A stretch of DNA of 64,000 nucleotides from Candidatus Woesearchaeota archaeon (GTDB taxonomy: Archaea > Nanobdellota > Nanobdellia > Pacearchaeales > GW2011-AR1). The translations under genes and the position numbers were made by a program. Under the pieces are notes generated by a model. The model was not told where the DNA came from, did not search any database, and saw nothing but the letters and a program-made list of their open reading frames with translations. Positions within the stretch are counted from its first letter, which is position 1, and each line of letters opens with the position of its first letter. The DNA lies in the NCBI GenBank assembly GCA_964355135.1, contig CAYHCG010000003.1, positions 72,783 to 136,782 of the forward strand, written 5' to 3'. Positions 1 through 64,000 of the stretch are shown here, piece by piece.

Positions 1-40
1 AATACTATTTTTTTATGAGAATTATTTACGTTCTCATTAT

Positions 41-150
41 TCTCTGCCCTGTTGCACGATTTCGTATAAGGCCTCTGCCTCCAGGTGTCTCTGCTGCCCT
101 ACGGACAGCAAGGGCCATACGCGTGCCTCTAGTTCGTTTTGCCATTCCAG
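41..150. ncRNA. GC-rich island; candidate structured RNA, class unassigned
   Basis: 62/110 G+C by hand count in an otherwise A/T-dominated intergenic region. No ORF >=60 aa. Nested complementary segments: GCACG(54-58)/CGTGC(122-126), CGTAT(63-67)/ATACG(117-121), GGCC(70-73)/GGCC(113-116). These enclose an 8-bp hairpin at 91-112. Confidence 0.25.
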
Positions 151-206
151 GTTATAGAGTTTAAATATTATAAGATAGTGGAGTATTTTCTAAACTTCTT
201 ATCGGA

Positions 207-674
207 TCAATATCCTTGAGGAGGAATAGTTCTCTCACCTAATATCTCAATATTTAGTTTCCTAAGTTGCTCATATATGTAATCAATTTCTTTATTCAAC
301 TTATCACCAGACATCCCTCTCTTTTTTACAATGTCTAAAATATACTTTTCAGTTTTAACAAAATCATTTTTGAATTTTGTGTTTATATCTTTCCACTTGA
401 TCTCTTTCAGTGCTTCTGCAAATTTTTGGCCATAATGGATAACTCCTCTTACCATAAGGAAAGCAATAGAAGGATATCCTAAATAACCAACCCAATACGA
501 ACCATTATCATTCGCCATGATGGCATTTTTATCAGGATCGTATCTAACTGTATAAAACTTTCCTCTGCTTGAGGAATATACTTTCGCTTCGTTCCCATCC
601 AGTTCTATTCTTCCATCAGCAATGCAACCCAAGGCCTCATGGACTTTAATTTTAGGAGGTAATTGCCATTTCAT
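207..674 (-). CDS. hypothetical protein
   Basis: 155-aa ORF with protein-like composition. No motif I can assign. Confidence 0.55.
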   Translation of the reverse strand: MKWQLPPKIKVHEALGCIADGRIELDGNEAKVYSSSRGKFYTVRYDPDKNAIMANDNGSYWVGYLGYPSIAFLMVRGVIHYGQKFAEALKEIKWKDINTKFKNDFVKTEKYILDIVKKRGMSGDKLNKEIDYIYEQLRKLNIEILGERTIPPQGY

Positions 675-756
675 CTAATTTTACTATATTTCAACTTTTT
701 ATATGTTAAGATATAAGTAGGGCAACATTTTAGTACTGCAAGATATTTCCCTTCTT

Positions 757-1347
757 ATGCACGATCAAAAACCTATTATTAGCGGAATTGGCTCAAAGAG
801 AATTATCATCCTTCTGCATGGGAGAGGAAGCAACACAGAAGATATTCTATCTTTTGCAGAACAACATCTTTCTCCTTCAAAATTCATTGCTTTGCAAGCA
901 GATAATAACCAGTGGTACCCTTATCCTTTCTTAATGCCTAAAGAAAAAAACGAGCCCTATCTTTCCGCAGCGCTGCAGGCAGTTGATCGCGTCATTAAGC
1001 AAACAAAGGCTCCTTTAAAAGATATTTTCATCCTGGGTTTTTCACAAGGAGCTTGCCTTGCTGCAGAGTATGCTGCGCAGCATCCAGATAAATATGGAGG
1101 CATTATAGTTTGTAGCGGAGGATTAATTGGAGAAAAGATTGCTCCTCCAAAAAGTTCTATGAAAGAAACTCCAATCTTTTTTGGTTGTTCACAAAATGAT
1201 CCTTTTATTCCTATTTCCAGAGTAAAAGAAAGTATCAATGCATTAAAGGCAAGTAAAGCTAAAGTAACTGAACATATCTACCCGGGGCATTCTCATACTA
1301 TTAGTGATGCTGAAATCAAACTCATTAATTTAATTTTGAAAAACTAA
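757..1347 (+). CDS. alpha/beta hydrolase, phospholipase/carboxylesterase family (MhqD-like)
   Basis: LLHGRGS region, nucleophile elbow GFSQGA, C-terminal GHSH. The ~200-aa size is typical of the family. Confidence 0.8.
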   Translation: MHDQKPIISGIGSKRIIILLHGRGSNTEDILSFAEQHLSPSKFIALQADNNQWYPYPFLMPKEKNEPYLSAALQAVDRVIKQTKAPLKDIFILGFSQGACLAAEYAAQHPDKYGGIIVCSGGLIGEKIAPPKSSMKETPIFFGCSQNDPFIPISRVKESINALKASKAKVTEHIYPGHSHTISDAEIKLINLILKN

Positions 1348-2224
1348 AAGGGGGCAATAACATTTCTATTTCTTTACGTTGGAATTCAAATGCGGGAGGC
1401 AAAACTAATTTGGAACCTAGTTTTTCTTCCGTTTCATCAACAGTAAAGCCAGGACCATCAGTCGCGATTTCAAATAATACATTTCCTGGCTCTCTAAAAT
1501 AAACTGAACGAAAATAATACCTATCAATAGATGGAGTTGGGTGAAAACCTTCTATTTTCAACTTTTCACGTAAAGAAAGCTGTGTTTCTTTATCCTTAGA
1601 TCTAAATGCAATGTGATGGGCAGTTCCTAAACCCGCAATCCCAGGATGAGTATCGGGAGCCTCTTGTAAATCAATAACAGTTTCTTTAGAAACATATCTA
1701 TGCAAATTACCTTCGCTTTTTTCTTTTGAATAACCTAAATGTTTAGTAAGCAATTCTCCAGTCTCTTCATAATCCTCTAGCATTAGCGTAGCCCCATAAA
1801 AACCACTTATAGCGTACTCTTTAGGTACCTCCTCTGCCCAATTCCCAGCCTTGCCATGCTCAACTAATTCTAATTCTAAGCCATCAGGATCGCTAAAGCC
1901 GAGAACACTCTTTCCAAAGCGCGTTTCTTTCTTCATAGCTACATGTAACTTTTTCAAGCGTTCTTCCCAAAAAGCTAGCGTTGGAACAGAAAATGCCACT
2001 TTGCTTACCATTCCAGGTCCAGGCTTGCCTTTAGGCAGATCGCTCCACTGAAAAAAAGTCAGGGCAGTTCCCGGCCTGCCAGTTTTATCGCCAAAATAAA
2101 TATGATAAGTTCCTATATCATCTTGATTAATAGTCAGTTTCACTAATCGTAATCCAAGTACTTTCGTATAGAAGAGGGCAGTTCTTTCCGCGCTAGCGCA
2201 TATCGCAGTAATGTGATGTATCAT
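1325..2224 (-). CDS. VOC-superfamily ring-cleaving dioxygenase (MhqO/YfiE-like)
   Basis: HHIT..FY..VLGL and YHIYFGD motifs; two glyoxalase-type modules in 299 aa. Converges on the esterase gene and overlaps it by 23 nt. Confidence 0.8.
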   Translation of the reverse strand: MIHHITAICASAERTALFYTKVLGLRLVKLTINQDDIGTYHIYFGDKTGRPGTALTFFQWSDLPKGKPGPGMVSKVAFSVPTLAFWEERLKKLHVAMKKETRFGKSVLGFSDPDGLELELVEHGKAGNWAEEVPKEYAISGFYGATLMLEDYEETGELLTKHLGYSKEKSEGNLHRYVSKETVIDLQEAPDTHPGIAGLGTAHHIAFRSKDKETQLSLREKLKIEGFHPTPSIDRYYFRSVYFREPGNVLFEIATDGPGFTVDETEEKLGSKLVLPPAFEFQRKEIEMLLPPFSFSKLN

Positions 2225-2306
2225 CCACCTATAAAGATCAACTTATTTAAGTAAGTTTGCAGTAGAACATCTAAATCTTTAAATTGTGCCTCTCTCTTTT
2301 TAAGTA

Positions 2307-3020
2307 ATGGATTTCAAACAAATCTTTTCCGTTAGAAAGCCTATAATTGGGATGATTCATCTCGCAGGAAATAATCCTACTGAAAGAATACAAAGAGCTC
2401 TACAAGAAATCTCCATCTACGAAGAAGAAGGAGTGGATGGCGCGATTTTTGAAGATTATGCTAGAGAAGCAACCCCTAAACATGTCTACGAAGCCCTTCA
2501 AGAAAGTAAAAAGTTGCAATCTAGAATAGCTCGGGGAGTTAATCTATTAAGAACGCCTTACTATGCATTTCAATACGCTCTTGACGCAGGAGCAAGCTTT
2601 GTTCAATTTGATAGTGTTCAAACTCCTGATTTAAAAATTGCAGAATATGAATCAGCAAGAAAAGCGCACAGAAATATAGCTGTTCTCGGAGGCATTGGAT
2701 TCAAATATACTAAACCTACAGGAAATCCTCTAGAGCAAGATTTACGAGAAGGAATGTCGCGATGTGAAGCAATCGTCACAACCGGACCAGGAACTAATAT
2801 TGAAACTCCGTTAAGAAAATTAAGAGATTATAGGGAAATCCTTGGACAATTTCCACTTCTTGTGGGGGCAGGAGTTAATATAGAAAATATAAGATCCCAA
2901 ATGGAAATCGCAGACGGAGCAATAATTGGAAGCTATTTTAAAACAAATAATGATATTGAGGAACCAGTCGACAGGCGAAAAGTAAGAGATTTGATAAGCG
3001 TTGTCAGAGAATTAAGATAG
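2307..3020 (+). CDS. BtpA/SgcQ-family TIM-barrel protein
   Basis: N-terminal KPIIGMIHL motif and a ~237-aa length resemble the BtpA family. Confidence 0.55.
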   Translation: MDFKQIFSVRKPIIGMIHLAGNNPTERIQRALQEISIYEEEGVDGAIFEDYAREATPKHVYEALQESKKLQSRIARGVNLLRTPYYAFQYALDAGASFVQFDSVQTPDLKIAEYESARKAHRNIAVLGGIGFKYTKPTGNPLEQDLREGMSRCEAIVTTGPGTNIETPLRKLRDYREILGQFPLLVGAGVNIENIRSQMEIADGAIIGSYFKTNNDIEEPVDRRKVRDLISVVRELR

Positions 3021-3047
3021 ATCTCACTTCTTTGTAATCTATAACAA

Positions 3048-3707
3048 TTATTGTTTCATTTGATTAAAATACCATTCACCAAACTTTTCTTGGCACGAAA
3101 CTTCTCCAGGATAATCTTTCCAAAAAGCATCATATTCTTCTTTACTCATTTCAGCTAAAGTACGATTGCCATGTTCTGGAATAAAAATAAGCCCTAACTT
3201 AGACCATAAATGGTCCTGCATTTTTCCCCTTGATTGTTGTGCAATAATTCCCTTAACTGAAGAAACAAATAATACGGGTTGTGTTAAAGTTCCATCAATA
3301 TACGCAAGACAATGTTTAAACTCACATTCTCTTTCTTTACCCTCAACAAGTTTTAGAATGCCTCCTATGTCAATAGTGTCTAAGGCAAAATTAACAAAAG
3401 CCTTTGGAAATCCATTTAAAGATTTAACATAAAATCCGGCATCTAAGACAACAAGAGGCTCTTTTAAGATACTATAAGCAAAAAAAGCCTTGTGTTTTGC
3501 TATAACTTCCACGTTATCATCTCTGGGTTCAGGCAAATCAATGGGCTTTTGCACAACACTAATTCCATAAGGTAATAAATGTCTGCTTAAAGAACTCACT
3601 TTGCCTTTGTTTGTAGTTACATAAGTTATTTCCATATGTCTAACTGGGTTTAGAGATTTATAATAATTTAGATTATTGGCCTTAGCAATCCCTTTTGCCT
3701 GGAACAT
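3048..3707 (-). CDS. Ham1/RdgB-type non-canonical purine NTP pyrophosphatase
   Basis: TTNKGK, LPEPRDD and VLDAGFYVKSLNGFPKAF motifs. The true start is probably the internal Met (MEITYV) at 3635. Confidence 0.7.
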   Translation of the reverse strand: MFQAKGIAKANNLNYYKSLNPVRHMEITYVTTNKGKVSSLSRHLLPYGISVVQKPIDLPEPRDDNVEVIAKHKAFFAYSILKEPLVVLDAGFYVKSLNGFPKAFVNFALDTIDIGGILKLVEGKERECEFKHCLAYIDGTLTQPVLFVSSVKGIIAQQSRGKMQDHLWSKLGLIFIPEHGNRTLAEMSKEEYDAFWKDYPGEVSCQEKFGEWYFNQMKQ

Positions 3708-3909
3708 ACCTAATAAAACTCACCAATCTTTCCGAACCATTAGGCATATGGTCATACATCGCTTCATTAAGCTTCCTTTGTCTATCCACAACTTCCTCTG
3801 GAATGCGAGTGGCCGCTTGCCCTCCAACATTATAGACAGTATGTATATACCTTCCTGCACTCATCCAAGTTTCCACCCTCACTCCTACATGCCTTCTAAA
3901 TAAGTTCAT
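3682..3909 (-). CDS. hypothetical small protein
   Basis: 75-aa ORF that looks more protein-like than the mirror + strand ORF. Compatible with the downstream gene only if that gene starts at 3635. Confidence 0.3.
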   Translation of the reverse strand: MNLFRRHVGVRVETWMSAGRYIHTVYNVGGQAATRIPEEVVDRQRKLNEAMYDHMPNGSERLVSFIRYVPGKRDC

Positions 3910-3990
3910 CTTTATCCAAATAATTATGAGTATTAAAATATTATTATAACTTAAAATAGCTTTAAAAACTAATTATCATTCTAATTAACT

Positions 3991-4836
3991 ATGAGAGTAA
4001 GATACTCCTTCTCATCAAGAAGGACAGGACAAATAGAAGGCAGGAACAATCATCGTGTGCCATTTCCTAAGATAGCCAGGCAAGTAATCAATGATTCGGA
4101 TGTTATCTTACAGGTGTTGGATGCCCGTTTTGTAGAAAAAACTAGAAATCTTGAACTTGAAAATAAAGTAAAAAAAGAAGGGAAGAAACTGATGTACGTT
4201 ATCAATAAATCAGATCTGGTAAATCCCACAGAGTTCAAGAAAAATGTCGATGTATCCGGATTAAATCCCCATATACTTTTTTCATGTAAAACCCGAGCAG
4301 GCAAAAGAAAGCTAACTAGATTTATTAAAATAGAAGCTAAAAAACTGAATCTAGATAGGAAAGCAAATGTAGGAATAATAGGTTTCCCTAACACGGGAAA
4401 GAGCTCGCTTATCAATCTTCTAGTCGGAAGAAAAGGAGCAGGCACTTCCGCTCAGGCTGGATTCACCAAAGGAATACAAAAAATCAGACTCAATAGCGAC
4501 ATCTCTATCATCGACACTCCCGGAGTAATCCCAGATGAAGAATATGATGTAAAGAATAAGGATTTCTTTCTGAAAAAACACACCCAAATTGGAGTCAGAA
4601 CATACGATAAAGTAAAAGATCCTGAATTAATTGTCCACAAACTGATGGCAGAAAACCCGCAGTTATTCGAAATATATTACCGCATTGATGCAGATGGAGA
4701 TTCAGAAATAATTTTAGAAGAAATAGGAAGAAAGAATAATTATCTCAAAAAGGGCAATGAAGTCAATATGGACCGGGCCGCCCGTCATGTTCTCAAAGAC
4801 TGGCAGGACGGTAAAATCAAGAAGCATAATAGTTAA
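3991..4836 (+). CDS. circularly permuted GTPase (YlqF/RbgA / MJ1464-like ribosome-biogenesis GTPase)
   Basis: G4 NKSD precedes G1 GFPNTGKSS and G3 DTPG, which is the permuted motif order. Confidence 0.8.
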   Translation: MRVRYSFSSRRTGQIEGRNNHRVPFPKIARQVINDSDVILQVLDARFVEKTRNLELENKVKKEGKKLMYVINKSDLVNPTEFKKNVDVSGLNPHILFSCKTRAGKRKLTRFIKIEAKKLNLDRKANVGIIGFPNTGKSSLINLLVGRKGAGTSAQAGFTKGIQKIRLNSDISIIDTPGVIPDEEYDVKNKDFFLKKHTQIGVRTYDKVKDPELIVHKLMAENPQLFEIYYRIDADGDSEIILEEIGRKNNYLKKGNEVNMDRAARHVLKDWQDGKIKKHNS

Positions 4837-4860
4837 AAAATCTGATAAATCTATAATATC

Positions 4861-5508
4861 ATGAAAGTAACTAAATTCGGCCACTGTTGTCTACTAATTG
4901 AAGAAAAAGAATTAAGAATTCTTACAGATCCTGGAAGTTATTCAACTTTACAAAACACGGTTAAAAATATTGACATAGTCCTTATAACGCATGAACATCC
5001 AGATCATTTTCATCTCCAGTCCCTCAAAAATGTAATAGCTAACGCCGATTCAAAAGGCCTTGTTATTATAACAAACAAAGCAGTAGGAAAATTATTAGAT
5101 GAAGAAGGAATAAAATATCATTTAGTCGAACACAATCAAAAAATAGAAATTAAAGGAATTCTAATAGAGGGTTACGGTGAAAAACATGCAGAAATATACA
5201 AAACCCTAACTCCGGTTATCAATACAGGTTATTTTATTGATAACAAGTTTTTCTACCCAGGAGATGCTTTCATCAATCCAAATAAGCACATCAGTATCTT
5301 GGCACTTCCCGTCGCAGGCCCTTGGATGAAACTCTCAGAAGCAATTGACTATGCTCTCGCACTTAAACCAAAAATAGCATTTCCAGTTCATGATGGAATG
5401 TTTTTACCCGGAAGAGGATCAGTAGCCCATAGAATTCCCGCTAGTATTCTTCCTCCTCACGGAATTAAATTCATAGTTCTTGAAGAAAACAAAGAAACAG
5501 AATTATAA
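4861..5508 (+). CDS. MBL-fold metallo-hydrolase
   Basis: THEHPDH motif and later His/Asp ligands in 215 aa. Confidence 0.8.
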   Translation: MKVTKFGHCCLLIEEKELRILTDPGSYSTLQNTVKNIDIVLITHEHPDHFHLQSLKNVIANADSKGLVIITNKAVGKLLDEEGIKYHLVEHNQKIEIKGILIEGYGEKHAEIYKTLTPVINTGYFIDNKFFYPGDAFINPNKHISILALPVAGPWMKLSEAIDYALALKPKIAFPVHDGMFLPGRGSVAHRIPASILPPHGIKFIVLEENKETEL

Positions 5509-5510
5509 AA

Positions 5511-6899
5511 CTACCTCACTTTTAGAGTTGAAAGAACAAGGCATTTCTTACATACATTATTTCCTGCAGAATCCTTTTTCATATATGCCGGCAAAGTAAA
5601 CTGATTGCATATAAAGCATTTTGCTAAACAATTAATACAATAATCTTTTCCGCTAGTATAATCCTTATTCATATGTAATTTACAAACCGTCTTAAGACAT
5701 TTAGTGCATTTTATTGCGCAATGCTTGCACATCTTTATCCCACAATAACTACATTCTTTTTTTGTGCAGCTTGAGCATAATATCCCCATGCATCCTCTGC
5801 AGATATCAGAACAATTCTGACAAATAACATGGCCTGAAGAGCAAAGAGTTAGCTCAGTTATCTCTCTTTTGCAACTTTCACAAGTAACCGCAGTTAAAGT
5901 ATCTTCCATAGGATTATAGATAAGCTCTACCTGTCGTGCCGAATCCTTACTTTTGAAAACTAAGGTAAAAGTAAAAACAGGGTAATAAATAATAGTCGTA
6001 TTCATGAGTTTATTATTTATATTGAGAGCGTGCTTATGAATTTCATCGTTGATAAAAAAGCTTTCTTCTTTGTTCAGTTTTTCCTTAATTTCTGGATTTT
6101 CCAGCCCTTTCATAGTTTCATGTAATTTTTCTATTTTAGCTAAAATTGTTTTTTTCTCAATTTCATTTACTTTTTCCATCTGTTTCCTTAAAGCAATTGT
6201 CTGTTCCTTATTTCTTCCCATTTGAACATCCAGCTCTTTAGTTTGATTTCTATAATGGTCCCGTATTCTCTCTATTTCTTTATCAAGTCTTTTCTTTAAT
6301 GCTTCACTAGTTTCCTGAGTTTTTTTCTGTAGTATCTTCTTCAATTCTTCTTTTGCCAGTTCATATTCCGATTTAATATCTTTTTTTGGCAATTCTTCTC
6401 TTTTTCCCTCAGTATAAGAATACTTTTCTAGTATAAAATTTATCACGCTCCCGTCTTTAACATGAATGGAGTTTATGAGCTGCTCTTTATCATTTACGTA
6501 CTGCATCTGTGTCATAAAAGTAAAGCGCAGAATTGATCTATAATCGGGTTTTTTTATTAAACTATAAAGAGTACAGTTTCTCAATTTCAAGTATCTCTCA
6601 AATTGCTCCTTATAGTCTCTTTCAAAATTCAGTCTAATTAAAGTGGTTTGTCCCCGGCTTTCCAGGTACGTTGTTATTGCTTTGAGTAATGAACTCCCTT
6701 TTGTTATTAATTCTGCATTCTCATTAGCTTCATCAAAAACTAAGCTATAAGGAGATTTCTTTCCATAATAAGTCTCAAATTCTAGAGGAACTTTTCTTAT
6801 TTCCAACGTCTTGCCATCCCAGGCAAGCTCGCACTTCAAACCATTAAAAAAAGATTCTATAAATTTCCTTAAGTCTTCTTTATTATTTACTACTTCCAT
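5511..6899 (-). CDS. coiled-coil protein with C-terminal multi-CxxC zinc-ribbon cluster; SNF2 partner
   Basis: 462 aa with a central Lys/Glu-rich coiled coil. About ten CxxC pairs lie in the last ~115 aa. Its start overlaps the SNF2 stop by 17 nt. Confidence 0.75.
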   Translation of the reverse strand: MEVVNNKEDLRKFIESFFNGLKCELAWDGKTLEIRKVPLEFETYYGKKSPYSLVFDEANENAELITKGSSLLKAITTYLESRGQTTLIRLNFERDYKEQFERYLKLRNCTLYSLIKKPDYRSILRFTFMTQMQYVNDKEQLINSIHVKDGSVINFILEKYSYTEGKREELPKKDIKSEYELAKEELKKILQKKTQETSEALKKRLDKEIERIRDHYRNQTKELDVQMGRNKEQTIALRKQMEKVNEIEKKTILAKIEKLHETMKGLENPEIKEKLNKEESFFINDEIHKHALNINNKLMNTTIIYYPVFTFTLVFKSKDSARQVELIYNPMEDTLTAVTCESCKREITELTLCSSGHVICQNCSDICRGCMGILCSSCTKKECSYCGIKMCKHCAIKCTKCLKTVCKLHMNKDYTSGKDYCINCLAKCFICNQFTLPAYMKKDSAGNNVCKKCLVLSTLKVR

Positions 6900-8682
6900 C
6901 CTTACCTCCCAATAATTCCGTTGTCTTTACCTTAGCCTGCTGGTATTTCTCTATTCCTTCCTGAATCATTGTGTGGATTTCTCTGACATCTTTTGCAAAA
7001 ACATCTAAGTTATTCTTAGAATCAATAAAGGCATCCATAAGCATCTCTTCTATTTTATGTACTCCTCCAGCACCATAACCATCCAGACCTAAATTAAACA
7101 AAATAATAGGCAATTCTCCTATAACTAGCCCTATGCAACACATCTTATTGATAATCAAGTCAACAACATGCTCTTCCATTGTCCCCCTAGTAGCAAGGCT
7201 ATAGATATTCATGTCATAACGTTGCCCTATCCTATCCAGTCTTCCTATTCTCTGCTCAACAGCCATAGGGTTCCAGGGCAAGTCGTAATTAATTAGATTA
7301 TGACAGAATTGAAAATTCAGCCCTTCTGAACCAGTTTCAGTGCTAATCATAATATTAGCCCCTTCCTTAAATTGTTTTATCCTAGCAGTTTTCTCTTCTC
7401 GATCTAAACCTCCCAAATATTCAACAATCTTTAGATCCAGTGGCTTAAGCTTCTCAACAATATAACGCAGAGTTGTAGGATGTTTAGTATAGATCAATAT
7501 CTGAGAGTTTCTGTCCTCTGCAAAAATACCTGTAATCAATTCAACTAACTTCTCTATTTTAGAATCTTTTTTCAAGAGTTTATATTTTTCAAGAATCTTC
7601 GCAGCAATTTCTTTAGTTTTGTCATGATACTTTTTATCTTCCACTATCCTAGTTAAAGACTCTATTGCTGCGCGTGAAGAACTAGTTATCTTAGGCAAGA
7701 TGGAAAAGATAATCAATCTCCCGTTAATCTCACTCCCAGTAACTGAAAAGTATTTTTTCTTCAACAGTTCACAAATATCATTGTAAATTTCAAGTTCTTC
7801 TGCAGATAAGTCAACTGCAACAATCTTTGCCAATCTTTGTTTATAATTAACCTTAGTTTCGTCTCTTCTTCTCCTAATCATTACTTCCCCTAATTTTCTT
7901 CTTAATTCCCTTGGATTAAGGGGATGTCTCTTATTTCCTCTATGGAAAAAATCTTTTTTGAATTCATTAAGAGTTCCTAAATGCCCACGTTTCAATAAAT
8001 GAAGCAAGTTATAGAGTTCAAGCAAGTCATTTTGAAAAGGAGTTGCAGTCAAAATAAGAAATCTTTTCTTCTGCATTTTATCCACAAAGAGCCATCTTTT
8101 CGTAGTTCTATCCTTTAGTTTATGAGCCTCATCAATAATAAGTAAATCCCAGGAAATCTCATGTGCCTTACTATGTCTGAATTTCTCTTTTGCTTTATCA
8201 TATACTTTAACTCTATCAATAGAAGCAATAGCAAAATCTGTACGTTCCCAGTCGCTCTCACTTTCTATAATCTTAAAATTCAGTTCAAATTTCTCTTTAA
8301 GTTCAGCTACCCACTGATCAACCAAAGAAGGAGGAGCTAAGACAAGAACTTTCTTTAGTAGTCCCCTCATGATCCCTTCCTTAAGTACAATTCCCGCAGT
8401 AATGGTCTTTCCTAGGCCAACTTCATCTGCCAAGAGCCCCGTACCGTTTAAATCTCTAAGTATCCTTAGCGCACCATCAGGCTGATGAGGCAAATCATAT
8501 TCTAAGTTTTTCAACACAGAAGAATAGGAAATAAGTTCGTTTATTTGAGTCTCTTTTGATAAATTCTCTGCTTCTACCTTTAAATTGAGCATATCTATTG
8601 ATTCAAACTGCTTTTTCTCTATTTTATCAAAAATTGCGTCATCTTCAAAAGAAAAGCTCTCATTTATTATTATATCATCCAT
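6883..8682 (-). CDS. SNF2-family ATPase/helicase, minimal core
   Basis: Motifs DEVGLGKT, DEAHKLK, LTATPFQN and QRIGRLDRIGQ. Confidence 0.9.
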   Translation of the reverse strand: MDDIIINESFSFEDDAIFDKIEKKQFESIDMLNLKVEAENLSKETQINELISYSSVLKNLEYDLPHQPDGALRILRDLNGTGLLADEVGLGKTITAGIVLKEGIMRGLLKKVLVLAPPSLVDQWVAELKEKFELNFKIIESESDWERTDFAIASIDRVKVYDKAKEKFRHSKAHEISWDLLIIDEAHKLKDRTTKRWLFVDKMQKKRFLILTATPFQNDLLELYNLLHLLKRGHLGTLNEFKKDFFHRGNKRHPLNPRELRRKLGEVMIRRRRDETKVNYKQRLAKIVAVDLSAEELEIYNDICELLKKKYFSVTGSEINGRLIIFSILPKITSSSRAAIESLTRIVEDKKYHDKTKEIAAKILEKYKLLKKDSKIEKLVELITGIFAEDRNSQILIYTKHPTTLRYIVEKLKPLDLKIVEYLGGLDREEKTARIKQFKEGANIMISTETGSEGLNFQFCHNLINYDLPWNPMAVEQRIGRLDRIGQRYDMNIYSLATRGTMEEHVVDLIINKMCCIGLVIGELPIILFNLGLDGYGAGGVHKIEEMLMDAFIDSKNNLDVFAKDVREIHTMIQEGIEKYQQAKVKTTELLGGKDGSSK

Positions 8683-8922
8683 TTTTTCACCTCTGTAGAA
8701 TTCAGTTCTTTCAGTATCTTTTAAGCTTTATTATGGGCAATTTTATAAGTAATAAATTGACCATTGGAGATTCTGGACTCAATAAATTCAATTTCCAGAA
8801 TGCCCCTTATAATAGAATTGTTATCCCAATATTTATAAAATACTAAACTTCTGTCCGATATCTTATAATGTAAATTCTTTCTAGATAATAACTTTTAAAA
8901 GCTAGACCGTATTCCTTTATTT

Positions 8923-9627
8923 ATGACTAAACAACAAGCACTTGTCCTTCATGATATCAATCAATTACCTACAGATGGCTATGTCGTGTTCCCTATTTCT
9001 ATGAGTAGAGTTCAAAATACCCAAAATGCAGAAAAATGCTATGAGTGGTTGGGATATTTTGAAAAGAAAATTAGCGTGTTTGGACTAGATGCTATCTTTT
9101 TGTACACAAATGGGCTGTATTATAATAACGACGATCCTGCGTTAGAAATTCGTAAAAGAACAAATGGACAAATGATTGCTCACAGCAATGCTATTAGAAA
9201 GTTAATTGTAAAAGGAAGAAAATATATGCCTCAGGCAGTACATTTTGTTCCATGGGATTATATTATTCTTAATTCACCAAATTTTGATGTTTATTATAAT
9301 TTATTAAAAAAACTAGACAAGGAAGATAAAGAGTTTCACAAATTAGTATTAGAAGTTCTAAAAGATAGAAAAGAAAGTGATGCAAATATTAATTTTATTC
9401 TTGAAGAGGTAGCCATATCTCATCTTATTCGTCAAAAAGAAATTGAATTTCCTAAGACTCTTGTTAAGAAAGATAACTTTAGACTAATTGCTTACCCTGG
9501 ACCTCCTTTGAAAGCAGACATATACCAATGGAAAAATAAAATATTGCCTCAAAGCAAAGACTTTCCTTTTTATGCTTCACATTACGATTTAGATAAGAAA
9601 ATTATATACAACTTTGATGAAAATTAA
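8923..9627 (+). CDS. hypothetical protein with a cyclodipeptide-synthase-like motif pattern (tentative)
   Basis: 234 aa. PIS near the N-terminus, NFILEE, and LIAYPGP occur in the order and spacing of CDPS catalytic Ser, YxxxE and YP (XYP-subfamily) motifs. Assessed by eye only. Confidence 0.45.
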   Translation: MTKQQALVLHDINQLPTDGYVVFPISMSRVQNTQNAEKCYEWLGYFEKKISVFGLDAIFLYTNGLYYNNDDPALEIRKRTNGQMIAHSNAIRKLIVKGRKYMPQAVHFVPWDYIILNSPNFDVYYNLLKKLDKEDKEFHKLVLEVLKDRKESDANINFILEEVAISHLIRQKEIEFPKTLVKKDNFRLIAYPGPPLKADIYQWKNKILPQSKDFPFYASHYDLDKKIIYNFDEN

Positions 9628-9700
9628 TTTAGTTTATTCAACTTAAGATAGAAGATATAACGTCCATTATATTTATAAAGTCCCCTTGCTTAAATTATAA

Positions 9701-9862
9701 ATGGCAGCAACACCCCCAGGCGCAAAAAAAAGAAAATTAGAATATAATGTAGATCAAGCAATATATGATGATTTCATCAAAGCCTGCAGCAAAAAAGGAT
9801 ATGCTCCACAGATAATTCTAGAACAAGCAATGAAGAAATTCACTCAAAACGGACAAATTTAA
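9701..9862 (+). CDS. small ribbon-helix-helix-like protein (53 aa, below the ORF-track cutoff)
   Basis: ATG 9701, TAA 9860-9862. LEYNVDQAIYDDFIKACSKKGYAPQIILEQAMKKF fits a strand-helix-helix pattern. Confidence 0.45.
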   Translation: MAATPPGAKKRKLEYNVDQAIYDDFIKACSKKGYAPQIILEQAMKKFTQNGQI

Positions 9863-9868
9863 GTCCTT

Positions 9869-10117
9869 ATGAAAAAATATTGGTTCAAAGCTAAAAAATA
9901 CGGCTGGGGATGGTACCCATCTTCTTGGCAAGGTTGGTCAATTCTTCTTTTATTCATTATAATGGAAGTACTTTTGTTCATAAAACTAGATTCACACTCT
10001 GTTTCAGTAAACCAAACTCTAATCAGCTTTATTCCCCTCTCAATAATTTTAGTAGTAAAATTAATTATAATCTGTTACCTCACAGGAGAAAAGCCACGCT
10101 GGCGTTGGGGTAAATAA
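9869..10117 (+). CDS. small membrane protein (2 TM)
   Basis: 82 aa with a Trp-rich N-terminus followed by two hydrophobic helices. Confidence 0.6.
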   Translation: MKKYWFKAKKYGWGWYPSSWQGWSILLLFIIMEVLLFIKLDSHSVSVNQTLISFIPLSIILVVKLIIICYLTGEKPRWRWGK

Positions 10118-10138
10118 GCTAGATAATAAAATAAGATT

Positions 10139-10777
10139 ATGGCATTAAACATCTACTTATTCCGTCATGCCCAAACTCCTTATAATGCAAACAATGATGT
10201 CTTAGTAGGGGGAAGATCAAATTTTTTAGAGTTATCTGTCCCCAAAGGAATTGAACAGGCCCAACTACTGGGAAAAAGATTAAAGGCAGAAAAGATAAAA
10301 TTCGATAGGGTATACTCCTCTCCTGCCATTAGAACAATAAAAACCGCAAACATTGTATGTGATATCATAAACTTTCCAAAGGACAAGATAGTATTAGTTG
10401 ATGACTTAATGGAATTATCACAGGGAGATTGGGAAGGATTAGATAAAGTTCAGGCCTATACTCCAGCAGTATTGTCACAAATGACAGAAAAACACTGGGA
10501 ATTCAAAGCGCCCAATGGAGAGTCACAAAAAATGGTTGAAGAGAGAATGTATCAATGGGTTGAAAAACAATTAATAACCTCAGATCAAAATATTGCTGTT
10601 TTCGGCCATGGAATTGCAATAAAATGTCTTATTAGAAAAATCATGAATTCAGATCCCAGATTAACTTATAGAATTTCCATAGATAATTGCTCCATTACTC
10701 AATTTAAGTATAATCATGCTGGTCAACATAAAGGATGGAGCTTAATTAAAGTAAACGACACAGGACATTTAGTATAA
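10139..10777 (+). CDS. histidine phosphatase family protein (phosphoglycerate-mutase-like)
   Basis: N-terminal LFRHAQT (RHG-type) motif and a later GHG. Confidence 0.85.
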   Translation: MALNIYLFRHAQTPYNANNDVLVGGRSNFLELSVPKGIEQAQLLGKRLKAEKIKFDRVYSSPAIRTIKTANIVCDIINFPKDKIVLVDDLMELSQGDWEGLDKVQAYTPAVLSQMTEKHWEFKAPNGESQKMVEERMYQWVEKQLITSDQNIAVFGHGIAIKCLIRKIMNSDPRLTYRISIDNCSITQFKYNHAGQHKGWSLIKVNDTGHLV

Positions 10778-10811
10778 TAATCAATATAAACGACTAAACA
10801 AAGAAAAGGTA

Positions 10812-11378
10812 ATGACAGTCGGAGTTGATGTAGATGATGTGGTAACTGATTTTGTTAATCCCTTGCTTGAATTCGTTAATAAAACGCGAAGCACAAGATT
10901 TTCTTACGAGCAAGTTTATTGCTACAATCTCTGGGAAGTATGGGGATGCACAAGAGATGAATCAATCGAAATTGTGAGGGATTTTTATCGCTCGCCCCAA
11001 TTCGATTCATTACCCATAATACCTGGAACAGCAGAAGCCCTAAAAACTATTGCCCAGAAACATACTCTTACATTTATCACTTCTCGCTTTGCAGAAGCTA
11101 TACCCAAAACCCCCATATGGTTTGATCGATACTGTTCTTTACCTAAACCCAGAATAATCTACTGCGGAGAGTATCAATCAGGAAGGGATGTAGCAAAAGC
11201 AGATATTTGTCTTCAAGAGGGGATTGATTGTATCATTGAAGATAACGCAAAATATGCTTTAGAATGTGCTCAAAAAGGAATAAAAACCATTTTATTTAAT
11301 CGCCCTTGGAATCAAAACATAGAACATGAAAATATTCATAGAGTAAAAAAATGGGCCGAAGCATTAGAGCTTATCTAG
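10812..11378 (+). CDS. HAD-superfamily 5'(3')-deoxyribonucleotidase-like protein
   Basis: DVDDVV (DxDxV) motif at the N-terminus; 188-aa NT5C-like size. Confidence 0.6.
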   Translation: MTVGVDVDDVVTDFVNPLLEFVNKTRSTRFSYEQVYCYNLWEVWGCTRDESIEIVRDFYRSPQFDSLPIIPGTAEALKTIAQKHTLTFITSRFAEAIPKTPIWFDRYCSLPKPRIIYCGEYQSGRDVAKADICLQEGIDCIIEDNAKYALECAQKGIKTILFNRPWNQNIEHENIHRVKKWAEALELI

Positions 11379-11411
11379 AAACGATTATTAACCTTAATTC
11401 TCTCTAAGAAT

Positions 11412-12572
11412 ATGAAAAAGAGAGTGCTAGGCGTAAAGAAAGATATTTTTCTTCTTGGCATAGTGAGCTTTCTTACAGACGTCAGCTCTGAAATGATTTT
11501 CTCTGTTTTCTCTATTTTCTTCACAGTCATCCTTGGCGCCTCAATACTCCTTTTTGCTTTAGCTGAGGGTCTTGCAGACTTCTCCGCTTCATCTCTGGAT
11601 TACATCTCAGGAGTAATCTCTGAGAAGACAGGCAAAAAGAAAATATTCACTGTCTTTGGCTATGGCTTCTCAACTGCAGCCAAATTAATTATTGCTTTCA
11701 AAAGTACAATTCCTTCAGCATTTGTATTTAGAGTAATTGAAAGATTCGGCAAGTCAATCAGAGGACCTCCAAGAGACGCATGGATCGGAGCTATAGCCGA
11801 GAAATCAAATCGCGGCTATTCATTTGCGATGCACAAATCACTAGACAGGGCAGGAGCCATTCTTGGTCCCTTAATTGCATTCTTCGTTCTTTCAAGATTG
11901 GGAGAAACACTTTCTTCATTTAAAGTATTATTCCAGATTGCGCTCATACCTGCAATACTATCTGTAGTTTTACTTTTTATAATAAAAGACAAGCCTTCAA
12001 AACCCCAAAAAATTAACCTAAGAAACGGTTATAAAAACCTAAGCAAGGAGCTAAAGCATTATATCTTTGCTTCAGCAGTTTTCTCTTTAGCTTACTTTAG
12101 TTTTAGTTTTCTTTTACTAAAAGCATATTTAGTGGGTTTTCAGATTAAAGAGGTCGCTCTTCTTTATATGATTTTCAACCTTTCTTTAGTAATCGCCTCT
12201 CCTATAATCGGAAAAGTAGGGGACAAAATAGGAAGAAAGAAGATTATAACTCTAGAATATATAATCTATTTCATAATAAGCACGGGATTCATCTTCGCTT
12301 ATTCCAAGTATCAAGTAATAATACTTTTAATGTTATTCGGAGTTTTCTATGCGATAGATGAAAGTCAAAGCAAAGCCTATATTACAGATTTGGAAAAGAA
12401 GAAGAGAGCAGTTGCAATAGGCACCTATAATTTCATCATGGGATTAATCTACCTGCCTGCCTCCTTAATAGCGGCGGCATTATGGAAAATAGATCCTAAC
12501 TATACATTTGTCTTCGCCTCGGTAATATCACTAGTAGCCCTTGTTTTATTTATGTCAAGAACCAAACGCTAA
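11412..12572 (+). CDS. MFS transporter
   Basis: About 12 hydrophobic segments with a GKVGDKIGRKK loop motif. The C-terminal codons overlap the left arm of palindromic element A. Confidence 0.85.
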   Translation: MKKRVLGVKKDIFLLGIVSFLTDVSSEMIFSVFSIFFTVILGASILLFALAEGLADFSASSLDYISGVISEKTGKKKIFTVFGYGFSTAAKLIIAFKSTIPSAFVFRVIERFGKSIRGPPRDAWIGAIAEKSNRGYSFAMHKSLDRAGAILGPLIAFFVLSRLGETLSSFKVLFQIALIPAILSVVLLFIIKDKPSKPQKINLRNGYKNLSKELKHYIFASAVFSLAYFSFSFLLLKAYLVGFQIKEVALLYMIFNLSLVIASPIIGKVGDKIGRKKIITLEYIIYFIISTGFIFAYSKYQVIILLMLFGVFYAIDESQSKAYITDLEKKKRAVAIGTYNFIMGLIYLPASLIAAALWKIDPNYTFVFASVISLVALVLFMSRTKR

Positions 12573-12620
12573 AATATTAAATTGGTTCTTGAGCATGCTC
12601 AAGAGTATAAATCTTGACAT
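12552..12620. repeat. nested palindromic MITE-like element, copy A
   Basis: ATGTCAAGA (12552-12560) ... perfect 18-bp palindrome TCTTGAGCATGCTCAAGA (12587-12604) ... TCTTGACAT (12612-12620). Confidence 0.7.
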
Positions 12621-12636
12621 ATCAAAAAGAAAAAAA

Positions 12637-13119
12637 TTAACTCTTTTTAATGCTTTCGTTGTAATTCTCTAGCTCTTCTCTTCTAATATTCAAGAATATT
12701 CCGTATCCGATCCTGTCAACAAAGGTAGCAGGAATAATCGTATCTCTTCCCGGAGTTTTAACACGTATAGATCTTATTTCATTTTTATTTCCAGCTAGTT
12801 CTATGTCAGTTACTCTCCCTATTTTTTCTCCAACTGAAGAGAAGACGTCCATGCCCCTTAGTTCAAAAGCAACTTTAATATTGAGAAAAACCGCATGGGT
12901 CGCAATTCTTTCAATATAGCTCTTGCCGATAGACAATCCTTTTTTTAAAAACCCTTTATCCACTTCTATCCCTAAAAAATCCATGGTATTGGGGTCTATA
13001 AAAACTTTCTCGGTAATTCCAATGAATTTTCCATCTCGGTCTATAACATCTTTTCCAAGTAGATCATCAGAAGTTATAGCTTCACTCAGATTTTTGCCAG
13101 AAATGCTTTTTTGGGACAT
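12637..13119 (-). CDS. PRC-barrel domain protein
   Basis: Two LLGKDV..DG..IG-type PRC-barrel modules. Confidence 0.75.
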   Translation of the reverse strand: MSQKSISGKNLSEAITSDDLLGKDVIDRDGKFIGITEKVFIDPNTMDFLGIEVDKGFLKKGLSIGKSYIERIATHAVFLNIKVAFELRGMDVFSSVGEKIGRVTDIELAGNKNEIRSIRVKTPGRDTIIPATFVDRIGYGIFLNIRREELENYNESIKKS

Positions 13120-13570
13120 TATAATTGCTCTTGAGAATAATTGAACTCCCTATGGACTTAATATAGTTAGAATCAATAGAAAATCTCTTTCTAAACATTG
13201 ATTTTACAACTAACTCTCCCATATCGTTAGTATTGTTCTTTCTAGTAATTTCCTTTATTTTCCCTATGACTTCTCCTTCATTAGTCAAGACCTTCATGCC
13301 TCTAAATAAGATAAAAGGATCTATAGTAAGAATGATTGCCTCTTCAGACAATTTTCCAAAATAACTAGAGCCAATATACAAAGGCTTGTTAAAGAGCCCT
13401 CTAGAAACGACAACACCCTCAACAACTAGTTTTGTATTTATTCTAACATTTCTTACTTTTCCAACAACAAATCCTTTAATAGAAATAACTTTCTTATTGA
13501 TTAAATGAGAAAGATTGAGAGTAGATTCAATAGGTCCTTCTTTGGTCACTATTTTGATGAAGTCTTTCAT
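13082..13570 (-). CDS. PRC-barrel domain protein (tandem paralog)
   Basis: Same two-module layout as the neighbouring gene, which it overlaps by 38 nt. Confidence 0.7.
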   Translation of the reverse strand: MKDFIKIVTKEGPIESTLNLSHLINKKVISIKGFVVGKVRNVRINTKLVVEGVVVSRGLFNKPLYIGSSYFGKLSEEAIILTIDPFILFRGMKVLTNEGEVIGKIKEITRKNNTNDMGELVVKSMFRKRFSIDSNYIKSIGSSIILKSNYNVPKKHFWQKSE

Positions 13571-13630
13571 CTATTTACTAGTAAAAATTAGTATAAAAAC
13601 ATTGACTTTTGCTTAAAAACAAACGCCTAC

Positions 13631-14872
13631 TCAAATTTTCTTCTTTGCCCAGAAAACAAGCTGATCAGGATGGTCCTGATATCTCTTCCAAAAATCTTTG
13701 CCTTTTTCCTCAATTCCTTTGGAAGAAACCCGAGCATTTCTAAAAGTTAGCTGAGAAAACTTTAATTTTTCAAAGATTTCCTTAATAGTTTGTGTCTTCC
13801 AGACAAAATTATGGAAATGAAGAACTTCAAGGCCATTTTGATAGATAGATATCCTTCTTGGTGATCCTTCTATTTTGGCATTTCCTTCAGCACTAATTTC
13901 TACCCCATATATAGAATCAGAAAATGAAGAAGCATCTGGATGATCCAACATACCAAAGAAAAGGCCTCCTGGTTTGAGTAAAGCAGAGATATGGTTTACA
14001 ACTTTTTTTAAATCATCTCTATTCATCGCATGATCAAGAAGAAAGAAACCAAGAACAATATCTGCCTTGCCTAGCAATTCTTTAGGAAGTGAATTTAGAA
14101 AATCTCCATCACAAGGATCAATAATGTGGTATATGATTCCTTGGGGGTTTTTCATTTCTTCTTCACGTGCAATCTGTATTTGTTTATGCGAAAGATCAAT
14201 ACCTACAACTTCTCTAGCTCCGTACTCTTTCGCTAAACGAGCTCGGTAGCCGCTGCCTGCATGAAGAACTACAACTTTCTTTCCCCTACCATTTTCCTTA
14301 ATAAAGTTAGATATTTCATAATCATAAACATACTTTTGTGCAAGAGTGTTTTCAACAAGACGATATTCAACTGCAATGGCATCATACTGAGTTTTATGAA
14401 TATGTAAACTATTTATCTTGCCCTCAAAATCTTTCTTTATCTGCTTCAATGCATCTTCTACCGAATCAAAGAAGTAATCACAATAAAATTTTAGCCAGGA
14501 ATGTTTCCTTCTTTCTTTGGGAACAACAGCGTATACTTTTTTATCAAATAATTCTTTTGCGATAGTCACTTCGCACGCAGTACCTATAGACAATGCAGTA
14601 AAGTCCGCTATAACAACATCAGACTGCTTAATATAATGCTTATCTTTAGCAAGAATATAGGAAGGATCATAATCTTTAGTCTCAAAGTCATCTTTTTTCT
14701 GATATCCGATAAACTGCTCAAGCAATTCAAAGCCAAAGGATTCAACCAACCTAGCAAGATCTTTCCTTTCTTTTACCAATTCCTCAAATACTTTACCCGT
14801 AAATGGCATGGAGATAAAAACACGCAATTTCCTTTCTTTTGATTGGAGCTTCTTTAAATTTCTAGAGGTCAT
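13631..14872 (-). CDS. fusion protein: nucleoside 2-deoxyribosyltransferase-like N-domain + class I SAM methyltransferase
   Basis: N-domain: VFISMPF ... DVVIADFTALSIGTACEVTIA. C-domain: VVVLHAGSGY ... VVGIDLS ... LLKPGG. Confidence 0.7.
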   Translation of the reverse strand: MTSRNLKKLQSKERKLRVFISMPFTGKVFEELVKERKDLARLVESFGFELLEQFIGYQKKDDFETKDYDPSYILAKDKHYIKQSDVVIADFTALSIGTACEVTIAKELFDKKVYAVVPKERRKHSWLKFYCDYFFDSVEDALKQIKKDFEGKINSLHIHKTQYDAIAVEYRLVENTLAQKYVYDYEISNFIKENGRGKKVVVLHAGSGYRARLAKEYGAREVVGIDLSHKQIQIAREEEMKNPQGIIYHIIDPCDGDFLNSLPKELLGKADIVLGFFLLDHAMNRDDLKKVVNHISALLKPGGLFFGMLDHPDASSFSDSIYGVEISAEGNAKIEGSPRRISIYQNGLEVLHFHNFVWKTQTIKEIFEKLKFSQLTFRNARVSSKGIEEKGKDFWKRYQDHPDQLVFWAKKKI

Positions 14873-14941
14873 ATTATAGTTTTGTAATTCCTTAAGTCCT
14901 TCCTATTTCTAAGAATAACAGATATATAAATTTGCCGCAGA

Positions 14942-15556
14942 TTAATGCGTTAAAACAAAGAAAACCATGATAGCGGCAAACTTGACCGCTACTCCTAAAA
15001 TCATAAATGAAAATAGCCTATATACATTATATCGGGTTATCCCTAAAGCAAAAGTAAGCAAGGGTGCAGGCAAAAACAGCAGATTGAAAAAGAAAACCCC
15101 CCAAGCGCCACGCTTATTTACAAATCGCCTTACTTTGTAAACTTTTTTCTTAGAAAAGAAATATAAGAGGGGCTTGCTCAATTTTTTACCCATGTAATAA
15201 TTAGCTACCTGGGCAAGAAGAAAACCAGCATTAATCATCAAGGCAGACCAAAATAACGGACTACCTTTCGTTATAGCCAACCAATAGAACAGTTCTTCAG
15301 GCAAAGGTACAAAAAAGATGCTAGAACCAAATCCGGCATAAAAAATTCCTGCAGGAGTCAATGAATTAACCTGGGCAAGGATTAATTCTTTTATAGAAGT
15401 ATAATAGGACCCACTCTTGCTAAAGCCCTCAAAAGTGCTGAAGAGAGCAATACTTAATCCTAAAATTATAACCAAACAGACAACAAATACGAGAAATACT
15501 TTTATTTTCTGGCGATTAGAATTTTCTATAATAAAGCGATCATCCCATTTTCCCAT
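14942..15556 (-). CDS. polytopic membrane protein (DedA/VTT-like, tentative)
   Basis: 204 aa with 5-6 hydrophobic helices. Confidence 0.55.
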   Translation of the reverse strand: MGKWDDRFIIENSNRQKIKVFLVFVVCLVIILGLSIALFSTFEGFSKSGSYYTSIKELILAQVNSLTPAGIFYAGFGSSIFFVPLPEELFYWLAITKGSPLFWSALMINAGFLLAQVANYYMGKKLSKPLLYFFSKKKVYKVRRFVNKRGAWGVFFFNLLFLPAPLLTFALGITRYNVYRLFSFMILGVAVKFAAIMVFFVLTH

Positions 15557-15595
15557 TATTAAATAAGAAATTATTATGTAATAAAGCTTTCCACA

Positions 15596-16987
15596 TCAAG
15601 TTTTTTCAACTCTAATGCCTTTATCTGTATCCTGGATAGAATAACCTTTTTCTTTTATTTTATCTCTTATCACATCTGCTTCTTTCCATTTCTTCTCTTT
15701 TCTCAGCCTTTCTCTCTCTTCTACAAGTTTCTTGACATCATTGCTAACTTTAACTTCTCTTTCCTCCATGTCTTTCACATCTAATCCCAGCACAGAGTCA
15801 AAGTTTTCTAAAACTTCCAATTTCTTCTTAGGGTTAAACTCTTCATCGTCTAGCATTGCCCAGACTGTCTGCATAACTAGAGGCATATTCAAGTCATCAT
15901 TGATTGCTTCTAAAAATAGTTTTTCATAGTTATCAGTCTTATCCTTTCCCTTCTTCTCACTCTCTCTAAGTTCGATTACTTTTCTTCTCATTCTTTCTAA
16001 AGCATTCTTTGCAGAATTTAAGTTATCCATAGAGAAACTTAGTTGGCTGCGATAATGCGCTAATAAGCATAAATACCTAAAGTCAAGTGCATTATGACCA
16101 AGATCTTCTAGTTCACTAATTGTATAAAGTCCTCCCTTGCTCTTGCTTATCTTTTCCCCCTTGAATGTTAAAAATGCTCCATGTATCCAATAATTTACAT
16201 ATTTCTTCCCGGTTGCACATTCGCTTTGAGCAATTTCATTTGTATGGTGTATCTGGATATGGTCCTCTCCTCCAGTATGAATATCAAAATGTTCTCCTAG
16301 GTATTTCATTGACATTGCTGAGCATTCAATATGCCAACCTGGAAAACCGACCCCCCATGGAGAATCCCATTCTTGCTGTCTCTTTACCCCATTTTCCGAA
16401 AATTTCCATAATGCGAAATCAGTTTTATTCTTCTTATCCCCAAATGCCACCCTCTTTCCTTTCTTCAACCCTTCCAGATTCAATCTTCCGAGTTTAGAGT
16501 AATCTTTAAATTTAAAACTATCAAAATATACTCCATCTGAGGTTTGATAAGTATATCCTTTCTTTTCTAGTTTTGTAATAAGGTCAATTTGTTCTTTAAT
16601 ATGTTCACTTGCCTTTGGCCATTTATCTGGTTGAAGTATGTTTAATTTAATTAAGTCTTCCTTAAATATCTTAAAATAGAAATTCGCAATATCTTTAGCA
16701 TTCTTTCCCTCTTTTAAGGCGGCTTTTTCCATCTTATCTTCACCTTCATCAGAATCAGAGGTCAAATGCCCTACATCTGTAACATTAACTATATGATTTA
16801 CTTTATACCCATTATATAACAAAGTCTTTTTCAATAAATCAGAAAAGATATATGCCCTCATATTTCCTATATGCTGGTAACTATAAACTGTCGGCCCACA
16901 CGTATACATTCCAACTTGTCCTTTCTTTAGAGGCTTAAAGGTCTCCTTCTTCCTACTTAGGGTATTGTAAAACTCTAGTCCTGCCAT
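15596..16987 (-). CDS. cysS: cysteinyl-tRNA synthetase
   Basis: CGPTVY..HIGN (HIGH region), KISKSKG (KMSKS), and WHIECS zinc-site region. Confidence 0.95.
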   Translation of the reverse strand: MAGLEFYNTLSRKKETFKPLKKGQVGMYTCGPTVYSYQHIGNMRAYIFSDLLKKTLLYNGYKVNHIVNVTDVGHLTSDSDEGEDKMEKAALKEGKNAKDIANFYFKIFKEDLIKLNILQPDKWPKASEHIKEQIDLITKLEKKGYTYQTSDGVYFDSFKFKDYSKLGRLNLEGLKKGKRVAFGDKKNKTDFALWKFSENGVKRQQEWDSPWGVGFPGWHIECSAMSMKYLGEHFDIHTGGEDHIQIHHTNEIAQSECATGKKYVNYWIHGAFLTFKGEKISKSKGGLYTISELEDLGHNALDFRYLCLLAHYRSQLSFSMDNLNSAKNALERMRRKVIELRESEKKGKDKTDNYEKLFLEAINDDLNMPLVMQTVWAMLDDEEFNPKKKLEVLENFDSVLGLDVKDMEEREVKVSNDVKKLVEERERLRKEKKWKEADVIRDKIKEKGYSIQDTDKGIRVEKT

Positions 16988-17079
16988 CTCTAAAGCAAGA
17001 AAAACAATATTTTAAGTGTTTCTAATCGTAAAAGCTCCCTTCCAGCAATGTTTAAAAGATATTTATCCTTAACGACAGT

Positions 17080-18843
17080 ATGGAAAAAGAGAAAAATCCA
17101 ATTAGTAATGTTTTCCAGACAGAATGGAAATATTTAGAAAAAAGAAAAAAACATTTTGTTCTTTATGCAGTATTGTTTACTATTGCTGGAATAGTAAGTC
17201 TAATGACTCCGTTAGTCATTGGCCTAATATTTAACAAAGTACAGCAGCAAATTACTTCTCAAGCAGAACTATTTGACCTGATTAAAATGATTTTCCTTCT
17301 TTTAGCTATAACCATCACCTTTTGGATATTTCATGGAACTGCCAGAGTCTTAGAGCAAAAAACAGGTTATTTTGTAAATAAGAATTACATTAATTCGAAA
17401 ATTGAAAAAGTCTTGGATTTACCCATAAAATGGCATAAAGATAATCACACGGGAGACACCATAGATAAAATTAATAGGGGGGCATCATCAATTAGTGATT
17501 TTTCTCGAGGCACAACGTTTGAGATATTTTATGCTCTCATAAATATAGTCGGCTCAATAATTATTATTTCTTTCTTTGATATATGGGCCGCAATCTTAGC
17601 TCTAGTTTTCTCATTCTTTACAATTTTCTTAATATATAGAATAGATTTGAAGTTAAATCGGCAATATAAAGAGATCAATATATATGGAAATAAGGTTTCA
17701 GCAACTGTATTTGATTATATTAGCAATGTTATTACCGTAATAACTTTAAGATTGAAAGACAGTGTAAAAAAAGACATAAATAAGAAATTAATTGCAAGCT
17801 ACCCTGTAGAAAAAAAGAATATTGTTTTAAATGAAATTAAATGGGGTTCTGCAAGTCTAGCAATATCTTTAATGACGGTAATAGTATTAAGCTGGAAAGC
17901 GTATTCCGATTATAATAGTTTAGGAGTTATATACATTGGAACATTGTATATTCTTTATGGATACTTAACTCAAGTGGGCGATACTTTCTATAGATTCGCT
18001 TCATTATATGGGGATATTGTAAGATTCAGTTCACGGATCAACAATTCAAGCCCAATTGATAAAGAATATGAAAAGATAGAAAAAGAAAATAAAGATAATT
18101 TACAAAAAGACTGGAATGAAATATTAATTGAAGATCTCTCTTTTACACATAACAAAGAAGGAGAGATTTTACACCTGGAAAATATAAAATTTAACTTTCA
18201 TAGAGGAAAGAGAATAGCTCTTGTTGGCGAATCAGGTTCAGGAAAAAGTACCATGCTGGCTATTTTAAGAGGACTAATGAAACCCGATTCAGGGAGAATG
18301 TATGTAAATAAAAAGTTAGTAGAAAATGGTTTTAGCAAGATTAAAAACAATATTACGTTAATCCCACAAGACCCTGAAATATTCAATAATACTATTCGAT
18401 ACAATATTACCTTAGGACTTCCGATACATAATGAAGATATTATAAAAATAATGGAAATGACAAGAATAAAAGAAGTTATTGACCAGCTTCCAAAAAAGCT
18501 TGAAACAAACGTTTTAGAAAGAGGAGTTTCATTAAGCGGAGGAGAAAAACAAAGATTAGCTTTAGCAAGAGGAATTCTAGCAGCAAAAAATAGCGACATA
18601 GTTCTAATGGACGAACCAACGAGTAGTGTAGACACTTTAAATGAAGTTAAAATCTACGAGAATATCTTTAAAGAGTTTAAAGAGAAAACCATAATTTCCT
18701 CCATTCATAAATTGCATTTACTTAAGAATTTTGATTACATCTATATATTTGATAAAGGAAGAATTGTTGCAGAAGGGGATTTATCAACAATTAAGAAAGA
18801 TCCTACGTTTGCAAGAATGTGGAAAAAGTATATGGAGAATTAG
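17080..18843 (+). CDS. ABC exporter, fused permease + ATPase (MsbA-like)
   Basis: Six-helix TMD followed by Walker A GESGSGKST, signature LSGGEKQR and Walker B LMDEPTS. Confidence 0.9.
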   Translation: MEKEKNPISNVFQTEWKYLEKRKKHFVLYAVLFTIAGIVSLMTPLVIGLIFNKVQQQITSQAELFDLIKMIFLLLAITITFWIFHGTARVLEQKTGYFVNKNYINSKIEKVLDLPIKWHKDNHTGDTIDKINRGASSISDFSRGTTFEIFYALINIVGSIIIISFFDIWAAILALVFSFFTIFLIYRIDLKLNRQYKEINIYGNKVSATVFDYISNVITVITLRLKDSVKKDINKKLIASYPVEKKNIVLNEIKWGSASLAISLMTVIVLSWKAYSDYNSLGVIYIGTLYILYGYLTQVGDTFYRFASLYGDIVRFSSRINNSSPIDKEYEKIEKENKDNLQKDWNEILIEDLSFTHNKEGEILHLENIKFNFHRGKRIALVGESGSGKSTMLAILRGLMKPDSGRMYVNKKLVENGFSKIKNNITLIPQDPEIFNNTIRYNITLGLPIHNEDIIKIMEMTRIKEVIDQLPKKLETNVLERGVSLSGGEKQRLALARGILAAKNSDIVLMDEPTSSVDTLNEVKIYENIFKEFKEKTIISSIHKLHLLKNFDYIYIFDKGRIVAEGDLSTIKKDPTFARMWKKYMEN

Positions 18844-18871
18844 TTTAGTTACTGTAGTACTAATTCTCCAG

Positions 18872-18909
18872 ACAGAGATTTTGCATAATTTAACAGCAAA
18901 ATTCTCTGT
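18872..18909. terminator. imperfect 13-bp hairpin after the ABC transporter gene
   Basis: ACAGAGATTTTGC-N11-GCAAAATTCTCTGT, 29 nt after the stop. A terminator role is inferred only. Confidence 0.3.
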
Positions 18910-18947
18910 AATTCAAAGTAATCATAATTTCTTAACAAAATTCTTTA

Positions 18948-19068
18948 TATGTCAAGATGTTTACGCATCTTGATCACCTCAAAATTATTATTTTGACGGC
19001 ACAAAAATCATTGATTTTTGTTGTGATCAAGAACTATACAACTAATCTATTTACGTAGTTCTTGACAT
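18948..19068. repeat. nested palindromic MITE-like element, expanded copy D
   Basis: Same termini: ATGTCAAGA (18948-18956) and TCTTGACAT (19060-19068). The core is replaced by TCTTGATCAC (18968-77) ... 21-bp palindrome (19001-19021) ... GTGATCAAGA (19023-32). Confidence 0.6.
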
Positions 19069-19981
19069 CTTCCATACTCTTCAGTTTGATAAATTCATTT
19101 CTCGCCTTAGCCGCTCCTTCAAAACCCCTAATGAACTTCCCACCGATATACTTTATCCTAGCTAAATCAACAATATCATATTTTTCTGCCAATTTCAAAT
19201 ACTCATTAAAAGCCTTAATATTCTTCTTGTAATCAAACTCTACTTCTTTTCCAGTTTTCAAATACAACAAAACTCTTTCAAATATCAACGGGTCCCCTAT
19301 TGCTCCCCGAGCAATCATTACCCCATCGCAACCCGTTTCCTCCATCATTCTTGCAGCATCGCTTCCAGAGAATATATCTCCATTGCCTATAACCGGAATC
19401 TTAAGACTCTGCTTAACTTTCTTTATCCATTTCCAGTCAGCAGGAATATCTCGTCCATGGGTTGCTAATCTAGCATGTACAGTGAGTGCATCTGCGCCAG
19501 CACCTTCAATCTGCTTCGCAACTTCAATAACATTATTATTATCAAACCCAAGTCTTATTTTTGCAGTAACGCTCAATCCTTCACGTTTGAGTATCTTAAT
19601 CATTCTTGCAATTTTATCAGGATTTTTTAATAAATAACTTCCAGCTTCATTGCCCGTAATTCTAATTGAAGGGCAACCACAATTAATGTCAATCAAATCG
19701 TAGTTCTTTAGTTCTGGCAGCTTCGCAAATTTAGTAAATTCAATCTCATTGTTCCCCGTAACCTGCAGCCCTACTGGCTTCTCGCCTTTACGCGTTTTCA
19801 TTAATTGCTTAGTTTTCTTATTCTCATGTAAAATTGCATCTATATACAACATTTCAGTATATGCCATTGCCGCTCCTGCCTTACGGCATATCTCCCTATA
19901 GGCCAAGTCAGTAACATCTACCATTGGCGACAATAGCAACGGATTTTTCAGTTTTATTTTTCCAATTTTGAATCCTTTCAT
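19034..19981 (-). CDS. tRNA-dihydrouridine synthase
   Basis: SPMVDVTD, DINCGCP and TVHAR motifs of the Dus FMN TIM barrel. Confidence 0.85.
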   Translation of the reverse strand: MKGFKIGKIKLKNPLLLSPMVDVTDLAYREICRKAGAAMAYTEMLYIDAILHENKKTKQLMKTRKGEKPVGLQVTGNNEIEFTKFAKLPELKNYDLIDINCGCPSIRITGNEAGSYLLKNPDKIARMIKILKREGLSVTAKIRLGFDNNNVIEVAKQIEGAGADALTVHARLATHGRDIPADWKWIKKVKQSLKIPVIGNGDIFSGSDAARMMEETGCDGVMIARGAIGDPLIFERVLLYLKTGKEVEFDYKKNIKAFNEYLKLAEKYDIVDLARIKYIGGKFIRGFEGAAKARNEFIKLKSMEDVKNYVNRLVV

Positions 19982-20031
19982 ATAAAATAACTAAAAACTA
20001 TATTTATAAATCAAGCCCTTTAACAAAAGTA

Positions 20032-20499
20032 ATGGTAGAAGTCAGAGCAATCACATCAGAAGAAAAAAGAATAGCAGGACTACTAGAAAAAATACTAAGG
20101 ACTTTTCCCCTATTAAAGGAAACGGATAAAATCCAAGTTCACTCTCACCATGGTAAATATGCAGTAGCATATCTAACAGAAGGAAATATTGATGCAGAAA
20201 CAACTCATTTTCGCCTAGAATTAAGAGAAGATATTTGCGATATGTCAAGATTTGCTAGCGATACGAATCTTGAGCATGCTCAAGAACTGAAAATTCTTGA
20301 CATTCTTGGTTTTGAAATTAAAGAAGACCAAAGAGACAAAGGATATGGAAGAGCATTATATCTAATTGTAGAAGAATTTGCTAGAGAAACAGGTTATAGG
20401 AAAGTACAAACTTCTCCATCCGGGCAGGGAGTCACTTTTTGGCCATATATGGGCCTAACACAACCCTGCGAATTTGGAGTAGAAAAGATATTATCATAA
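20032..20499 (+). CDS. GNAT-like acetyltransferase (tentative) carrying palindromic element copy B in frame
   Basis: Motif A-like RDKGYGRAL and a following helix. Nucleotides 20242-20303 are element copy B. Confidence 0.55.
   Translation: MVEVRAITSEEKRIAGLLEKILRTFPLLKETDKIQVHSHHGKYAVAYLTEGNIDAETTHFRLELREDICDMSRFASDTNLEHAQELKILDILGFEIKEDQRDKGYGRALYLIVEEFARETGYRKVQTSPSGQGVTFWPYMGLTQPCEFGVEKILS
20242..20303. repeat. nested palindromic MITE-like element, copy B (inside a CDS)
   Basis: ATGTCAAGA (20242-50), TCTTGAGCATGCTCAAGA (20268-85), TCTTGACAT (20295-303). Confidence 0.65.
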
Positions 20500-20563
20500 G
20501 TATATTTTAGTAAAGTGACAATACAACGTAAACATTTATATAGAATGTCTCTTTTACTAAAAA

Positions 20564-20905
20564 ATGGAAAAAGACATCGATAAAATCCCAAAAAATGCTG
20601 AGACAGATATTGTCATCCGCGTAGATGATTTTGGCGGTAGAAGAGGGGTAACAATTCGCGAGTTCGTTAAAAGTGAAAGATACTCTGGTTTTACAAAAGC
20701 AGGAACAAGAATACCTGCAGACAAATTTAAGATTTTCAAAGCCGCAATTAATTCAATAGATGAAAACGAATTACTAGAAGCAGTTACAGAAGAACAATCT
20801 TCTCTCCCTCAATCTTCAGAAAAATCCTCTGAGCAAAAAGGGCAAAAAGAGACGCATCCTAAGAAATCAAAAAAGATAGAGTCTATAGAAGAACAGGAAA
20901 TGTAA
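20564..20905 (+). CDS. PC4/p15-like ssDNA-binding domain protein with acidic/Ser-rich tail
   Basis: IVIRVDDFGGRRGVTIREFVKSERYSGFTKAGTRIPADKF resembles the PC4-fold pattern (..v.ef.g...diR.w...ptkkGi.l). Confidence 0.5.
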   Translation: MEKDIDKIPKNAETDIVIRVDDFGGRRGVTIREFVKSERYSGFTKAGTRIPADKFKIFKAAINSIDENELLEAVTEEQSSLPQSSEKSSEQKGQKETHPKKSKKIESIEEQEM

Positions 20906-20926
20906 ATCCTTCTTCTACAGCTTGAT

Positions 20927-21637
20927 TCACGAACCTAAAGATGCCTGGATTCCAGCTACATCTTCTTCAGTAATTTCTACTTTCTCATCCCCTACCCTAC
21001 TATCACTACTAGAGGCCTCACTTTCAACTTTATTTTCTAATCCTAATTTAGAATTCTCGTCACGAATAGGCACATCTTGGGTTATAACTTGATCCGTTTG
21101 AGCTGGCGCATATACTTCTGTATAAACTTGCGTAAGTAAATCTTTATCAACTGCAAAACGCGTTCCTACTTTGGGCTCCTTTGAAGCAAAAACAGGGTTT
21201 AATTTATTCAATTGAGTCCTAGTAAAATACCCTGAACAAGTTTTTATCGTACCTTTCTTTCCCCTAATCTGTTCTCCCGGATAAATCCTAATCTTTACAC
21301 CATCATCAGAAACTTTAGTAATTTTTAATCCGTAACCTTCTCTCTTAGTAGCCCTATAAATAGCAAGTCCTCTAGCCAAACCCGGAGAATAAGTAAATTC
21401 ATGGCCTGCTTTAAGCTGACCGTTCCTTGTTGACCCAGGACATATTCGATAAATCTCGTCTATTTGTTCGCCTCTAAAACTCATTCCTGGAACTTCATAT
21501 TTCTTATCTCTATGACTGAATCTAAAAGGAGGATCAAATTCAACTTCTGCTTTTCTCATTTTAGAGTCATAAGATGTAACTCTTAACTTGGTTTCAGCAG
21601 CTACAAATTTTATAGGTTCATCGGTGGATTCAACCAT
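20927..21637 (-). CDS. hypothetical protein
   Basis: 236-aa ORF with an acidic C-terminal tail. No assignable motif. Confidence 0.6.
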   Translation of the reverse strand: MVESTDEPIKFVAAETKLRVTSYDSKMRKAEVEFDPPFRFSHRDKKYEVPGMSFRGEQIDEIYRICPGSTRNGQLKAGHEFTYSPGLARGLAIYRATKREGYGLKITKVSDDGVKIRIYPGEQIRGKKGTIKTCSGYFTRTQLNKLNPVFASKEPKVGTRFAVDKDLLTQVYTEVYAPAQTDQVITQDVPIRDENSKLGLENKVESEASSSDSRVGDEKVEITEEDVAGIQASLGS

Positions 21638-21682
21638 GTCTAAATAAAAAAAACACCATTAATAAATATTCTGATGATAGAA

Positions 21683-22087
21683 TTAATTCACTTTTTTCAC
21701 TAATTGCCCATGCGAAACTTCGTATCTCTCCCCCACTTGAGGATCGAACTCTTCTCCACCCAGCCATCGCATGAAAGGTTGCCAAGCCATGGTTCGATAA
21801 CTCAAAGTTGTCTGTGAACCATCATCAAAATTAACGTTTCTAATAACTCTAGGATTGTACCCATGCATCATAGGAATATTGTCACTCCATTTTTCATCTA
21901 CATAACTTACAGTCTTGGTTGAATTGTCCATATTATGTAAACGGCTTGCCATTTTTGTTCTCGGAGAATCTAAAAGACCATTATGAGAAAGTAAACTATA
22001 CAAAACCAAGCCCCCAATTGCTACTTTAGCTACTTCTCCCATGGTAGGCAATTGGACAACATCTCTTATCCGAGGCAATTTAACCAT
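21683..22087 (-). CDS. hypothetical membrane-anchored protein
   Basis: 134 aa with a single N-terminal hydrophobic helix (VAKVAIGGLVLYSLL). Confidence 0.55.
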   Translation of the reverse strand: MVKLPRIRDVVQLPTMGEVAKVAIGGLVLYSLLSHNGLLDSPRTKMASRLHNMDNSTKTVSYVDEKWSDNIPMMHGYNPRVIRNVNFDDGSQTTLSYRTMAWQPFMRWLGGEEFDPQVGERYEVSHGQLVKKVN

Positions 22088-22143
22088 AAAATTCCATCTT
22101 TATTTGATTTATAAAGCTTTTTATTCTTCAAAGGCGGTTTGCC

Positions 22144-22449
22144 CTATATTTTCCAGGCTTTCTTTAATTCCTCTAGTTTCTTTTCCACTAGCTTAATTCC
22201 TTTGTCCATAATACTATAATCTATCCTCCCTAAGTTCTTCCCGCTAAAATCAAAGTTTCTTTCTTCAATTAGCTCTTCCTTCTCCATTTCAAAAAGCAAT
22301 TCCTTTAATTTAATCGTGTCTTTCATCTTAAGCCCATTTAATTCAAGAAATCCTATTATTTCCTCTAAAGTAAACCCAACTCCATCAAACGTTGATGAAT
22401 CTCCTTGCAAGAGATAGAGTATTCCTTCTTTAACAGCGGTACTTTTCAT
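22144..22449 (-). CDS. small winged-helix-like protein (tentative)
   Basis: 101 aa with the pattern ILYLL...G.TLEEI...L...LIEER...Y.I.DKG. Confidence 0.45.
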   Translation of the reverse strand: MKSTAVKEGILYLLQGDSSTFDGVGFTLEEIIGFLELNGLKMKDTIKLKELLFEMEKEELIEERNFDFSGKNLGRIDYSIMDKGIKLVEKKLEELKKAWKI

Positions 22450-22500
22450 ATTTTAAGTAAAACACCAGTTTTTTAAATACCTTTGTGATTAAGAAAGTAT

Positions 22501-24237
22501 GTGAAGAAAGCACAAATACGCCAGCCAATCGTCACAGTCGCTGGCCATGTAGATCATGGGAAAACCAGTCTATTAGATCAATTTAGAGGTAGCTCTGTCC
22601 AAAGTGGAGAAGCAGGGGGAATTACACAGAAGATCTCATTTACAAAATATCCTTTAACTCAAATAAAAAGAGCCTGCCCTTTGATTGATAAACAAGGAAT
22701 TGATCTTGAAATCCCCGGTTTTCTATTCATTGACACCCCGGGACACGCAGCCTTTACAAATTTAAGAAAACGTGGAGGAACTCTTGCAGATTTAACCATT
22801 CTTGTTGTCAACATAAAAGAAGGAATAAAACCACAAACAGCAGAAGTATTGCAAATATTAAAGGCAAATAAAACTCCTTTCTTGATTGCATTAAATAAAA
22901 TAGACACTATCTCAGGATGGAAGCCGTTTAATGGTAAAACGCTAAAAGAGTCTATCGAGTCCCAAGCAATCAACGTCAGTCAGGAATTCCAGGAAGCATT
23001 ATTGACTTTCCAAGGTTCTCTCTCAGAGCATGGTTTTGAATCAGATTTATATTATGAAATCTCAGACTTTACAAAAAGAGTAGCTCTCGTTCCCTGCTCT
23101 GCAAGAACAAAAGAAGGCATTCCCGAATTATTATTAGTTCTTTGTGGACTCTCGCAAAGATTCCTTAAAGAAAGACTAACTATCTCAGATAGTGCTAAAG
23201 GAGTCATCCTAGAGATAAAAAAAGAGAAATCCTTAGATTCAATCGAAGCAATTCTATATGATGGTACTCTCAAAGAAGGAGATGAAATTGCGATAGCAAG
23301 TTTCGATACTTTAATCACTTCAAAAATCAGGGCAATAGAAGAAATAGAATCTCTTTCTTTTAAGTATAAATCAACAAAAGAAGCAACAGCAGCTACCGGA
23401 GTCAGGCTTCAGCTCACTAATAAAGAAAATCTTCTCTCAGGAATGCCCTTTCAAAAAATAGACAATAACCTAGAAAAAATTAAGGAAAATTTCAAAAAAG
23501 AACTCTCTCATGCAATAAAAACAGATCCACAAGGGATTATCATAAAAGCAGATTCTCTAGGCAGCCTAGAAGCTCTAATCACTCTCTTAAGACAAAATCA
23601 CATTAGTATCGTAAAGGCAGGAGTCGGCCCCGTAAGCAAAACAGATATTGTTTCTGCAAAAGCAAATCTAGAAATAAACTCTTTAGATGCCGTAATCCTT
23701 GGTTTTAATGTTAAACTGGATGAAGACACTCAAGCAGACAACATCAAAATCCTCACTAGTGAAGTCATCTACAAACTCATTGAGGACTTGCAAGTATGGA
23801 GAAAACAAAAGCAAAGCGATGTGGAAAGAGAAAGATTGATGGAACTTGCAACAGTCTGCAAATTAGAAATCTTACCTCAATATATCTTCAGAAATTCCAA
23901 TCCGGCAGTCTTTGGAGTGAAAGTATTGGCGGGAAAAATCAAGAATAACCTTCCATTGATAGATCAAAATAACGAGGAAGTAGCTAGAGTAAAAGCGATT
24001 CAATCTGAGAAAAAGTCAGTAGAGGAAGCTTCAGAAGGTCAAGAGATAGCAGTCTCCCTTCCAGGAGTAGCTTTCGATAGAAAGCTCAAAGACATCAAAT
24101 TCCTATACTCCCAATTAGGCGAAAGTCAATTCAAGAAATTTAAGCAAAATAAAGATCTTCTATCCCAAACAGAAATAAGAACTTTAGAAGAAATAGCAGC
24201 CTTGAAGAGAAAAACCAAGTTAGACTGGGGCGTTTAG
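22501..24237 (+). CDS. infB: translation initiation factor aIF5B (IF-2 homolog)
   Basis: GTG start. GHVDHGKTSLLD, DTPGH and NKID GTPase motifs. 578 aa with no intein. Confidence 0.93.
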   Translation: MKKAQIRQPIVTVAGHVDHGKTSLLDQFRGSSVQSGEAGGITQKISFTKYPLTQIKRACPLIDKQGIDLEIPGFLFIDTPGHAAFTNLRKRGGTLADLTILVVNIKEGIKPQTAEVLQILKANKTPFLIALNKIDTISGWKPFNGKTLKESIESQAINVSQEFQEALLTFQGSLSEHGFESDLYYEISDFTKRVALVPCSARTKEGIPELLLVLCGLSQRFLKERLTISDSAKGVILEIKKEKSLDSIEAILYDGTLKEGDEIAIASFDTLITSKIRAIEEIESLSFKYKSTKEATAATGVRLQLTNKENLLSGMPFQKIDNNLEKIKENFKKELSHAIKTDPQGIIIKADSLGSLEALITLLRQNHISIVKAGVGPVSKTDIVSAKANLEINSLDAVILGFNVKLDEDTQADNIKILTSEVIYKLIEDLQVWRKQKQSDVERERLMELATVCKLEILPQYIFRNSNPAVFGVKVLAGKIKNNLPLIDQNNEEVARVKAIQSEKKSVEEASEGQEIAVSLPGVAFDRKLKDIKFLYSQLGESQFKKFKQNKDLLSQTEIRTLEEIAALKRKTKLDWGV

Positions 24238-24242
24238 ATTAA

Positions 24243-24602
24243 CTACAAAACCTTCATCTCTCTCAAAGCCTTATCAACAAACTCTTCAACCCGTTCTAAA
24301 TCAATGTTTTTATAACCCTTATCAATTCTTGTTTTTAATTCCGCTTTTACTCTATTAACTACCTTCTTCTTAATCTCCATAACATCAACCTCAAGTAAAT
24401 TTCTTTCAGTCGGATTTATCTTTTGCCTATATTTATTTGCAATTTTCCAGCTATTAATAATTTCATTTCTATAATATTCCTTTATCTCTACCCTATCTAT
24501 AGCTTTCTCCAAAATTTGATGAATTACAGAATTAGCCAAATTTGAGATTAACTTTGCAATATCACTATTTCTTCCCATTTTCACTCTCTCCGATATTTTC
24601 AA
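24243..24602 (-). CDS. hypothetical helical protein (cassette gene 2)
   Basis: 119 aa. Overlaps the upstream NTase gene by 38 nt. No HEPN Rx4-6H motif seen. Confidence 0.55.
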   Translation of the reverse strand: MKISERVKMGRNSDIAKLISNLANSVIHQILEKAIDRVEIKEYYRNEIINSWKIANKYRQKINPTERNLLEVDVMEIKKKVVNRVKAELKTRIDKGYKNIDLERVEEFVDKALREMKVL

Positions 24603-25377
24603 GAATCAAATTAAAGGTTTTATTGAATATTTCCCTAAAATTATCTAAAAATAACTTATTCAGCATATTATTCTTTATATCATTAATCTCGACATTAAAC
24701 GAATTCTCAATTTCTCTGTTTATTACCTCGCGGCTGAGCTTTCTTCCTTGCATAAAAAGCAATATAGAAATCATATTCATAGTAAAATAATACTTCTCCT
24801 TTCCATTTAATATCTCAAAATTATCTATCAATGTCTTGCTTTTTAGAAGATTTAAGTCCAAAAATTTATAATTTATCTCTCTTTTAACATTAAAAATTAA
24901 TCTATTCTTCGATACGCATTTGCTTAGCATTAAATTATACAAGGGGTCTGTAGATAATCCGCTAGATAGTTCTTTATTTGTTAATTGAATGATATGAATT
25001 TTTATTCCAAATAATTCGTCTAACTGTTTATTCAATAAGCTAATATTTGTCTTATCCTTATGAATAATCAAAATATCAATATCGTTAAAATTAAACCCCT
25101 TCTCTAAAAAGCTTCCTGTTATGATTATATTCTCATTCTCTATTTTATTATCTAAAATCTCCATTATTTCCTCGATTATCTTTATCTTAACTGGTTCGAT
25201 TTTTCCAGTACTATAATAAAATAACTTTAACTTTTCAGATTCGTCTTCTCTTTTTTCTATTTTATTTAAAGGATAAATAACAACATAAGTTCCACTACTA
25301 AACCCATTTCTATTTTTAGGCAGATAAATCTGATCCATTTTGCTTCCTTTGCTTATCTTTCCTATTATTTCTACCAT
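24565..25377 (-). CDS. nucleotidyltransferase-fold protein (minimal NTase) with AbrB-like N-terminus (cassette gene 1)
   Basis: GS-x10-DID motif (ITGSFLEKGFNFNDIDILIIH). The N-terminal GKISKGSKMDQIYLPKN resembles a swapped-hairpin DNA-binding motif. Confidence 0.65.
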   Translation of the reverse strand: MVEIIGKISKGSKMDQIYLPKNRNGFSSGTYVVIYPLNKIEKREDESEKLKLFYYSTGKIEPVKIKIIEEIMEILDNKIENENIIITGSFLEKGFNFNDIDILIIHKDKTNISLLNKQLDELFGIKIHIIQLTNKELSSGLSTDPLYNLMLSKCVSKNRLIFNVKREINYKFLDLNLLKSKTLIDNFEILNGKEKYYFTMNMISILLFMQGRKLSREVINREIENSFNVEINDIKNNMLNKLFLDNFREIFNKTFNLILENIGESENGKK

Positions 25378-25379
25378 AT

Positions 25380-25416
25380 TACGTAATAGTACGTAATAGT
25401 ACGTAATATTAATAAA
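25380..25416 (-). promoter_or_regulatory. three 10-bp-phased TACGTA repeats plus TATA-like box abutting the NTase start codon
   Basis: ACGTAATAGT ACGTAATAGT ACGTAATATT at 25381-25410. TACGTA cores at 25380, 25390 and 25400. ATTACGTAAT is a perfect palindrome. TTTATTAATA lies just upstream on the minus strand. Confidence 0.6.
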
Positions 25417-25462
25417 CCTTTGTATTTTTATAATTTAAGTTAAAATTGACTGGGGCGTTTAG

Positions 25463-25594
25463 TCAGTTAAATTGCTTCAACTCCCTAAGCAAAGCAAACT
25501 CGCTTCTAGGCAAATATTCCACAAAATACTTGTATCTAAAAGCCTTTTGCTGTCTAGCTCTTCTTATATAAAGAGTCTTTTCTTTTGTCTTCAT
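25463..25594 (-). CDS. small basic protein, 43 aa (below the ORF-track cutoff)
   Basis: ATG at 25594 preceded by GGAGGTGA four nt upstream; the TGA stop abuts direct repeat 2. Sequence MKTKEKTLYIRRARQQKAFRYKYF... Confidence 0.35.
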   Translation of the reverse strand: MKTKEKTLYIRRARQQKAFRYKYFVEYLPRSEFALLRELKQFN

Positions 25595-25729
25595 TTTTCA
25601 CCTCCCTCAATATTTATTTTCATAATCCATTAAATGCTTTACATATTAATTGGGTTGTTAAAGTCAAATTAAGAGTAATAGTAGAGAAAATAAATTCACA
25701 AGATTTAAATATAAAAGTCGCAGGTAAAA

Positions 25730-26800
25730 TTACCTACCTTTCTTCTTTTGTAGCCTCTCTAACGCTTCTTCTCCGAGTCTCTCTTTGCTTAAATGAAAAC
25801 TCTCCTTGAACTCCTTCCAATATTTCTTCTTATCATAATACAATAAAGTTACGAAAGTTATAGTCATTGTTATTAAAGACCCTAGACCTGCTAACGCCAT
25901 ATCCTTTATCGGGTCAAACTCATCTCCCTGGGTTCCTAGATATGCAATTCCCAGATCTCCTCCAAATATAATTGCAGTTAACCACTCAATAATCTCATAT
26001 ATTGCGCTTAGAGATAAAACAAATTCAATAGGTAAATAAAACGACCAAAATCCTTTTGTTGAGCCTATTCTATTGAATGTTTCTCTAATTGCGTAAACCA
26101 TTAAAAATCCAAAGCAAAAGTGGACTATTCTGTCATAATGATTTCTAGATAATCCATAAAAGCTTTGCAACCAAAACCCAAAAGGCACTTCTGCATAGGT
26201 ATAATGCGATCCAATAATATTCAAGGTCATAAACACAAACATCAAACTATAGGATAATCTCGAATATCTAAACCACCTATGCGTCAAATACAATAGTACC
26301 AAGAAAGTTAAATTTATTAGATTCTCAAGTATCCAATCCTCAAAATATTTTACATTAAACGCCAAAAGTACCCATATCCACAGAAACAAAATAAACAAAA
26401 GTAAATGATAGCTATCTTTATATTTCATTTTGGTAAAAGTATAACCAAAAAGTAAGGCAACTAAAAAGGAAACGATAAATATAATCCAGGGACCAATAAC
26501 CAAATTTATTACGATAGGAGAATCCCATACATAAGTGCTTCCAAAACTAATAGTTAAAGAAATAAAAGTCCAAAATCCTGCATTTAGTACCAAAAATAAG
26601 TTAGCAAATCCTTTTTTATTATAAGCAATGACCATAAGTAACAAACTCATCAAACACATAATTAACTTAGAGAAAATAGTAAGCGTCTCAAATCTTTGCC
26701 CAAGAAAAAAGAAGCAGAAAAACACAAAAACTAACATGAAAAACATCAGAAAAGGATTCATTTTTTTAGAGAGTGCCCTTTTCTCACCTTTTTTATACAT
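25730..26800 (-). CDS. polytopic membrane protein with YjdF/DUF2238-like C-terminal half
   Basis: HYTYAEVPFG ... RNHYDRIVHF motifs within about 10 TM helices. Confidence 0.65.
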   Translation of the reverse strand: MYKKGEKRALSKKMNPFLMFFMLVFVFFCFFFLGQRFETLTIFSKLIMCLMSLLLMVIAYNKKGFANLFLVLNAGFWTFISLTISFGSTYVWDSPIVINLVIGPWIIFIVSFLVALLFGYTFTKMKYKDSYHLLLFILFLWIWVLLAFNVKYFEDWILENLINLTFLVLLYLTHRWFRYSRLSYSLMFVFMTLNIIGSHYTYAEVPFGFWLQSFYGLSRNHYDRIVHFCFGFLMVYAIRETFNRIGSTKGFWSFYLPIEFVLSLSAIYEIIEWLTAIIFGGDLGIAYLGTQGDEFDPIKDMALAGLGSLITMTITFVTLLYYDKKKYWKEFKESFHLSKERLGEEALERLQKKKGR

Positions 26801-26897
26801 CTATAAACTACCAAAAAGTAATATTTAAAGTTTACTTGAATGTATAAAAAACTACCCTATCCGAAAAATATTTAAACTATAGTTATTCTATAGTCTA

Positions 26898-27146
26898 ATG
26901 GTAACAACAATTCAGCTCAACGAAGATGTAAAAAGAGAATTAGATAGAATGAAATCTAATAAAGAAACATACGAAGAAGTAATTTTAAATTTAATGAAGA
27001 TTGCTGAAAAATACAAAAGTGAACAAGAAAAGTTGCTGATTGAGGGATGTAAAGAAATGTATGATGATATGTCTAAGATAGCTAAAGAGTGGGAAGGGAC
27101 TCTAATGGATGGTTTGGACAAGAATGAAAAATGGAACGAATTATAA
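26898..27146 (+). CDS. antitoxin-like protein paired with MazF
   Basis: 82 aa. The N-terminal TIQLNEDVKRELDRMK has an antitoxin-like strand-helix pattern. Overlaps the mazF start by 16 nt. Confidence 0.6.
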   Translation: MVTTIQLNEDVKRELDRMKSNKETYEEVILNLMKIAEKYKSEQEKLLIEGCKEMYDDMSKIAKEWEGTLMDGLDKNEKWNEL

Positions 27147-27478
27147 GAGGAGAGATTGTAGTAGCAAACTTAGAACCGACCCAAGGTTCAGAACAGGGCG
27201 GGATCAGGCCCGTATTAATTATTCAAAATGATACTCTTAATAAATATGCTCCCACAACAATAATTGCTCCAATAACCTCCAAAATTTACACAAAGGAGTA
27301 TCCCACAAATGTAATAATCAAAAAAGAAGAATCTAGATTAAAATTAGATTCCACAATTCTGCTAAATCAGATAAAAGTGATTGATAAAAAGAGAATTATT
27401 AAAAAAGTTGGATCACTTGATAATTTCACAATGAACAAAGTTGACAGAGCAATTAAAATAAGTCTCAATCTCGATTAA
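27131..27478 (+). CDS. mazF: MazF/PemK-family endoribonuclease toxin
   Basis: RGEIVVANLEPTQGSEQGGIRPVLIIQND ... IIAPITS, the canonical PemK pattern. Confidence 0.88.
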   Translation: MERIIRGEIVVANLEPTQGSEQGGIRPVLIIQNDTLNKYAPTTIIAPITSKIYTKEYPTNVIIKKEESRLKLDSTILLNQIKVIDKKRIIKKVGSLDNFTMNKVDRAIKISLNLD

Positions 27479-27555
27479 AATTATGTAAAAATCAACTTAA
27501 CTCTTAAATTTAAGTCCTCAAAAAGCTTTAAAAACCTACTTTATCACATATAAAA

Positions 27556-27981
27556 ATGCCATTCAAACTAAATATAGGCGAAAAAGGAAAAAGCTGGAAA
27601 TTAGAGTTAGAAACAGAATATCTAATTGGAAAATCTGTCGGAGAAACAATCCACGGCAAGGAATTAAAACACGAATTAGAAGGATATGAATTTGAAATAT
27701 CCGGCGGTTCAGATATCTCTGGTTTTCCCTTGTCTAAAGACGCTGAAGGAATTGGATTAAAGAAAGTATTATTAACAAAGGGCTGGGGAATGAGAGATAA
27801 TACTAAGGGAATAAGAAGAAGAAAGACAGTCAGAGGAAAGACAATTTCTAGTAAAGTAGTTCAGATCAATCTCCGCGTTGTAAAGAGCGGTAAAACTACT
27901 CTAGCGCATGTCTTTCCAGATCAGAACAAAGCTCCAGAAGCTGTTAAAGTTGAAGAGAAAGCTGTTGAAGTAGCTGCTTAA
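27556..27981 (+). CDS. rps6e: 30S ribosomal protein S6e
   Basis: FKLNI ... ISGGSDISGFPL ... RRRKTVRG pattern of S6e. Confidence 0.92.
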   Translation: MPFKLNIGEKGKSWKLELETEYLIGKSVGETIHGKELKHELEGYEFEISGGSDISGFPLSKDAEGIGLKKVLLTKGWGMRDNTKGIRRRKTVRGKTISSKVVQINLRVVKSGKTTLAHVFPDQNKAPEAVKVEEKAVEVAA

Positions 27982-28018
27982 ATAAATATATCTAATTATA
28001 AAAAATCAATTAATTTTT

Positions 28019-30925
28019 TTAATTATTGCATCCGCTCAAATGCTCAATAATCGCATTTGAAAACTGCGTAATAGTTATTTGCCCATTGTAAAATTGCGGG
28101 GCATAATCATTCAGTTCCGTCTGACTAACCGTTCCATCACTATTTGCATCTGCTCCGCTTTCACAGGTTGGTTCTTCTCCTGTATCACTAAACAAATCGG
28201 TAACTTCTTGCTGCGTCAAAGTCTTACTATACACTCTCACGTCGTCCATTGTTCCATTAAAGAATAAATCATCTCCACCACCGTCCTTTCTGGCAATATA
28301 GAAAGCGTTATTAAACACAGGATTGGCATTGCCACTTCCTACCATAACTCCATTGACATAGATTTTAACATTACCATTCCCCGCAGTTAAAGTTATAAAA
28401 GACCATGCATTCAAAGGAATAGAGCCTACATCTCCAACTAAAGTGTCATCATCATACCAGTAATCAAGTTTACCATTATGCAAATAAAGCGCTCCAAAAT
28501 CAGTTCCTGCCCAAGCACTTCCTGTACTATCTGCAAATATATTATGCCATTTTCCATTAGTGGAAGTTGCAGGATTAATCCATCCGCTCACGCTAAAGCT
28601 ACTTCCTGCATTTAGCGTAGTAGCATAATCAACCCTATCATTTGTTCCATCAAAAAGATAAGCAGCATTTGTATTCCCATTTCTATCAGCTGTCAAAGCT
28701 GGACAATTTGCCCCGCAACTGCCATGCCTTACATTTGGCGAGCTATCTAAAATTCCATCACTTGTAACATCATCAAATTTATAATGCAATTCTAAAGTTT
28801 CTGGTATGGGGCATTGATCATAAACACACTGATAACTCGCACTGCATTCCACCCTATTGCACCCATCAGGATTAGAACATAAATCTATATCTCCAGTTGC
28901 AACACATGCTCCTGCTCCATTACATTGCGCATTGCTTGCGCATTCTCCTCCCGCAACTGTGCAACTCGTCCCGCTTGCAGCATTATTTGTTAAACATCCG
29001 CTTCCTGCTGCGCCTCCGGCTCCAACACATCTATCATTTGTCGTGCAAGCATTATTATCATTGCATACAGTATCATCAGCCGCATTACAAGTATCACTCG
29101 CTTCATTACAAGTAGTCGTACATGAATATGCATCTGCAATACAAGGAGCTGTTCCTGAAACACACTGTCCGGTTCCAGTATTGCACGTCTCTGCTCCATC
29201 GCAGAAATTACCGTTGCTGCATTGCGCATGAGTAGTACACGGTGCAGCTGTCCCGTATTCATATGCGCCGATATCGTAATCCGCAACCCCATCTCCCTTT
29301 CCTGCAATATCAATCGGTCTGCTATTCCCATCAAAATCTTTCATGTTTGTCAATCCCATTACATTTTGTATATTTACCCCAACATCAATTGCAGGACTAT
29401 TTTGTTGTAAGTTGAAATCTCCCAATACATCGCCACTGATATAATCTACAAATAAAGGATTAGCAACAATGCTATTTACTTCATTTCCGGCCCCCACATT
29501 GCTATACTTTGTTGGATAAAATAAATTATAGTCAGAATTGACATTTGTTATTCCAGTGTCTATATCAATGCCATGATTATCATACATAATATTATTTCTA
29601 ATTTTAATGTTGTCGACAATTCTTCCTGCTTTTTTAACGATCCTTATACAAGGATAAGTTCCCAAGTCTCCACAAGTATTAGAGTGAATTTCAATATCCC
29701 GAACATTAAAATTAATAATTGGGTTGCTCGCTCGATCCCATGAGAAATCTAAGAAAATGCCTGGAGGCTCACCAGTATATATGGCGTTATAAAGAATATT
29801 CCCATAAATTTCAATTCCACTAAAATCAGTGCCACTCGCTTCATCCCCATCACAACAAGGACTAATGTAAATTAATTGCGTATATCCGAAAATTAAATTA
29901 TTCCTAATTGTCAAATTTATATTGCCTTGAAGATGTTTTTGCGGATAGAGATCAAGCCCATCCTGATGACAGGGATCTGGAAGATTATTTGTATTAAAAG
30001 TTGGACCATGAATATAATTATTTTCAATTGTCATATTATAAGAGATACCATGCCCGACAGCATCACAATCAATTTCATCTATATGGTTGCCCCTTAAAAT
30101 AACATTGTTTCCTTTGCCTATTCTTATTGCATTATACACTCTCTTAATCTCATTATTCTCTAAAATAACTTTTTTCAAAGTTCCACTAGCTCTAATTCCT
30201 GCAGATTGCGAATTTTGTGCATTTCCTCCGCGCCGCCCATCATGAATATAGTTATTGACAATTTCAATTCCTTCTGCGGTATTATCATCATTAGATTGTA
30301 AATAAACAATATGTTCCAACGCATTTCGAATATCAAATCCCTCAATTCTAATGTATTTTCTCTGATATAAATTAACCGCATAATCCAAACTTTGTCCATC
30401 AATAATAATCTGACAATCTGTCTTGGATTGCTTTGCCTGCGCACTCGAATCTCCCTGACATCCCTCTCCAGGATAAGCCTTAAAAGTAATTTTCTGACTT
30501 GGAGTTCCAGAGTTTACCGGAGCCAAACTCTCGGTATATATCCCTGATCTTGCACAGACAATATCGCCAGCAACTGCAACATTCGCTGCACCAGTTAAAG
30601 TCTTATATGCTCTTTCTGTTCCTCCAGTACAAGAACGTGTTGCTTCGTTATAGGTAGTGCATGTACTAGGAACAATATTCTTATCAACAAAAATAGTGCA
30701 GCCAGTAGGTGAAGATAATGCTACTTGTCCCTCTTGCTGCTCTCCTCCAAATCCAAAGAAATCCTTAAAATTATTCCAAATACCATCTCCTGCAATTCCT
30801 CTAAAAGCTAAATCATCTCCATCATAAACACTCAAACCATTAATGCTGGCTCTAAAGACCCCTAAAACAAGTATTGCAGCTAACAAAACTATTAAAGAAA
30901 CTAATAAAATACCTCTCCTCTTCAT
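28019..30925 (-). CDS. secreted right-handed beta-helix protein with Cys-rich repeats, LamG/concanavalin-like domain and EF-hand/dockerin-like tail
   Basis: Signal-anchor MKRRGILLVSLIVLL. PbH1-type turns NNYIHD, NNEIKR, GNHIDE, NNYIHG, RNNLIFG. Cys-rich block followed by a Laminin_G_3-like block (LHYKFDD ... DDVRVY). Canonical loop DANSDGTVSQTE near the C-terminus. Confidence 0.85.
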   Translation of the reverse strand: MKRRGILLVSLIVLLAAILVLGVFRASINGLSVYDGDDLAFRGIAGDGIWNNFKDFFGFGGEQQEGQVALSSPTGCTIFVDKNIVPSTCTTYNEATRSCTGGTERAYKTLTGAANVAVAGDIVCARSGIYTESLAPVNSGTPSQKITFKAYPGEGCQGDSSAQAKQSKTDCQIIIDGQSLDYAVNLYQRKYIRIEGFDIRNALEHIVYLQSNDDNTAEGIEIVNNYIHDGRRGGNAQNSQSAGIRASGTLKKVILENNEIKRVYNAIRIGKGNNVILRGNHIDEIDCDAVGHGISYNMTIENNYIHGPTFNTNNLPDPCHQDGLDLYPQKHLQGNINLTIRNNLIFGYTQLIYISPCCDGDEASGTDFSGIEIYGNILYNAIYTGEPPGIFLDFSWDRASNPIINFNVRDIEIHSNTCGDLGTYPCIRIVKKAGRIVDNIKIRNNIMYDNHGIDIDTGITNVNSDYNLFYPTKYSNVGAGNEVNSIVANPLFVDYISGDVLGDFNLQQNSPAIDVGVNIQNVMGLTNMKDFDGNSRPIDIAGKGDGVADYDIGAYEYGTAAPCTTHAQCSNGNFCDGAETCNTGTGQCVSGTAPCIADAYSCTTTCNEASDTCNAADDTVCNDNNACTTNDRCVGAGGAAGSGCLTNNAASGTSCTVAGGECASNAQCNGAGACVATGDIDLCSNPDGCNRVECSASYQCVYDQCPIPETLELHYKFDDVTSDGILDSSPNVRHGSCGANCPALTADRNGNTNAAYLFDGTNDRVDYATTLNAGSSFSVSGWINPATSTNGKWHNIFADSTGSAWAGTDFGALYLHNGKLDYWYDDDTLVGDVGSIPLNAWSFITLTAGNGNVKIYVNGVMVGSGNANPVFNNAFYIARKDGGGDDLFFNGTMDDVRVYSKTLTQQEVTDLFSDTGEEPTCESGADANSDGTVSQTELNDYAPQFYNGQITITQFSNAIIEHLSGCNN

Positions 30926-30953
30926 ATGTCCTTATATCTTTATGAGTTTAAAA
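30926..30953 (-). promoter_or_regulatory. TATA box + 20-nt spacer, leaderless-type promoter of 28019-30925
   Basis: Minus strand reads AAGATTTTAAAC-N20-ATG. The same layout recurs upstream of most island genes. Confidence 0.5.
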
Positions 30954-31040
30954 TCTTATTGTTTCAAAAGAATTATTGTTAAGATATACAAAGTTGCCAA
31001 CCATCCAAACCCTTATAAAACCCATTTTCTCTTTCTTTAT

Positions 31041-31097
31041 ATGTCAAGAATTAATTGAATTCTTGAGCATGCTCAGAAATCGGAGATTTATGACAAT
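31041..31097. repeat. nested palindromic MITE-like element, copy C, overlapping the aIF2-gamma promoter and start
   Basis: TTCTTTATATGTCAAGA left end, core TCTTGAGCATGCTCAGAA (one deletion), degenerate right arm TTATGACAAT that covers the ATG. Confidence 0.55.
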
Positions 31098-32310
31098 GGC
31101 AGAGAAAAGTAAACAACAAACAGTTTCAGCAGATGAATTAGAAACTATTAATATAGGTATCTTTGGACACATAGATCATGGTAAGACTTCGCTACTTGAA
31201 AAAATAAGCGGAAAATGGACAGATACTCACTCAGAAGAAATTAAAAGAGGAATAACCATAAAACTAGGATATGCAGATACAATCATCTGTAAAGACAAAG
31301 ATGAATATAATATCTCCGGCAAGGGAACCCCAGTAAGACACGTATCTTTTATTGATTCTCCAGGACATGAGATGTTAATGGCCACAACTTTATCTGGAGC
31401 AGCTTTAATAGATGCTGCAATTCTAGTTATTGCTGCAAATGAAGGCATAAAGCCTCAAACTCAAGAACATTTAATGGTCTTACTTGCAAAAAAAGTAGAA
31501 AAAATTATAGTTGTTCAAAATAAAATAGATTTAGTTAATATTGAAGTAGCAAAAAAGAATTATTCTGAAATAAAAAGATTCCTTGGAGAAAAATACGCAA
31601 GCTCTAAAATAATTCCAGTTTCAGCCCAACAAAATGTTAATATTTCGCAAATCTTAAGAGCAATCTGTGAAATATCCATTCCCAAAAGAAACCCTGCAGA
31701 TATCCCAGTATTTACAGTAGCAAGAAGTTTTGATATCAACAAACCAGGTACATCTCCAAAAGAATTACATGGGGCAGTGTTAGGAGGAACATTAATACAA
31801 GGAAAATTAAAGGTCGGAGATATGATTGAAATAAAACCTGGAAGAAGCACTAAAGAAGAAAACGAAAAGAAATATCATTCAATCAATACAAAAATAATCT
31901 CCCTTTTCAAAGGCTCAAATAAAACTGCAGAATTAACTCCTGGAGGCAGCATGTCAATAGAAACAGATCTTGATATGGCATTAGCTAAATCCGATGCTTT
32001 AGCAGGCAATCTAGTCTCCCATATCGGAAAATTACCGCAGTCTTCAAATATTATAAAAATGAAATATCACTTATTTCCTAGAGTTTTTGGAATATCAAGT
32101 GAAACAAAAGTAGAAGAAGTAAAAAAAGGAGAAGTTATAATGCTTTCAATAAACACTTCTGTAACTGGCGGAACGGTAACTACAATAAATAAAGATGAAT
32201 TGCAGATCTCTCTTAAAATCCCAGCAATTTTCTTCAAAAGTGAAAACGTTGGCTTGGGTAGAAATATCCTAGGTCACTGGCGTTTGATTGGTTATGGTGA
32301 GGTAATATAA
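31090..32310 (+). CDS. eif2g: translation initiation factor aIF2 gamma subunit
   Basis: GHIDHGKTS, DSPGH and NKID motifs; a KRGITIKLGYAD segment. Start set at MTMAEK, preceded by GGAG. The 38 upstream ORF-track codons overlap the repeat/promoter. Confidence 0.93.
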   Translation: MTMAEKSKQQTVSADELETINIGIFGHIDHGKTSLLEKISGKWTDTHSEEIKRGITIKLGYADTIICKDKDEYNISGKGTPVRHVSFIDSPGHEMLMATTLSGAALIDAAILVIAANEGIKPQTQEHLMVLLAKKVEKIIVVQNKIDLVNIEVAKKNYSEIKRFLGEKYASSKIIPVSAQQNVNISQILRAICEISIPKRNPADIPVFTVARSFDINKPGTSPKELHGAVLGGTLIQGKLKVGDMIEIKPGRSTKEENEKKYHSINTKIISLFKGSNKTAELTPGGSMSIETDLDMALAKSDALAGNLVSHIGKLPQSSNIIKMKYHLFPRVFGISSETKVEEVKKGEVIMLSINTSVTGGTVTTINKDELQISLKIPAIFFKSENVGLGRNILGHWRLIGYGEVI

Positions 32311-32479
32311 CTCACTACTTTAATCTTGTAAATAAGAGCTATGTTGCCGAAGAGAAGTAATATAATTCACAATTATATAAATTAATAAAGAATTATCTTG
32401 CTGAGCAGAACTTATTTAACTCACCAAAAATTTTAAATTAGTACTTAATTACTGAACAGAAGTAATCTAAGGAAAACTT

Positions 32480-34387
32480 TTACTCTTTAAATTTATGAGT
32501 CATTTTCTTTATTTCTACTTTATTTTTATGTGACTTAGATTTGCCAATTATTAAAATAACAATGACAACAACTACGACTAATGCAAATATCAATAAGAAG
32601 ACTACGACAGTTGTCTTGGAGAAAGTTTTTCCACCTATGACTAAAGATCCATTGCTTAAGTCTTCCTCTCCTACTTCTCCGCAAATTTGCTCTAAAGCAG
32701 GCATGCTCGAAGTAGTTCCGCAATTATTTGCATCTGTACAAGACTTTGATTGCGTTCCGTTTATACACTCGCCAAATTCTGTGCAATTCCAAGATTCAAT
32801 GCAAAGAGCACCTCCCTCAACATCTAGTTCTGAGACATCTAGTTCTGAAGTGTCCTCTCTGCTTGTACATCCACCATCACTTGGATGATCTACTTTTCCA
32901 TCACCATCATTATCACTTCCATCTCTACATTGAGGTGTAACAGAGCTGCCGCCGCCACCGCCTCCTCCGCCGCCACCACCGCCAGGATTATTAGGAATTG
33001 TCTGTCCCTCTACAACTTCATATGTTGAAAATCCAGAAATATTTAGGCTATAATTTCCTCCATTATAACTTACAAAAACACAGGATGTGCAATCCACCCC
33101 ATCCTTTAACACTTTAGGCTGATTAAATCCAATATTATAAAATGTCAGTTTGGATGCAACATTCAATCTTCCGATTCCATCGCCGTTTATGTCAACTCCT
33201 ATTTTTTTGCTATCAAAAGTAATAAATCTATTCAAATCTAATCTTGAGAAATCTATGCTTGGATAGAATTGAATCTTACCATTATTAATATTTTCAATTA
33301 CTACATTGCTTACATTACTTATATTAATCACTAATGAAAAATTAGTGGTGGCTCCATTAAATCCAGAAGAAGCTGGAAGTAAAAAACATCCTGTAGCATT
33401 AAATATGCATTGATTGCATCTCAATAGACCTCCGGCAGGATATCCCTGGACTATACAGCTAGAACTACCTAAGTCAGTTCCATCGCATTGCTCGCTACCC
33501 TCTCTAAAATTGTTATTATTGCAACTTGGTATTTGACACTGATCTAAAACATCATTACACGTCTGTCCAGATGGACAAGGATCTGGCTGATCTAAACAAC
33601 CTAATGTTGCACTGCAAATTTCTGATCCATCACAATATAATCCATTTGTACATAAAGAATTATTTACAATGTGAAATATAGAATCAGTTGGTTCATTGCA
33701 AGAATCGATTGTACATGCAACGCCATCTGTTAGAGAAGGTGCGGTTCCAGGCCTGCATCCTAAAGTAAGGCTGCAAAATTCTACTCCGTTACAAAATGCT
33801 CCATCATTGCAAGCGGCATCACTGGCAACATGACTGCAACTATCGGTTGCTTCGTTACACGAATCAGTCGTACAGGAAACCGAATCAGCGCAATTTACAC
33901 TAGTTCCCGCCTGACATGCATTATTAACACATCTTTCTGTTCCGTCACAATATAATCCGTTGTTGCAATCAGCATCACCGCTGCAAGAAACAACAGATAC
34001 CGTAGTGATTCCAGCGACTGTTCTCAAAACATTACTCCCCATACTGTAATTGCCCCTAAATTGATAAGGCCCAATAGAATTAGGTGCTTTTACAGTATAA
34101 GTATATGTCCTATCCGCAGGATTAGTATAATTAACAAAAATAATTCTCAAGGAATTAGCAGTTAAATTGACAGTCCCTCCTCCAAAGCTGACAAAACTCC
34201 ATCCCGTAGGAATAAATTCCTCTATCGCGTAAAAATTGTCAGTTGAATTAACATCCACGATCATATTTACATTCAAGTTACTATTCCTCATAACATTGCT
34301 GCTGGAAAAGCTCCTACTAACAGTCCCGCCGCTAACAAAAGAAGCTGCGATAACTATTAACAAGAAAAAAATACCCCCTCTTTTCAT
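32480..34387 (-). CDS. type-I membrane-anchored Cys-rich surface protein
   Basis: Signal peptide, then a DUF11-like beta-sandwich (EEFIPTGWSFVS). Then slime-mold-type Cys repeats, a Gly12 linker, a DNDGDG metal-binding motif and a W-x-C module. A C-terminal TM helix precedes a Lys-rich tail. Confidence 0.85.
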   Translation of the reverse strand: MKRGGIFFLLIVIAASFVSGGTVSRSFSSSNVMRNSNLNVNMIVDVNSTDNFYAIEEFIPTGWSFVSFGGGTVNLTANSLRIIFVNYTNPADRTYTYTVKAPNSIGPYQFRGNYSMGSNVLRTVAGITTVSVVSCSGDADCNNGLYCDGTERCVNNACQAGTSVNCADSVSCTTDSCNEATDSCSHVASDAACNDGAFCNGVEFCSLTLGCRPGTAPSLTDGVACTIDSCNEPTDSIFHIVNNSLCTNGLYCDGSEICSATLGCLDQPDPCPSGQTCNDVLDQCQIPSCNNNNFREGSEQCDGTDLGSSSCIVQGYPAGGLLRCNQCIFNATGCFLLPASSGFNGATTNFSLVINISNVSNVVIENINNGKIQFYPSIDFSRLDLNRFITFDSKKIGVDINGDGIGRLNVASKLTFYNIGFNQPKVLKDGVDCTSCVFVSYNGGNYSLNISGFSTYEVVEGQTIPNNPGGGGGGGGGGGGSSVTPQCRDGSDNDGDGKVDHPSDGGCTSREDTSELDVSELDVEGGALCIESWNCTEFGECINGTQSKSCTDANNCGTTSSMPALEQICGEVGEEDLSNGSLVIGGKTFSKTTVVVFLLIFALVVVVVIVILIIGKSKSHKNKVEIKKMTHKFKE

Positions 34388-34568
34388 ATCTTATTATCTT
34401 AATTATCCTTTAAATACTCTATGGGCACTGTCTTCTTTATACAACAAAATTATATTTTCAAGAAGACATATAATAAAGTCTAAATACCCCCATAACTAAC
34501 CATATATGTATTAACTACTCAGTAGTTAAAATAGTAACATTTAAATACTCTTTTTGACTCTATAAAGT

Positions 34569-35987
34569 ATGAAAAAAAGAACATTAGCCTTAGTAATAAT
34601 GACTCTTTTAGTCGTTAGTATCCTTCCTTTGAGTACAGCAAGAGACAATCCTAGAATTTCAAACGATAAAAATATCCGTAGTACAAGAGATACTCAAAAA
34701 ATACAAGGAACATTACAAGTCGACATTTATGATGATTTTGACAACCATAAATCCTGGACAGAATATAGTATAACAGACACTGCAGGAAACACCTATAAAA
34801 TAGATTCTAAAAATGTCAATTTTGAAGCTGGAGACACTATTAGTGTTGAAGGCTCAGTTTCCTCAGGAGAAATAACTGCATCTAAAATTTCCCTAATAAA
34901 CTCTAGCAATCAAAGATCAATTTCTACAGGACAAAGAAATGTTGCTTTAATTTTAGTCAACTCTATAGACAATCCAATTCAGCCAATATCAACAAGAGAA
35001 GCTTGGAACAAAGTATTCAGCCCCAGCACAAAATACTCGTTAAATTCATATATGTATGAAACATCAGAAGGAAAGTTAAAAATAAATGGAAAAGTTTTTG
35101 GCTGGTACACTGTAAATTTAAGTGAAAGTGATTTATGTAATGGTGCTTGGCAAAAAGGGTATAAAGCTGCAGATAATGATATTGATTACAGACAATTTGA
35201 TACACTCATTGTAGCTTTTCCAAGAACAAACTGCCCTTGGGGAGGATTAGCACAACCAGCTCCAAGTAGGACAAACACTTCAGAAGGCTGGATTTACCTT
35301 TATCGAGCAAGTATTAATGGAATGGATATGTTAGATAATGGAGCCGTATCACATGAATTCGGACACATACTACAATTAAGACATGCAAATGATTTAGAAT
35401 GTGATACTACAACTCTAGGAAAACCATGTTCTACAATTGAATATGGAGATCAATTTGACATTATGGGTCTAGCATCAAGTCCTTATAATGGCCACTTTAA
35501 TTCAATAAATATGGAAAAACTTAATTGGCTAAATAATGATAATATTGCAGTAACGTCTAATTCTCAAAGCATTAAAATTTATCCAATTGAAATCCCTAGT
35601 AAAAAAGTCAAGTTTGTCAAGGTACCTATTAACTCCAATTACTCATACTATCTTGAATTTCGAAGACCGATTGGGTACGATATTGATGGTTACAATTTTG
35701 GGATGAATATATACAATAAAGATATTTATGACGGAGTTATGATAAGAATGAATAAAGTTATATCGCCAAACTCTTTTGGGCAGAATAGCGCAGCAAACTC
35801 TCAGTTATTGGATATGACTCCCAAAAGCAACCCTGCCAGTTCTCCAGAATATTGGGTTCAATTACACGATTCATTAGATGTAGTTTTAAGAGAAGGAAAC
35901 ACATTTACTGATCAAGTAAATGGAATTCAAATAACGACTATTGATGTAACAGAGGAATATGTTGAAGTTTCTATAACTAAAATCTAG
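34569..35987 (+). CDS. secreted M11 (gametolysin)-like metalloprotease, minimal paralog
   Basis: Signal peptide. HEFGHILQLRH (HExxHxxxxxH with Gln in place of Gly). YYLEFRRPIGYD block shared with four paralogs. Confidence 0.8.
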   Translation: MKKRTLALVIMTLLVVSILPLSTARDNPRISNDKNIRSTRDTQKIQGTLQVDIYDDFDNHKSWTEYSITDTAGNTYKIDSKNVNFEAGDTISVEGSVSSGEITASKISLINSSNQRSISTGQRNVALILVNSIDNPIQPISTREAWNKVFSPSTKYSLNSYMYETSEGKLKINGKVFGWYTVNLSESDLCNGAWQKGYKAADNDIDYRQFDTLIVAFPRTNCPWGGLAQPAPSRTNTSEGWIYLYRASINGMDMLDNGAVSHEFGHILQLRHANDLECDTTTLGKPCSTIEYGDQFDIMGLASSPYNGHFNSINMEKLNWLNNDNIAVTSNSQSIKIYPIEIPSKKVKFVKVPINSNYSYYLEFRRPIGYDIDGYNFGMNIYNKDIYDGVMIRMNKVISPNSFGQNSAANSQLLDMTPKSNPASSPEYWVQLHDSLDVVLREGNTFTDQVNGIQITTIDVTEEYVEVSITKI

Positions 35988-35998
35988 TTTTAGAGAAG

Positions 35999-36020
35999 TT
36001 TGAAAAACTACCGTTTTTCA
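35999..36020 (+). terminator. perfect 9-bp hairpin after the protease gene
   Basis: TTGAAAAAC-TACC-GTTTTTCAA, 12 nt after the stop. Function inferred. Confidence 0.35.
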
Positions 36021-36130
36021 ACAACTAAGACTATTATGCAAACTTAAAGGTTTTTATCGTGGATGTAGTTTATACGTTTTTTGCGAAATTCAAAAACATG
36101 CATTAAAATTTGGATTTTGCAAAGTTCTCT

Positions 36131-39100
36131 TTAAGCAGTCATATCATGCAAATTATTAATATCTACAGAAAGATGTAAAGGCCCTTTTGGTCCAAATCCA
36201 GGCCCTCCACCCCCTCCAGGTTGTTCAAAACAATAAAGACCATTTTTATCATTACAATTATTTACACCAATATTAGACCAAGTAGATACAATCTTGTCCC
36301 TATTACCTACTTCGCCATTAACTCCGCTTGAAACAGAAGTCCAATTATTGCAATGATACAATCTAGCAACTCCTAAATAATTTGTTCCTGTCCATACTTG
36401 TCTAATTACCGAGATATTATCTCCAAATTCATTGACATTTATTGGATTATTAAGTGTTCCATCTGTCAAATCATCCCAGTTATCAGCAACAATTACACCA
36501 TCAAGTCTTCTGTATGTTTTTGTAGAATGGTAAATTGTAGAATTAGCCCAAACAGTCGGAGTACTCACCCATGCCCTCCATGCGCCTCCTAATCCCCTAT
36601 CAAATGCAGCTTGTTGGCATTTATTATCTGCTCCTTGCAATCCTCCTAAATCCCCATTCCAAGTCTGATTCGTAACAAACACCCGATAATAAGGTTCCAT
36701 CATACAAAGTTGATTGCATCCATCTCCATTTATGGTATTGCCATCTTCACACTGCTCATTTGGTTGACTTACTATTCCATCCCCACAATATGATGCTTGC
36801 CCATTAATTGCATTACATGTGCTATTGCAAACTGTGCATGAGGTTTGTCCATACATGCAACTTTCAGTTAGATTGTTTCCATCATCACACTGCTCTCCTT
36901 CTTCTAAAATATCGTCTCCACACTTAGGCAAATTCAATGTATCACTTTGCATCATTGCACCATTTGTCGTTGTAATAAAATTATAGCTATTGCCCTCCAT
37001 TCCAGCAGTATTCCAATTTGCACTAGCAACCCCATTATCAAACACGGCACTTAAAGGTGTATCTAAAACTTCTCCTCCGTAAATATCAAAAATATCAAAA
37101 ACCGCATTTCCATTACAATCTGGACATTCTACTTCTAAATTAATGTTTGTTGAAGCAGAATTGCTATTTCTCCAGTTAGCTGCCACACAAGCAATCTTAC
37201 TTCCCCCGTTTAGACTTCGGCATATTTTTCCTACAGCGCATTCACTATATATCTTATCAAGGCAATTATCTCCATCGTTTGCCTCCCCGCAGTCCCATGA
37301 AAAGAAATTACCCATACAACCAGCACTTCTTCCTCCTCCATGACTATTGCTACATTCGTCTTCGCAAGCTGTGGGGGCACGTTCACATTTTCCATTTGTA
37401 CAAACTTTCCCAGATGGACAAACTAATTGCATAGAATCGTATAACCCATTATTAACAAAAAGTTCTTTAATAATAATGTTGCTTACACAACTATCAACAA
37501 AATAGTTTCTTTGACTGCTTGGTCCAAGTTCAACAACACCCTTCTTAAGTAAAGAAGAATCGCTAATTGTTGGAGGATTAATAGTATGGTCAGAATCTTG
37601 CATATCACCATTACATACTGCCCTATATAAGCAACTTGAAGGCCGATTACTATTTGTAAAGAAAGTTGTGCATGTTGCAGAAGTTTCCTGCCAGTCATTT
37701 TCTAAACCAGTATTCATGCAATTGGATTGAACTTTATCACATGCCATCTTCTGATTGTTGCAAGCAATCTGTCCGCTTGAATATATGATAGCTGGCGGAA
37801 TTCCGCTAGGTTCAGTTATAGAAGCACAATGTGTATCGCAATCAACAGATACTTCTACTTTTGCACTAGTTTCACTAATGCTTATTGTTTTAATAATTAC
37901 TTCGTTGTCATAATCATGAAAAACTAACCCAACTTTAAGTGCCGAATCTAATGTAGATGAATATGGAGTAGTATCGATTAACATACTATCAGATGTTATG
38001 TGATTTTCATCATTATAACGGGTCTCATCTGTTCGAATAAAGACCCCATCAAAATAATCCTCCTCTTCATTACTTTCTATAGTATCATAATCTAATGATC
38101 TGCGATATTCAACATAATAATTGACGTCTCCCGCAGGTATTTTTAAGGTTTTATAACCGCTACCCGTTAATTCCAAAGCTTTTATAGTATAAGTTCCATA
38201 TATAGCTTCTTTAACATTATTTGGCTCTAACCATTTTATTTCTTCTTTGTGGAGTCCACTATAATGATGGAAATGTCTTAAATATTGATTAACATCTCCA
38301 ACTCTTCCACCCATGACATCCCAATGATCTCCATATTCGTCATAAACTTCAAATGTATTCATTCCCGCATGAGATAATCCTAAATTGTGCCCAAATTCAT
38401 GGACTACAACACTAAAAGTATAATCGTCCATTCCATTAATCAGCGTGCTGGAATAACTATGCATCCCATCAGGCGTGTTTTGATAATATTTTCCTACACT
38501 CCCTGCTCCTCCCGGACCATTACAAATACTCGAAGGCAAGAAGACAATAATTCTATCATAATTTAAAAAGTTAACATCATCGTCTGCAATACTATACAAA
38601 TGACTATTAAAATAATAATCACAGACATCATCACTCACATAATATCCAAATACATCGCCACTTAACCAGGCTTTTCCATAAGAGACTTTTCTTACCCAGG
38701 CAGCAGCGGAATCGCTTAATCCATCTCCATCCGCGTCATAATTTTCATTAAAAAATAAATTTCTTACGTCCGTTACACTCACTTGGTTGCCATCATCATC
38801 ATCATGATTGTTTCCGTTATCCATAAGTAAAACTGCGACTCTCTGTTCCCCCAAACTATGATCAACATCGTCTGAGTCTGCAACACTTCCAAGTATTTCT
38901 AAAGAATCAACATCGATTACTTGTTCTCCCGTTGCAGTATTTCCTAATGTTCCACTGATCTGGATATCCATTCCTGAAATCTCAATGTCCTGTCCTTGCC
39001 CAAGATTTAATCTATATATTTCTTCATAACTTTGATTTGTTTCATTATGAACGATTATATAATATCTGTACTCTGAAGTGCCCTGAATAAAATTATCAAA

Positions 39101-39232
39101 ATGAATTACCGCGCTGTTTCCCCGCAAAGTTATCTCTTCTCCGGAAACGAGATAAGAAGAAAAGAACACAAAGGCAAAAACAAATATAAAGAATTTTATA
39201 ATATTTCTCGTTCTTTGTATGTTTTTATTCAT
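36131..39232 (-). CDS. secreted M11-like metzincin fused to Cys-rich modules and a C-terminal DUF1554/C-type-lectin-like domain
   Basis: HEFGHNLGLSH. Myxococcus-type repeat CGDGIVSQPNEQCEDGNTINGDGC. RVFVT..WNGDLGG..GADNKC ... LYCFEQ block at 36221-36691. Confidence 0.85.
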   Translation of the reverse strand: MNKNIQRTRNIIKFFIFVFAFVFFSSYLVSGEEITLRGNSAVIHFDNFIQGTSEYRYYIIVHNETNQSYEEIYRLNLGQGQDIEISGMDIQISGTLGNTATGEQVIDVDSLEILGSVADSDDVDHSLGEQRVAVLLMDNGNNHDDDDGNQVSVTDVRNLFFNENYDADGDGLSDSAAAWVRKVSYGKAWLSGDVFGYYVSDDVCDYYFNSHLYSIADDDVNFLNYDRIIVFLPSSICNGPGGAGSVGKYYQNTPDGMHSYSSTLINGMDDYTFSVVVHEFGHNLGLSHAGMNTFEVYDEYGDHWDVMGGRVGDVNQYLRHFHHYSGLHKEEIKWLEPNNVKEAIYGTYTIKALELTGSGYKTLKIPAGDVNYYVEYRRSLDYDTIESNEEEDYFDGVFIRTDETRYNDENHITSDSMLIDTTPYSSTLDSALKVGLVFHDYDNEVIIKTISISETSAKVEVSVDCDTHCASITEPSGIPPAIIYSSGQIACNNQKMACDKVQSNCMNTGLENDWQETSATCTTFFTNSNRPSSCLYRAVCNGDMQDSDHTINPPTISDSSLLKKGVVELGPSSQRNYFVDSCVSNIIIKELFVNNGLYDSMQLVCPSGKVCTNGKCERAPTACEDECSNSHGGGRSAGCMGNFFSWDCGEANDGDNCLDKIYSECAVGKICRSLNGGSKIACVAANWRNSNSASTNINLEVECPDCNGNAVFDIFDIYGGEVLDTPLSAVFDNGVASANWNTAGMEGNSYNFITTTNGAMMQSDTLNLPKCGDDILEEGEQCDDGNNLTESCMYGQTSCTVCNSTCNAINGQASYCGDGIVSQPNEQCEDGNTINGDGCNQLCMMEPYYRVFVTNQTWNGDLGGLQGADNKCQQAAFDRGLGGAWRAWVSTPTVWANSTIYHSTKTYRRLDGVIVADNWDDLTDGTLNNPINVNEFGDNISVIRQVWTGTNYLGVARLYHCNNWTSVSSGVNGEVGNRDKIVSTWSNIGVNNCNDKNGLYCFEQPGGGGGPGFGPKGPLHLSVDINNLHDMTA

Positions 39233-39285
39233 GTTTACTTTTTTAAGGAAAATAAATTCCCAAAGTCTTTTTCTTATTTATTTGA

Positions 39286-39639
39286 CTAATCTACACATTC
39301 TTCACTAACAGTTCCGTTATCTATACGATCATGACAACCATAAGGTATTCTGAATTCAGAACACTCACCACTAAGGCTACCTTCCTCAATAGGAGAACAA
39401 TAGCCTACACAATCTTCTCTAGAGTCATCACATGGTATTCCATAGTCGCTTGTTCTAAGATTACAGCCATATTCAGAACTTCTACCCCATTGAGCCCACT
39501 CGCCGTTATAAAAGTTACATACTGCTTCACTCCCTATATTGCCACCATCTCCAGAATAGTTTCTAAAATTACCACAACCAACGACACTAGAAGCTAACAA
39601 ACTCGTCAAGACAGCACCTCTCCTTAAGGAGTTTCTCAT
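39286..39639 (-). CDS. small Cys-rich lipoprotein
   Basis: Lipobox-like LLASSVVGC; eight further Cys in the ~96-aa mature part. Confidence 0.6.
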   Translation of the reverse strand: MRNSLRRGAVLTSLLASSVVGCGNFRNYSGDGGNIGSEAVCNFYNGEWAQWGRSSEYGCNLRTSDYGIPCDDSREDCVGYCSPIEEGSLSGECSEFRIPYGCHDRIDNGTVSEECVD

Positions 39640-39678
39640 AAAAAAAGGATGCCTAATTGTATTTATATACTTTTCGAT

Positions 39679-41670
39679 CTACTGAATCATCTGCTGATTC
39701 TTAATAACATCAGCAGCATCTTTATTATGCGCTAAATATCCTTCTGCATAATAAGTACTTGATCCACTAACATCTAAGTTATACACTTCAACACTTCCCT
39801 TTACTTCTTTAATAGACAATATGACTTGCTGTCCAGTTTCAGTCTTCAAGCTATCTCCTACTTTAGCGGTCCCAATCTCCGCCCATTTACCATTAACCAT
39901 CATCGGATGATTTGGAGTGACCTTTAATTTTCCATTTATCAATAAATAAGAGTCTGCCACACGACTATATAATTCTGTTACCTTGTTGCTTTCCATACTA
40001 TTACTCGCTTCGTTATAACTTACGACAACATCTCCTTCTTTAATATCTTTGATCATCACTTTTCCATTCGTTGTAGTAATCATCGTATCAGGTAAGAAGC
40101 ACGTTCCGCTAACTGGAGGATTCTTTACACAAGCACCCCACTGACAAGTTGAACTACATATTTTAGTTCCAGCTGCTCCCCCGCCAGCATTACAATTTGT
40201 TTTCTTTCCAATTGGTTCACAACCCTCTCCAACTTCTAAAATTCCATTTCCACATACAGGAGGAGGTTGCTGGAAGCAATATAGATGATTTGGAGTCGTA
40301 CAAGCAGCAATACCACCATGATTAGTCCAATTAAAATTAACTCCAGCAACTAAACCGTTAGAACCATAAACCGATGATAAGCTTGAAAGCCAATTTCCAC
40401 AATCACTACTAAAACCACCACCAAAATTAAAATGATTTCCACTTGCATCTGTCCCTGTCCAAGCTAGATTATTATTATCTAAGAGCCCTCCATATTGAGT
40501 CATATTTATTGAATTATCTAAAGATCCATCAATCAAATCATTCCAATTATCAGCGACTATTTTATTGCCACCATTAGCACTAGTACCTACAGTTCTATAT
40601 GGAACTGTAGAATGATATAATCTGGAATTTGGAGAATTACCTAAATTATCACTTATCCAAGCTCTCCAAGTTCCTCCTAAACCAGCTGCATTCGCACCCA
40701 TTTGACATTTCGCATCAGCACCTGCAACTCCTCCAAGATTCCCATTATATACTTCACTTGTTACAAAAACTAAATATCTAGGTTCATTTGCACAACTTGA
40801 ATCGCATCCGTCTCCTGAAACCAAGTTGTTATCATCACATTGTTCTGTACCCTCAGTCACACCATTTCCACAAATCTGAGTAAGAGGACAATCCTGAATA
40901 CAAGTTTGAGAGTTTTCTCCACCTCCTTGATTTGAACAAATTCCATCACCACAACTTACAGCTTGACAATTATTACTACATACGTCTAAATCTTCTTCAT
41001 TCCCATCATCACATACTTCTCCAGGACTAACACAACTATCTCCGCAAATATTATTCTGAACAATTACTGAAGTTGGAACTATATCAGAAGTCACTGCATC
41101 TCCCATGGTATAAACTCCGCTAAATGAATTAGAACCAATTAACGCAGAAGCTGTTGGTTTAACACTATAAGAATATTGGGCAGAAGGTATTGTTGTCGGT
41201 GGAACTGCCTGGCTATATTTAACAATTTTCATTTTTCCAGGCGTTTGAGTATTAACATCCGCTCCAGTACTAACGACACTCCAACCCGCAGGTAAACTAT
41301 CCTCAACGACATAAAACATATATTGATTACCAGTATTAACACTAAAATCAACATTAATAGGACAATCAACCCCAACAGAACTTGCACTTAAAGTCCTTGT
41401 AACCATATCGATAGGAGATAAATCAGGTGAAGAAACACAACTACCTAATTTAAAAATTCTATTCAAAATACTTTCACTTCCAACAAACATACAACCGTTC
41501 ATCTTCTCGCATTCTTTCTGCGAACACCATGCTCCATCGCTACATTGCTGACTACAAAAATCTTCTTGAGCACTAGCATTAGAAGAAATAGTAATTAAAA
41601 TTGCAAAAAATAAAGTTACAAAAATGTAAAACTTACCCCTTCCCTCTTTTTTCATTGTTCTATTTATCAT
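39679..41670 (-). CDS. secreted Cys-rich DUF11-like + DUF1554-like protein ending in a Hint autoprocessing domain
   Basis: Signal peptide, EDSLPAGWSVVS sandwich, and DUF1554-like block at 40270-40779. C-terminal CFLPDT ... TPNHP ... VYNL ... AHN. The start may be the internal MKKEG. Confidence 0.85.
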   Translation of the reverse strand: MINRTMKKEGRGKFYIFVTLFFAILITISSNASAQEDFCSQQCSDGAWCSQKECEKMNGCMFVGSESILNRIFKLGSCVSSPDLSPIDMVTRTLSASSVGVDCPINVDFSVNTGNQYMFYVVEDSLPAGWSVVSTGADVNTQTPGKMKIVKYSQAVPPTTIPSAQYSYSVKPTASALIGSNSFSGVYTMGDAVTSDIVPTSVIVQNNICGDSCVSPGEVCDDGNEEDLDVCSNNCQAVSCGDGICSNQGGGENSQTCIQDCPLTQICGNGVTEGTEQCDDNNLVSGDGCDSSCANEPRYLVFVTSEVYNGNLGGVAGADAKCQMGANAAGLGGTWRAWISDNLGNSPNSRLYHSTVPYRTVGTSANGGNKIVADNWNDLIDGSLDNSINMTQYGGLLDNNNLAWTGTDASGNHFNFGGGFSSDCGNWLSSLSSVYGSNGLVAGVNFNWTNHGGIAACTTPNHLYCFQQPPPVCGNGILEVGEGCEPIGKKTNCNAGGGAAGTKICSSTCQWGACVKNPPVSGTCFLPDTMITTTNGKVMIKDIKEGDVVVSYNEASNSMESNKVTELYSRVADSYLLINGKLKVTPNHPMMVNGKWAEIGTAKVGDSLKTETGQQVILSIKEVKGSVEVYNLDVSGSSTYYAEGYLAHNKDAADVIKNQQMIQ
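39724..40101 (-). other. Hint (intein/BIL/hedgehog-type) domain, 126 aa
   Basis: Block A: C524-F-L-P-D-T. Block B: T-P-N-H-P. Blocks F/G: VEVYNLDV...YYAEGYLAHN. Followed by K and only 13 more residues. Confidence 0.8.
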
Positions 41671-41689
41671 TATAGGTATTTAAATATTT

Positions 41690-43330
41690 TCATGGACACG
41701 TTGGATTCTGCAAATCAATCAAGTAGGTTTTAATTGATCCAGAAATTTGAGTAATTTCAGTATAATCTATATAATATTTTCCAATATAATTTTCTAATTC
41801 AGCTTGACTAACGCAACCATTGCAAATATTTCCAGATAATAATCCGTCTGCCCCATTATTGCAATTAGTCGCCCCAATAATAACTTCTACGCCGCTAGAA
41901 TTAAAATTCCTAACTGTGAATATCTCTTGACCTATAAAATCTACAAATGGTTTATCGGGTCTTACGACTACGTCAAATTCGTCATTCAAAGGAGTATTGT
42001 CTAATAACTGTGTATCTGATTTAAACCCTCCAGATCCGTACAGTTCATTAATATGCAAAAATACTCCTCCATAAACTTCTAGTCCGTATAACTCGGGTAA
42101 ATAAAAATCATAACCTGTTGGTCTTCTATATTCTAAGTAATAGGAATATGGCCCGTCGTATGCGATTTTAATTGCCTTTGTTCCTCCAGAAATTTCTAAA
42201 GGAGTTATAAAATAAATTCCCCCTGTTGGATTGTTAATAATTTGGTTTGGATTTAACCAGCCAAGTTTTTCTTTATGAATTGCACTAAAATGACCTTTAG
42301 GCGTTGAATTACCCATAACATCAAATTGGTCTCCATAATTAATTGTATCACAACCATTAAAAGGTAAATATATATGGTCCCCCAAACAATCAAGATAATC
42401 CGCATGGTCTAACTTATAATTATGCCCAAGTTCATGAGCTATTGTAAAATCCCATCCATTTGGACCATCAAGATTCACAGTCCCAAATTTTGTAATTCCA
42501 TCAGCAGTAGAACGAGAAAATTCTCCCAAGTCGCTAATCGCCGCCCATGCTGGACAAATATCCCTTCCCCATGCAATAATTAGATTATCTACTTCTAGCC
42601 AATTGATATTATTGTTTATTGTAGGATCATTAATAATAAAATCTCGTAATGGATTTATTGAAGAACCAATACTACAAACAATATCTGAATTAAAAGGAAA
42701 GGTAATATATTCTGGGTAAATACTGTAATTTAACGACATCTGGTTATATGAATTCTCCTTATAATAGCTATTTATATCATTCATCAAAATTTCAGCATCT
42801 TCTTCACTTAAAAAATCAGTTTGATCATCTAAAAATTTCACCCTAAAGAATGTAACATTTTTCACCCCTACAACTGGAACAGGAACAACAAACTGTTGAC
42901 TATTTCCAATTAAACTAAAATCCTTAACATCTACCTCATTTTCTCCATTAACAGAATTTTCTTTTAATATTCCACTAACACTTATTTGCATTCCAGAAAC
43001 TAAATTCATATTTTCAGGCACCGAATTTAATCTATAACTGCCCTCTTGTGTTCTTATTGAATAAAGATATTCAACGAAACCTTTTTGAATATCCTCCCTA
43101 ATAACTACCTCAAGTTCTCCCTCAAAATTCTCAATATTTTCCAAGTTTTCACCTTCAACATTTTCATTTCTTCCATCTAATTTCTCAATAATATCTTCTC
43201 CATAAATAATCCTTTCATTTCTATAAAATCCTAAAATAATATTAAAAAACATTAAACTAATTAAAATTAAAACAATCACCCTTCTTTTCATCCAATAATC
43301 AATCTTCATCCATTTAAAATTCTTTCTCAA
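41690..43330 (-). CDS. secreted M11-like metalloprotease with EF-hand/dockerin-like tail
   Basis: HELGHNYKLDH, YYLEYRRPTGYD, and the tail VSQAELENYIGKYY. The likely true start is MKRRVIV at 43291, which fits TATA-N20-ATG. Confidence 0.8.
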   Translation of the reverse strand: MRKNFKWMKIDYWMKRRVIVLILISLMFFNIILGFYRNERIIYGEDIIEKLDGRNENVEGENLENIENFEGELEVVIREDIQKGFVEYLYSIRTQEGSYRLNSVPENMNLVSGMQISVSGILKENSVNGENEVDVKDFSLIGNSQQFVVPVPVVGVKNVTFFRVKFLDDQTDFLSEEDAEILMNDINSYYKENSYNQMSLNYSIYPEYITFPFNSDIVCSIGSSINPLRDFIINDPTINNNINWLEVDNLIIAWGRDICPAWAAISDLGEFSRSTADGITKFGTVNLDGPNGWDFTIAHELGHNYKLDHADYLDCLGDHIYLPFNGCDTINYGDQFDVMGNSTPKGHFSAIHKEKLGWLNPNQIINNPTGGIYFITPLEISGGTKAIKIAYDGPYSYYLEYRRPTGYDFYLPELYGLEVYGGVFLHINELYGSGGFKSDTQLLDNTPLNDEFDVVVRPDKPFVDFIGQEIFTVRNFNSSGVEVIIGATNCNNGADGLLSGNICNGCVSQAELENYIGKYYIDYTEITQISGSIKTYLIDLQNPTCP

Positions 43331-43334
43331 TCAC
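43284..43334 (-). promoter_or_regulatory. 51-nt segment identical to 51052-51102: BRE/TATA + leaderless start of the protease gene
   Basis: Exact 51/51 identity, checked base by base. Contains GAGAAAGAATTTTAAAT-N20-ATG on the minus strand. Confidence 0.6.
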
Positions 43335-43400
43335 GTATTTATGTGTTATCCGATTATTATTTTCTTGCTAAGCTTCATAAATCTAAGCAGATACTTTAGA

Positions 43401-44687
43401 TCACTGCAAAAGCCATTTCCATAAAGGCACAAACTTAATTCCATTTTCCGTCTTCTCAATATTTTTTGTCAAAATTATCATTTCTTTTGTTTTTATATAA
43501 AAGGACTTAAATTTTATTAAAGCATTAATTTCTCTTTCATCGATATCATCACTATAAGTAACATTTAAAGCAGTTAAAGAGCTGTCAGAATTTTTTATAA
43601 CAAAATCTACTTCCTCCTGTTTTTCACTTTTCCAATAATAAACATCTTTTTCTTCCCTTCTCAACTTTAAAAAAACCAGATTTTCAGCTAATTTTCCTTC
43701 ATCTTTTGAGAACTTGAAAGAGACAGAATTTCTAAGTCCATTGTCAATACAATAAATTTTTGATGCCGAAGTTTTCTGTTCTTTTAAAGAATATGAAAAG
43801 TGATCCAATGTAAAAAATAAGTATGCCTCTTTAAAATAAGAAATATAATTCTTTATTGAATCATAAGATATACCTAAAGAATTTCTTAGATTTCTTAATG
43901 ATGTTAAAGAAGTAAAATTGGTAATTAAATATAACGCAAGATCTCTAGTTTTCTGGCTGTTTAAATTGTTTCTATCTATTATATCTTTATATAAAATGTC
44001 ATCAAAATACTGTTTCAATAACTTAGATTTATATGTTTCTTCTTTAAAGAATATCTCTGGAAATCCTCCAATTTCAAGATAATTTTTAAAATTTTTAATT
44101 ATCTTTCTCTTCGTTTCTTCTAGTACAATCCCTTTAGAATGTTTTTCTTTATCAATTTCAATATCTCCAAATACAAGATACTCTTCAAAATTTAAAGGAA
44201 ACACTTCAAAAGTTAAGTTTCTCCCCGTAAGAAGAGTTGAATACTCCTTTCTAAGTAAATAAGAACATGAACCTGAAAGAATAAATTTTTCATCGCTTCT
44301 TTGGTCGTATTTTTTTCTTACCCATGATTCCCAATCTTCTTTTTTATGTATCTCATCAAGAAATACATATGCTTTTTTATCTGAATTTATATTTTCCCTA
44401 TAACTATCATAAATACTCTCTAGAGAGTCTTGACTTAGTTTTTTATCATCAAAATTAATAAATAATATTTGTTTTGGTTCTATTTCATCCTCTAAAAGTT
44501 TTTTAATCATTTGGTACATGAGCGTACTTTTCCCACTTCTCCTTACTCCTAAAATTATGGTTATTTCCCTAATGTTTATAGAATTGATTAAAGAATCATA
44601 AGCCGGCCTATGTTTTCCCGTTAATTTGTCAACTAATTCTTTCTTTATCCACCAAGGGTTCCATTCATTAAGTTTTTCTATTTCCAT
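43401..44687 (-). CDS. AAA+ ATPase of the AAA_14 + DUF4143 (COG1373) type
   Basis: NPWW N-terminus, Walker A GVRRSGKST, Walker B VFLDEI. C-terminal E-VDFVI nuclease-like motif. Confidence 0.88.
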   Translation of the reverse strand: MEIEKLNEWNPWWIKKELVDKLTGKHRPAYDSLINSINIREITIILGVRRSGKSTLMYQMIKKLLEDEIEPKQILFINFDDKKLSQDSLESIYDSYRENINSDKKAYVFLDEIHKKEDWESWVRKKYDQRSDEKFILSGSCSYLLRKEYSTLLTGRNLTFEVFPLNFEEYLVFGDIEIDKEKHSKGIVLEETKRKIIKNFKNYLEIGGFPEIFFKEETYKSKLLKQYFDDILYKDIIDRNNLNSQKTRDLALYLITNFTSLTSLRNLRNSLGISYDSIKNYISYFKEAYLFFTLDHFSYSLKEQKTSASKIYCIDNGLRNSVSFKFSKDEGKLAENLVFLKLRREEKDVYYWKSEKQEEVDFVIKNSDSSLTALNVTYSDDIDEREINALIKFKSFYIKTKEMIILTKNIEKTENGIKFVPLWKWLLQ

Positions 44688-44750
44688 GTTACAATACAGT
44701 GTAACATATAGTATATAAATGTTACGTTTAAACGTAACAAAAAAGTAACC
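44688..44750 (-). promoter_or_regulatory. TATA box bracketed by GTTAC/GTAAC palindromes upstream of the ATPase gene
   Basis: GTTACAATACAGTGTAAC (44688-44705), ATATAGTATATAAAT, perfect 18-bp palindrome GTTACGTTTAAACGTAAC (44721-44738), and a further GTAAC at 44745. Confidence 0.5.
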
Positions 44751-44760
44751 ATAAACTTAA

Positions 44761-46281
44761 TCAGCATCCGTCTAAATAATCCATAATATCATTAGACAAT
44801 TGACCAATATCCCTTGCCCCAGTATAATATTGAGAAATATAACCATTTAATGTATCTTGATTTATACATTGTGTACATGAATCAGTTTGTTCATTGCACG
44901 TCAGTCCGGCACTGCAAGGATCTGCGCTATCTTGGCATCCCAATGTTGTGTTACATATCTCATTTCCGTTGCAAAAATTATTGTCTGAACAATCTGCATC
45001 GTTTGTGCATGCTTCGCAATTTATTTTAAAAATAGAAGCAGAACCCGCATCAGGACCATTAATGTTGTCATCCCAATATGCTCCGCCTATAACTTGGTCA
45101 TCAGAAACACCTACTGAAAAACCGAAATATTCATTTGTTGCACCATTAGGAGCCAATAATTTAGCTTCTTGATTCCATTCTAAACCATTTTCACGAAAAA
45201 CATATACTGAACCTGATTGGCTACCTTGATCATTATCTTTATATGCACCGATTGCAACCAAATTATTTGAAATTGCAACAGATGAACCAAAATAATCGTT
45301 TATAAATCCATCCGAAGGCCAAAGTTCAGATTCTTGAACCCAACGTTCACCCTCAATTCGCTCAGGATGATACCGATAGACATAAGCTGAGCCGAAGCCC
45401 AATCCTCCACTGTTATCTTGATAAGCGCCAACTATAGCTTTATTTTCAAAAATAGCTACTGAATAACCAAAAAGATCATTAGCCATGCCTTCGATGGCCA
45501 ATAACTTCTGTTCTTGAACCCAGTTATATCCATCAAAATGAAAAACATAAGCAGAGCCAGCAGCGTTACCCAGATCATCATCAGCATAAGCTCCTATCAA
45601 AATATTATCGCTATCTATACTTACAGAGTATCCGAAGTTGTCTCCCCCAGCTGCATCTTCAGCCACTAAATTTTGCTCTAAAACCCAAGATGTACCATTA
45701 AACCTATACACATAAGTCGAGCCAGCTTTGTAAAGAGCTGGAGAAGGAGAATACTGATGAGCCCCTATAATAATAACGCTACCAGATATGTCGATAGAAC
45801 TTATCTTTCCATTACTACCTACACTGTACCTGGCCTCCAAAATTTGTTGTTCATTCCAACTCGTACCATTCCAATTAAAGATATAAACTGCCCCAGCTTG
45901 GCCATTGATATAATGATTCGGTGCACGAACTACGGCTGTATTGCCCTCAATTGCTACAGACGTACCAAAGGCGTCATAGGCTCCTTGATCTGAACCAAAA
46001 AGCTTCTGTTCTTGAATCCAATTCGAACCACCCCTACGAAATATATATGCCGAACCAGATTGTACTCCTTTATCACCATCCAATCTAGCCCCAACGATTG
46101 CTACATCACCTGAAATAGCCACTGAGTAGCCGAAAAAATCCGAAGCCGCACCATGCGAAGCCACAAGTTCAATCCCATCACTCACAGAGCAAGTGCTTTG
46201 AGCAATCGCAACTTCACTACTTAAAATAAATGTCGCAAATAATATTATAAAAACTAAAATCATCCCCTCTCTTTTCATCAT
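44761..46281 (-). CDS. secreted FG-GAP (integrin-alpha-like) beta-propeller protein with Cys-rich module and tail
   Basis: About eight repeats of FG.SVAI.G...IVGA..D.....GSAY[VI]F. C-terminal Cys repeat and LNGYISQYYTG tail. Confidence 0.85.
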   Translation of the reverse strand: MMKREGMILVFIILFATFILSSEVAIAQSTCSVSDGIELVASHGAASDFFGYSVAISGDVAIVGARLDGDKGVQSGSAYIFRRGGSNWIQEQKLFGSDQGAYDAFGTSVAIEGNTAVVRAPNHYINGQAGAVYIFNWNGTSWNEQQILEARYSVGSNGKISSIDISGSVIIIGAHQYSPSPALYKAGSTYVYRFNGTSWVLEQNLVAEDAAGGDNFGYSVSIDSDNILIGAYADDDLGNAAGSAYVFHFDGYNWVQEQKLLAIEGMANDLFGYSVAIFENKAIVGAYQDNSGGLGFGSAYVYRYHPERIEGERWVQESELWPSDGFINDYFGSSVAISNNLVAIGAYKDNDQGSQSGSVYVFRENGLEWNQEAKLLAPNGATNEYFGFSVGVSDDQVIGGAYWDDNINGPDAGSASIFKINCEACTNDADCSDNNFCNGNEICNTTLGCQDSADPCSAGLTCNEQTDSCTQCINQDTLNGYISQYYTGARDIGQLSNDIMDYLDGC

Positions 46282-46346
46282 ATTATTTATTCACACTCAT
46301 TTATATATTTTCAATATTTATATTTCTATTCATTTTGAACTAAATT

Positions 46347-49300
46347 CTACAAATAAACATCTAATGCGTTTGATAAATCGTTAATATTAACATTCCCCGC
46401 ATAATATCCATTAATATAATTAGTAATTTCATTGCTTTCTATGACGCCATTACAATCTCCATAAGGAGCGGTATCTGCGCCGGTATTACAACTAATTACT
46501 TGACACTGATCAATTGCCTCATTACAAGTTTGCGTTGAGGGATTGCAAGGTAGTATTCCAGAAACACATTTATCTACATCCGTCACATTAGTAGGATCAC
46601 AAATCTCCGTTCCGTCACAGAATAATCCATTGGAGCATAAAGCATTGTTAGAGGTGTGATCAATGCGATCAAGAGCTTCATCGCAACTATCTACAGTACA
46701 AGCAATATTATCATTTATATTTGGAGCGGTTCCTGCCTGACATCTCTGATTCGCATTGCAAGTTTCTACACCATTGCAATAATTATTATCGTTGCAATTA
46801 ATATCATCATTACATGTCAATCCAAATTCTACAACTGGATTTTTATCTGAATTCATTGTAACAAAGCAATGAATCCCATTAACAATGTTACACCCGCTCC
46901 ATGAAGTAAATGTAAATCCTGGATTAGAATCAATGGTTGCAGTTAAATCTACTGTTCCTGAAGCATAACTCGCAGAACAAGTCGGCCCACAATTAATTCC
47001 TGCAGGATTTGAAGTAACAGTCCCTCCTAATATCCCAGTTTTATTTACTGTCAAAATAAATCCAGATGAAGGAAGAACAGTTAAGGTAAATGAAGTCGTT
47101 CTAGTTATTCCTCCTGCAGTTCCATTAACATAAATAGTATGAATGCCTAAAGGTGTTGATGCCCCTGCGCTAATTGTCATTATAGTACTGCAAACAGTAT
47201 TTGGAATACAGTTAGTTGGGTTAAAACTTGCAGTTACTCCGCTAGGCAAATTGTATGCCAAAAATGAAACAGTTTGTGTCGTTCCAGAAACTAAATTAGC
47301 AGTTATCGTCGTTGAATTTGAATTCCCTCTTGCAACGCTTCTAGATCCAGAATTAGTAAGAGAAAAGTCAATAGGAGAGAAGCTGTTAAAAGTTGCAATA
47401 GGATTTCTATTACCATTCATATTCGCTGTACATACATTACCATTCACACTATCGCATCCGCTCCAAGAACCAAGTACATATCCGCTAGCGGCATTAGCTG
47501 TTAATGTTACAGGAGTATTTGCATTGTATGCTTCAGTGCAGTCGTTTAGAGTGCCGCTTCCACATGATATTCCTGTTCCGGTTATATTTCCCTGTCCAAT
47601 TACAGAAGTAGTTAGAGTAAATTGCTGAATAAACGTAGCAGTAGGATTAGCTGATGAACTTACTATACAATTTCCCGTTCCACTACATCCATTACTCCAT
47701 CCTGCAAACATATACCCACTTGCAGACATCGCTGTCAAGTTTACAGTAGTTCCTTGATTAAATGTTGCAGTGCAAGTAGCTCCACAATTGAGTTGACTTG
47801 CCTGATCAGGATTGCTTGTTGATGTAACTGTTCCCTGCCCAATTTTATTCACACTTACAGTATAACTTGAACTTGGATTAACAGTCATAGTAAAAATTCC
47901 TGATTTGGGAGCAACTCCTGAGCCAGAACTAGTGTCAATGTGGTTTACTGTATGAATTCCTGTTTGTGCAGAAGCCATGGCAGAATAAGTAAATGTTACT
48001 GTGCATGTTGTTGGTGTTGGCGTACATGTTTTATTATTACCACCGATCAAACTAACCCCACTAGGCAAGCTTCCAATATTTACACTAACTGGTAGGTCTA
48101 ATATGCTAAACGTCTCCGATATAGTCACTGTTTGCGATGTAGTACTACCTTGAGTTAAAGATATGGGAGGGGCACTTACGAAATAATCCATAAATATTGG
48201 TAAGTCAAATACAGCTACGACACTCCTGTTAGAATCCATATTCATAATACAAAGAGTGTCTGGAAAACCAATCTCATCGCACCCAAAGTAAACGTATTTG
48301 CTTCCTGCACTTGCATTAGCAGTTAATCTCGCCTGGGATCCAAAAGGATAACTGGCATTACATATATCTCCACAATTAATACTGATAGGGTTGCTCTTAA
48401 CTGTTCCTGTTCCACTGCCTATTTTGTTTACAGTTAATGTGTGGTAGCCAGATAAGAGTTGGCATGAATTTGTTGTTTCATCACAAGTATACCTAGAGGG
48501 ATTGCAGGAATCAGTATTATCCATGCAACCTTGAGCTGCAGTGCATATTTCACTGCCATCACAATATAATCCATTATCACATAAGCTATTTTGAGCAACA
48601 TGAGAACAGGACCCTGCATTGCAAATATCCTGAGTACAGCTAAATCCATCATTGCAATCAGCATTTTGCGTGCATTGTACCACATTACCGGCGGTAAATT
48701 TAACTTCTAAAGCAGGCCTAATTTCTCCATTCGCTGGATCAGTCAACGAACTCCATAATGAGATTCTAAGATCAGTATAAGGTTCATCAGGCATTGTATA
48801 AACATCATATCCTGCCCTCATACCTAAAGTGCTGTATCCTGTTTTATTTATATAATTAAGACCGATTGGATTAAATGTAAAAGTAATTTTATCCCCTGCC
48901 AATTCACTTATATCAACCCTATTTGCAAGTTCTACTGGGTTATCGACAGAACTGAATTTACTAAAATCGTCCGCCTGTAAAATGGGAGGATTTGTAATAT
49001 TAACAGGCACTAAAGTTATAAAATCATATGAAGCTGGATTAGTATTGAGAATAACCCCTGCTTTAGTAAGATTCAACTTAACAGATTGTATTAAAGCATT
49101 GTCAGGTATTGATGAAGTATCAAAAGAAATAGAAATTCTCTTTAAACCTTTTACTCCAGTAACGTTATACACATTGAACAGGTAGAGAGTATCGTACGGA
49201 GCCCCTACAACTCCGGTTTGTGCATTTCTTAAAGTATCCCAATTCGGTGCACTGTTTTGTGATTTAAATATTTCCGCTGCACCCGGGTAAGCTTCAACCT

Positions 49301-51098
49301 TTAAAGTGCATGTTCCATCTGGATTAATTGTATTTCCCTCTCCACATATAGGATCGACGCAAGATGAAGTATCAAATCTGCATGAAGAGTCGCAAGATAA
49401 AATTCCTCCCTGCCTATATCCAAGGCCATGACAACTCTCTCCACTAAAATTGATTCCATCACACTCCTCCCCACTGTCTAACTGGTTATTTCCACAAAGA
49501 AAATCACCCACTTCAATTTCTGCATAATCCTCAGTTAAATTTAATAGTCTTATACTTATATCATGATAAGGATCAAAAAAAGTTTCTCCGACCCTTAAGG
49601 CAACATCTGCCCTATAGTATCCTCCATCCCCTCCAACAGGACGCATATCGATAATATTTGTCATAGTATTTGAGTAATAATGATCATTACGAATTAATAC
49701 TCCGTCATAAACATCTAGTCCAATACCTGAAATAATAGCATCGTAACCAATTGATCTGCGATATTCTACATAATAATTATTGTCATAATAAATACTTCCA
49801 GTACCGGGGATAGGTATTTTCAGTGACTTTACCCCATTAGTATTTGTCTCAAGCGGTTCAATACGGTGTATCCCTTGGCTTGTTTGCAAAATTTGCGAAT
49901 ATTCAAGCCAACCCATATTTACTTTGTTGAACGCACTATAATGTCCTTTAGAGCTCCCCATAGTATCAAAAACATCTCCATAACCTCCCCCCAAACAGCC
50001 ATCATCATTTCTGATAACATCATCAAAGCAGTTTAGATATCCCGCATGTAAAAGTCCAAAATTGTGACCTAATTCGTGAGACCCAGCCCCATTTTCTATA
50101 AAATGCGGACCATTCAACATCATAGTACTCCATTCGGTTCCATTAAATAGTGCGGCTCCACTCATGTTTCTGAACGTATGCTTGCCTAAAGAAGCACCTC
50201 CAGCCATATTACAAGAAGAGTCCAGAGGAGTAATTATAATAATTCTGTCATATTGCATAATATCAACATGCTCTTGTACTAAAGTAAGATTCCAACCATA
50301 ACAAACACTGGTTATAGAATCTGTATACCATCCAAATACGTCTCCGCTAAGCCAAGTTTTCCCGCCAGAAACTTCCTGCACCCAGCTATTGAGAGAATCA
50401 GGCATTCCAGTCAACCCATCATTCTCATTATAATAACTTTCATTAAACATTCTGTCCCATACTTCTTCTCTTGTCATCGGTTCTATAAGGTTATCATATC
50501 TATTTATTAATACGACAACCACTTTCTGCTCCCCTAAATTATCTGCCTGCGTACCCGCAACTCCTCCCTCATTTATAACTTCAAATAATTGAACATCAAT
50601 TGTTTCATCTCCAGAAGCAACATTGCTAAAAGTTCCAGTAACTTCAATAGTTACTCCAGAAATTATATTGGGTTCTTGTCCTTGCGCAAAATTTAATTTG
50701 TATTGAGCTCCTTGCTCTGTCATTAAATGATATTCAAAATAAGAGTTTTCAGGATTATCAAAATCATCAAAAACCTTAACTAAAGAAGTGCCAGATAAGG
50801 TAACAGTTTCTCCAGGGTTGAAGAAGATATTTTCTGAACTATCAACTTTATCATCATTACTAAAACCAAAAAAATCTTTTACATCCTCCCAAAAACTATT
50901 TTCAGTTACTCCATTCAACTTTGTACTCTCTTCTCTCCCTTCATAGACACTAAAACCATTTACACTAAATTTAAAGATACCTAAAATAATAATTATTCCA
51001 ATTAATAATATCAAGGATACATAAAAAATATTTCTTTTCTTCCCCACCCCCCTTTTCATCCAATAATCAATCTTCATCCATTTAAAATTCTTTCTCAA
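46347..51098 (-). CDS. giant secreted M11-like metzincin with DNRLRE-like sandwich, InlB-B-repeat-like modules, Cys-rich repeats and tail
   Basis: HELGHNFGLLH; repeats such as TLTVNKIGSGTGTVKSNPISINCG; tail VIESNEITNYINGYYAGN. The likely true start is MKRGVGKK at 51059. Confidence 0.85.
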   Translation of the reverse strand: MRKNFKWMKIDYWMKRGVGKKRNIFYVSLILLIGIIIILGIFKFSVNGFSVYEGREESTKLNGVTENSFWEDVKDFFGFSNDDKVDSSENIFFNPGETVTLSGTSLVKVFDDFDNPENSYFEYHLMTEQGAQYKLNFAQGQEPNIISGVTIEVTGTFSNVASGDETIDVQLFEVINEGGVAGTQADNLGEQKVVVVLINRYDNLIEPMTREEVWDRMFNESYYNENDGLTGMPDSLNSWVQEVSGGKTWLSGDVFGWYTDSITSVCYGWNLTLVQEHVDIMQYDRIIIITPLDSSCNMAGGASLGKHTFRNMSGAALFNGTEWSTMMLNGPHFIENGAGSHELGHNFGLLHAGYLNCFDDVIRNDDGCLGGGYGDVFDTMGSSKGHYSAFNKVNMGWLEYSQILQTSQGIHRIEPLETNTNGVKSLKIPIPGTGSIYYDNNYYVEYRRSIGYDAIISGIGLDVYDGVLIRNDHYYSNTMTNIIDMRPVGGDGGYYRADVALRVGETFFDPYHDISIRLLNLTEDYAEIEVGDFLCGNNQLDSGEECDGINFSGESCHGLGYRQGGILSCDSSCRFDTSSCVDPICGEGNTINPDGTCTLKVEAYPGAAEIFKSQNSAPNWDTLRNAQTGVVGAPYDTLYLFNVYNVTGVKGLKRISISFDTSSIPDNALIQSVKLNLTKAGVILNTNPASYDFITLVPVNITNPPILQADDFSKFSSVDNPVELANRVDISELAGDKITFTFNPIGLNYINKTGYSTLGMRAGYDVYTMPDEPYTDLRISLWSSLTDPANGEIRPALEVKFTAGNVVQCTQNADCNDGFSCTQDICNAGSCSHVAQNSLCDNGLYCDGSEICTAAQGCMDNTDSCNPSRYTCDETTNSCQLLSGYHTLTVNKIGSGTGTVKSNPISINCGDICNASYPFGSQARLTANASAGSKYVYFGCDEIGFPDTLCIMNMDSNRSVVAVFDLPIFMDYFVSAPPISLTQGSTTSQTVTISETFSILDLPVSVNIGSLPSGVSLIGGNNKTCTPTPTTCTVTFTYSAMASAQTGIHTVNHIDTSSGSGVAPKSGIFTMTVNPSSSYTVSVNKIGQGTVTSTSNPDQASQLNCGATCTATFNQGTTVNLTAMSASGYMFAGWSNGCSGTGNCIVSSSANPTATFIQQFTLTTSVIGQGNITGTGISCGSGTLNDCTEAYNANTPVTLTANAASGYVLGSWSGCDSVNGNVCTANMNGNRNPIATFNSFSPIDFSLTNSGSRSVARGNSNSTTITANLVSGTTQTVSFLAYNLPSGVTASFNPTNCIPNTVCSTIMTISAGASTPLGIHTIYVNGTAGGITRTTSFTLTVLPSSGFILTVNKTGILGGTVTSNPAGINCGPTCSASYASGTVDLTATIDSNPGFTFTSWSGCNIVNGIHCFVTMNSDKNPVVEFGLTCNDDINCNDNNYCNGVETCNANQRCQAGTAPNINDNIACTVDSCDEALDRIDHTSNNALCSNGLFCDGTEICDPTNVTDVDKCVSGILPCNPSTQTCNEAIDQCQVISCNTGADTAPYGDCNGVIESNEITNYINGYYAGNVNINDLSNALDVYL

Positions 51099-51102
51099 TC
51101 AC
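51052..51102 (-). promoter_or_regulatory. 51-nt segment identical to 43284-43334, directly after the ATPase stop
   Basis: Same sequence. The ATPase stop codon (51099-51101) lies inside the identical block. Confidence 0.6.
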
Positions 51103-52382
51103 TGCAGAAGCCATTTCCAGACTGGAATTAGTTTTATTTTCTTCCCTTCAATATCTATACTTTCTTCTTCATCCAGAGTTATTATAATTCCTTCTTTAAG
51201 TTTAAATTTGTTTAATGCTTCAAATAATCCATTTACTTCCCGTTGTTTATTATCCATTGTAATTTTTTCACTCACTTGAATTGCCTCAACTATCTTTTCT
51301 TTTTCCAAAATTAGAAAATCACATTCATGATTATCCCTGTTATAAAATACCTTTTTACCTTTTCTCCTAAGTTCTAAAAAAACAATATTTTCAAGCAGTT
51401 TACCTCTATCTTCTGAAAATTTAAAACTTATTGCATTTAACATTCCATTATCTATAAAATATACTTTTTTTATCGAACCAAGCTGTTTTCCTAAGGAATA
51501 TTCATATTTTAAGTTCTGAAAGAAAAGATAGGCATCTTCAAAATAAGAGATATATTCAATAATTGTATTCTTGCTTGTATTCATACCCATAGATTTCAAT
51601 TTATTAGCAAGATTATTATAAGAAATATCTTTTGAAACAGATTCCATTAATAAATTTGCTAGTATTCTTATTTTCTTTACATCTTCTATTTTGTGCCTTT
51701 CAACAAGATCTTTAAAAATCATAGATTCATAATAGTTTTGCAAAATTTCTTCACTATTTACTTTCTGGAAAATTAAAGCAGGATACCCTCCATCTTTAAT
51801 ATAAGCATTAAATAACTTCTTAATTTCTATCCTATCATTACTATGTGGTAAAGTTCTAATATCATATTTTATCTTTTTCCAGCTGACAATTTCCTTAAAG
51901 CTTAATGGAAAGATTTCTTTATTGAGAACTCGTCCCCGTAATGTTGTTGATATTTCCTTGCTAAGTAATTTCGAACTTGAACCAGTAAGAACAAATTTAA
52001 TTTTCTTGTTTACATCATGAAGTTTTCTAACCCAAGAATCCCAATTTTTTACATTTTGTATTTCATCAAGAAATAAATATATCTTCTGATTTTTATTTAT
52101 ATCGTAAAGTTCAAAATAAGCCTGGAGAAGTTTTTCTAAATCGTCTGAATCTGCTCCAATAAGTTTATTATCTTCAAAGTTTATATATAAAATGTTCTCC
52201 CTTCCAACATTATTTTTAATTAGATCTTGCATAATTTGAAAACATACAAATGTCTTTCCTGCTCTTCTAGGTCCAGATATTGTAGTTATAAAATCTCCAT
52301 CTAAACTTATGTCATGGCTCCTGCTAAAAAGCTGGGGAATTTCAAATTCTTTCCAATTAGTTATTATTTCTTTATGATTCAT
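51099..52382 (-). CDS. AAA+ ATPase of the AAA_14 + DUF4143 (COG1373) type, paralog
   Basis: Walker A GPRRAGKT, Walker B LFLDEI, E-CDFLI motif. Same C-terminal VWKWLLQ as the 43401 paralog. Confidence 0.88.
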   Translation of the reverse strand: MNHKEIITNWKEFEIPQLFSRSHDISLDGDFITTISGPRRAGKTFVCFQIMQDLIKNNVGRENILYINFEDNKLIGADSDDLEKLLQAYFELYDINKNQKIYLFLDEIQNVKNWDSWVRKLHDVNKKIKFVLTGSSSKLLSKEISTTLRGRVLNKEIFPLSFKEIVSWKKIKYDIRTLPHSNDRIEIKKLFNAYIKDGGYPALIFQKVNSEEILQNYYESMIFKDLVERHKIEDVKKIRILANLLMESVSKDISYNNLANKLKSMGMNTSKNTIIEYISYFEDAYLFFQNLKYEYSLGKQLGSIKKVYFIDNGMLNAISFKFSEDRGKLLENIVFLELRRKGKKVFYNRDNHECDFLILEKEKIVEAIQVSEKITMDNKQREVNGLFEALNKFKLKEGIIITLDEEESIDIEGKKIKLIPVWKWLLQ

Positions 52383-52463
52383 ATTTTGTATTGAACAAAT
52401 TTGATATTATTTGTATTTTATATGATACATTTAACTATTTAAATCTTTCTAAACACTCTAAGC

Positions 52464-55400
52464 CTACAAATAGACCCCTAAAGCATTCGACAAATCGTTA
52501 ATATTAACATTCCCCGCATAATATCCATTGATATAATTAGTAATTTCATTACTCTCAATCACACCATCGCAATCTCCATAAGGAGCGGTATCTGCGCCGG
52601 TATTACAAACAACATTTTCACAAATATCGGTCTGCTCGTCACACGTCAGTCCGGCACTGCAAGGATCTGCGCTATCTTGGCATCCTTGCGTAGTACTGCA
52701 ACTTTCACTTCCGTCACAGAATAATCCATTGGAGCATAAAGCATTGTTAGATGTATGATTAATTCTGTCATTTGCTTCATCGCAACTATCTACAGTACAA
52801 GCAATATTATCATTTATATTTGGAGCGGTTCCTAACTGGCAATGCCCATTTCCAAGATTGCATGTTTCTGCACCATCACAATATAAATTATTACTACATT
52901 CACTATCTTGACCGCACTCTTTTGTATATTCCCAAACTGGATTCTTGTCTGAATTCATTGAAGTTATAGAACAAAGAGTTGGATTTGAAGCACTGCACCC
53001 GCTCCATGACATAATCGAGAATCCAGGAACAGAATCAGGGTACGCATTTAAAACAACTGGCGTGTTAGGAGCAAAACCTCTTGAACATGTGGAACCACAA
53101 TTTATTCCCCCCGTAGTTGAATTCACCATTCCAGTATAAATCCCCGTCTTATTTACCGTCAAAACATAACCTTGAGTAATGTTTAATGCAAATGTTGTTG
53201 TTTTTGTGACTAATCCACTTGTCCCATTTACATAAATAGTATAAGTTCCAGATACAGAAGGTACACTAGTAGACAAAGTCAAATTAGTTGAACAAACAGT
53301 ATTAGGCGTGCAACTAGCAGGAGTAAAATTCGCACTCACACCAGCAGGCAAACCATAAGCTAAAAACGAAACACTCTGCGGAGTACCAGTAATGAGCGTT
53401 GCATTGATAAGCGTAGTATTTGAATTTCCTCGTATAACTTTTCGTGTTCCTAAATTTGATAAACCAAAATTAAATGAATTATCTATAAAATTAGCAGTTA
53501 ATAAAGTTGGATTATTTGTCCTATTTACAGTGCACAAGTTTCCATTTTCAACAGGACAACCCGTCCAAGAAACAAAGCTACTTCCAGACATAGCTGTTGC
53601 ATTTAATAAAACTGTTTGAAATGTTTCAAAGGAATATGTACATACCCCAGGACAATTTATTCCTGTTGGGGTTGAATTTATTATTCCATTTCCCGTTCCT
53701 GCTTTCGCAACATTTACTGTATAAATCGAAATAGAATTTGAAAATGTTGCACTAACTGATTTCGAGGCATCCATTGTCACAACACAACTTCCTGTTCCGC
53801 TGCATCCCCCGCCCCATTCAACAAATGTCCACCCTTCTAAAGGTGTTGCAGTTAATGCAATTAAAGTACCTGTATTGACTGTTTCGCTACAATCCCCAGT
53901 TGATCCAGTTAAACAACTAATTCCGTTTCCAGTTATATTTCCAGATCCGATAACTGATGTTGTCAAAGTAAACTGTTGAATATTAAAGGTAGCATTTACA
54001 GTTTTAGCAGAATTCATAGTCACATTGCATAAAATATTTCCAGGCCCATAAACACTATTGCATCCAACCCAACCAGCAAATGTATTTCCAGGAGAGGCAG
54101 TTGCATTAAGAGTAACATTTGCATTTACTTTAAATGAAACATTTTGATTTAAACAAATAGCACCACATCCAATCTGATTTACCTGACTTGGAATACTTGT
54201 TGAATTTACAGTTCCAGTCCCAGTTCCTTTTTTGTTCAATGTCAAATTATAATTCAATTGATTTACAGTTAAGGTAAATGAGGTAGTATTAGTTAATCCT
54301 CCACTAGTACCGTTTACATAAATTGTATAAGTTCCAACAGGAGTAGAAGCACTAGTTGTCAAATTTAATATTGTTGAACATGTTGGATTACAGCTTGTAG
54401 GAATAAATGAAGCCGTTGTTCCAGGAGGCAACCCATAAGCCAAGAAAGACACAGCTTGTGTCGCACCAGAAATAAGCGTTGCATTTATTATATTTGTTAC
54501 GTTTGACCCCTGAATAACAGTTCTAGATCCATTATTAGATAGATTAAAATTAAATGAAGATAAAGTAAATGTAACATTAACTGTCTTCCAATCATTCATA
54601 GTCACATTGCATAAATTATTTCCTAGTCCATAAACAACACCACATCCAGTCCAGCTAGTAGAATATCCGCTAGAAGGATTTGCTATTAAAGTTACAACTG
54701 AATTAAAATTATAATCGAAATAATCTTCTTGACAAGTCAGACCGCAATTTATTCCGCTAGGATTACTTGTAACTGTTCCACTAGAAGCAGCACTTTTTTT
54801 ATACAACTCCAATGTTGGTTTTTCAAAAGACACATACACTGTACGATTCACATATAAAGTAACATTACATCTATTCCATGTAGAAGGATTATGATCTTGA
54901 TATAAATTATCACAACCTAAATAATAAGCTACATAATAATTTACTGGAGAAGTAAATAATAAACTCACATTTGTTCCATTATTAAAAATTCTAGTTTGAT
55001 AATCACAATTACTGCCACAATTAAACTGATTCCCATTATCTGGAACACTTGTTGAAGTAACCGTTCCATTAACTACTCCTTCCTGCCATAATTTTATCTG
55101 GAATTGCCTTACTGCGGATGTTGTAGAGAAATTCGCAATTACATTCTTATCTGAAGTCATTGTTACATTGCATAAGCTATTTCCTGGTCCAAATACAGAA
55201 TTGCATCCGGTCCAATTTACAAATGTACTTCCAAAGTCAGGATAAGCAGTTAAAGTCACATTTGTATTTGGGAGATATGTGTAGTTGCAAATTGTAGGGC
55301 AGCTGATAATCGTATCACTACTGAATACATATCCGTCCCCAGCGCCGATTCTGTTTACAGTTAAATTGTATCTAGGAATAGGTGCGAAAGTAGCATTTAC

Positions 55401-58400
55401 ATTCTTATTTGAAGTCATACTTACATTGCAATATATATTCTCAGGACCATAAACAACATTGCATCCTTGCCATCCAGTGAAGGTATTATCAGCATCAGCA
55501 AATGCTATCAATGCCACATTTGTATTTGGGAGATATGTGTAGTTGCATGTTGTACCGCAATAAATCAAGAAATCATCGCTATAAATAAGTCCGCCCCCAG
55601 TTTTGTTTACAGTTAAATTGTATCTAGGAATAGGTGCGAAAGTAGCATTTACATTCTTATTTGAAGTCATACTTACATTGCAATAAATATTTCCTGGTCC
55701 AAATACAGAGTTGCATCCAACCCAACCAGCAAATGTACTTTCAGTGAAAGCAGTGGCATTTAAAGTTACATTGGTATTTTGAAGATAGGTATAATTACAA
55801 TTTAATCCGCAATTGATAGTAAAGTCTTCACTTGTAACAAATCCCGTTCCGCTGCCAATTTTATTTACAGTTAAATTGTATCTAGGAATAGGCATGATAA
55901 AATTAGCCGTAGTTATTGTATGGTAAGTCATATTTATGCTACAAACATTTCCATAATAGAAATCACAATAACTCCAACCAGCAAATTCATGCCCGGCATA
56001 AGGCACAGCAGTTAAATTTACTATAGAACTATGATTAAATGTAAAGTTTTGTGATATGCAACTAGGCCCACAATTAATTCCTATCGGATTACTTGTGATA
56101 GTCCCGTTTCCATTTCCCTCTTTTGTAACATTTAAATCTGGTTTTTCAAATACAACTATAAGATTATTATCTTGATCCATAGTCATATTACATATGTTAT
56201 TTACCGAATCAAATGAATAACAATTTCCAGAATATCCAAAATACACTCCGCTTCCAGAATTAAATTTAATTGTTATATTTGCATTTCTATCAAATGTATA
56301 ATTTTGATTTTTGCAATTCGTCCCGCAAATCAAATTTCCAGGGTTAACTATTGTAATTCCGGTTCCGGTTCCATCTTTAATTAAAGTTAAATTAAAAGTA
56401 GCAGGATAGTTAAAAGTTGCATTTACATTCTTATTTGAAATCATAGTTACATTGCAGAATACATTGCCAAGCCCATAAACAACATTGCATCCTTGCCAAC
56501 TAGTAAATGTACTTCCTGCATCAGGATAAGCAGTCAAAGTAATATTTGTAAAATGATTAAATGTATTATTACAAGTTAGCCCGCAATTAATCAAAAAATC
56601 ATCGCTAACTATAAATCCTGTTCCACTTCCTGTTTTATTTACTGTTAAATTAAATTTAGGAACCAATAAATTAAAGTTAGCAATCACAAAACTAGGAACG
56701 AGAATATTAACTTGACATACTCCAATACCAGAACAAACTCCTTCCCATCCGCTAAACTCATATCCTACAGAAGGAAAAGCAGTTAAATTTATAGTAGTAC
56801 TTACATTAAAATTAAGATCTTGTGACAGACAACTCACATCGCAATTAAAGTTGGTTTGGTTTGGGCTGCTTGTCGAGTTTACAATTCCTAAACCATTACC
56901 TGACTTAGTCAGATAAAGTGTAGGCCTGTCAAAATAAGCAACCACAGATCTAGCAGAACTCATAGTCACATTGCATATAAGATTATACCCCATGTAATAA
57001 AATGAATCGCAATTATCCACTATATTCAAAGGAAAACCGCTTCCAGAAAAGAAAGTCAAACTAACATTAGCATTTCTGTTGAAAGTCGCATTTTGGTTTA
57101 GACATCCGATCCCACAATTTATTCCAGCAGGAACGCTTACCGCCGTTCCTGTTCCTGTTCCTGCCTTAGTTAAAGTCAAATTATAGAAAGGTGGAGGAAG
57201 ATTAAAATTTGCAACGACCATAGTATTAGAGTTTATTACAAGATTGCACACTCCAACCCCTGAGCAAGCTCCCGACCAACCCGTAAAGTCGTACCCTGGA
57301 CTAGGCACTGCAGTTAAACTAACTTGTGCTCCTTCACTAAAAGTAGCATTCTGAGATAAGCAACCTGTCATACAACTTATTCCTGCAGGAATGCTAGTAA
57401 CATTTCCCGTGCCAGTTCCAGCTTTATTCACGGTTAAATTATAGGGTCCGCCATTACCAGGAGGACTTCCACTTACACAATTACTAGTATCGATAAGGCA
57501 CCCATAACAGTTCAAGAATCCACTTGAATATGAGGGATTATAACTTTTGCAAGAAGCAGATTCTCCCATTCCAAAATTATATTCGTCGCACTGTTCTTCA
57601 TCTTCTAAATATCCATTACCACAATATCCCAATCTTATCGGAGATACCAAATAAAATCTTGATCTATTAGGATTTGTAGGAGGGACTAAAGTTATAAATT
57701 CAAACCTAGCTTCACCTATTAATCTTTGACTTAATCCACCAATAATCAACCCATATTTAGTTGCCCCTGTTGTATTTTTTACACTAAAATTGCCTGCCCT
57801 TTCTACATAAGTTATTCCCTCAAAAGAATAATTAGTAATATTAATTAAAGTAATATTGTAACCATTTCTAATTATGGATTTAGAGATATTCAATTCTACA
57901 AGATTTGTAAAATTCTCGCAATAATTATTACAGTCCGCTCCACCGTCACATTGTTCAGTTCCTTCCTTTATTCCGTTTCCGCAAAGGACATCAAAATTAA
58001 AATTGGGTGAAACAGTTAAATTAAAGTAAGTTTTTCTGCTCTCTCCACCCATAGTTCCGGTTACATTTATTTTATAAACTCCAGTCGAAGCTGATGTCAA
58101 TGAACTTATATTCATCCTTGTAATACATGTAGGGTTGCAACTTGTTGGAGAGAATGTTGCACTTACTCCGCTAGGAAGGCCACTTACAGAAAAAGCAACA
58201 GGAAATACAGAACCATCCCAATAAATTGCAGTGATGTTATTTATTACAGAAGACCCCTTATAGACTGTTTTATCTCCATTATTTGTAAGTGAAAAATTCT
58301 GCTCTCTTACTGGCTGGCAATTGCTAAAATCGAGATTGCAAACTGAATTACAGTTTAAATTTCCATCGATATAACTTGGGTGATAATTTAAACATGTTTG

Positions 58401-59171
58401 AATAATATCATAGCCCTTTGAGTCATAACCTAATCCATAATCTTTAATATCACATTGTTCGCCCGTTTCTAATAAAGCATTTCCACAATAATTCAATCTA
58501 ATTGGTGCAGCAATCTTTAATTTTGCAGAAACAGGGGAGCCTCCAGAATAACTAAATTCACTATCAATTCTTACCAAGTTAGTGATATATTGACTACGAG
58601 CCATGCCTAAGGCATTATAGATTCTTGATTTATTTATTCCAGCAGGATTTTTAACGCTTATATTAATTGCAGATATAAAACTAATTGTAGGAAATCCTTC
58701 AATTTTTATTGTGTATCCATTTAAAACAGCTGATTGTCCAGGAGTTAATTCTCTATAAACAGAATTCTCACAATAATTATTGCATCCGCTGCTAATATTA
58801 TTATTTTGAACACTGCCAAGATCACATTGCTCCCCTAGACCAGAGTCTAAGACCCCATTTCCGCAGGAGTCAGTTTGTGGACTCAACCAAACATCTTCAG
58901 AGACTTCATCTTCGCTAGACGTTTGAGGATCACCATCCCCCTTAGAATCAGAACCTACAATAAAATTTTTAATCTCATCAACAACATCACTAAAAACAGA
59001 ATTTCCCGTAATTGCATTTGCGCTCTGTGCATCAGAATTAGAGATTAAATAATCAGCATTTCTGTTTTTTGATAAAGTAAAAAAACCAAACGAAAAAGCA
59101 AACAATAAAACAAGAAGAGATAGTGTCGCAGCCAAAGCTAGCCTTTTATTCTTTCCCGCCCTCTTTTTCAT
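52464..59171 (-). CDS. giant (2235 aa) surface protein: duplicated Cys-bounded N-modules, about 20 or more InlB-B-repeat-like modules, Ig-like modules, Cys-rich repeats and tail
   Basis: Signal anchor. Recurrent unit YNLTVNK.G.GTG.V.S.P.GI.CG..C...F......V.LTA.P..G..F.GW.G.C.....C.V.M. Tail identical in type to 46347. Confidence 0.88.
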   Translation of the reverse strand: MKKRAGKNKRLALAATLSLLVLLFAFSFGFFTLSKNRNADYLISNSDAQSANAITGNSVFSDVVDEIKNFIVGSDSKGDGDPQTSSEDEVSEDVWLSPQTDSCGNGVLDSGLGEQCDLGSVQNNNISSGCNNYCENSVYRELTPGQSAVLNGYTIKIEGFPTISFISAINISVKNPAGINKSRIYNALGMARSQYITNLVRIDSEFSYSGGSPVSAKLKIAAPIRLNYCGNALLETGEQCDIKDYGLGYDSKGYDIIQTCLNYHPSYIDGNLNCNSVCNLDFSNCQPVREQNFSLTNNGDKTVYKGSSVINNITAIYWDGSVFPVAFSVSGLPSGVSATFSPTSCNPTCITRMNISSLTSASTGVYKINVTGTMGGESRKTYFNLTVSPNFNFDVLCGNGIKEGTEQCDGGADCNNYCENFTNLVELNISKSIIRNGYNITLINITNYSFEGITYVERAGNFSVKNTTGATKYGLIIGGLSQRLIGEARFEFITLVPPTNPNRSRFYLVSPIRLGYCGNGYLEDEEQCDEYNFGMGESASCKSYNPSYSSGFLNCYGCLIDTSNCVSGSPPGNGGPYNLTVNKAGTGTGNVTSIPAGISCMTGCLSQNATFSEGAQVSLTAVPSPGYDFTGWSGACSGVGVCNLVINSNTMVVANFNLPPPFYNLTLTKAGTGTGTAVSVPAGINCGIGCLNQNATFNRNANVSLTFFSGSGFPLNIVDNCDSFYYMGYNLICNVTMSSARSVVAYFDRPTLYLTKSGNGLGIVNSTSSPNQTNFNCDVSCLSQDLNFNVSTTINLTAFPSVGYEFSGWEGVCSGIGVCQVNILVPSFVIANFNLLVPKFNLTVNKTGSGTGFIVSDDFLINCGLTCNNTFNHFTNITLTAYPDAGSTFTSWQGCNVVYGLGNVFCNVTMISNKNVNATFNYPATFNLTLIKDGTGTGITIVNPGNLICGTNCKNQNYTFDRNANITIKFNSGSGVYFGYSGNCYSFDSVNNICNMTMDQDNNLIVVFEKPDLNVTKEGNGNGTITSNPIGINCGPSCISQNFTFNHSSIVNLTAVPYAGHEFAGWSYCDFYYGNVCSINMTYHTITTANFIMPIPRYNLTVNKIGSGTGFVTSEDFTINCGLNCNYTYLQNTNVTLNATAFTESTFAGWVGCNSVFGPGNIYCNVSMTSNKNVNATFAPIPRYNLTVNKTGGGLIYSDDFLIYCGTTCNYTYLPNTNVALIAFADADNTFTGWQGCNVVYGPENIYCNVSMTSNKNVNATFAPIPRYNLTVNRIGAGDGYVFSSDTIISCPTICNYTYLPNTNVTLTAYPDFGSTFVNWTGCNSVFGPGNSLCNVTMTSDKNVIANFSTTSAVRQFQIKLWQEGVVNGTVTSTSVPDNGNQFNCGSNCDYQTRIFNNGTNVSLLFTSPVNYYVAYYLGCDNLYQDHNPSTWNRCNVTLYVNRTVYVSFEKPTLELYKKSAASSGTVTSNPSGINCGLTCQEDYFDYNFNSVVTLIANPSSGYSTSWTGCGVVYGLGNNLCNVTMNDWKTVNVTFTLSSFNFNLSNNGSRTVIQGSNVTNIINATLISGATQAVSFLAYGLPPGTTASFIPTSCNPTCSTILNLTTSASTPVGTYTIYVNGTSGGLTNTTSFTLTVNQLNYNLTLNKKGTGTGTVNSTSIPSQVNQIGCGAICLNQNVSFKVNANVTLNATASPGNTFAGWVGCNSVYGPGNILCNVTMNSAKTVNATFNIQQFTLTTSVIGSGNITGNGISCLTGSTGDCSETVNTGTLIALTATPLEGWTFVEWGGGCSGTGSCVVTMDASKSVSATFSNSISIYTVNVAKAGTGNGIINSTPTGINCPGVCTYSFETFQTVLLNATAMSGSSFVSWTGCPVENGNLCTVNRTNNPTLLTANFIDNSFNFGLSNLGTRKVIRGNSNTTLINATLITGTPQSVSFLAYGLPAGVSANFTPASCTPNTVCSTNLTLSTSVPSVSGTYTIYVNGTSGLVTKTTTFALNITQGYVLTVNKTGIYTGMVNSTTGGINCGSTCSRGFAPNTPVVLNAYPDSVPGFSIMSWSGCSASNPTLCSITSMNSDKNPVWEYTKECGQDSECSNNLYCDGAETCNLGNGHCQLGTAPNINDNIACTVDSCDEANDRINHTSNNALCSNGLFCDGSESCSTTQGCQDSADPCSAGLTCDEQTDICENVVCNTGADTAPYGDCDGVIESNEITNYINGYYAGNVNINDLSNALGVYL
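55354..55950 (-). repeat. near-identical tandem repeat units (252 and 258 bp) inside the giant gene
   Basis: ACAGTTAAATTGTATCTAGGAATAGG starts at 55357, 55609 and 55867. Copies 1 and 2 share a run of ~80 identical nt. Confidence 0.8.
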
Positions 59172-59221
59172 CTCTGGTAGAGATTTTTCTCATTTAAAAT
59201 CTTTTTGCTCTGGATTAAATA

Positions 59222-61654
59222 TTAATTAAGATTATTTTTGGGAAGATTTTCAATATAGGCCCGCAAATCTTCATCCTCAACCCATCTTAATACGGCTTTA
59301 TGAGAGACAGAAATTCCGCGATCGCGTTGTAAGATTTGAGAAGTCCCAAACCCAGTACCCTTGTCTTTGTATACTTCAAATACTGCTGCAATTTGTTCAG
59401 TTGAACTTTTTACCCCGCGATATCTCCCCTCAGGTATTCCAAGCCCGTTATATATCGTCTCAGCCGGACTAGGATCTTTTTGTAATTGCAATCTCCCCAT
59501 TACTCTAGTAAAAATTCTTTTAATTTGAGGATTTTCTTTTAGAACCAAACCCAATATTGCTCTATTTCTAATAGTATAGGGGGCAAGTTTAGTTCGAAGA
59601 TCTTCCAGATGATCATTAACAGTCTGCGTATCTTGAGTTGTAACTCCATATTTCCTCCACACATCTGTAGAGCTAAGGGCTCTGGAAGAACCATTATTTT
59701 TATTATGATTTTCAACGTAGTGAGGAACAAAATATAAAAGGTGTTCTGGTAAATCTGCACGAGTGGTAATTTTTCCTTCCTTGCGTCTTGCATTAACTAT
59801 TTTTCTTAATTCGCTCAAACGTGCTGAAGGTGAAGCTTCAGGCGTACTTTCATATTCTAATCCTAAAGCTTCATAAACTTTATCTCTTTCTAACTCGGAT
59901 TGTCTAATAACTCTCTGTAATCTTTCATACAATTTTTTATCCGCTTTCTGAAGTTGGGTAGGAGCGTTAATTCCTTTTAATTTTGTAAATTTACTAACGG
60001 CATGCACAACTGATTCTCCATCGAAACTTCTTCCTTCTCTTCTTATAGAATAACCGTTTCCTTCTAAAACAGAATCTTCATCCGGCGAAGAGTCAACTAC
60101 ATTATCAATACCTAAAGAACGTTCCCCGAACCGGGCATTTTTTGCTTTTAACTGCTCAAAAATTCTTTCCAGTTTAGCTTTCTGTATTCTAAGTCTACTA
60201 ACTTCCTCAAAATCTACATCCGCTAGTTCATAGATCTCTTTTATGCCTCCTTCAAAATGCCTGATAAGTCTAAAGCCAAATTGATCGTTAATATCTTGAA
60301 CAGTAGGATAATGTGATGCTTTAATTTCTTCTCTTACATATTCAACTACTTCTTGCCGAAGTTTTCTTTTATCTTCCTCAGAAGTAATTCTAAAAGCGGG
60401 CACAAATGGAGCAGCTTCAATAGGCTCGAAACTTATCTCGGATTTTGAATCATAAATATTAAAAAATGCCTCTCTTACTTTTTTTACGGCATTAAGTTGA
60501 ATTTTTCTTACTGTCTCCATTGTTACACCAATCTCTTCACCAATATCTTCCAAAATTCTAGTTTTTCCAGCAAATCCAAACCTCTCTTTTATAATTTTCA
60601 TCTCTCTTTCATCCAGACCTGCAAGATTATATCTAATTACATCTCTAACAAGTTCTGATTGTGATGTTTCCTTCAAAGCCCGCTTATATTCTTCATATGC
60701 TCTAGCTTCTCCAAAAGAATGCGTACGCGGATCATAAGATTCTCCAGCTTCATGTCTATCTTCCTTCATACCATATCTCAAAATCGCTTTTTCCAAACCC
60801 TTGCAGATATAAGTTGACAATCTTGTTCCAAAGTTAGGATCGAACCTCATAATACAATCGCGGATAGTTTTGGCTGTCTCTATTTCCCGCCAGTCTACTC
60901 CTCTCTTTTCTCCCATATACTTTCCTAAATTAAAAGTAATTTGCGTCAAAAAGTCCATCATTGCTGTAACCCTAAGATAAGACGTCGCCATTTCACTAAC
61001 CTTGCCCATATTATTTTCTTTATCTTCTGACTGCAGTATTTCCCCCGCAACTCTAGACATTTCTCTGCGATGATGGTTAAAAGACTTTAGAAAATAAGTT
61101 TCTTCTTCGTCAGACATTTCGTGCTGAAAACGGCTTTTCCCCTTATGCAAAACTCTCTCTCTTTCAAAAGCGCTTAATTCCTCTAGATCAGACCTAGTAT
61201 AAGTCTTGTCTTCATAAAAAATAGTCCTTCTCTCTCTCAGTACGCTCTCCAAACCTCTCTCGTCCAAAGGAATAAAACCATTGTCAAAATCAGGGCTTTC
61301 AAAAACATGGGGATATTCAATTAATAAAGCATAAGCTAAATTTTTAGGTATTTTTGTTTCTCCTGTAAAGCCAAGATATCGTTCTGCTATTTCCCTTAAA
61401 CGAGTGCTCCTTTTAATAGACTCTTGGTCAAAATTTCCGTCAAAAACCCTTTCTAGAGTACTTAAGCTATGCACTAAAGAAGCGCTTGCTTCCCTACTCA
61501 CTCCATCAGTTAGATCTTTGGGATAAAAAAGTAGTCTGCCTCTATGTGAATCAACTGCTTCTACTTCTGCCCTATACCAACCGTTTTCTATAGCTTTCAT
61601 TGTTCTTAAAAAGTCTAAAATTTGAGCATATCTGTATACTGTTTTAACAGTCAT
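59222..61654 (-). CDS. 810-aa protein with bacterial sigma-70 region 2 and region 4 motifs plus long N- and C-terminal extensions
   Basis: Region 2-like: IRDCIMRFDPNFGTRLSTYICKGLEKAILRY. Region 4-like: LDEREMKIIKERFGFAGKTRILEDIGEEIGVTMETVRKIQLNAVKKVRE. Additional C-terminal HTH-like GTSQILQRDRGISVSHKAVLRWV. Confidence 0.8.
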   Translation of the reverse strand: MTVKTVYRYAQILDFLRTMKAIENGWYRAEVEAVDSHRGRLLFYPKDLTDGVSREASASLVHSLSTLERVFDGNFDQESIKRSTRLREIAERYLGFTGETKIPKNLAYALLIEYPHVFESPDFDNGFIPLDERGLESVLRERRTIFYEDKTYTRSDLEELSAFERERVLHKGKSRFQHEMSDEEETYFLKSFNHHRREMSRVAGEILQSEDKENNMGKVSEMATSYLRVTAMMDFLTQITFNLGKYMGEKRGVDWREIETAKTIRDCIMRFDPNFGTRLSTYICKGLEKAILRYGMKEDRHEAGESYDPRTHSFGEARAYEEYKRALKETSQSELVRDVIRYNLAGLDEREMKIIKERFGFAGKTRILEDIGEEIGVTMETVRKIQLNAVKKVREAFFNIYDSKSEISFEPIEAAPFVPAFRITSEEDKRKLRQEVVEYVREEIKASHYPTVQDINDQFGFRLIRHFEGGIKEIYELADVDFEEVSRLRIQKAKLERIFEQLKAKNARFGERSLGIDNVVDSSPDEDSVLEGNGYSIRREGRSFDGESVVHAVSKFTKLKGINAPTQLQKADKKLYERLQRVIRQSELERDKVYEALGLEYESTPEASPSARLSELRKIVNARRKEGKITTRADLPEHLLYFVPHYVENHNKNNGSSRALSSTDVWRKYGVTTQDTQTVNDHLEDLRTKLAPYTIRNRAILGLVLKENPQIKRIFTRVMGRLQLQKDPSPAETIYNGLGIPEGRYRGVKSSTEQIAAVFEVYKDKGTGFGTSQILQRDRGISVSHKAVLRWVEDEDLRAYIENLPKNNLN

Positions 61655-61663
61655 TGAAATTTC

Positions 61664-61677
61664 AAATTTTTAATAGA
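61664..61677. promoter_or_regulatory. perfect 14-bp palindrome upstream of the sigma-like gene
   Basis: TAGACTTAAGTCTA, 10-23 nt upstream of the ATG (61654) and adjacent to TATTAAAAAT. Confidence 0.4.
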
Positions 61678-61804
61678 CTTAAGTCTAAAAATGCCTAAAT
61701 TTTGAACGTTTTTAAGGCTTATTATGATCGCTTATAATCATTAAATTACCTTAATTTCTTCGTTTTTAAGACTAAGTTAAACGAACTTTAAGAAGAAAAT
61801 ACTC

Positions 61805-64000
61805 TCAAGGGCAATTATTGATATATTGCATTAAAGTGTTTGAAAAAACCGCAATGTCGGTTTGCCCTTCGTAATACTGTTGAGTTAATGTAAAAAGATC
61901 CACTCCTCCGACATCTTCGCATGTCGCAATAGTATAATTCACAATTAGCATAGGTTTATTTTCATTAGAGTTGCCTGAATAAAATCCAGGTTCAAATTTC
62001 GTTGGCTGCCCGTTATTAGGAGTACTTGCAAATAAGTCATATCCTGTTCTTAATCCAAACGTACTAAATCCATTTCCGTTTATATTGTTTAATCCGTTTT
62101 GATTTAGTGAAAAGATCACTTTATCACTTCCATCATCCCAACGCTCGCTAAAATCGTACCCTTCACTTAATTCTGCCGGAGTATTAAGAGAACTGAATTG
62201 ATCAAAATCCCCAGAACTCAAAGTTGGAGGATTTGCTAAACTAACCGGTACCAGAGTAATAAAGTCATTTGAATCTGGATGAGTATTAGCGTCTCTTGAA
62301 GATCTCTTCTTTAAATGTAATTCCGCAGAATCTAATGTCGCACCATCCGGAATTGAGATAGTATTAAAGGAAATCGCAGTTCTAGTTATCAAGTATGGAT
62401 AAACATTATTGCTATAAAGGGAAAGAAAATAATGACCTTTTGTAATATCATTAAGAGCGCCTTGACTGCTTCCTCTAACTCCGCTCCAAGATCCTCCGCT
62501 TGCAACAATAGATCCATCGCTCGCGTCTGCGTCAAATATTGCAGTACATGAATTTTCTCCATTAAACCTATGTCCTTGTCCACAAATAAAATCACTGCAT
62601 TGAGAAATATCGAAATAGCAACTATTGCAGTTTAAAGATCCTGATCTATATCCAATACTCTGACAAGTTTGTCCATTAAAGTTATTGCCGTCACATTCTT
62701 CGCCAATATTAATATTATTATTTCCACAATGGGGCATTCCAATTTTCACTTCAGCATATTCATCATTAATATTGATTAATGTGATAAAAACGTCATTTGC
62801 TGGGTCATTAATTAATAATTCGCTTCCCCCATCATAAAATGTCTCACCAACTTTTAACACACTATCCAAATTGTCCTGCCCAACAAAGCCAGTAAGCGGA
62901 TGAGTGTCTATGAGTTGAGTGTCGCCAGTATTAGAATAAACATCAGTATGAATAAAAACCCCACCGTACAAATCGTCCTCATAATAATCTATGATCTCTT
63001 GGTCAAATCCAATTGGTCTCCTATACTCAACATAATAATTATCATTGGTGCCAGGAATCGGAATCTGTAGTGACTTTATTCCACCAGTTGCTTCAAGAGG
63101 TTCAATGTGATGCGTGCCTTGACTTGCCTGCAATATATTGGATTCATCAAGCCAGCCCGCAACTCTTTTATGATGTGCATTGTAATGCCCCCTCAAGGTA
63201 GGCCACCCCATAACGTCAAAAGTAGTCATAGAAATTAAAGAATTGCAAGTATTTCCCGAAGAGAAGTTCCCGCAATCCCAATAATTTGCATGCCAAAGTC
63301 CAAAGTTATGGCCCAACTCATGTTCGATGCTACCGTCATCTATTCTATCAACTCCGTTTATTTTAATGATGGATAAAGAAATTATTCCATCAGGGGTTTG
63401 AACATTTGGTACCAAGCCTAGACTCCCGCTCGATCCACAATTAGGGTTGGACGGAAAGACAAAAATCAGCCGCTGATACTGTGTAAAATCAACTTCAAGG
63501 TTAGCCAAACTTAACGCTTCATTAAAAGCTGGACTATCACGATCAGCAACACCACACAATTGTAATAATGAAACCTCCAGAGTATACCATCCGTGCACAC
63601 TCCCATTCAGCCAAGTCTGACCATAAGAGACTTCTCTTACCCAACTATTTACTGCAGTTTCATTGCTTTCGTTGAAAATGCGATTCCAAACTTCTTCTTT
63701 AGACATAGGCTGAATTGGATTTTCTATGCTATTAACGAGAATTACTAAAACTTTCTGCTCTCCTAAATTGTCTTGTACAGAAGCAACATTGCCTTGCTCA
63801 AGAATTACTAATTCGTCAACAATAATTTCGCCCTCTCCAGAGATAGTATTTCCCAACACCCCATTTACTTCTATAGACCTTCCAGAAATTAAATTAGACT
63901 CCTCAAATAAATTTAACCTATACCTCGCCCCTTCAGGAGTTATCAAAAAATAAACATTTTCGCTCGTTCCATCAGTATTATGGTAATGGAAGACTTCACT
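61805..64000 (-). CDS. secreted M11-like metzincin with DNRLRE-like sandwich and tail; 5' end beyond the window
   Basis: HELGHNFGLWH, NYYVEYRRPIGFD, tail LTQQYYEGQTDIAVFSNTLMQYINNCP. The frame stays open to position 64000, so the TTG at 63946 is not the real start. Confidence 0.8.
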   Translation of the reverse strand, partial: SEVFHYHNTDGTSENVYFLITPEGARYRLNLFEESNLISGRSIEVNGVLGNTISGEGEIIVDELVILEQGNVASVQDNLGEQKVLVILVNSIENPIQPMSKEEVWNRIFNESNETAVNSWVREVSYGQTWLNGSVHGWYTLEVSLLQLCGVADRDSPAFNEALSLANLEVDFTQYQRLIFVFPSNPNCGSSGSLGLVPNVQTPDGIISLSIIKINGVDRIDDGSIEHELGHNFGLWHANYWDCGNFSSGNTCNSLISMTTFDVMGWPTLRGHYNAHHKRVAGWLDESNILQASQGTHHIEPLEATGGIKSLQIPIPGTNDNYYVEYRRPIGFDQEIIDYYEDDLYGGVFIHTDVYSNTGDTQLIDTHPLTGFVGQDNLDSVLKVGETFYDGGSELLINDPANDVFITLININDEYAEVKIGMPHCGNNNINIGEECDGNNFNGQTCQSIGYRSGSLNCNSCYFDISQCSDFICGQGHRFNGENSCTAIFDADASDGSIVASGGSWSGVRGSSQGALNDITKGHYFLSLYSNNVYPYLITRTAISFNTISIPDGATLDSAELHLKKRSSRDANTHPDSNDFITLVPVSLANPPTLSSGDFDQFSSLNTPAELSEGYDFSERWDDGSDKVIFSLNQNGLNNINGNGFSTFGLRTGYDLFASTPNNGQPTKFEPGFYSGNSNENKPMLIVNYTIATCEDVGGVDLFTLTQQYYEGQTDIAVFSNTLMQYINNCP

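Follow-up and report, generated by a model that had tools for sequence, protein, structure and literature searches.

A short C-terminal module with profile homology to GC-type dockerins on exported proteins of a Woesearchaeota archaeon

Six long open reading frames (ORFs) in one stretch of a contig from a tiny Woesearchaeota archaeon of groundwater encode proteins with different bodies and the same kind of short tail, which raises the question of what the tail is and what it does for its carriers. The whole stretch of 64,000 nucleotides that was analysed is called the window here. DPANN archaea and CPR bacteria occur in great abundance; most of them have not been cultured, and they are thought to be attached to other cells. 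The tail marks a large and heterogeneous set of their exported proteases, lectin-like proteins, and adhesins that the present models of Pfam and NCBIfam miss. With an HMM of its own, this 'tagged secretome' would become recognisable in thousands of metagenome-assembled genomes.

Six homologous tails and their carriers

The tails are encoded by six minus-strand ORFs, are 38–57 residues long, and each ends at the stop codon of its long ORF (Table 1). Their identity to tail 1 is 30–38% and their mutual identity is about 34%; the tails of ORFs 46347 and 52464 are a near-identical pair. An HMM built from the six tails and run against the six-frame translation of the window recovered the six tails only, with the runner-up ORF at 5.7 bits. 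Since this test is circular, leave-one-out HMMs were built as well, and every withheld tail was the top match outside the training set, with E-values of 5.8e-10, 2.4e-9, 1.7e-8, 3.9e-8 and 1e-5 for the pair, and 2.3e-5, compared to 0.45–3 for the next ORF. The alignment and the leave-one-out HMMs thus establish as homologous the six C-terminal tails that a preliminary description had located from the sequence. The tail of ORF 44761 is real, but it is better started at an upstream Cys than at the position first given.

Table 1 Tails, carrier proteins, and a candidate receptor in the window
Feature	Coordinates	Strand	Length (aa)	Description
Carrier 1	28019..30925	(-)	968	N-terminal hydrophobic leader, right-handed beta-helix, Cys-rich region, Laminin_G_3, tail
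Tail 1	28022..28165	(-)	48	CESGADANSDGTVSQTELNDYAPQFYNGQITITQFSNAIIEHLSGCNN; Cys pattern a--d (Cys before loop and terminal G-C)
Candidate receptor (lead only)	32480..34387	(-)	635	Signal peptide, N-terminal DUF11/bMG10-like domain of ~110 aa, Cys-rich stalk, C-terminal TM anchor; no tail
Carrier 2	41690..43330	(-)	546 as listed	M11/reprolysin-like metalloprotease (weak Pfam matches), tail without stalk
Tail 2	41693..41863	(-)	57	CNNGADGLLSGNICNGCVSQAELENYIGKYYIDYTEITQISGSIKTYLIDLQNPTCP; degenerate loop; four Cys, pattern abcd
Carrier 3	44761..46281	(-)	506	Signal peptide, six FG-GAP_2 repeats (propeller), Cys-rich stalk, tail
Tail 3	44764..44898	(-)	45 from upstream Cys	CNEQTDSCTQCINQDTLNGYISQYYTGARDIGQLSNDIMDYLDGC; degenerate loop; four Cys (abcd)
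Carrier 4	46347..51098	(-)	1583 as listed	M11-like protease region, Flg_new_2 (InlB B-repeat-like) repeats, Cys-rich stalk, tail
Tail 4	46350..46490	(-)	47	CNTGADTAPYGDCNGVIESNEITNYINGYYAGNVNINDLSNALDVYL; 4-residue APYG insertion in loop; two Cys (ab--), no terminal Cys
Carrier 5	52464..59171	(-)	2235	Array of at least 10 Flg_new_2 repeats, Cys-rich stalk, tail
Tail 5	52467..52607	(-)	47	CNTGADTAPYGDCDGVIESNEITNYINGYYAGNVNINDLSNALGVYL; near-identical to tail 4; terminal Cys absent
Carrier 6	61805..64000 (ORF 61805-63946)	(-)		M11 (gametolysin-like) peptidase and beta-rich domain, tail
Tail 6	61808..61921	(-)	38	CEDVGGVDLFTLTQQYYEGQTDIAVFSNTLMQYINNCP; loop mostly deleted; two Cys (a--d)

The occurrence of one tail on unrelated bodies was borne out in the window and in family members elsewhere. 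Carrier 2 probably starts at an internal MKRRV... The N-terminus of carrier 6 lies past the window end, and the protein is 781 residues long on the related contig L094. Most of the carriers have N-terminal hydrophobic leaders. In several of them, the N-terminal segment could be an uncleaved membrane anchor.

A Cys-rich stalk had been placed before every tail. This is correct for three of the six carriers (44761, 46347, and 52464) but not for the remaining three: Laminin_G_3 directly precedes the tail in 28019, and 41690 and 61805 have no stalk. The homologues found with the stalk and tail together were bacterial proteins only, which contained the Cys-rich stalk CxDGxFCDGxExC and lacked the tail. 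Therefore, the stalk is an independent, widespread repeat.

Anatomy of the module and its relation to dockerins

The module consists of an EF-hand-type loop, two 17-residue repeat helices, and one or two disulfides inferred from the Cys patterns. From the N- to the C-terminus, it contains a Cys, the 12-residue loop with the consensus A-D-T-N-C/S-D-G-x-V-x-x-x-E, two 17-residue units each ending in a helix (unit 1, x-I-S-I-S-E-L-I-N-Y-I-S-Q-W-K-S-G; unit 2, S-V-T-I-G-D-L-I-D-A-I-G-K-W-K-N-G), and usually a terminal Gly-Cys. The W-K of the consensus is replaced by Y-Y and Y/H-L in the window lineage. The duplication of the 17-residue unit is evident from 159 tails scored with BLOSUM62, where the in-register score was +33, shuffled sequences scored -15 +/- 10, and shifted registers scored -11 to -24. 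The second unit contains loop positions 7–12 only. An AF2 model calculated from a 52-sequence alignment (pLDDT 87.9, pTM 0.69) comprises an ordered loop preceded by coil, with no helix before it, and an antiparallel hairpin of two helices formed by residues 23–34 and 40–52.

The Cys residues occupy four sites, one ahead of the loop, two inside it (positions 4 and 7), and one at the C-terminal end, and no side chain at these sites is a Ca2+ ligand of the loop. Among the 52 family tails, the pattern a--d was found in 17, abcd in 15, and ab-- in 14, and the Cys count is even in 49. In the window, tails 1, 2, 3, and 6 have both the Cys before the loop and a terminal Cys, in endings GC, TC, or NC. 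The suggestion that Cys pairs take the place of Ca2+ ligands had to be rejected, as the Cys fall outside the ligand positions and identical Cys positions coexist with intact loops across the family, for example in DTDCDGCVSDGE.

The loop is canonical in 34 of the 52 family members. In the window it is canonical in tail 1 alone (DANSDGTVSQTE), the tail of the beta-helix protein, where the loop D-A-N-S-D-G-T-V-S-Q-T-E was confirmed exactly as first read. The match of this tail to EF-hand_1 has an E-value of 0.011, below the cut-off, and a score of 15.7 bits against the Pfam EF-hand cut-off of 25.4; none of the other window tails matched. Tails 2–6 have lost the EF-hand ligand pattern through insertion (APYG), substitutions, or deletion. 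The notion of a Ca2+-loop tail is therefore correct for tail 1 but not for the other five. Since five of the six window loops are non-canonical, Ca2+ binding is not the conserved property here. As judged from these sequences, the Ca2+ loop is decaying in the window lineage, where the stability of the module probably rests on disulfides instead of Ca2+.

No Pfam or NCBIfam model, including Dockerin_1, dockerin_GC, and EF-hand, reached its cut-off on any window tail. The Dockerin_1 model PF00404 matched none of the six even at E<=10, and a single one of the 52 family tails (E 0.06). The GC-type dockerin model NF041540 matched seven of the 52, all below the threshold (best E 0.0078); tail 5, the best of the window tails, reached an E-value of 0.026 and 14.9 bits, where the cut-off is 29. 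The positive controls P0066, P0069, and P0072, which were retrieved from 1.84e9 proteins by the window-tail profile itself, scored 29.2–40.1 bits with NF041540 and passed its 29-bit cut-off. Comparison of profiles by hhalign gave a probability of 97.3% (E 2.6e-11, 46 columns) for alignment A2 against these three bona fide members, 95.7% for the six window tails alone, and 91% when tail 1 was omitted, whereas reversed and column-shuffled controls did not exceed 1.5%. By this profile evidence, the module is homologous to GC-type dockerins, and the relatedness to dockerins that had been suspected is upheld. The alignment has a single gap of 12 columns, which takes out the linker between the repeats together with the initial half of Ca2+ loop 2. 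With no linker and half of the second loop gone, at most one Ca2+ site is left. As far as sequence comparison can tell, the module is a shortened, disulfide-stapled relative of dockerins that is covered by no database family.

The PDB was searched as well. The top PDB matches of the GC-type dockerin profile were cellulosomal dockerins (2y3n_B, 4e-5; 6kgc_B, 6e-4). The tail profiles matched dockerins weakly (5lxv_B, E 0.04–0.23; 6kgc_B, E 1.1), and their sequence search of the PDB returned no significant whole-domain match. A TGF-beta2 look-alike in the PDB search (E 0.03) was dismissed as a chance match. Foldseek comparison of both AF2 models to the PDB returned generic helical hairpins only (E>2.8) and no dockerin, at the low power that 45 residues afford; for the model with pLDDT 87.9, no match fell below E 3. 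EF-hand models matched 22 of the 52 family tails, with a best E-value of 1.5e-5, and the PDB profile matches were EF-hand loops of calmodulin and troponin type.

The module shares with GC-type dockerins of NF041540 the C-terminal position on exported proteins, the Cys before the first loop, the Gly-Cys end, and the succession of loop-helix, loop-helix. However, it is about 45 residues long instead of about 65 and lacks the 12 columns, it has an EF-hand-like Glu at loop position 12 where the NF041540 members used here have Asp, and it has additional Cys at loop positions 4 and 7. A literature search found no paper on NF041540, the function of which is known from its name alone ('GC-type dockerin domain-anchored protein'). 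The link to classical type I dockerins (PF00404) is transitive, via NF041540. Like them, the tail is C-terminal on secreted hydrolases. It also has a duplicated loop-plus-helix (F-hand) unit without an entering helix, but only the first copy contains a full loop. Classical dockerins have two Ca2+ loops and repeats of 22 residues, whereas the tail has a single Ca2+ loop, repeats of 17 residues, and disulfide staples. Dockerins serve bacteria as the 'plug' by which enzymes are attached to their surface. The EF-hand motif (Pfam EF-hand_1, EF-hand_5, EF-hand_6) resembles the tail in its loop of 12 residues, D-x-N-x-D-G-x-[IV]-x-x-x-E, and in the helix after it, as in tail 1 and the 34 canonical members. 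In contrast to EF-hands, the tail has neither an entering helix nor a second EF-hand, is extracellular and disulfide-bonded, and scores under the gathering cut-offs. The Excalibur domain (PF05901), a small Cys-containing EF-hand-like Ca2+ loop of secreted prokaryotic proteins, is alike in concept only. Its Cys positions differ, it has no repeat helices, and it was not matched at E<=1 when the 52 tails were compared to the whole of Pfam-A.

Spread of the family

The profile search of 1.84 billion representative proteins gave 74 matches at E<=1e-3, about 68 of them true, and about 62 of the matches lie within 7 residues of the C-terminus. GTDB genomes were scanned with a hand-made IUPAC pattern biased to canonical loops, so that the genome counts are lower bounds and tails like those of the window are under-sampled. 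The loci come from DPANN archaea, CPR bacteria, and Planctomycetota, the last with a C-terminal extension. Of the 91 loci fetched, 90 contained HMM matches, 139 in total, and 120 of these were within 8 residues of a stop codon. The window has no nucleotide similarity to any of the fetched loci. At least 32 copies are present in one Woesearchaeota chromosome and eight in this island, and the module is a common feature of ultra-small archaea and bacteria. In a few members, the module is N-terminal (L031), in tandem (two tails in P0039), or placed before an extension.

The bodies that carry the tail across the family include DUF4215, Laminin_G_3, CBM9, reprolysin, beta-helix, FG-GAP, lipase/abhydrolase, Glug, PKD, and polysaccharide lyase. 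The preliminary description had allowed that the tail might be confined to these paralogs, inherited by duplication and without a function as a tag. Within the window, proteins 4 and 5 do share stalk and tail, and proteins 2, 4, and 6 share the protease domain. However, the tail is also found on non-paralogous bodies (beta-helix/LamG, FG-GAP propeller, and CAP domain), and the HMM scan beyond the window recovered it far outside these paralogs, on unrelated secreted proteins with many other architectures, in dozens of genomes of both prokaryotic domains. This spread refutes duplication as the whole account, to which we give almost no credence.

Proposed function and candidate partner

Based on the homology, the predicted fold, and the variety of carriers, a function can be proposed. 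We lean towards the explanation that the tail, a shortened relative of dockerins, forms an independent extracellular module about 45 residues long that docks its carriers on a partner in the cell envelope. Enzymes and binding proteins exported by the Sec route carry the module, nearly always at their very C-terminal end. One or two disulfides may tie together the N-terminal Cys, the loop, and the C-terminus, and after export the module would fold on its own. A face of the helical hairpin may then dock the carrier onto a cell-envelope partner, belonging either to the same cell or to a host. In this way, proteases, lectin-like domains, and adhesins would be kept on the surface of the ultra-small episymbiotic cell. 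A protein with a dockerin domain is essential in a cultivated CPR epibiont (PMC10633639), and a role as adhesins was proposed for non-cellulosomal dockerins (PMC10066038). The tag analogous to dockerins, for docking or sorting, that was suggested at the outset agrees with the dockerin homology and with the mobility of the C-terminal module, but the docking itself we infer. At about 34% identity among the window tails, a single shared binding surface is not obvious. If the N-terminal segments of the carriers are uncleaved anchors, a tag on a self-anchoring protein would be redundant, which counts against docking. So do the failure to find a cohesin or another partner, the absence of dockerins from the Foldseek matches, the sub-threshold scores of the window tails, and the few members with the module in another position.

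The tails might alternatively pair with each other and link the secreted carriers into complexes without a scaffold. EF-hand motifs usually work in pairs, yet each tail has one full loop; many tail proteins are encoded side by side, P0039 carries two tandem tails, and no separate receptor was found. On the other hand, the 17-residue units already pair within one chain, the AF2 monomer is a confidently predicted closed hairpin, the disulfide classes imply that the N-terminus, loop, and C-terminus pack inside one module, and the identity of the tails is too low for obvious mutual recognition. We therefore regard such pairing as unlikely. Equally unlikely, in our estimate, is a partnerless cap, locked by Ca2+ or disulfides, that guards the C-terminus from proteolysis or aids folding. 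It would fit the failure to find a partner, the survival of the module after loop loss, and the restriction of conserved positions mostly to the helix core (L, Y/A, I, W/Y) and Cys. A cap is not expected on so many unrelated bodies in archaea and bacteria, in dozens of copies per genome, and the homologues of the module are docking modules. Tails within a genome also resemble each other more (0.51–0.92) than tails of different genomes (0.32–0.51), even on different bodies, and the S-N at the start of helix 2, which is probably exposed, is conserved in the window lineage.

The strictly C-terminal position in most members and the conserved G-C or N-P-x-C ending could also belong to a sorting or processing signal that is removed or covalently attached in the style of PGF-CTERM/archaeosortase, LPXTG/sortase, or the T9SS C-terminal domain. 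The tails contain no hydrophobic run and have polar or G-C endings, and the initial view that they are not an archaeosortase-type signal stands on this lack of a hydrophobic segment. Signals of the archaeosortase or T9SS type were rejected on two grounds, the helical character of the tail and its lack of a TM segment. Sorting signals in general we consider improbable: there is no basic tail, the carriers already have N-terminal Sec-type leaders, and archaea, CPR bacteria, and Planctomycetota share no such machinery. The module is followed by an extension in Planctomycetota and is N-terminal in L031. The NCBIfam scan of the tails returned no match to a sorting signal, and clustering of the ORFs at the tail loci revealed no recurrent sortase-like family, one non-tail family having been scanned for domains.

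The tail is so short that it could be used as a simple peptide bait in the search for its receptor. A receptor on the host would link the tail directly to the mechanism of episymbiosis. In addition, the family illustrates how a dockerin can shrink to a single Ca2+ loop, or lose its loops altogether, and have disulfides in their place, which is of interest for the engineering of small docking tags.

We speculate, with considerable doubt, that the tail is the plug of a previously unrecognised, cohesin-independent surface-display system of DPANN and CPR cells, a minimal dockerin with at most one Ca2+ site that docks dozens of enzymes and adhesins per genome onto a receptor anchored in the envelope; the receptor may be DUF11-like, or the plug may bind the host cell directly. 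In the latter case, it would offer a way to study how the attachment surface of ultra-small episymbionts is built. The remark that no obvious cohesin is present agrees with the domain scan, in which neither the six carriers nor nine further ORFs from this part of the window contained a cohesin domain of Pfam; the sequence at hand covered 64 kb of the genome plus 5.7 kb past the window end. The N-terminal domains of ORFs 32480-34387 and 39679-41670 and a 117-residue Cys-rich protein had no similarity to cohesins and gave weak DUF11, bMG10, and NEW3-like signals. Clustering of the genes next to tails yielded one recurrent non-tail family only, which is DUF11-like and has no cohesin similarity. 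In 21 of the 91 loci, a tail gene and the DUF11-like N-terminal domain occur together in one 8-kb locus, and three proteins have this domain fused to the tail.

Carrier proteins of the six tails

In all six regions the tail forms the final 38-57 codons of a long minus-strand ORF. The other tails are 30-38% identical to tail 1 in the alignment of the six, and tails 4 and 5 are a near-identical pair. When the window was translated in six frames, an HMM built from the six tails matched those six alone, and the runner-up ORF scored 5.7 bits. Because searching the window with a profile derived from it is circular, leave-one-out HMMs were added, for which tails 4 and 5 were taken out jointly. Each omitted tail was the top match outside the training set (E 5.8e-10 to 2.3e-5; next ORF, E 0.45-3). 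Therefore, the six tails are homologous and a chance pattern is excluded. The preliminary description's observation of a common tail on six proteins is confirmed.

The bodies of the tail-bearing carrier proteins comprise a beta-helix with Laminin_G_3, M11/reprolysin-like metalloproteases, a six-blade FG-GAP propeller and Flg_new_2 repeat arrays. A hydrophobic N-terminal leader is present in five carriers; the sixth has its N-terminus beyond the window end. A Cys-rich stalk, said to precede every tail, comes before three tails only. Carriers 1 and 4, whose bodies are unrelated, have a conserved stretch in common downstream of their hydrophobic N-terminal segment, ...NG[LF]SVY[DE]G...W..[FV]KDFFGF, and some carriers are therefore alike at both ends.

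Features of the tail-bearing island in window coordinates
Feature	Position	Strand	Remark
Carrier 1 ORF	28019-30925	-	tail at C-terminus
Carrier 2 ORF	41690-43330	-	tail at C-terminus
Carrier 3 ORF	44761-46281	-	tail at C-terminus
Carrier 4 ORF	46347-51098	-	tail at C-terminus
Carrier 5 ORF	52464-59171	-	tail at C-terminus
Carrier 6 ORF	61805-63946	-	tail at C-terminus; extends off window
Common N-terminal region, carriers 1 and 4	30700-30925 and 50850-51050	-	downstream of hydrophobic segment
~110-aa DUF11-like domain at N-terminus	32480-34387	-	TM-anchored
~110-aa DUF11-like domain at N-terminus	39679-41670	-	Hint-ended
AAA_14/DUF4143 ATPase genes	43401-44687 and 51099-52382	-	
Sigma70_r4 protein	59222-61654	-	810 aa
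Cys-rich stalk regions	about 44900-45080, 46500-46900, 52620-53000, 29100-29700, 33400-34000		

Relation to dockerins and anatomy of the tail

No curated Pfam or NCBIfam model matched any tail above its cut-off, either in the window or in the 52-tail family alignment. Pfam gave sub-threshold EF-hand matches to tail 1 (15.7 bits; cut-off 25.4) and to 22 of the 52 family tails (best E 1.5e-5), and Dockerin_1 matched one family tail (E 0.06). The NCBIfam model of GC-type dockerins, NF041540, scored 14.9 bits on tail 5 (cut-off 29) and matched seven of the 52 tails below threshold. PDB sequence searches with the tails returned EF-hand loops, none below E 0.001, along with weak dockerin matches, and Foldseek searches with the AF2 models returned generic helical hairpins only.

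Three proteins found by the exhaustive tail search (P0066, P0069 and P0072) are bona fide NF041540 members (29.2-40.1 bits). In hhalign, the 52-tail alignment matched them with 97.3% probability (E 2.6e-11) over 46 columns, which is the whole tail; the sole gap, of 12 columns, falls where GC-type dockerins have the linker between their repeats and the opening half of their second Ca2+ loop. The six window tails alone gave 95.7% (E 1e-8), or 91% without tail 1, against 1.5% or less for reversed or column-shuffled templates. The top PDB matches of the GC-type dockerin profile are cellulosomal dockerins (2y3n_B, 4e-5); the match to 6kgc_B (6e-4) extends over both repeats, and 1ohz_B follows at 0.012. 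Our literature search found no paper on GC-type dockerins. Judged from these two profile links, the tail is a shortened, disulfide-stapled, single-loop dockerin relative outside the membership cut-off of every curated family. The earlier dockerin-like reading is partly supported, in that the homology is real. Such a truncated relative is missed by current domain libraries and is widespread in DPANN and CPR.

The consensus of the 52 tails is C-N-x-x-A-D-T-N-C-D-G-x-V-x-x-x-E-L-x-x-Y-I-x-x-x-x-x-G-x-x-x-I-x-x-L-x-x-A-I-x-x-W-x-x-G-C. A canonical EF-hand loop, A-D-x-N-x-D-G-x-[IV]-x-x-x-E, is present in 34 of them, and in the window in tail 1 only. Tails 4 and 5 have APYG inserted in the loop, tails 2 and 3 have lost loop position 1, 3, 5 or 12, and the loop is largely deleted in tail 6 and in the tail of a CAP-like protein on L094, a related contig running past the window end. 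The proposed EF-hand/Ca2+ loop is therefore partly supported, applying to tail 1 but not to the other five. Loop position 6 is followed by a 17-residue tandem repeat, the two units of which score +33 against each other (159 tails, BLOSUM62; 6.7/17 identical), compared with -15 +/- 10 for shuffles and -11 to -24 for every other register. The window tails keep this register more weakly (scores 9 to 14; tail 6, -1).

Cysteines occupy four sites: a before the loop, b and c at loop positions 4 and 7, and d in the terminal G-C. The combinations a--d (17 tails), abcd (15) and ab-- (14) leave almost no others among the 52, and all but three of the 52 have an even number of cysteines. In the window, class a--d comprises tails 1 and 6, class abcd tails 2 and 3, and class ab-- the near-identical pair 4 and 5. 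None of the four sites is one at which a side chain would coordinate Ca2+, contrary to the suggestion that Cys pairs replace Ca2+ ligands. The Cys pattern fixes the module boundaries and is the one expected if one or two disulfides held an extracellular module compact. AF2 was mediocre with the six-tail alignment (pLDDT 69.5) and reached pLDDT 87.9 and pTM 0.69 with the 52 tails. In this model the tail is a compact module of ~45 residues, in which an ordered loop precedes a two-helix hairpin (helices 23-34 and 40-52) and the Cys pattern implies disulfide staples.

Occurrence outside the window

The source of the window is a groundwater DPANN archaeon. Translation genes in the window are archaeal. 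The encoded CysRS shares 64-68% identity with proteins labelled Nanoarchaeota or Pacearchaeota at NCBI, and the 0.1-um filter fraction of well H52 in the Hainich aquifer yielded contigs that encode proteins identical to those of the window.

The tail is not confined to the paralogs of the window; such confinement would have told against the preliminary description. An exhaustive hmmsearch of 1.84e9 representative proteins with the six-tail profile gave 74 matches at E<=1e-3, including 12 at E<=1e-10; six are repeat or EF-hand array proteins and about 68 are true. About 62 of these 68 end within 7 residues of the C-terminus. The tail-bearing representatives are 37 to 1570 aa long, most full-length ones have a signal-peptide-like start, and their bodies include DUF4215, Laminin_G_3, CBM9, reprolysin, beta-helix, FG-GAP, lipase/abhydrolase, Glug, PKD and polysaccharide lyase. 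A family-derived IUPAC pattern, with one match in the window versus none expected, identified 91 loci in GTDB species genomes; with the 52-tail HMM, 90 of these loci yielded 139 copies, of which 120 end no more than 8 residues from a stop codon. Exceptions to C-terminal placement are an uncultured archaeon's locus with the module directly after the signal peptide (L031) and a protein with two modules in tandem (P0039).

According to record labels, the archaeal holders are Woesearchaeota, Pacearchaeota, Nanoarchaeota, Altiarchaeota and unclassified archaea; on one 1.84-Mb Woesearchaeota chromosome at least 32 tails were counted, frequently with three in 8 kb. The bacterial holders are Patescibacteria/CPR, some of them binned from the same Hainich wells, Planctomycetota/Pirellulales, in which a conserved G-[RH]-Y-Y-W-D-E extension follows the module (loci L007, L018, L019, L037, L052 and L053), and a few others. 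The CPR labels are supported by nearby ORFs, read by eye from the sequences, for an Obg-like GTPase and for C-terminal peptidoglycan-binding-like ends. MAGs labelled 'uncultured Methanosarcinales' (CAZPXC, CAYXZQ, CAYMIF and CAZSMA) also have many tails. Since housekeeping-type genes of the Woesearchaeota chromosome OY970338.1 have close orthologues in these MAGs, their label is doubtful, and either it or the Woesearchaeota label is probably wrong.

Proposed function and island genes

The tail is homologous to docking modules, is C-terminal on exported proteins with unrelated bodies, and has multiplied within the genomes of ultra-small archaea and bacteria. We infer a docking role, in which the tail would attach its carrier to a partner that belongs either to the cell envelope or to a host. 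In a cultivated Saccharibacteria epibiont, one essential protein has a dockerin domain (PMC10633639), and PMC10066038, citing Peer et al. 2009, mentions a proposed adhesin role of non-cellulosomal dockerins. Ca2+ binding is probably dispensable in the window lineage, because a single one of the six window tails retains an intact loop and the CAP-like L094 tail has lost most of it. Conserved instead is E-L-x-x-Y-I-x-x-Y-Y-x-G-x-x-x-I-x-x-x-S-N-x-x-x-x-Y-L, the helix core plus an S-N pair likely exposed at the start of helix 2. Tails are more similar within a genome (0.51-0.92; window, 0.34) than between genomes (0.32-0.51; window, 0.23), which fits a genome-specific partner and, equally, paralogous expansion.

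Assembly of carriers through tail-tail contacts is unlikely, since the repeat units already pair within one chain and the AF2 monomer model is confident. Similarly improbable is a tail that does nothing more than cap and stabilise its carrier, given its spread over taxa and bodies, its high copy number and its homology to docking modules. A sorting or processing signal is more doubtful still: the tail has no TM segment, the lineages bearing it have no common machinery, and some module copies are internal or N-terminal. The notion of a mere leftover of duplication, with a negligible residual probability, was refuted.

For the favoured docking function, domain scans and recurrent neighbours of the tail loci yielded no partner. 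As the preliminary description stated, there is no obvious cohesin, none being found in the six carriers and nine other ORFs scanned in this part of the window. The single recurrent non-tail neighbour is a ~110-aa N-terminal domain, 'VTRSFS...Y-x-I-D-E-x-I-P-x-G-W...G-H-I-K-W...Y-x-Y-x-V..P', with at most weak DUF11/bMG10 similarity. Its HMM matched 21 of the 91 tail loci of 8 kb, the only loci counted, in DPANN, CPR, Planctomycetota and others (including L013, L030, L033 and L060). The proteins usually have a C-terminal wall or membrane anchor; at L043 (215 aa), L066 (2351 aa) and L009 (1731 aa) domain and tail are in one protein. The domain was not found in 104 kb of Woesearchaeota tail arrays. 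It is a possible tail receptor, a lead rather than a finding.

The island continues past the window end (64000) on L094 1-1498 with two further tail ORFs, giving at least eight tails. One encodes 391 aa with a faint match to CAP (PF00188) and the C-terminus ...QCTTTEELNTEIGRYYTNQIGITMISNIVMEYLNGC, its loop almost wholly deleted; the other is a partial ORF at the contig end. The secreted Hint-ended protein (663 aa) contains DUF4215 and DUF1554/endostatin-like domains and ends in a PT-HINT/Hint domain, a self-cleaving-type module with only ~15 residues downstream and no obvious toxin cargo. The Sigma70_r4 protein looks cytoplasmic inside the secreted-protein island of an archaeal contig, and Sigma70_r4 (E 2.7e-10) is its sole recognisable domain. 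Each AAA_14/DUF4143 gene is immediately upstream of an M11-protease-type tail gene, and the same 51-nt junction follows both (near 43330 and 51098). Therefore, the TTG starts (MRKNFKWMKIDYWMKR...) listed for carriers 2 and 4 are probably read-through of a duplicated leader, the true start probably being the Met of MKR[RG]V. The Cys-rich stalk, CxDGxFCDGxExC...DGVxCTVDxCxE, is an independent repeat widespread in tail-less bacterial metagenome proteins, some of which are annotated with PF00526.

Follow-up and report, generated by a model that had tools for sequence, protein, structure and literature searches.

A long sigma-70-like protein of a Woesearchaeota contig joins a lineage-specific sigma module to a LexA-like unit and an orphan basic tail

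Introduction

Transcription initiation in archaea depends on TBP, TFB, and TFE, which makes a conserved protein of the sigma-70 type in DPANN archaea an unexplained anomaly. Rinke et al. are said to have noted bacterial-type sigma factors in archaea in 2013, during single-cell genomics of DPANN lineages. To our knowledge, the literature mentions the sigma-70-type proteins of DPANN archaea but offers no dissection of them. Sigma-70 genes (fam00359) are prevalent in Woesearchaeota, and no anti-sigma-like neighbour was noted for DPANN sigma-70 genes (PMC8204110). This agrees with an earlier note on the DNA studied here, which had pointed to reports of such genes. Furthermore, rpoS-like genes have been described in DPANN viruses and in one prophage (PMC12647753).

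Sigma-like genes in DPANN archaea are thus already published, and the gene described in the present study is an unusually long variant. It encodes 810 aa and lies in a window of 64,000 nucleotides (the whole stretch of DNA analysed) on contig CAYHCG010000003.1 of a Candidatus Woesearchaeota archaeon.

Results

The ORF spans positions 59222..61654 on the minus strand, begins with ATG, and encodes 810 aa, as the earlier note had it. The peptides quoted in that note were located at aa 259-294 (ETAKTIRDCIMRFDPNFGTRLSTYICKGLEKAILRY) and from aa 344 onward (LAGLDEREMK...), and its 'core nucleotides' 60467-60991 encode aa 222-396. Met19 (nt 61600) is an alternative start that would give 792 aa; every family alignment starts at nt 61600. 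The identical protein was encountered again on a 149.5-kb contig and on a Logan contig. Since the two assemblies carrying the gene may share one source sample, these occurrences do not confirm the fusion independently.

The same contig encodes S6e, aIF2-gamma, and aIF5B, which confirms an archaeal host. The gene has a G+C content of 0.364 and a GC3 of 0.244; the corresponding values of the flanking genes are 0.349 and 0.378. Nothing in its synonymous-codon likelihood sets it apart from the rest of the window. The suggestion that G+C content hinted at foreign origin therefore falls away: a recent foreign origin is not supported, as composition and codon usage are native and the relatives reside in archaeal ribosomal-protein operons. 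The gene is archaeal and native. Bacterial contamination or a chimeric contig is hardly credible as an explanation. Its only support is that the sigma module has bacterial affinity, whereas the archaeal markers on the contig, the uniform G+C and codon usage, and the archaeal ribosomal-protein genes beside the homologues in several independent MAGs, including records titled Woesearchaeota and Pacearchaeota, all speak against it. Scans of the window for tRNA genes and Rfam families gave no matches.

An exhaustive search of 1.84e9 representatives recovered ~17 relatives that span aa ~26-397 from end to end (best E=5e-36). Residues 19-400 of the 810-aa protein thus belong to a small family, here called class A, of ~350-390-aa proteins from Pacearchaeota and Woesearchaeota. 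Canonical members have ~360 aa, and the family aligns over its full length with residues 19-400 at 24-32% identity; tblastn matches range from 1e-44 to 2e-19. Two members, P0006 (MBI2451920.1) and P0007 (MBI5804185.1), are named 'sigma-70 family RNA polymerase sigma factor [Candidatus Pacearchaeota archaeon]' by NCBI, and we infer that class A corresponds to the published DPANN sigma-70 families. In class A, to which the 810-aa protein belongs and whose layout it shares, a family-specific N-terminal domain is followed by sigma-2, a short linker, and sigma-4, and sigma-3 is absent. The class A profile matched Bacillus subtilis SigA (7ckq_F) with E=3.6e-39. An AF2 model (pLDDT 80.5) contained the sigma-2 and sigma-4 helices with a disordered linker, and its best Foldseek matches were all sigma chains at a probability of about 1. 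A word-indexed search for homologues, run with the full protein and with the alignments of the family and of the N-domain, returned nothing beyond the protein itself, one fragment, P0012, and bacterial sigmas. The earlier identification of a sigma-70-like protein holds in that this is a sigma-70-family protein of a DPANN-type archaeon; the accompanying description of its flanks does not.

Class A proteins end just past region 4.2, and the 810-aa protein runs 410 aa further. No equally long form of the DPANN sigma-like protein turned up in our searches, and the 810-aa form has no orthologue; consequently, neither the fusion nor its island position is shown to be conserved.

The N-terminal flank of ~220 aa had been regarded as unassigned. 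However, aa 19-145 (61220..61600, minus strand) form a family-specific alpha/beta domain conserved in 13 short relatives, which AF2 models as a four-stranded sheet plus helices at high pLDDT. Its motifs map as HSxSxLExVFxGNF and TGxxKIPxNLAYALLxEYP...DFxNGFxP. The class A signature, HSxSVLExVFxGxFP and GKxPQNLAYxLL...FxNGFxP followed by sigma-2 and sigma-4, is present in the 810-aa protein. No relatives of this domain were found among Pfam or PDB sequences. Contig scans detected one N-domain locus in genome contigs and two in metagenome contigs, and a scan of viral contigs (IMG/VR) detected none. The domain is followed by an insertion private to the 810-aa protein (aa 146-177; 61124..61219, minus strand), which is a gap in all aligned relatives and is modelled with a pLDDT of about 50-70.

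Sigma-2 occupies aa 178-302 (60749..61123, minus strand) and is recognized by the family profile, AF2, and Foldseek as a region-1.2-like helix followed by divergent regions 2.1-2.4, with AF2 helices at 182-208, 212-250, 260-270, and 279-302. The earlier claim of region 2 was borne out in part. In the 810-aa protein alone, no Pfam r2 match was obtained, the TIGR02937 score was 35.1 (cut-off 42.9), and a 33-aa stretch aligned to RpoS 2.1/2.2 at 1.3 bits. The class A profile, which includes the 810-aa protein, on the other hand aligned r2 to SigA 138-228 with 54.6 bits, and class A relatives scored 19.5-23.4 bits against PF04542. Hence, judged from profile and modelling evidence, region 2 is convincing at the family level and stays below threshold for the 810-aa protein by itself.

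Within sigma-2, class A conserves the scaffold residues G, L, AV, FD, G, and FSTYA. It keeps F-S-T-Y-A, whereas the W-W-I-R-Q of bacterial sigmas is replaced by variable residues; the 810-aa protein has T-R-L-S-T-Y-I-C-K-G at this site. The equivalents of the -10 recognition and melting residues of sigma-70 (Y425/F427/Y430/W433/W434/Q437/T440) are not retained, and those of the SigA/sigma-70 residues Q-E-x-N (region 2.2, core binding) and W-W (region 2.3, melting wedge) are not conserved in class A. The residues with which bacterial sigmas melt the -10 element have been lost.

A short linker of 11 aa (aa 303-313; 60716..60748, minus strand), disordered in the model with pLDDT <50 at 306-314, takes the place of sigma-3. 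In the alignment with the class A profile, nothing corresponds to SigA 229-293, and the three-helix sigma-3 domain is absent from the AF2 model. Neither the alignment nor the model contains a recognizable sigma finger in class A.

Sigma-4 (aa 314-400; 60455..60715, minus strand) comprises regions 4.1 and 4.2 with a helix-turn-helix (HTH) and is supported by Pfam, NCBIfam, PDB, and phrog_351. Pfam Sigma70_r4 (PF04545) matched aa 344-395 with 40 bits, over the cut-off of 24.1 (E=2.7e-10), which confirms region 4 as originally read. The NCBIfam models of RpoS, RpoH, and RpoD matched sigma-4 as well, phrog_351 did so with E=8.4e-15, and a phmmer search of the PDB with the 810-aa protein alone retrieved region 4 of SigA and RpoS at about 1e-7. 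At the family level, the class A profile matched SigA 294-359 (r4) with 74 bits. The whole of sigma-4 is conserved in class A, including the -35-contact residues E-R-x-R-Q. The recognition helix of region 4.2 reads TMETVRK in the 810-aa protein versus the class A consensus TkERvRQ.

The three conserved parts are kept to different degrees in the 810-aa protein. It retains 14 of the 14 family-conserved residues of the N-domain and 12 of 15 in sigma-4, but 10 of 17 in sigma-2, which makes its sigma-2 the most eroded in class A. This erosion could mean relaxed selection. Taken together with the orphan tail described below, the lack of an orthologue for the long form, and the single sample possibly behind both assemblies, it would fit a duplicate that is decaying or drifting neutrally and has no specific function, or else an artefact of assembly or gene fusion. 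We nevertheless regard this explanation as decidedly unlikely. A 2.4-kb open frame at 36% G+C is very improbable without selection (by our estimate, ~7% of random codons would be stops), the N-domain signature and most of sigma-4 are retained, codon usage is typical across the whole gene, and the in-frame LexA-like unit has clear homologues.

This LexA-like unit lies at aa 421-487 (60194..60394, minus strand). It resembles the winged-helix type and occurs in a single copy, recognized by the unit HMM with 78.7 bits. Mrr-type nuclease proteins (class B), also recovered by the exhaustive search, carry arrays of the same unit in tandem and have weak Pfam matches to LexA_DNA_bind and Mrr_cat. The resemblance to LexA is marginal: the unit profile matched LexA 3k2z_A with E=0.0016 over helices 1-2 only, aa 421-487 matched LexA_DNA_bind with 13.3 bits (E=0.072), and 9 of 28 related units gave weak matches. 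Beyond the unit are a helical and then disordered acidic linker with a pI of 5.4 (aa 488-545; 60020..60193, minus strand), predicted at low confidence by single-sequence AF2, and a basic helical tail of 265 aa with a pI of 9.65 (aa 546-810; 59225..60019, minus strand). Single-sequence AF2 modelling of all 810 aa reached a pLDDT of 35.6, and the C-terminal half of this model is not reliable. The tail is an orphan, with no homologue among the best 150 matches of the exhaustive search and no significant Pfam domain in aa 546-810.

In the C-terminal flank of ~410 aa, the earlier note had seen repeated units and an HTH at the end. What we found instead is one LexA-like unit plus the orphan basic tail. 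The proposed (I/V)Y..LG(I/L) repeats come down to two exact motif matches, at aa 593 and 734. An internal-repeat array over aa 540-810 is rejected, as segment similarity reached z<=2.9 versus shuffles and the unit profile found one copy. The terminal HTH finds no support either, as HTH_21 scored 14 bits (E=0.061).

Several of these matches could be taken to place the gene in a mobile element or defence system, either as a large sigma of the MzaA kind or as a prophage 'rpoS'. There are weak MzaA matches, confined to region 4 (NCBIfam, 30.1 bits; PADLOC, 22.3 bits), the fused LexA-like unit is otherwise found in Mrr-type nuclease proteins, two PDC-S01 candidate-defence ATPase genes belong to the same gene array, and phrog_351 as well as the viral and prophage rpoS-like genes cited above lend the idea some weight. 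However, the MzaA and PHROG matches extend no further than the generic sigma module, the nearby genes include neither an integrase, capsid, or terminase gene nor any Mza partner, the composition is native, the 810-aa protein has no nuclease domain, and the N-domain is absent from viral contigs. We therefore consider this assignment very unlikely. Membership of the MzaA defence system in particular is rejected, with 30.1 bits against a cut-off of 800 bits, 22.3 bits in PADLOC, and no partner genes.

The neighbours of the 810-aa gene encode large secreted proteins, in line with the secretome island of the earlier note, and the gene is part of a co-directional array of giant secreted-protein genes. 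Next to it are genes for an M11-like peptidase and for a 2235-aa InlB-B-repeat protein. Pfam annotation revealed no anti-sigma domain among the neighbours. The AT-rich intergenic region upstream of the gene (61655..61804, minus strand) contains two copies of a 13-nt direct repeat, 54 nt apart, at 61707-61719 and 61761-61773; within the window, the exact CTTAAAAACG occurs in this upstream region only. The 13-nt repeats might be tandem TATA/BRE boxes or an operator. No upstream motif was shared across the island, and a 10-mer upstream repeat was not island-wide. A promoter and terminator scan near the gene found no enrichment; sigma-70-type promoter-like sites around it numbered 5 against 9.4 expected.

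The earlier note had also raised the possibility of an effector, sent to a bacterial partner where it would hijack the bacterial RNA polymerase. The secreted adhesin-, protease-, and toxin-like products of the surrounding genes and the very bacterial-like sigma-4 (74 bits to SigA region 4 at the family level) are in line with such a role. The 810-aa protein, however, has neither a signal peptide nor a transmembrane segment, its maximum Kyte-Doolittle 19-aa mean being 0.68. The effector role is highly improbable given this absence of export signals and the lack of conservation of the core-binding and -10 recognition residues in class A, in which the 810-aa protein has the most eroded sigma-2. 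Furthermore, its close short relatives look like housekeeping genes and sit in ribosomal-protein operons rather than secretion loci, and the N-domain was not found in IMG/VR.

The relatives are indeed found in a different context. In 6 of 9 independent genomes examined, the ribosomal-protein genes L18e-L13-S9 are immediately followed, on the same strand, by a short class A member (P0003, P0004, P0005, P0006, P0010, and P0026), whereas the 810-aa gene, P0008, P0012, and P0024 lie away from these genes. The adjacency is thus frequent, not universal. The contigs of the relatives are archaeal and carry the names Woesearchaeota or Pacearchaeota. A place directly after L18e-L13-S9 suggests a housekeeping role in the archaeon for the short members, rather than a stray transferred gene. 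One genome contains two paralogues, P0026 and P0007. By sequence, the 810-aa protein is best described as a divergent paralogue of class A outside its usual gene context.

In most archaea, the slot after L18e-L13-S9 holds the RNAP subunit genes rpoN and rpoK. Class A proteins might be true alternative initiation factors, with sigma-2 docking on the universally conserved clamp coiled-coil of RNAP and the N-domain serving as an archaeal adaptor; the short form would act at housekeeping promoters and the 810-aa paralogue at those of the secretome island. The operon position, the conservation of the sigma-2 scaffold and of all of sigma-4 including E-R-x-R-Q, and the paralogues in one genome, as is the case with alternative sigmas, argue for this explanation. 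Yet the Q-E-x-N and W-W equivalents are not conserved, sigma-3 and a recognizable sigma finger are missing, promoter-like sites of the sigma-70 type are not enriched around the gene, and TBP, TFB, and TFE are reportedly retained in DPANN genomes (PMC8204110). On balance, we consider it unlikely.

Discussion

The present study places the 810-aa protein in a sigma-70 branch particular to DPANN archaea and shows that the sigma module has here been duplicated and fused to further parts of DNA-binding type. With moderate confidence, we take it to be the archaeon's own cytoplasmic, multi-domain, DNA-binding transcription regulator. Aa 19-400 would be a diverged copy of the lineage-specific sigma-70 branch of Pacearchaeota and Woesearchaeota, to which one LexA-like winged-helix unit and the 265-aa basic tail have been joined. 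The HTH of sigma-4, with its TMETVRK helix, may bind specific DNA with assistance from the C-terminal modules. Its target may be a specialised gene set, plausibly the surrounding co-directional array of giant secreted-protein genes, and the conserved N-domain and sigma-2 scaffold may contact some partner in the archaeal transcription machinery. Among the roles suggested in the earlier note, a DNA-binding regulator of the island is the one that we infer to be most plausible.

A wider reading would be that a bacterial-derived sigma-2/sigma-4 pair with a new N-terminal adaptor was recruited to the basal transcription of Pacearchaeota and Woesearchaeota and is now diversifying into 'alternative sigmas', the 810-aa protein being dedicated to a cell-surface and host-interaction island. 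We hold this to be quite unlikely. If true, a sigma-type promoter-specificity subunit would be acting with a eukaryote-like RNA polymerase, and the recruited protein would be encoded in the L18e-L13-S9 operon, where other archaea keep genes for small RNAP subunits.

The individual importance of the 810-aa form is moderate, as it is a single orphan variant. The archaeal proteins as a group are a distinct branch, with a private N-domain, no sigma-3, a strongly conserved sigma-4, and the loss of the bacterial melting and core-contact residues.

The closest known systems are the DPANN sigma-70-like proteins themselves, with which the 810-aa protein shares the N-terminal domain, sigma-2, the short linker, and sigma-4 over residues 19-400. 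It differs from them in being more than twice as long, with a 32-aa insertion, the LexA-like unit, and the 265-aa basic tail, and in having the most eroded sigma-2 and a changed 4.2 recognition helix. Moreover, it is encoded in a secreted-protein array, whereas theirs usually follow L18e-L13-S9.

The best sequence matches for sigma-2 and sigma-4 of class A are bacterial group 1/2 sigmas (SigA/RpoD, RpoS), and the signature RFG(L/F)...TLxxxG...GVTxExxRxI is common to these and the 810-aa protein. In contrast to them, the 810-aa protein has no sigma-1.1, sigma-3, or 3.2 finger, and W-W, R.IR.P.H (2.3/2.4), and Q-E-x-N (2.2) are not conserved in class A. None of the regions of bacterial sigmas is related to the N-domain, and a bacterial core RNAP is not expected in the host. 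Group 4 (ECF) sigmas likewise consist of sigma-2 plus sigma-4 with a short linker between them. The affinity of class A is nonetheless to groups 1-3, with no ECF chain among the best 60 PDB matches; the 810-aa protein stays below the TIGR02937 cut-off (35.1 vs 42.9) and has no anti-sigma-like neighbour.

Two further systems resemble the protein in single parts. The Mrr-type nuclease proteins of class B (P0013-P0029) share the ~65-aa unit that matches aa 421-487 with 78.7 bits. They contain three to six such units and usually a PD-(D/E)xK nuclease core, whereas the 810-aa protein has one unit and no nuclease. MzaA of the MZA anti-phage system is a sigma-70-family protein that is also large (~700 aa) and has a sigma region 4 of C-terminal type. 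The 810-aa protein, however, matches it in region 4 only, far under the 800-bit equivalog cut-off, and is encoded away from any Mza partner genes.

Results

Class A is a sigma-70 branch with a private N-terminal domain

An exhaustive phmmer search of 1.84 billion representatives returned 1333 matches to the 810-aa query at E ≤ 1e-3, with two informative classes. Class A comprises short sigma-like proteins of ~350 to 390 aa that align end to end with query residues ~26 to 397; the best are P0003 (E = 5e-36), P0004, and P0005, and the class amounts to about 17 clusters, fragments included. Class B proteins each match query residues ~415 to 495 several times. Among the best 150 of the 1333 matches, none covers the query beyond residue ~545.

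The query gene, the only sigma-like gene in the window, starts at an ATG and spans 810 codons (59222-61654, minus strand). The peptides quoted in the earlier note are both present in it, the region-2-like motif at aa 259-294 and the region-4 motif from aa 344. Profile searches bore out the second: Pfam Sigma70_r4 matched aa 344-395 with 40 bits (E = 2.7e-10; curated cut-off 24.1 bits), and NCBIfam RpoS, RpoH, and RpoD models and PDB sigma chains matched the same stretch. For region 2 the Pfam models gave no match to the query alone; TIGR02937 reached 35.1 bits over aa 267-396, below its cut-off of 42.9, and a 33-aa stretch aligned with RpoS 135-167 at 1.3 bits. Taken alone, the query thus only hints at region 2. 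All class A alignments begin at query Met19 (nt 61600), and codons 1 to 18 (MTVKTVYRYAQILDFLRT, window 61601-61654) are without counterpart in any relative. Because every relative alignment starts there, Met19 may be the true start, giving a protein of 792 aa.

The picture is clearer in A1, an alignment of the first 413 query residues with 13 class A proteins. The N-terminal flank, previously regarded as unassigned, is here a conserved domain (HSxSVLExVFxGxFP, TGxGKxPQNLAYxLLxExP, and FxNGFxP) with no sequence relative in Pfam or the PDB. It is followed by a region-1.2-like SREEExxxF helix, region 2 (N..LV ... FDxxRGxKFSTYAC), a short variable linker, and region 4 (NLAxLxERE..VI..RFG....TL..VGK..GVT.ERVRQ.Q..AL.KIR). 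Against the PDB, the A1 profile retrieved Bacillus subtilis SigA (7ckq_F, E = 3.6e-39) and then dozens of SigA, RpoD, and RpoS chains. Profile positions 188-278 correspond to SigA 138-228 (regions 2.1 to 2.4, 54.6 bits) and 283-348 to SigA 294-359 (region 4, 74 bits); SigA 229-293 (sigma-3) has no counterpart in the profile alignment.

An AlphaFold2 model of query aa 1-413 with A1 as input was confident (mean pLDDT 80.5). It places a four-stranded sheet with helices at aa 20-147, a low-confidence, query-specific insert at aa ~146-177, four sigma-2 helices (aa 182-208, 212-250, 260-270, and 279-302), a disordered 11-residue linker, and the sigma-4 helices (aa 314-341, 349-358, 368-375, and 379-405). 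When the PDB was searched with this model by Foldseek, bacterial sigma chains made up all the best matches (probability ~1.0); phage sigma factors lead in BFVD, and PHROGs returned phrog_351, "RNA polymerase sigma factor". Therefore, class A is a true branch of the sigma-70 family with a two-domain, ECF-like architecture.

Region 4 of class A, including the recognition helix T-x-E-R-x-R-Q, is conserved far better than region 2. The query keeps 14 of 14 family-conserved residues in the N-domain, 12 of 15 in sigma-4, and 10 of 17 in sigma-2, the lowest value in class A, and its recognition helix reads T-M-E-T-V-R-K. From these counts and this helix, the query is a bona fide but divergent member whose DNA specificity probably differs from that of the family. 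A decaying duplicate is a less likely reading.

The C-terminal half carries a single class B unit

Searched with a profile of 34 class B units, the query showed exactly one copy, at aa 421-487 (78.7 bits). Class B proteins carry three to six tandem units, usually flanking an Mrr-type PD-(D/E)xK nuclease core. Since the unit profile finds its best PDB match in the LexA DNA-binding domain (3k2z_A, E = 0.0016, helices 1-2) and Pfam LexA_DNA_bind weakly matches 9 of 28 units, the unit is probably, on these marginal matches, a DNA-binding module of winged-helix type. Class B itself (P0013, P0014, P0017, P0018, P0023, P0025, and P0029; L011 383-2029) is an undescribed family; its unit of ~65 aa (K..G.YP...EI..KF.I....YF.GGI.E.Y..AG) has no Pfam model.

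Residues 488-545 are predicted to be helical and then acidic and disordered, and 546-810 basic (pI 9.65) and helical; the latter part has no detected relatives and no Pfam domains. The (I/V)Y..LG(I/L) repeats described in the earlier note come down to exactly two motif matches, at aa 593 and 734, whose surrounding segments show no significant similarity to each other or to the class B unit. The terminal HTH found no support either, HTH_21 scoring just 14 bits.

The gene is native to an archaeal contig

Ribosomal protein S6e (27556-27981), aIF2-gamma (30976-32310), and an aIF5B-type IF-2 (22501-24237) are encoded on the query contig, as are CysRS, Dus, and other genes; the first three identify the contig as archaeal. 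A PemK/MazF-type toxin gene (27131-27478, plus strand, E = 5.6e-35) lies immediately upstream of S6e, and the P0012 contig has a PemK toxin with a VapB-like antitoxin. The G+C difference once counted by hand was not reproduced: the gene has a G+C of 0.364 (GC3 0.244) in a window that is flat at ~0.35. As its synonymous-codon log-likelihood (-0.94) is also mid-range for the window, composition points to neither recent transfer nor chimerism.

The gene lies within a long co-directional minus-strand array of giant secreted-protein genes (InlB B-repeats, M11-like peptidase, DUF4215/DUF1554, PT-HINT, FG-GAP, and Laminin_G_3), for which "secretome island" is a fair label. One product, of 663 aa (39679-41670, minus strand), combines DUF4215 and DUF1554 modules with a pretoxin-HINT domain at its C terminus, an arrangement suggestive of a secreted protein of polymorphic-toxin type; a comparable giant protein, with Laminin_G_3 and PT-HINT, is encoded near the sigma-like gene of locus L010. 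Two AAA_14/DUF4143 ATPase genes (43401-44687 and 51099-52382, both minus strand) also lie in the array; their G+C of 0.27 is markedly lower than ~0.35, both match PDC-S01, a candidate defence family in PADLOC (E = 1e-107 and 1e-115), and similar genes occur in L005.

Class A genes recur behind a ribosomal protein operon

Of nine independent genomes examined, six, all of Pacearchaeota/Woesearchaeota type, have a class A gene immediately behind L18e-L13-S9 and on the same strand. This arrangement is seen at L003 1217-3651 (P0004), L002 2327-5560 and L004 589-3821 (P0003), L005 4187-7170 (P0006), L007 2697-5040 (P0005), L008 2466-4368 (P0026), and L010 3752-6089 (P0010). The genes of P0008, P0012, and P0024 lie elsewhere. 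Most archaea have rpoN and rpoK at this place, behind S9. Since the slot is shared by proteins only 25 to 40% identical, it argues for vertical, housekeeping inheritance inside this lineage and against contamination, which is a less likely explanation for the query as well.

Several further features accompany the slot. An XerA-like tyrosine recombinase gene often comes next, on the opposite strand. A PP-binding (acyl-carrier-protein-like) gene of ~130 to 146 aa, an odd passenger for a ribosomal-protein operon, stands between L13 and S9 in three loci (L002 3131-3571, L004 1392-1832, and L005 4967-5359). On one Pacearchaeota contig (L008 3325-5873), P0026 is accompanied two genes further on by a paralogue, P0007 (28% identity), with a DUF192 gene between them; in L010 (5001-6563), too, the gene right after the sigma-like one is a DUF192 gene.

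Localization and upstream DNA

The query has no hydrophobic segment (maximum 19-residue Kyte-Doolittle mean 0.68). It is therefore cytoplasmic, unlike the products of its neighbors, unless exported unconventionally; an effector aimed at bacterial RNA polymerase is accordingly a less likely role. Around the gene, sigma-70-type promoter-like sites are not enriched (5 found versus 9.4 expected), and no intrinsic terminators were found. The 150-nt upstream region is AT-rich and holds a 13-nt direct repeat in two copies 54 nt apart (61707-61719 and 61761-61773; plus strand CGTTTTTAAGGCT and CGTTTTTAAGACT), each containing CTTAAAAACG and reading AG[C/T]CTTAAAAACG on the gene's minus strand. No further exact copy of the 10-mer is present in the window. 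These repeats could be tandem TATA/BRE elements or an operator.

Discussion

A bacterial-type sigma factor in an archaeon is already known, since sigma-70 genes, for which no anti-sigma was found, have been published in DPANN, especially Woesearchaeota, with their function left open (PMC8204110), and NCBI annotates the class A members P0006 and P0007 as sigma-70 family. One GTDB representative locus with a class A gene is titled Candidatus Woesearchaeota. Our limited literature search turned up no account of the fused long form, of the private N-domain, of the missing sigma-3, of which functional residues are kept and which are lost, or of the repeated occurrence behind L18e-L13-S9. The archaeal sigma question is a real puzzle, which a single orphan paralogue advances only modestly.

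Most likely, the query is an intracellular, sequence-specific transcription regulator. In this best-supported reading, class A is a DPANN-specific, sigma-70-derived family whose canonical short form looks housekeeping, and the 810-aa protein is a divergent paralogue that gained further DNA-binding-type modules and would act within the archaeon, plausibly on the island where its gene sits. The results show its membership in the family, its domain layout, its native archaeal origin, and its lack of an export signal, whereas DNA binding, the targets, and any contact with the archaeal polymerase are inferred. A defence or mobile-element protein is less likely, although "rpoS" genes have been reported in DPANN viruses (PMC12647753); the matches to MzaA are confined to region 4, which speaks against defence.

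The strongest rival to a regulator of this kind is that class A, the query included, is a real RNA polymerase-associated specificity factor, as the operon position of its genes would suggest. However, DPANN possess TBP, TFB, and TFE (PMC8204110), and the bacterial core-contact and melting residues are lost, both of which count against this rival. Compared with SigA, class A retains the structural core of regions 2.2/2.3 (G, L, A-V, F-D, G, F-S-T-Y-A) but not the Q-E-x-N of region 2.2, and it has other residues in place of W-W-I-R-Q and R-x-I-R-x-P-x-H, the stretches that established structural work on sigma-70 assigns to the melting wedge and the -10/-12 contacts of bacterial sigmas. In sequence, its affinity lies with group 1 and 2 sigmas; its two-domain layout is that of the ECF sigmas, yet the best 60 PDB matches include no ECF chain.
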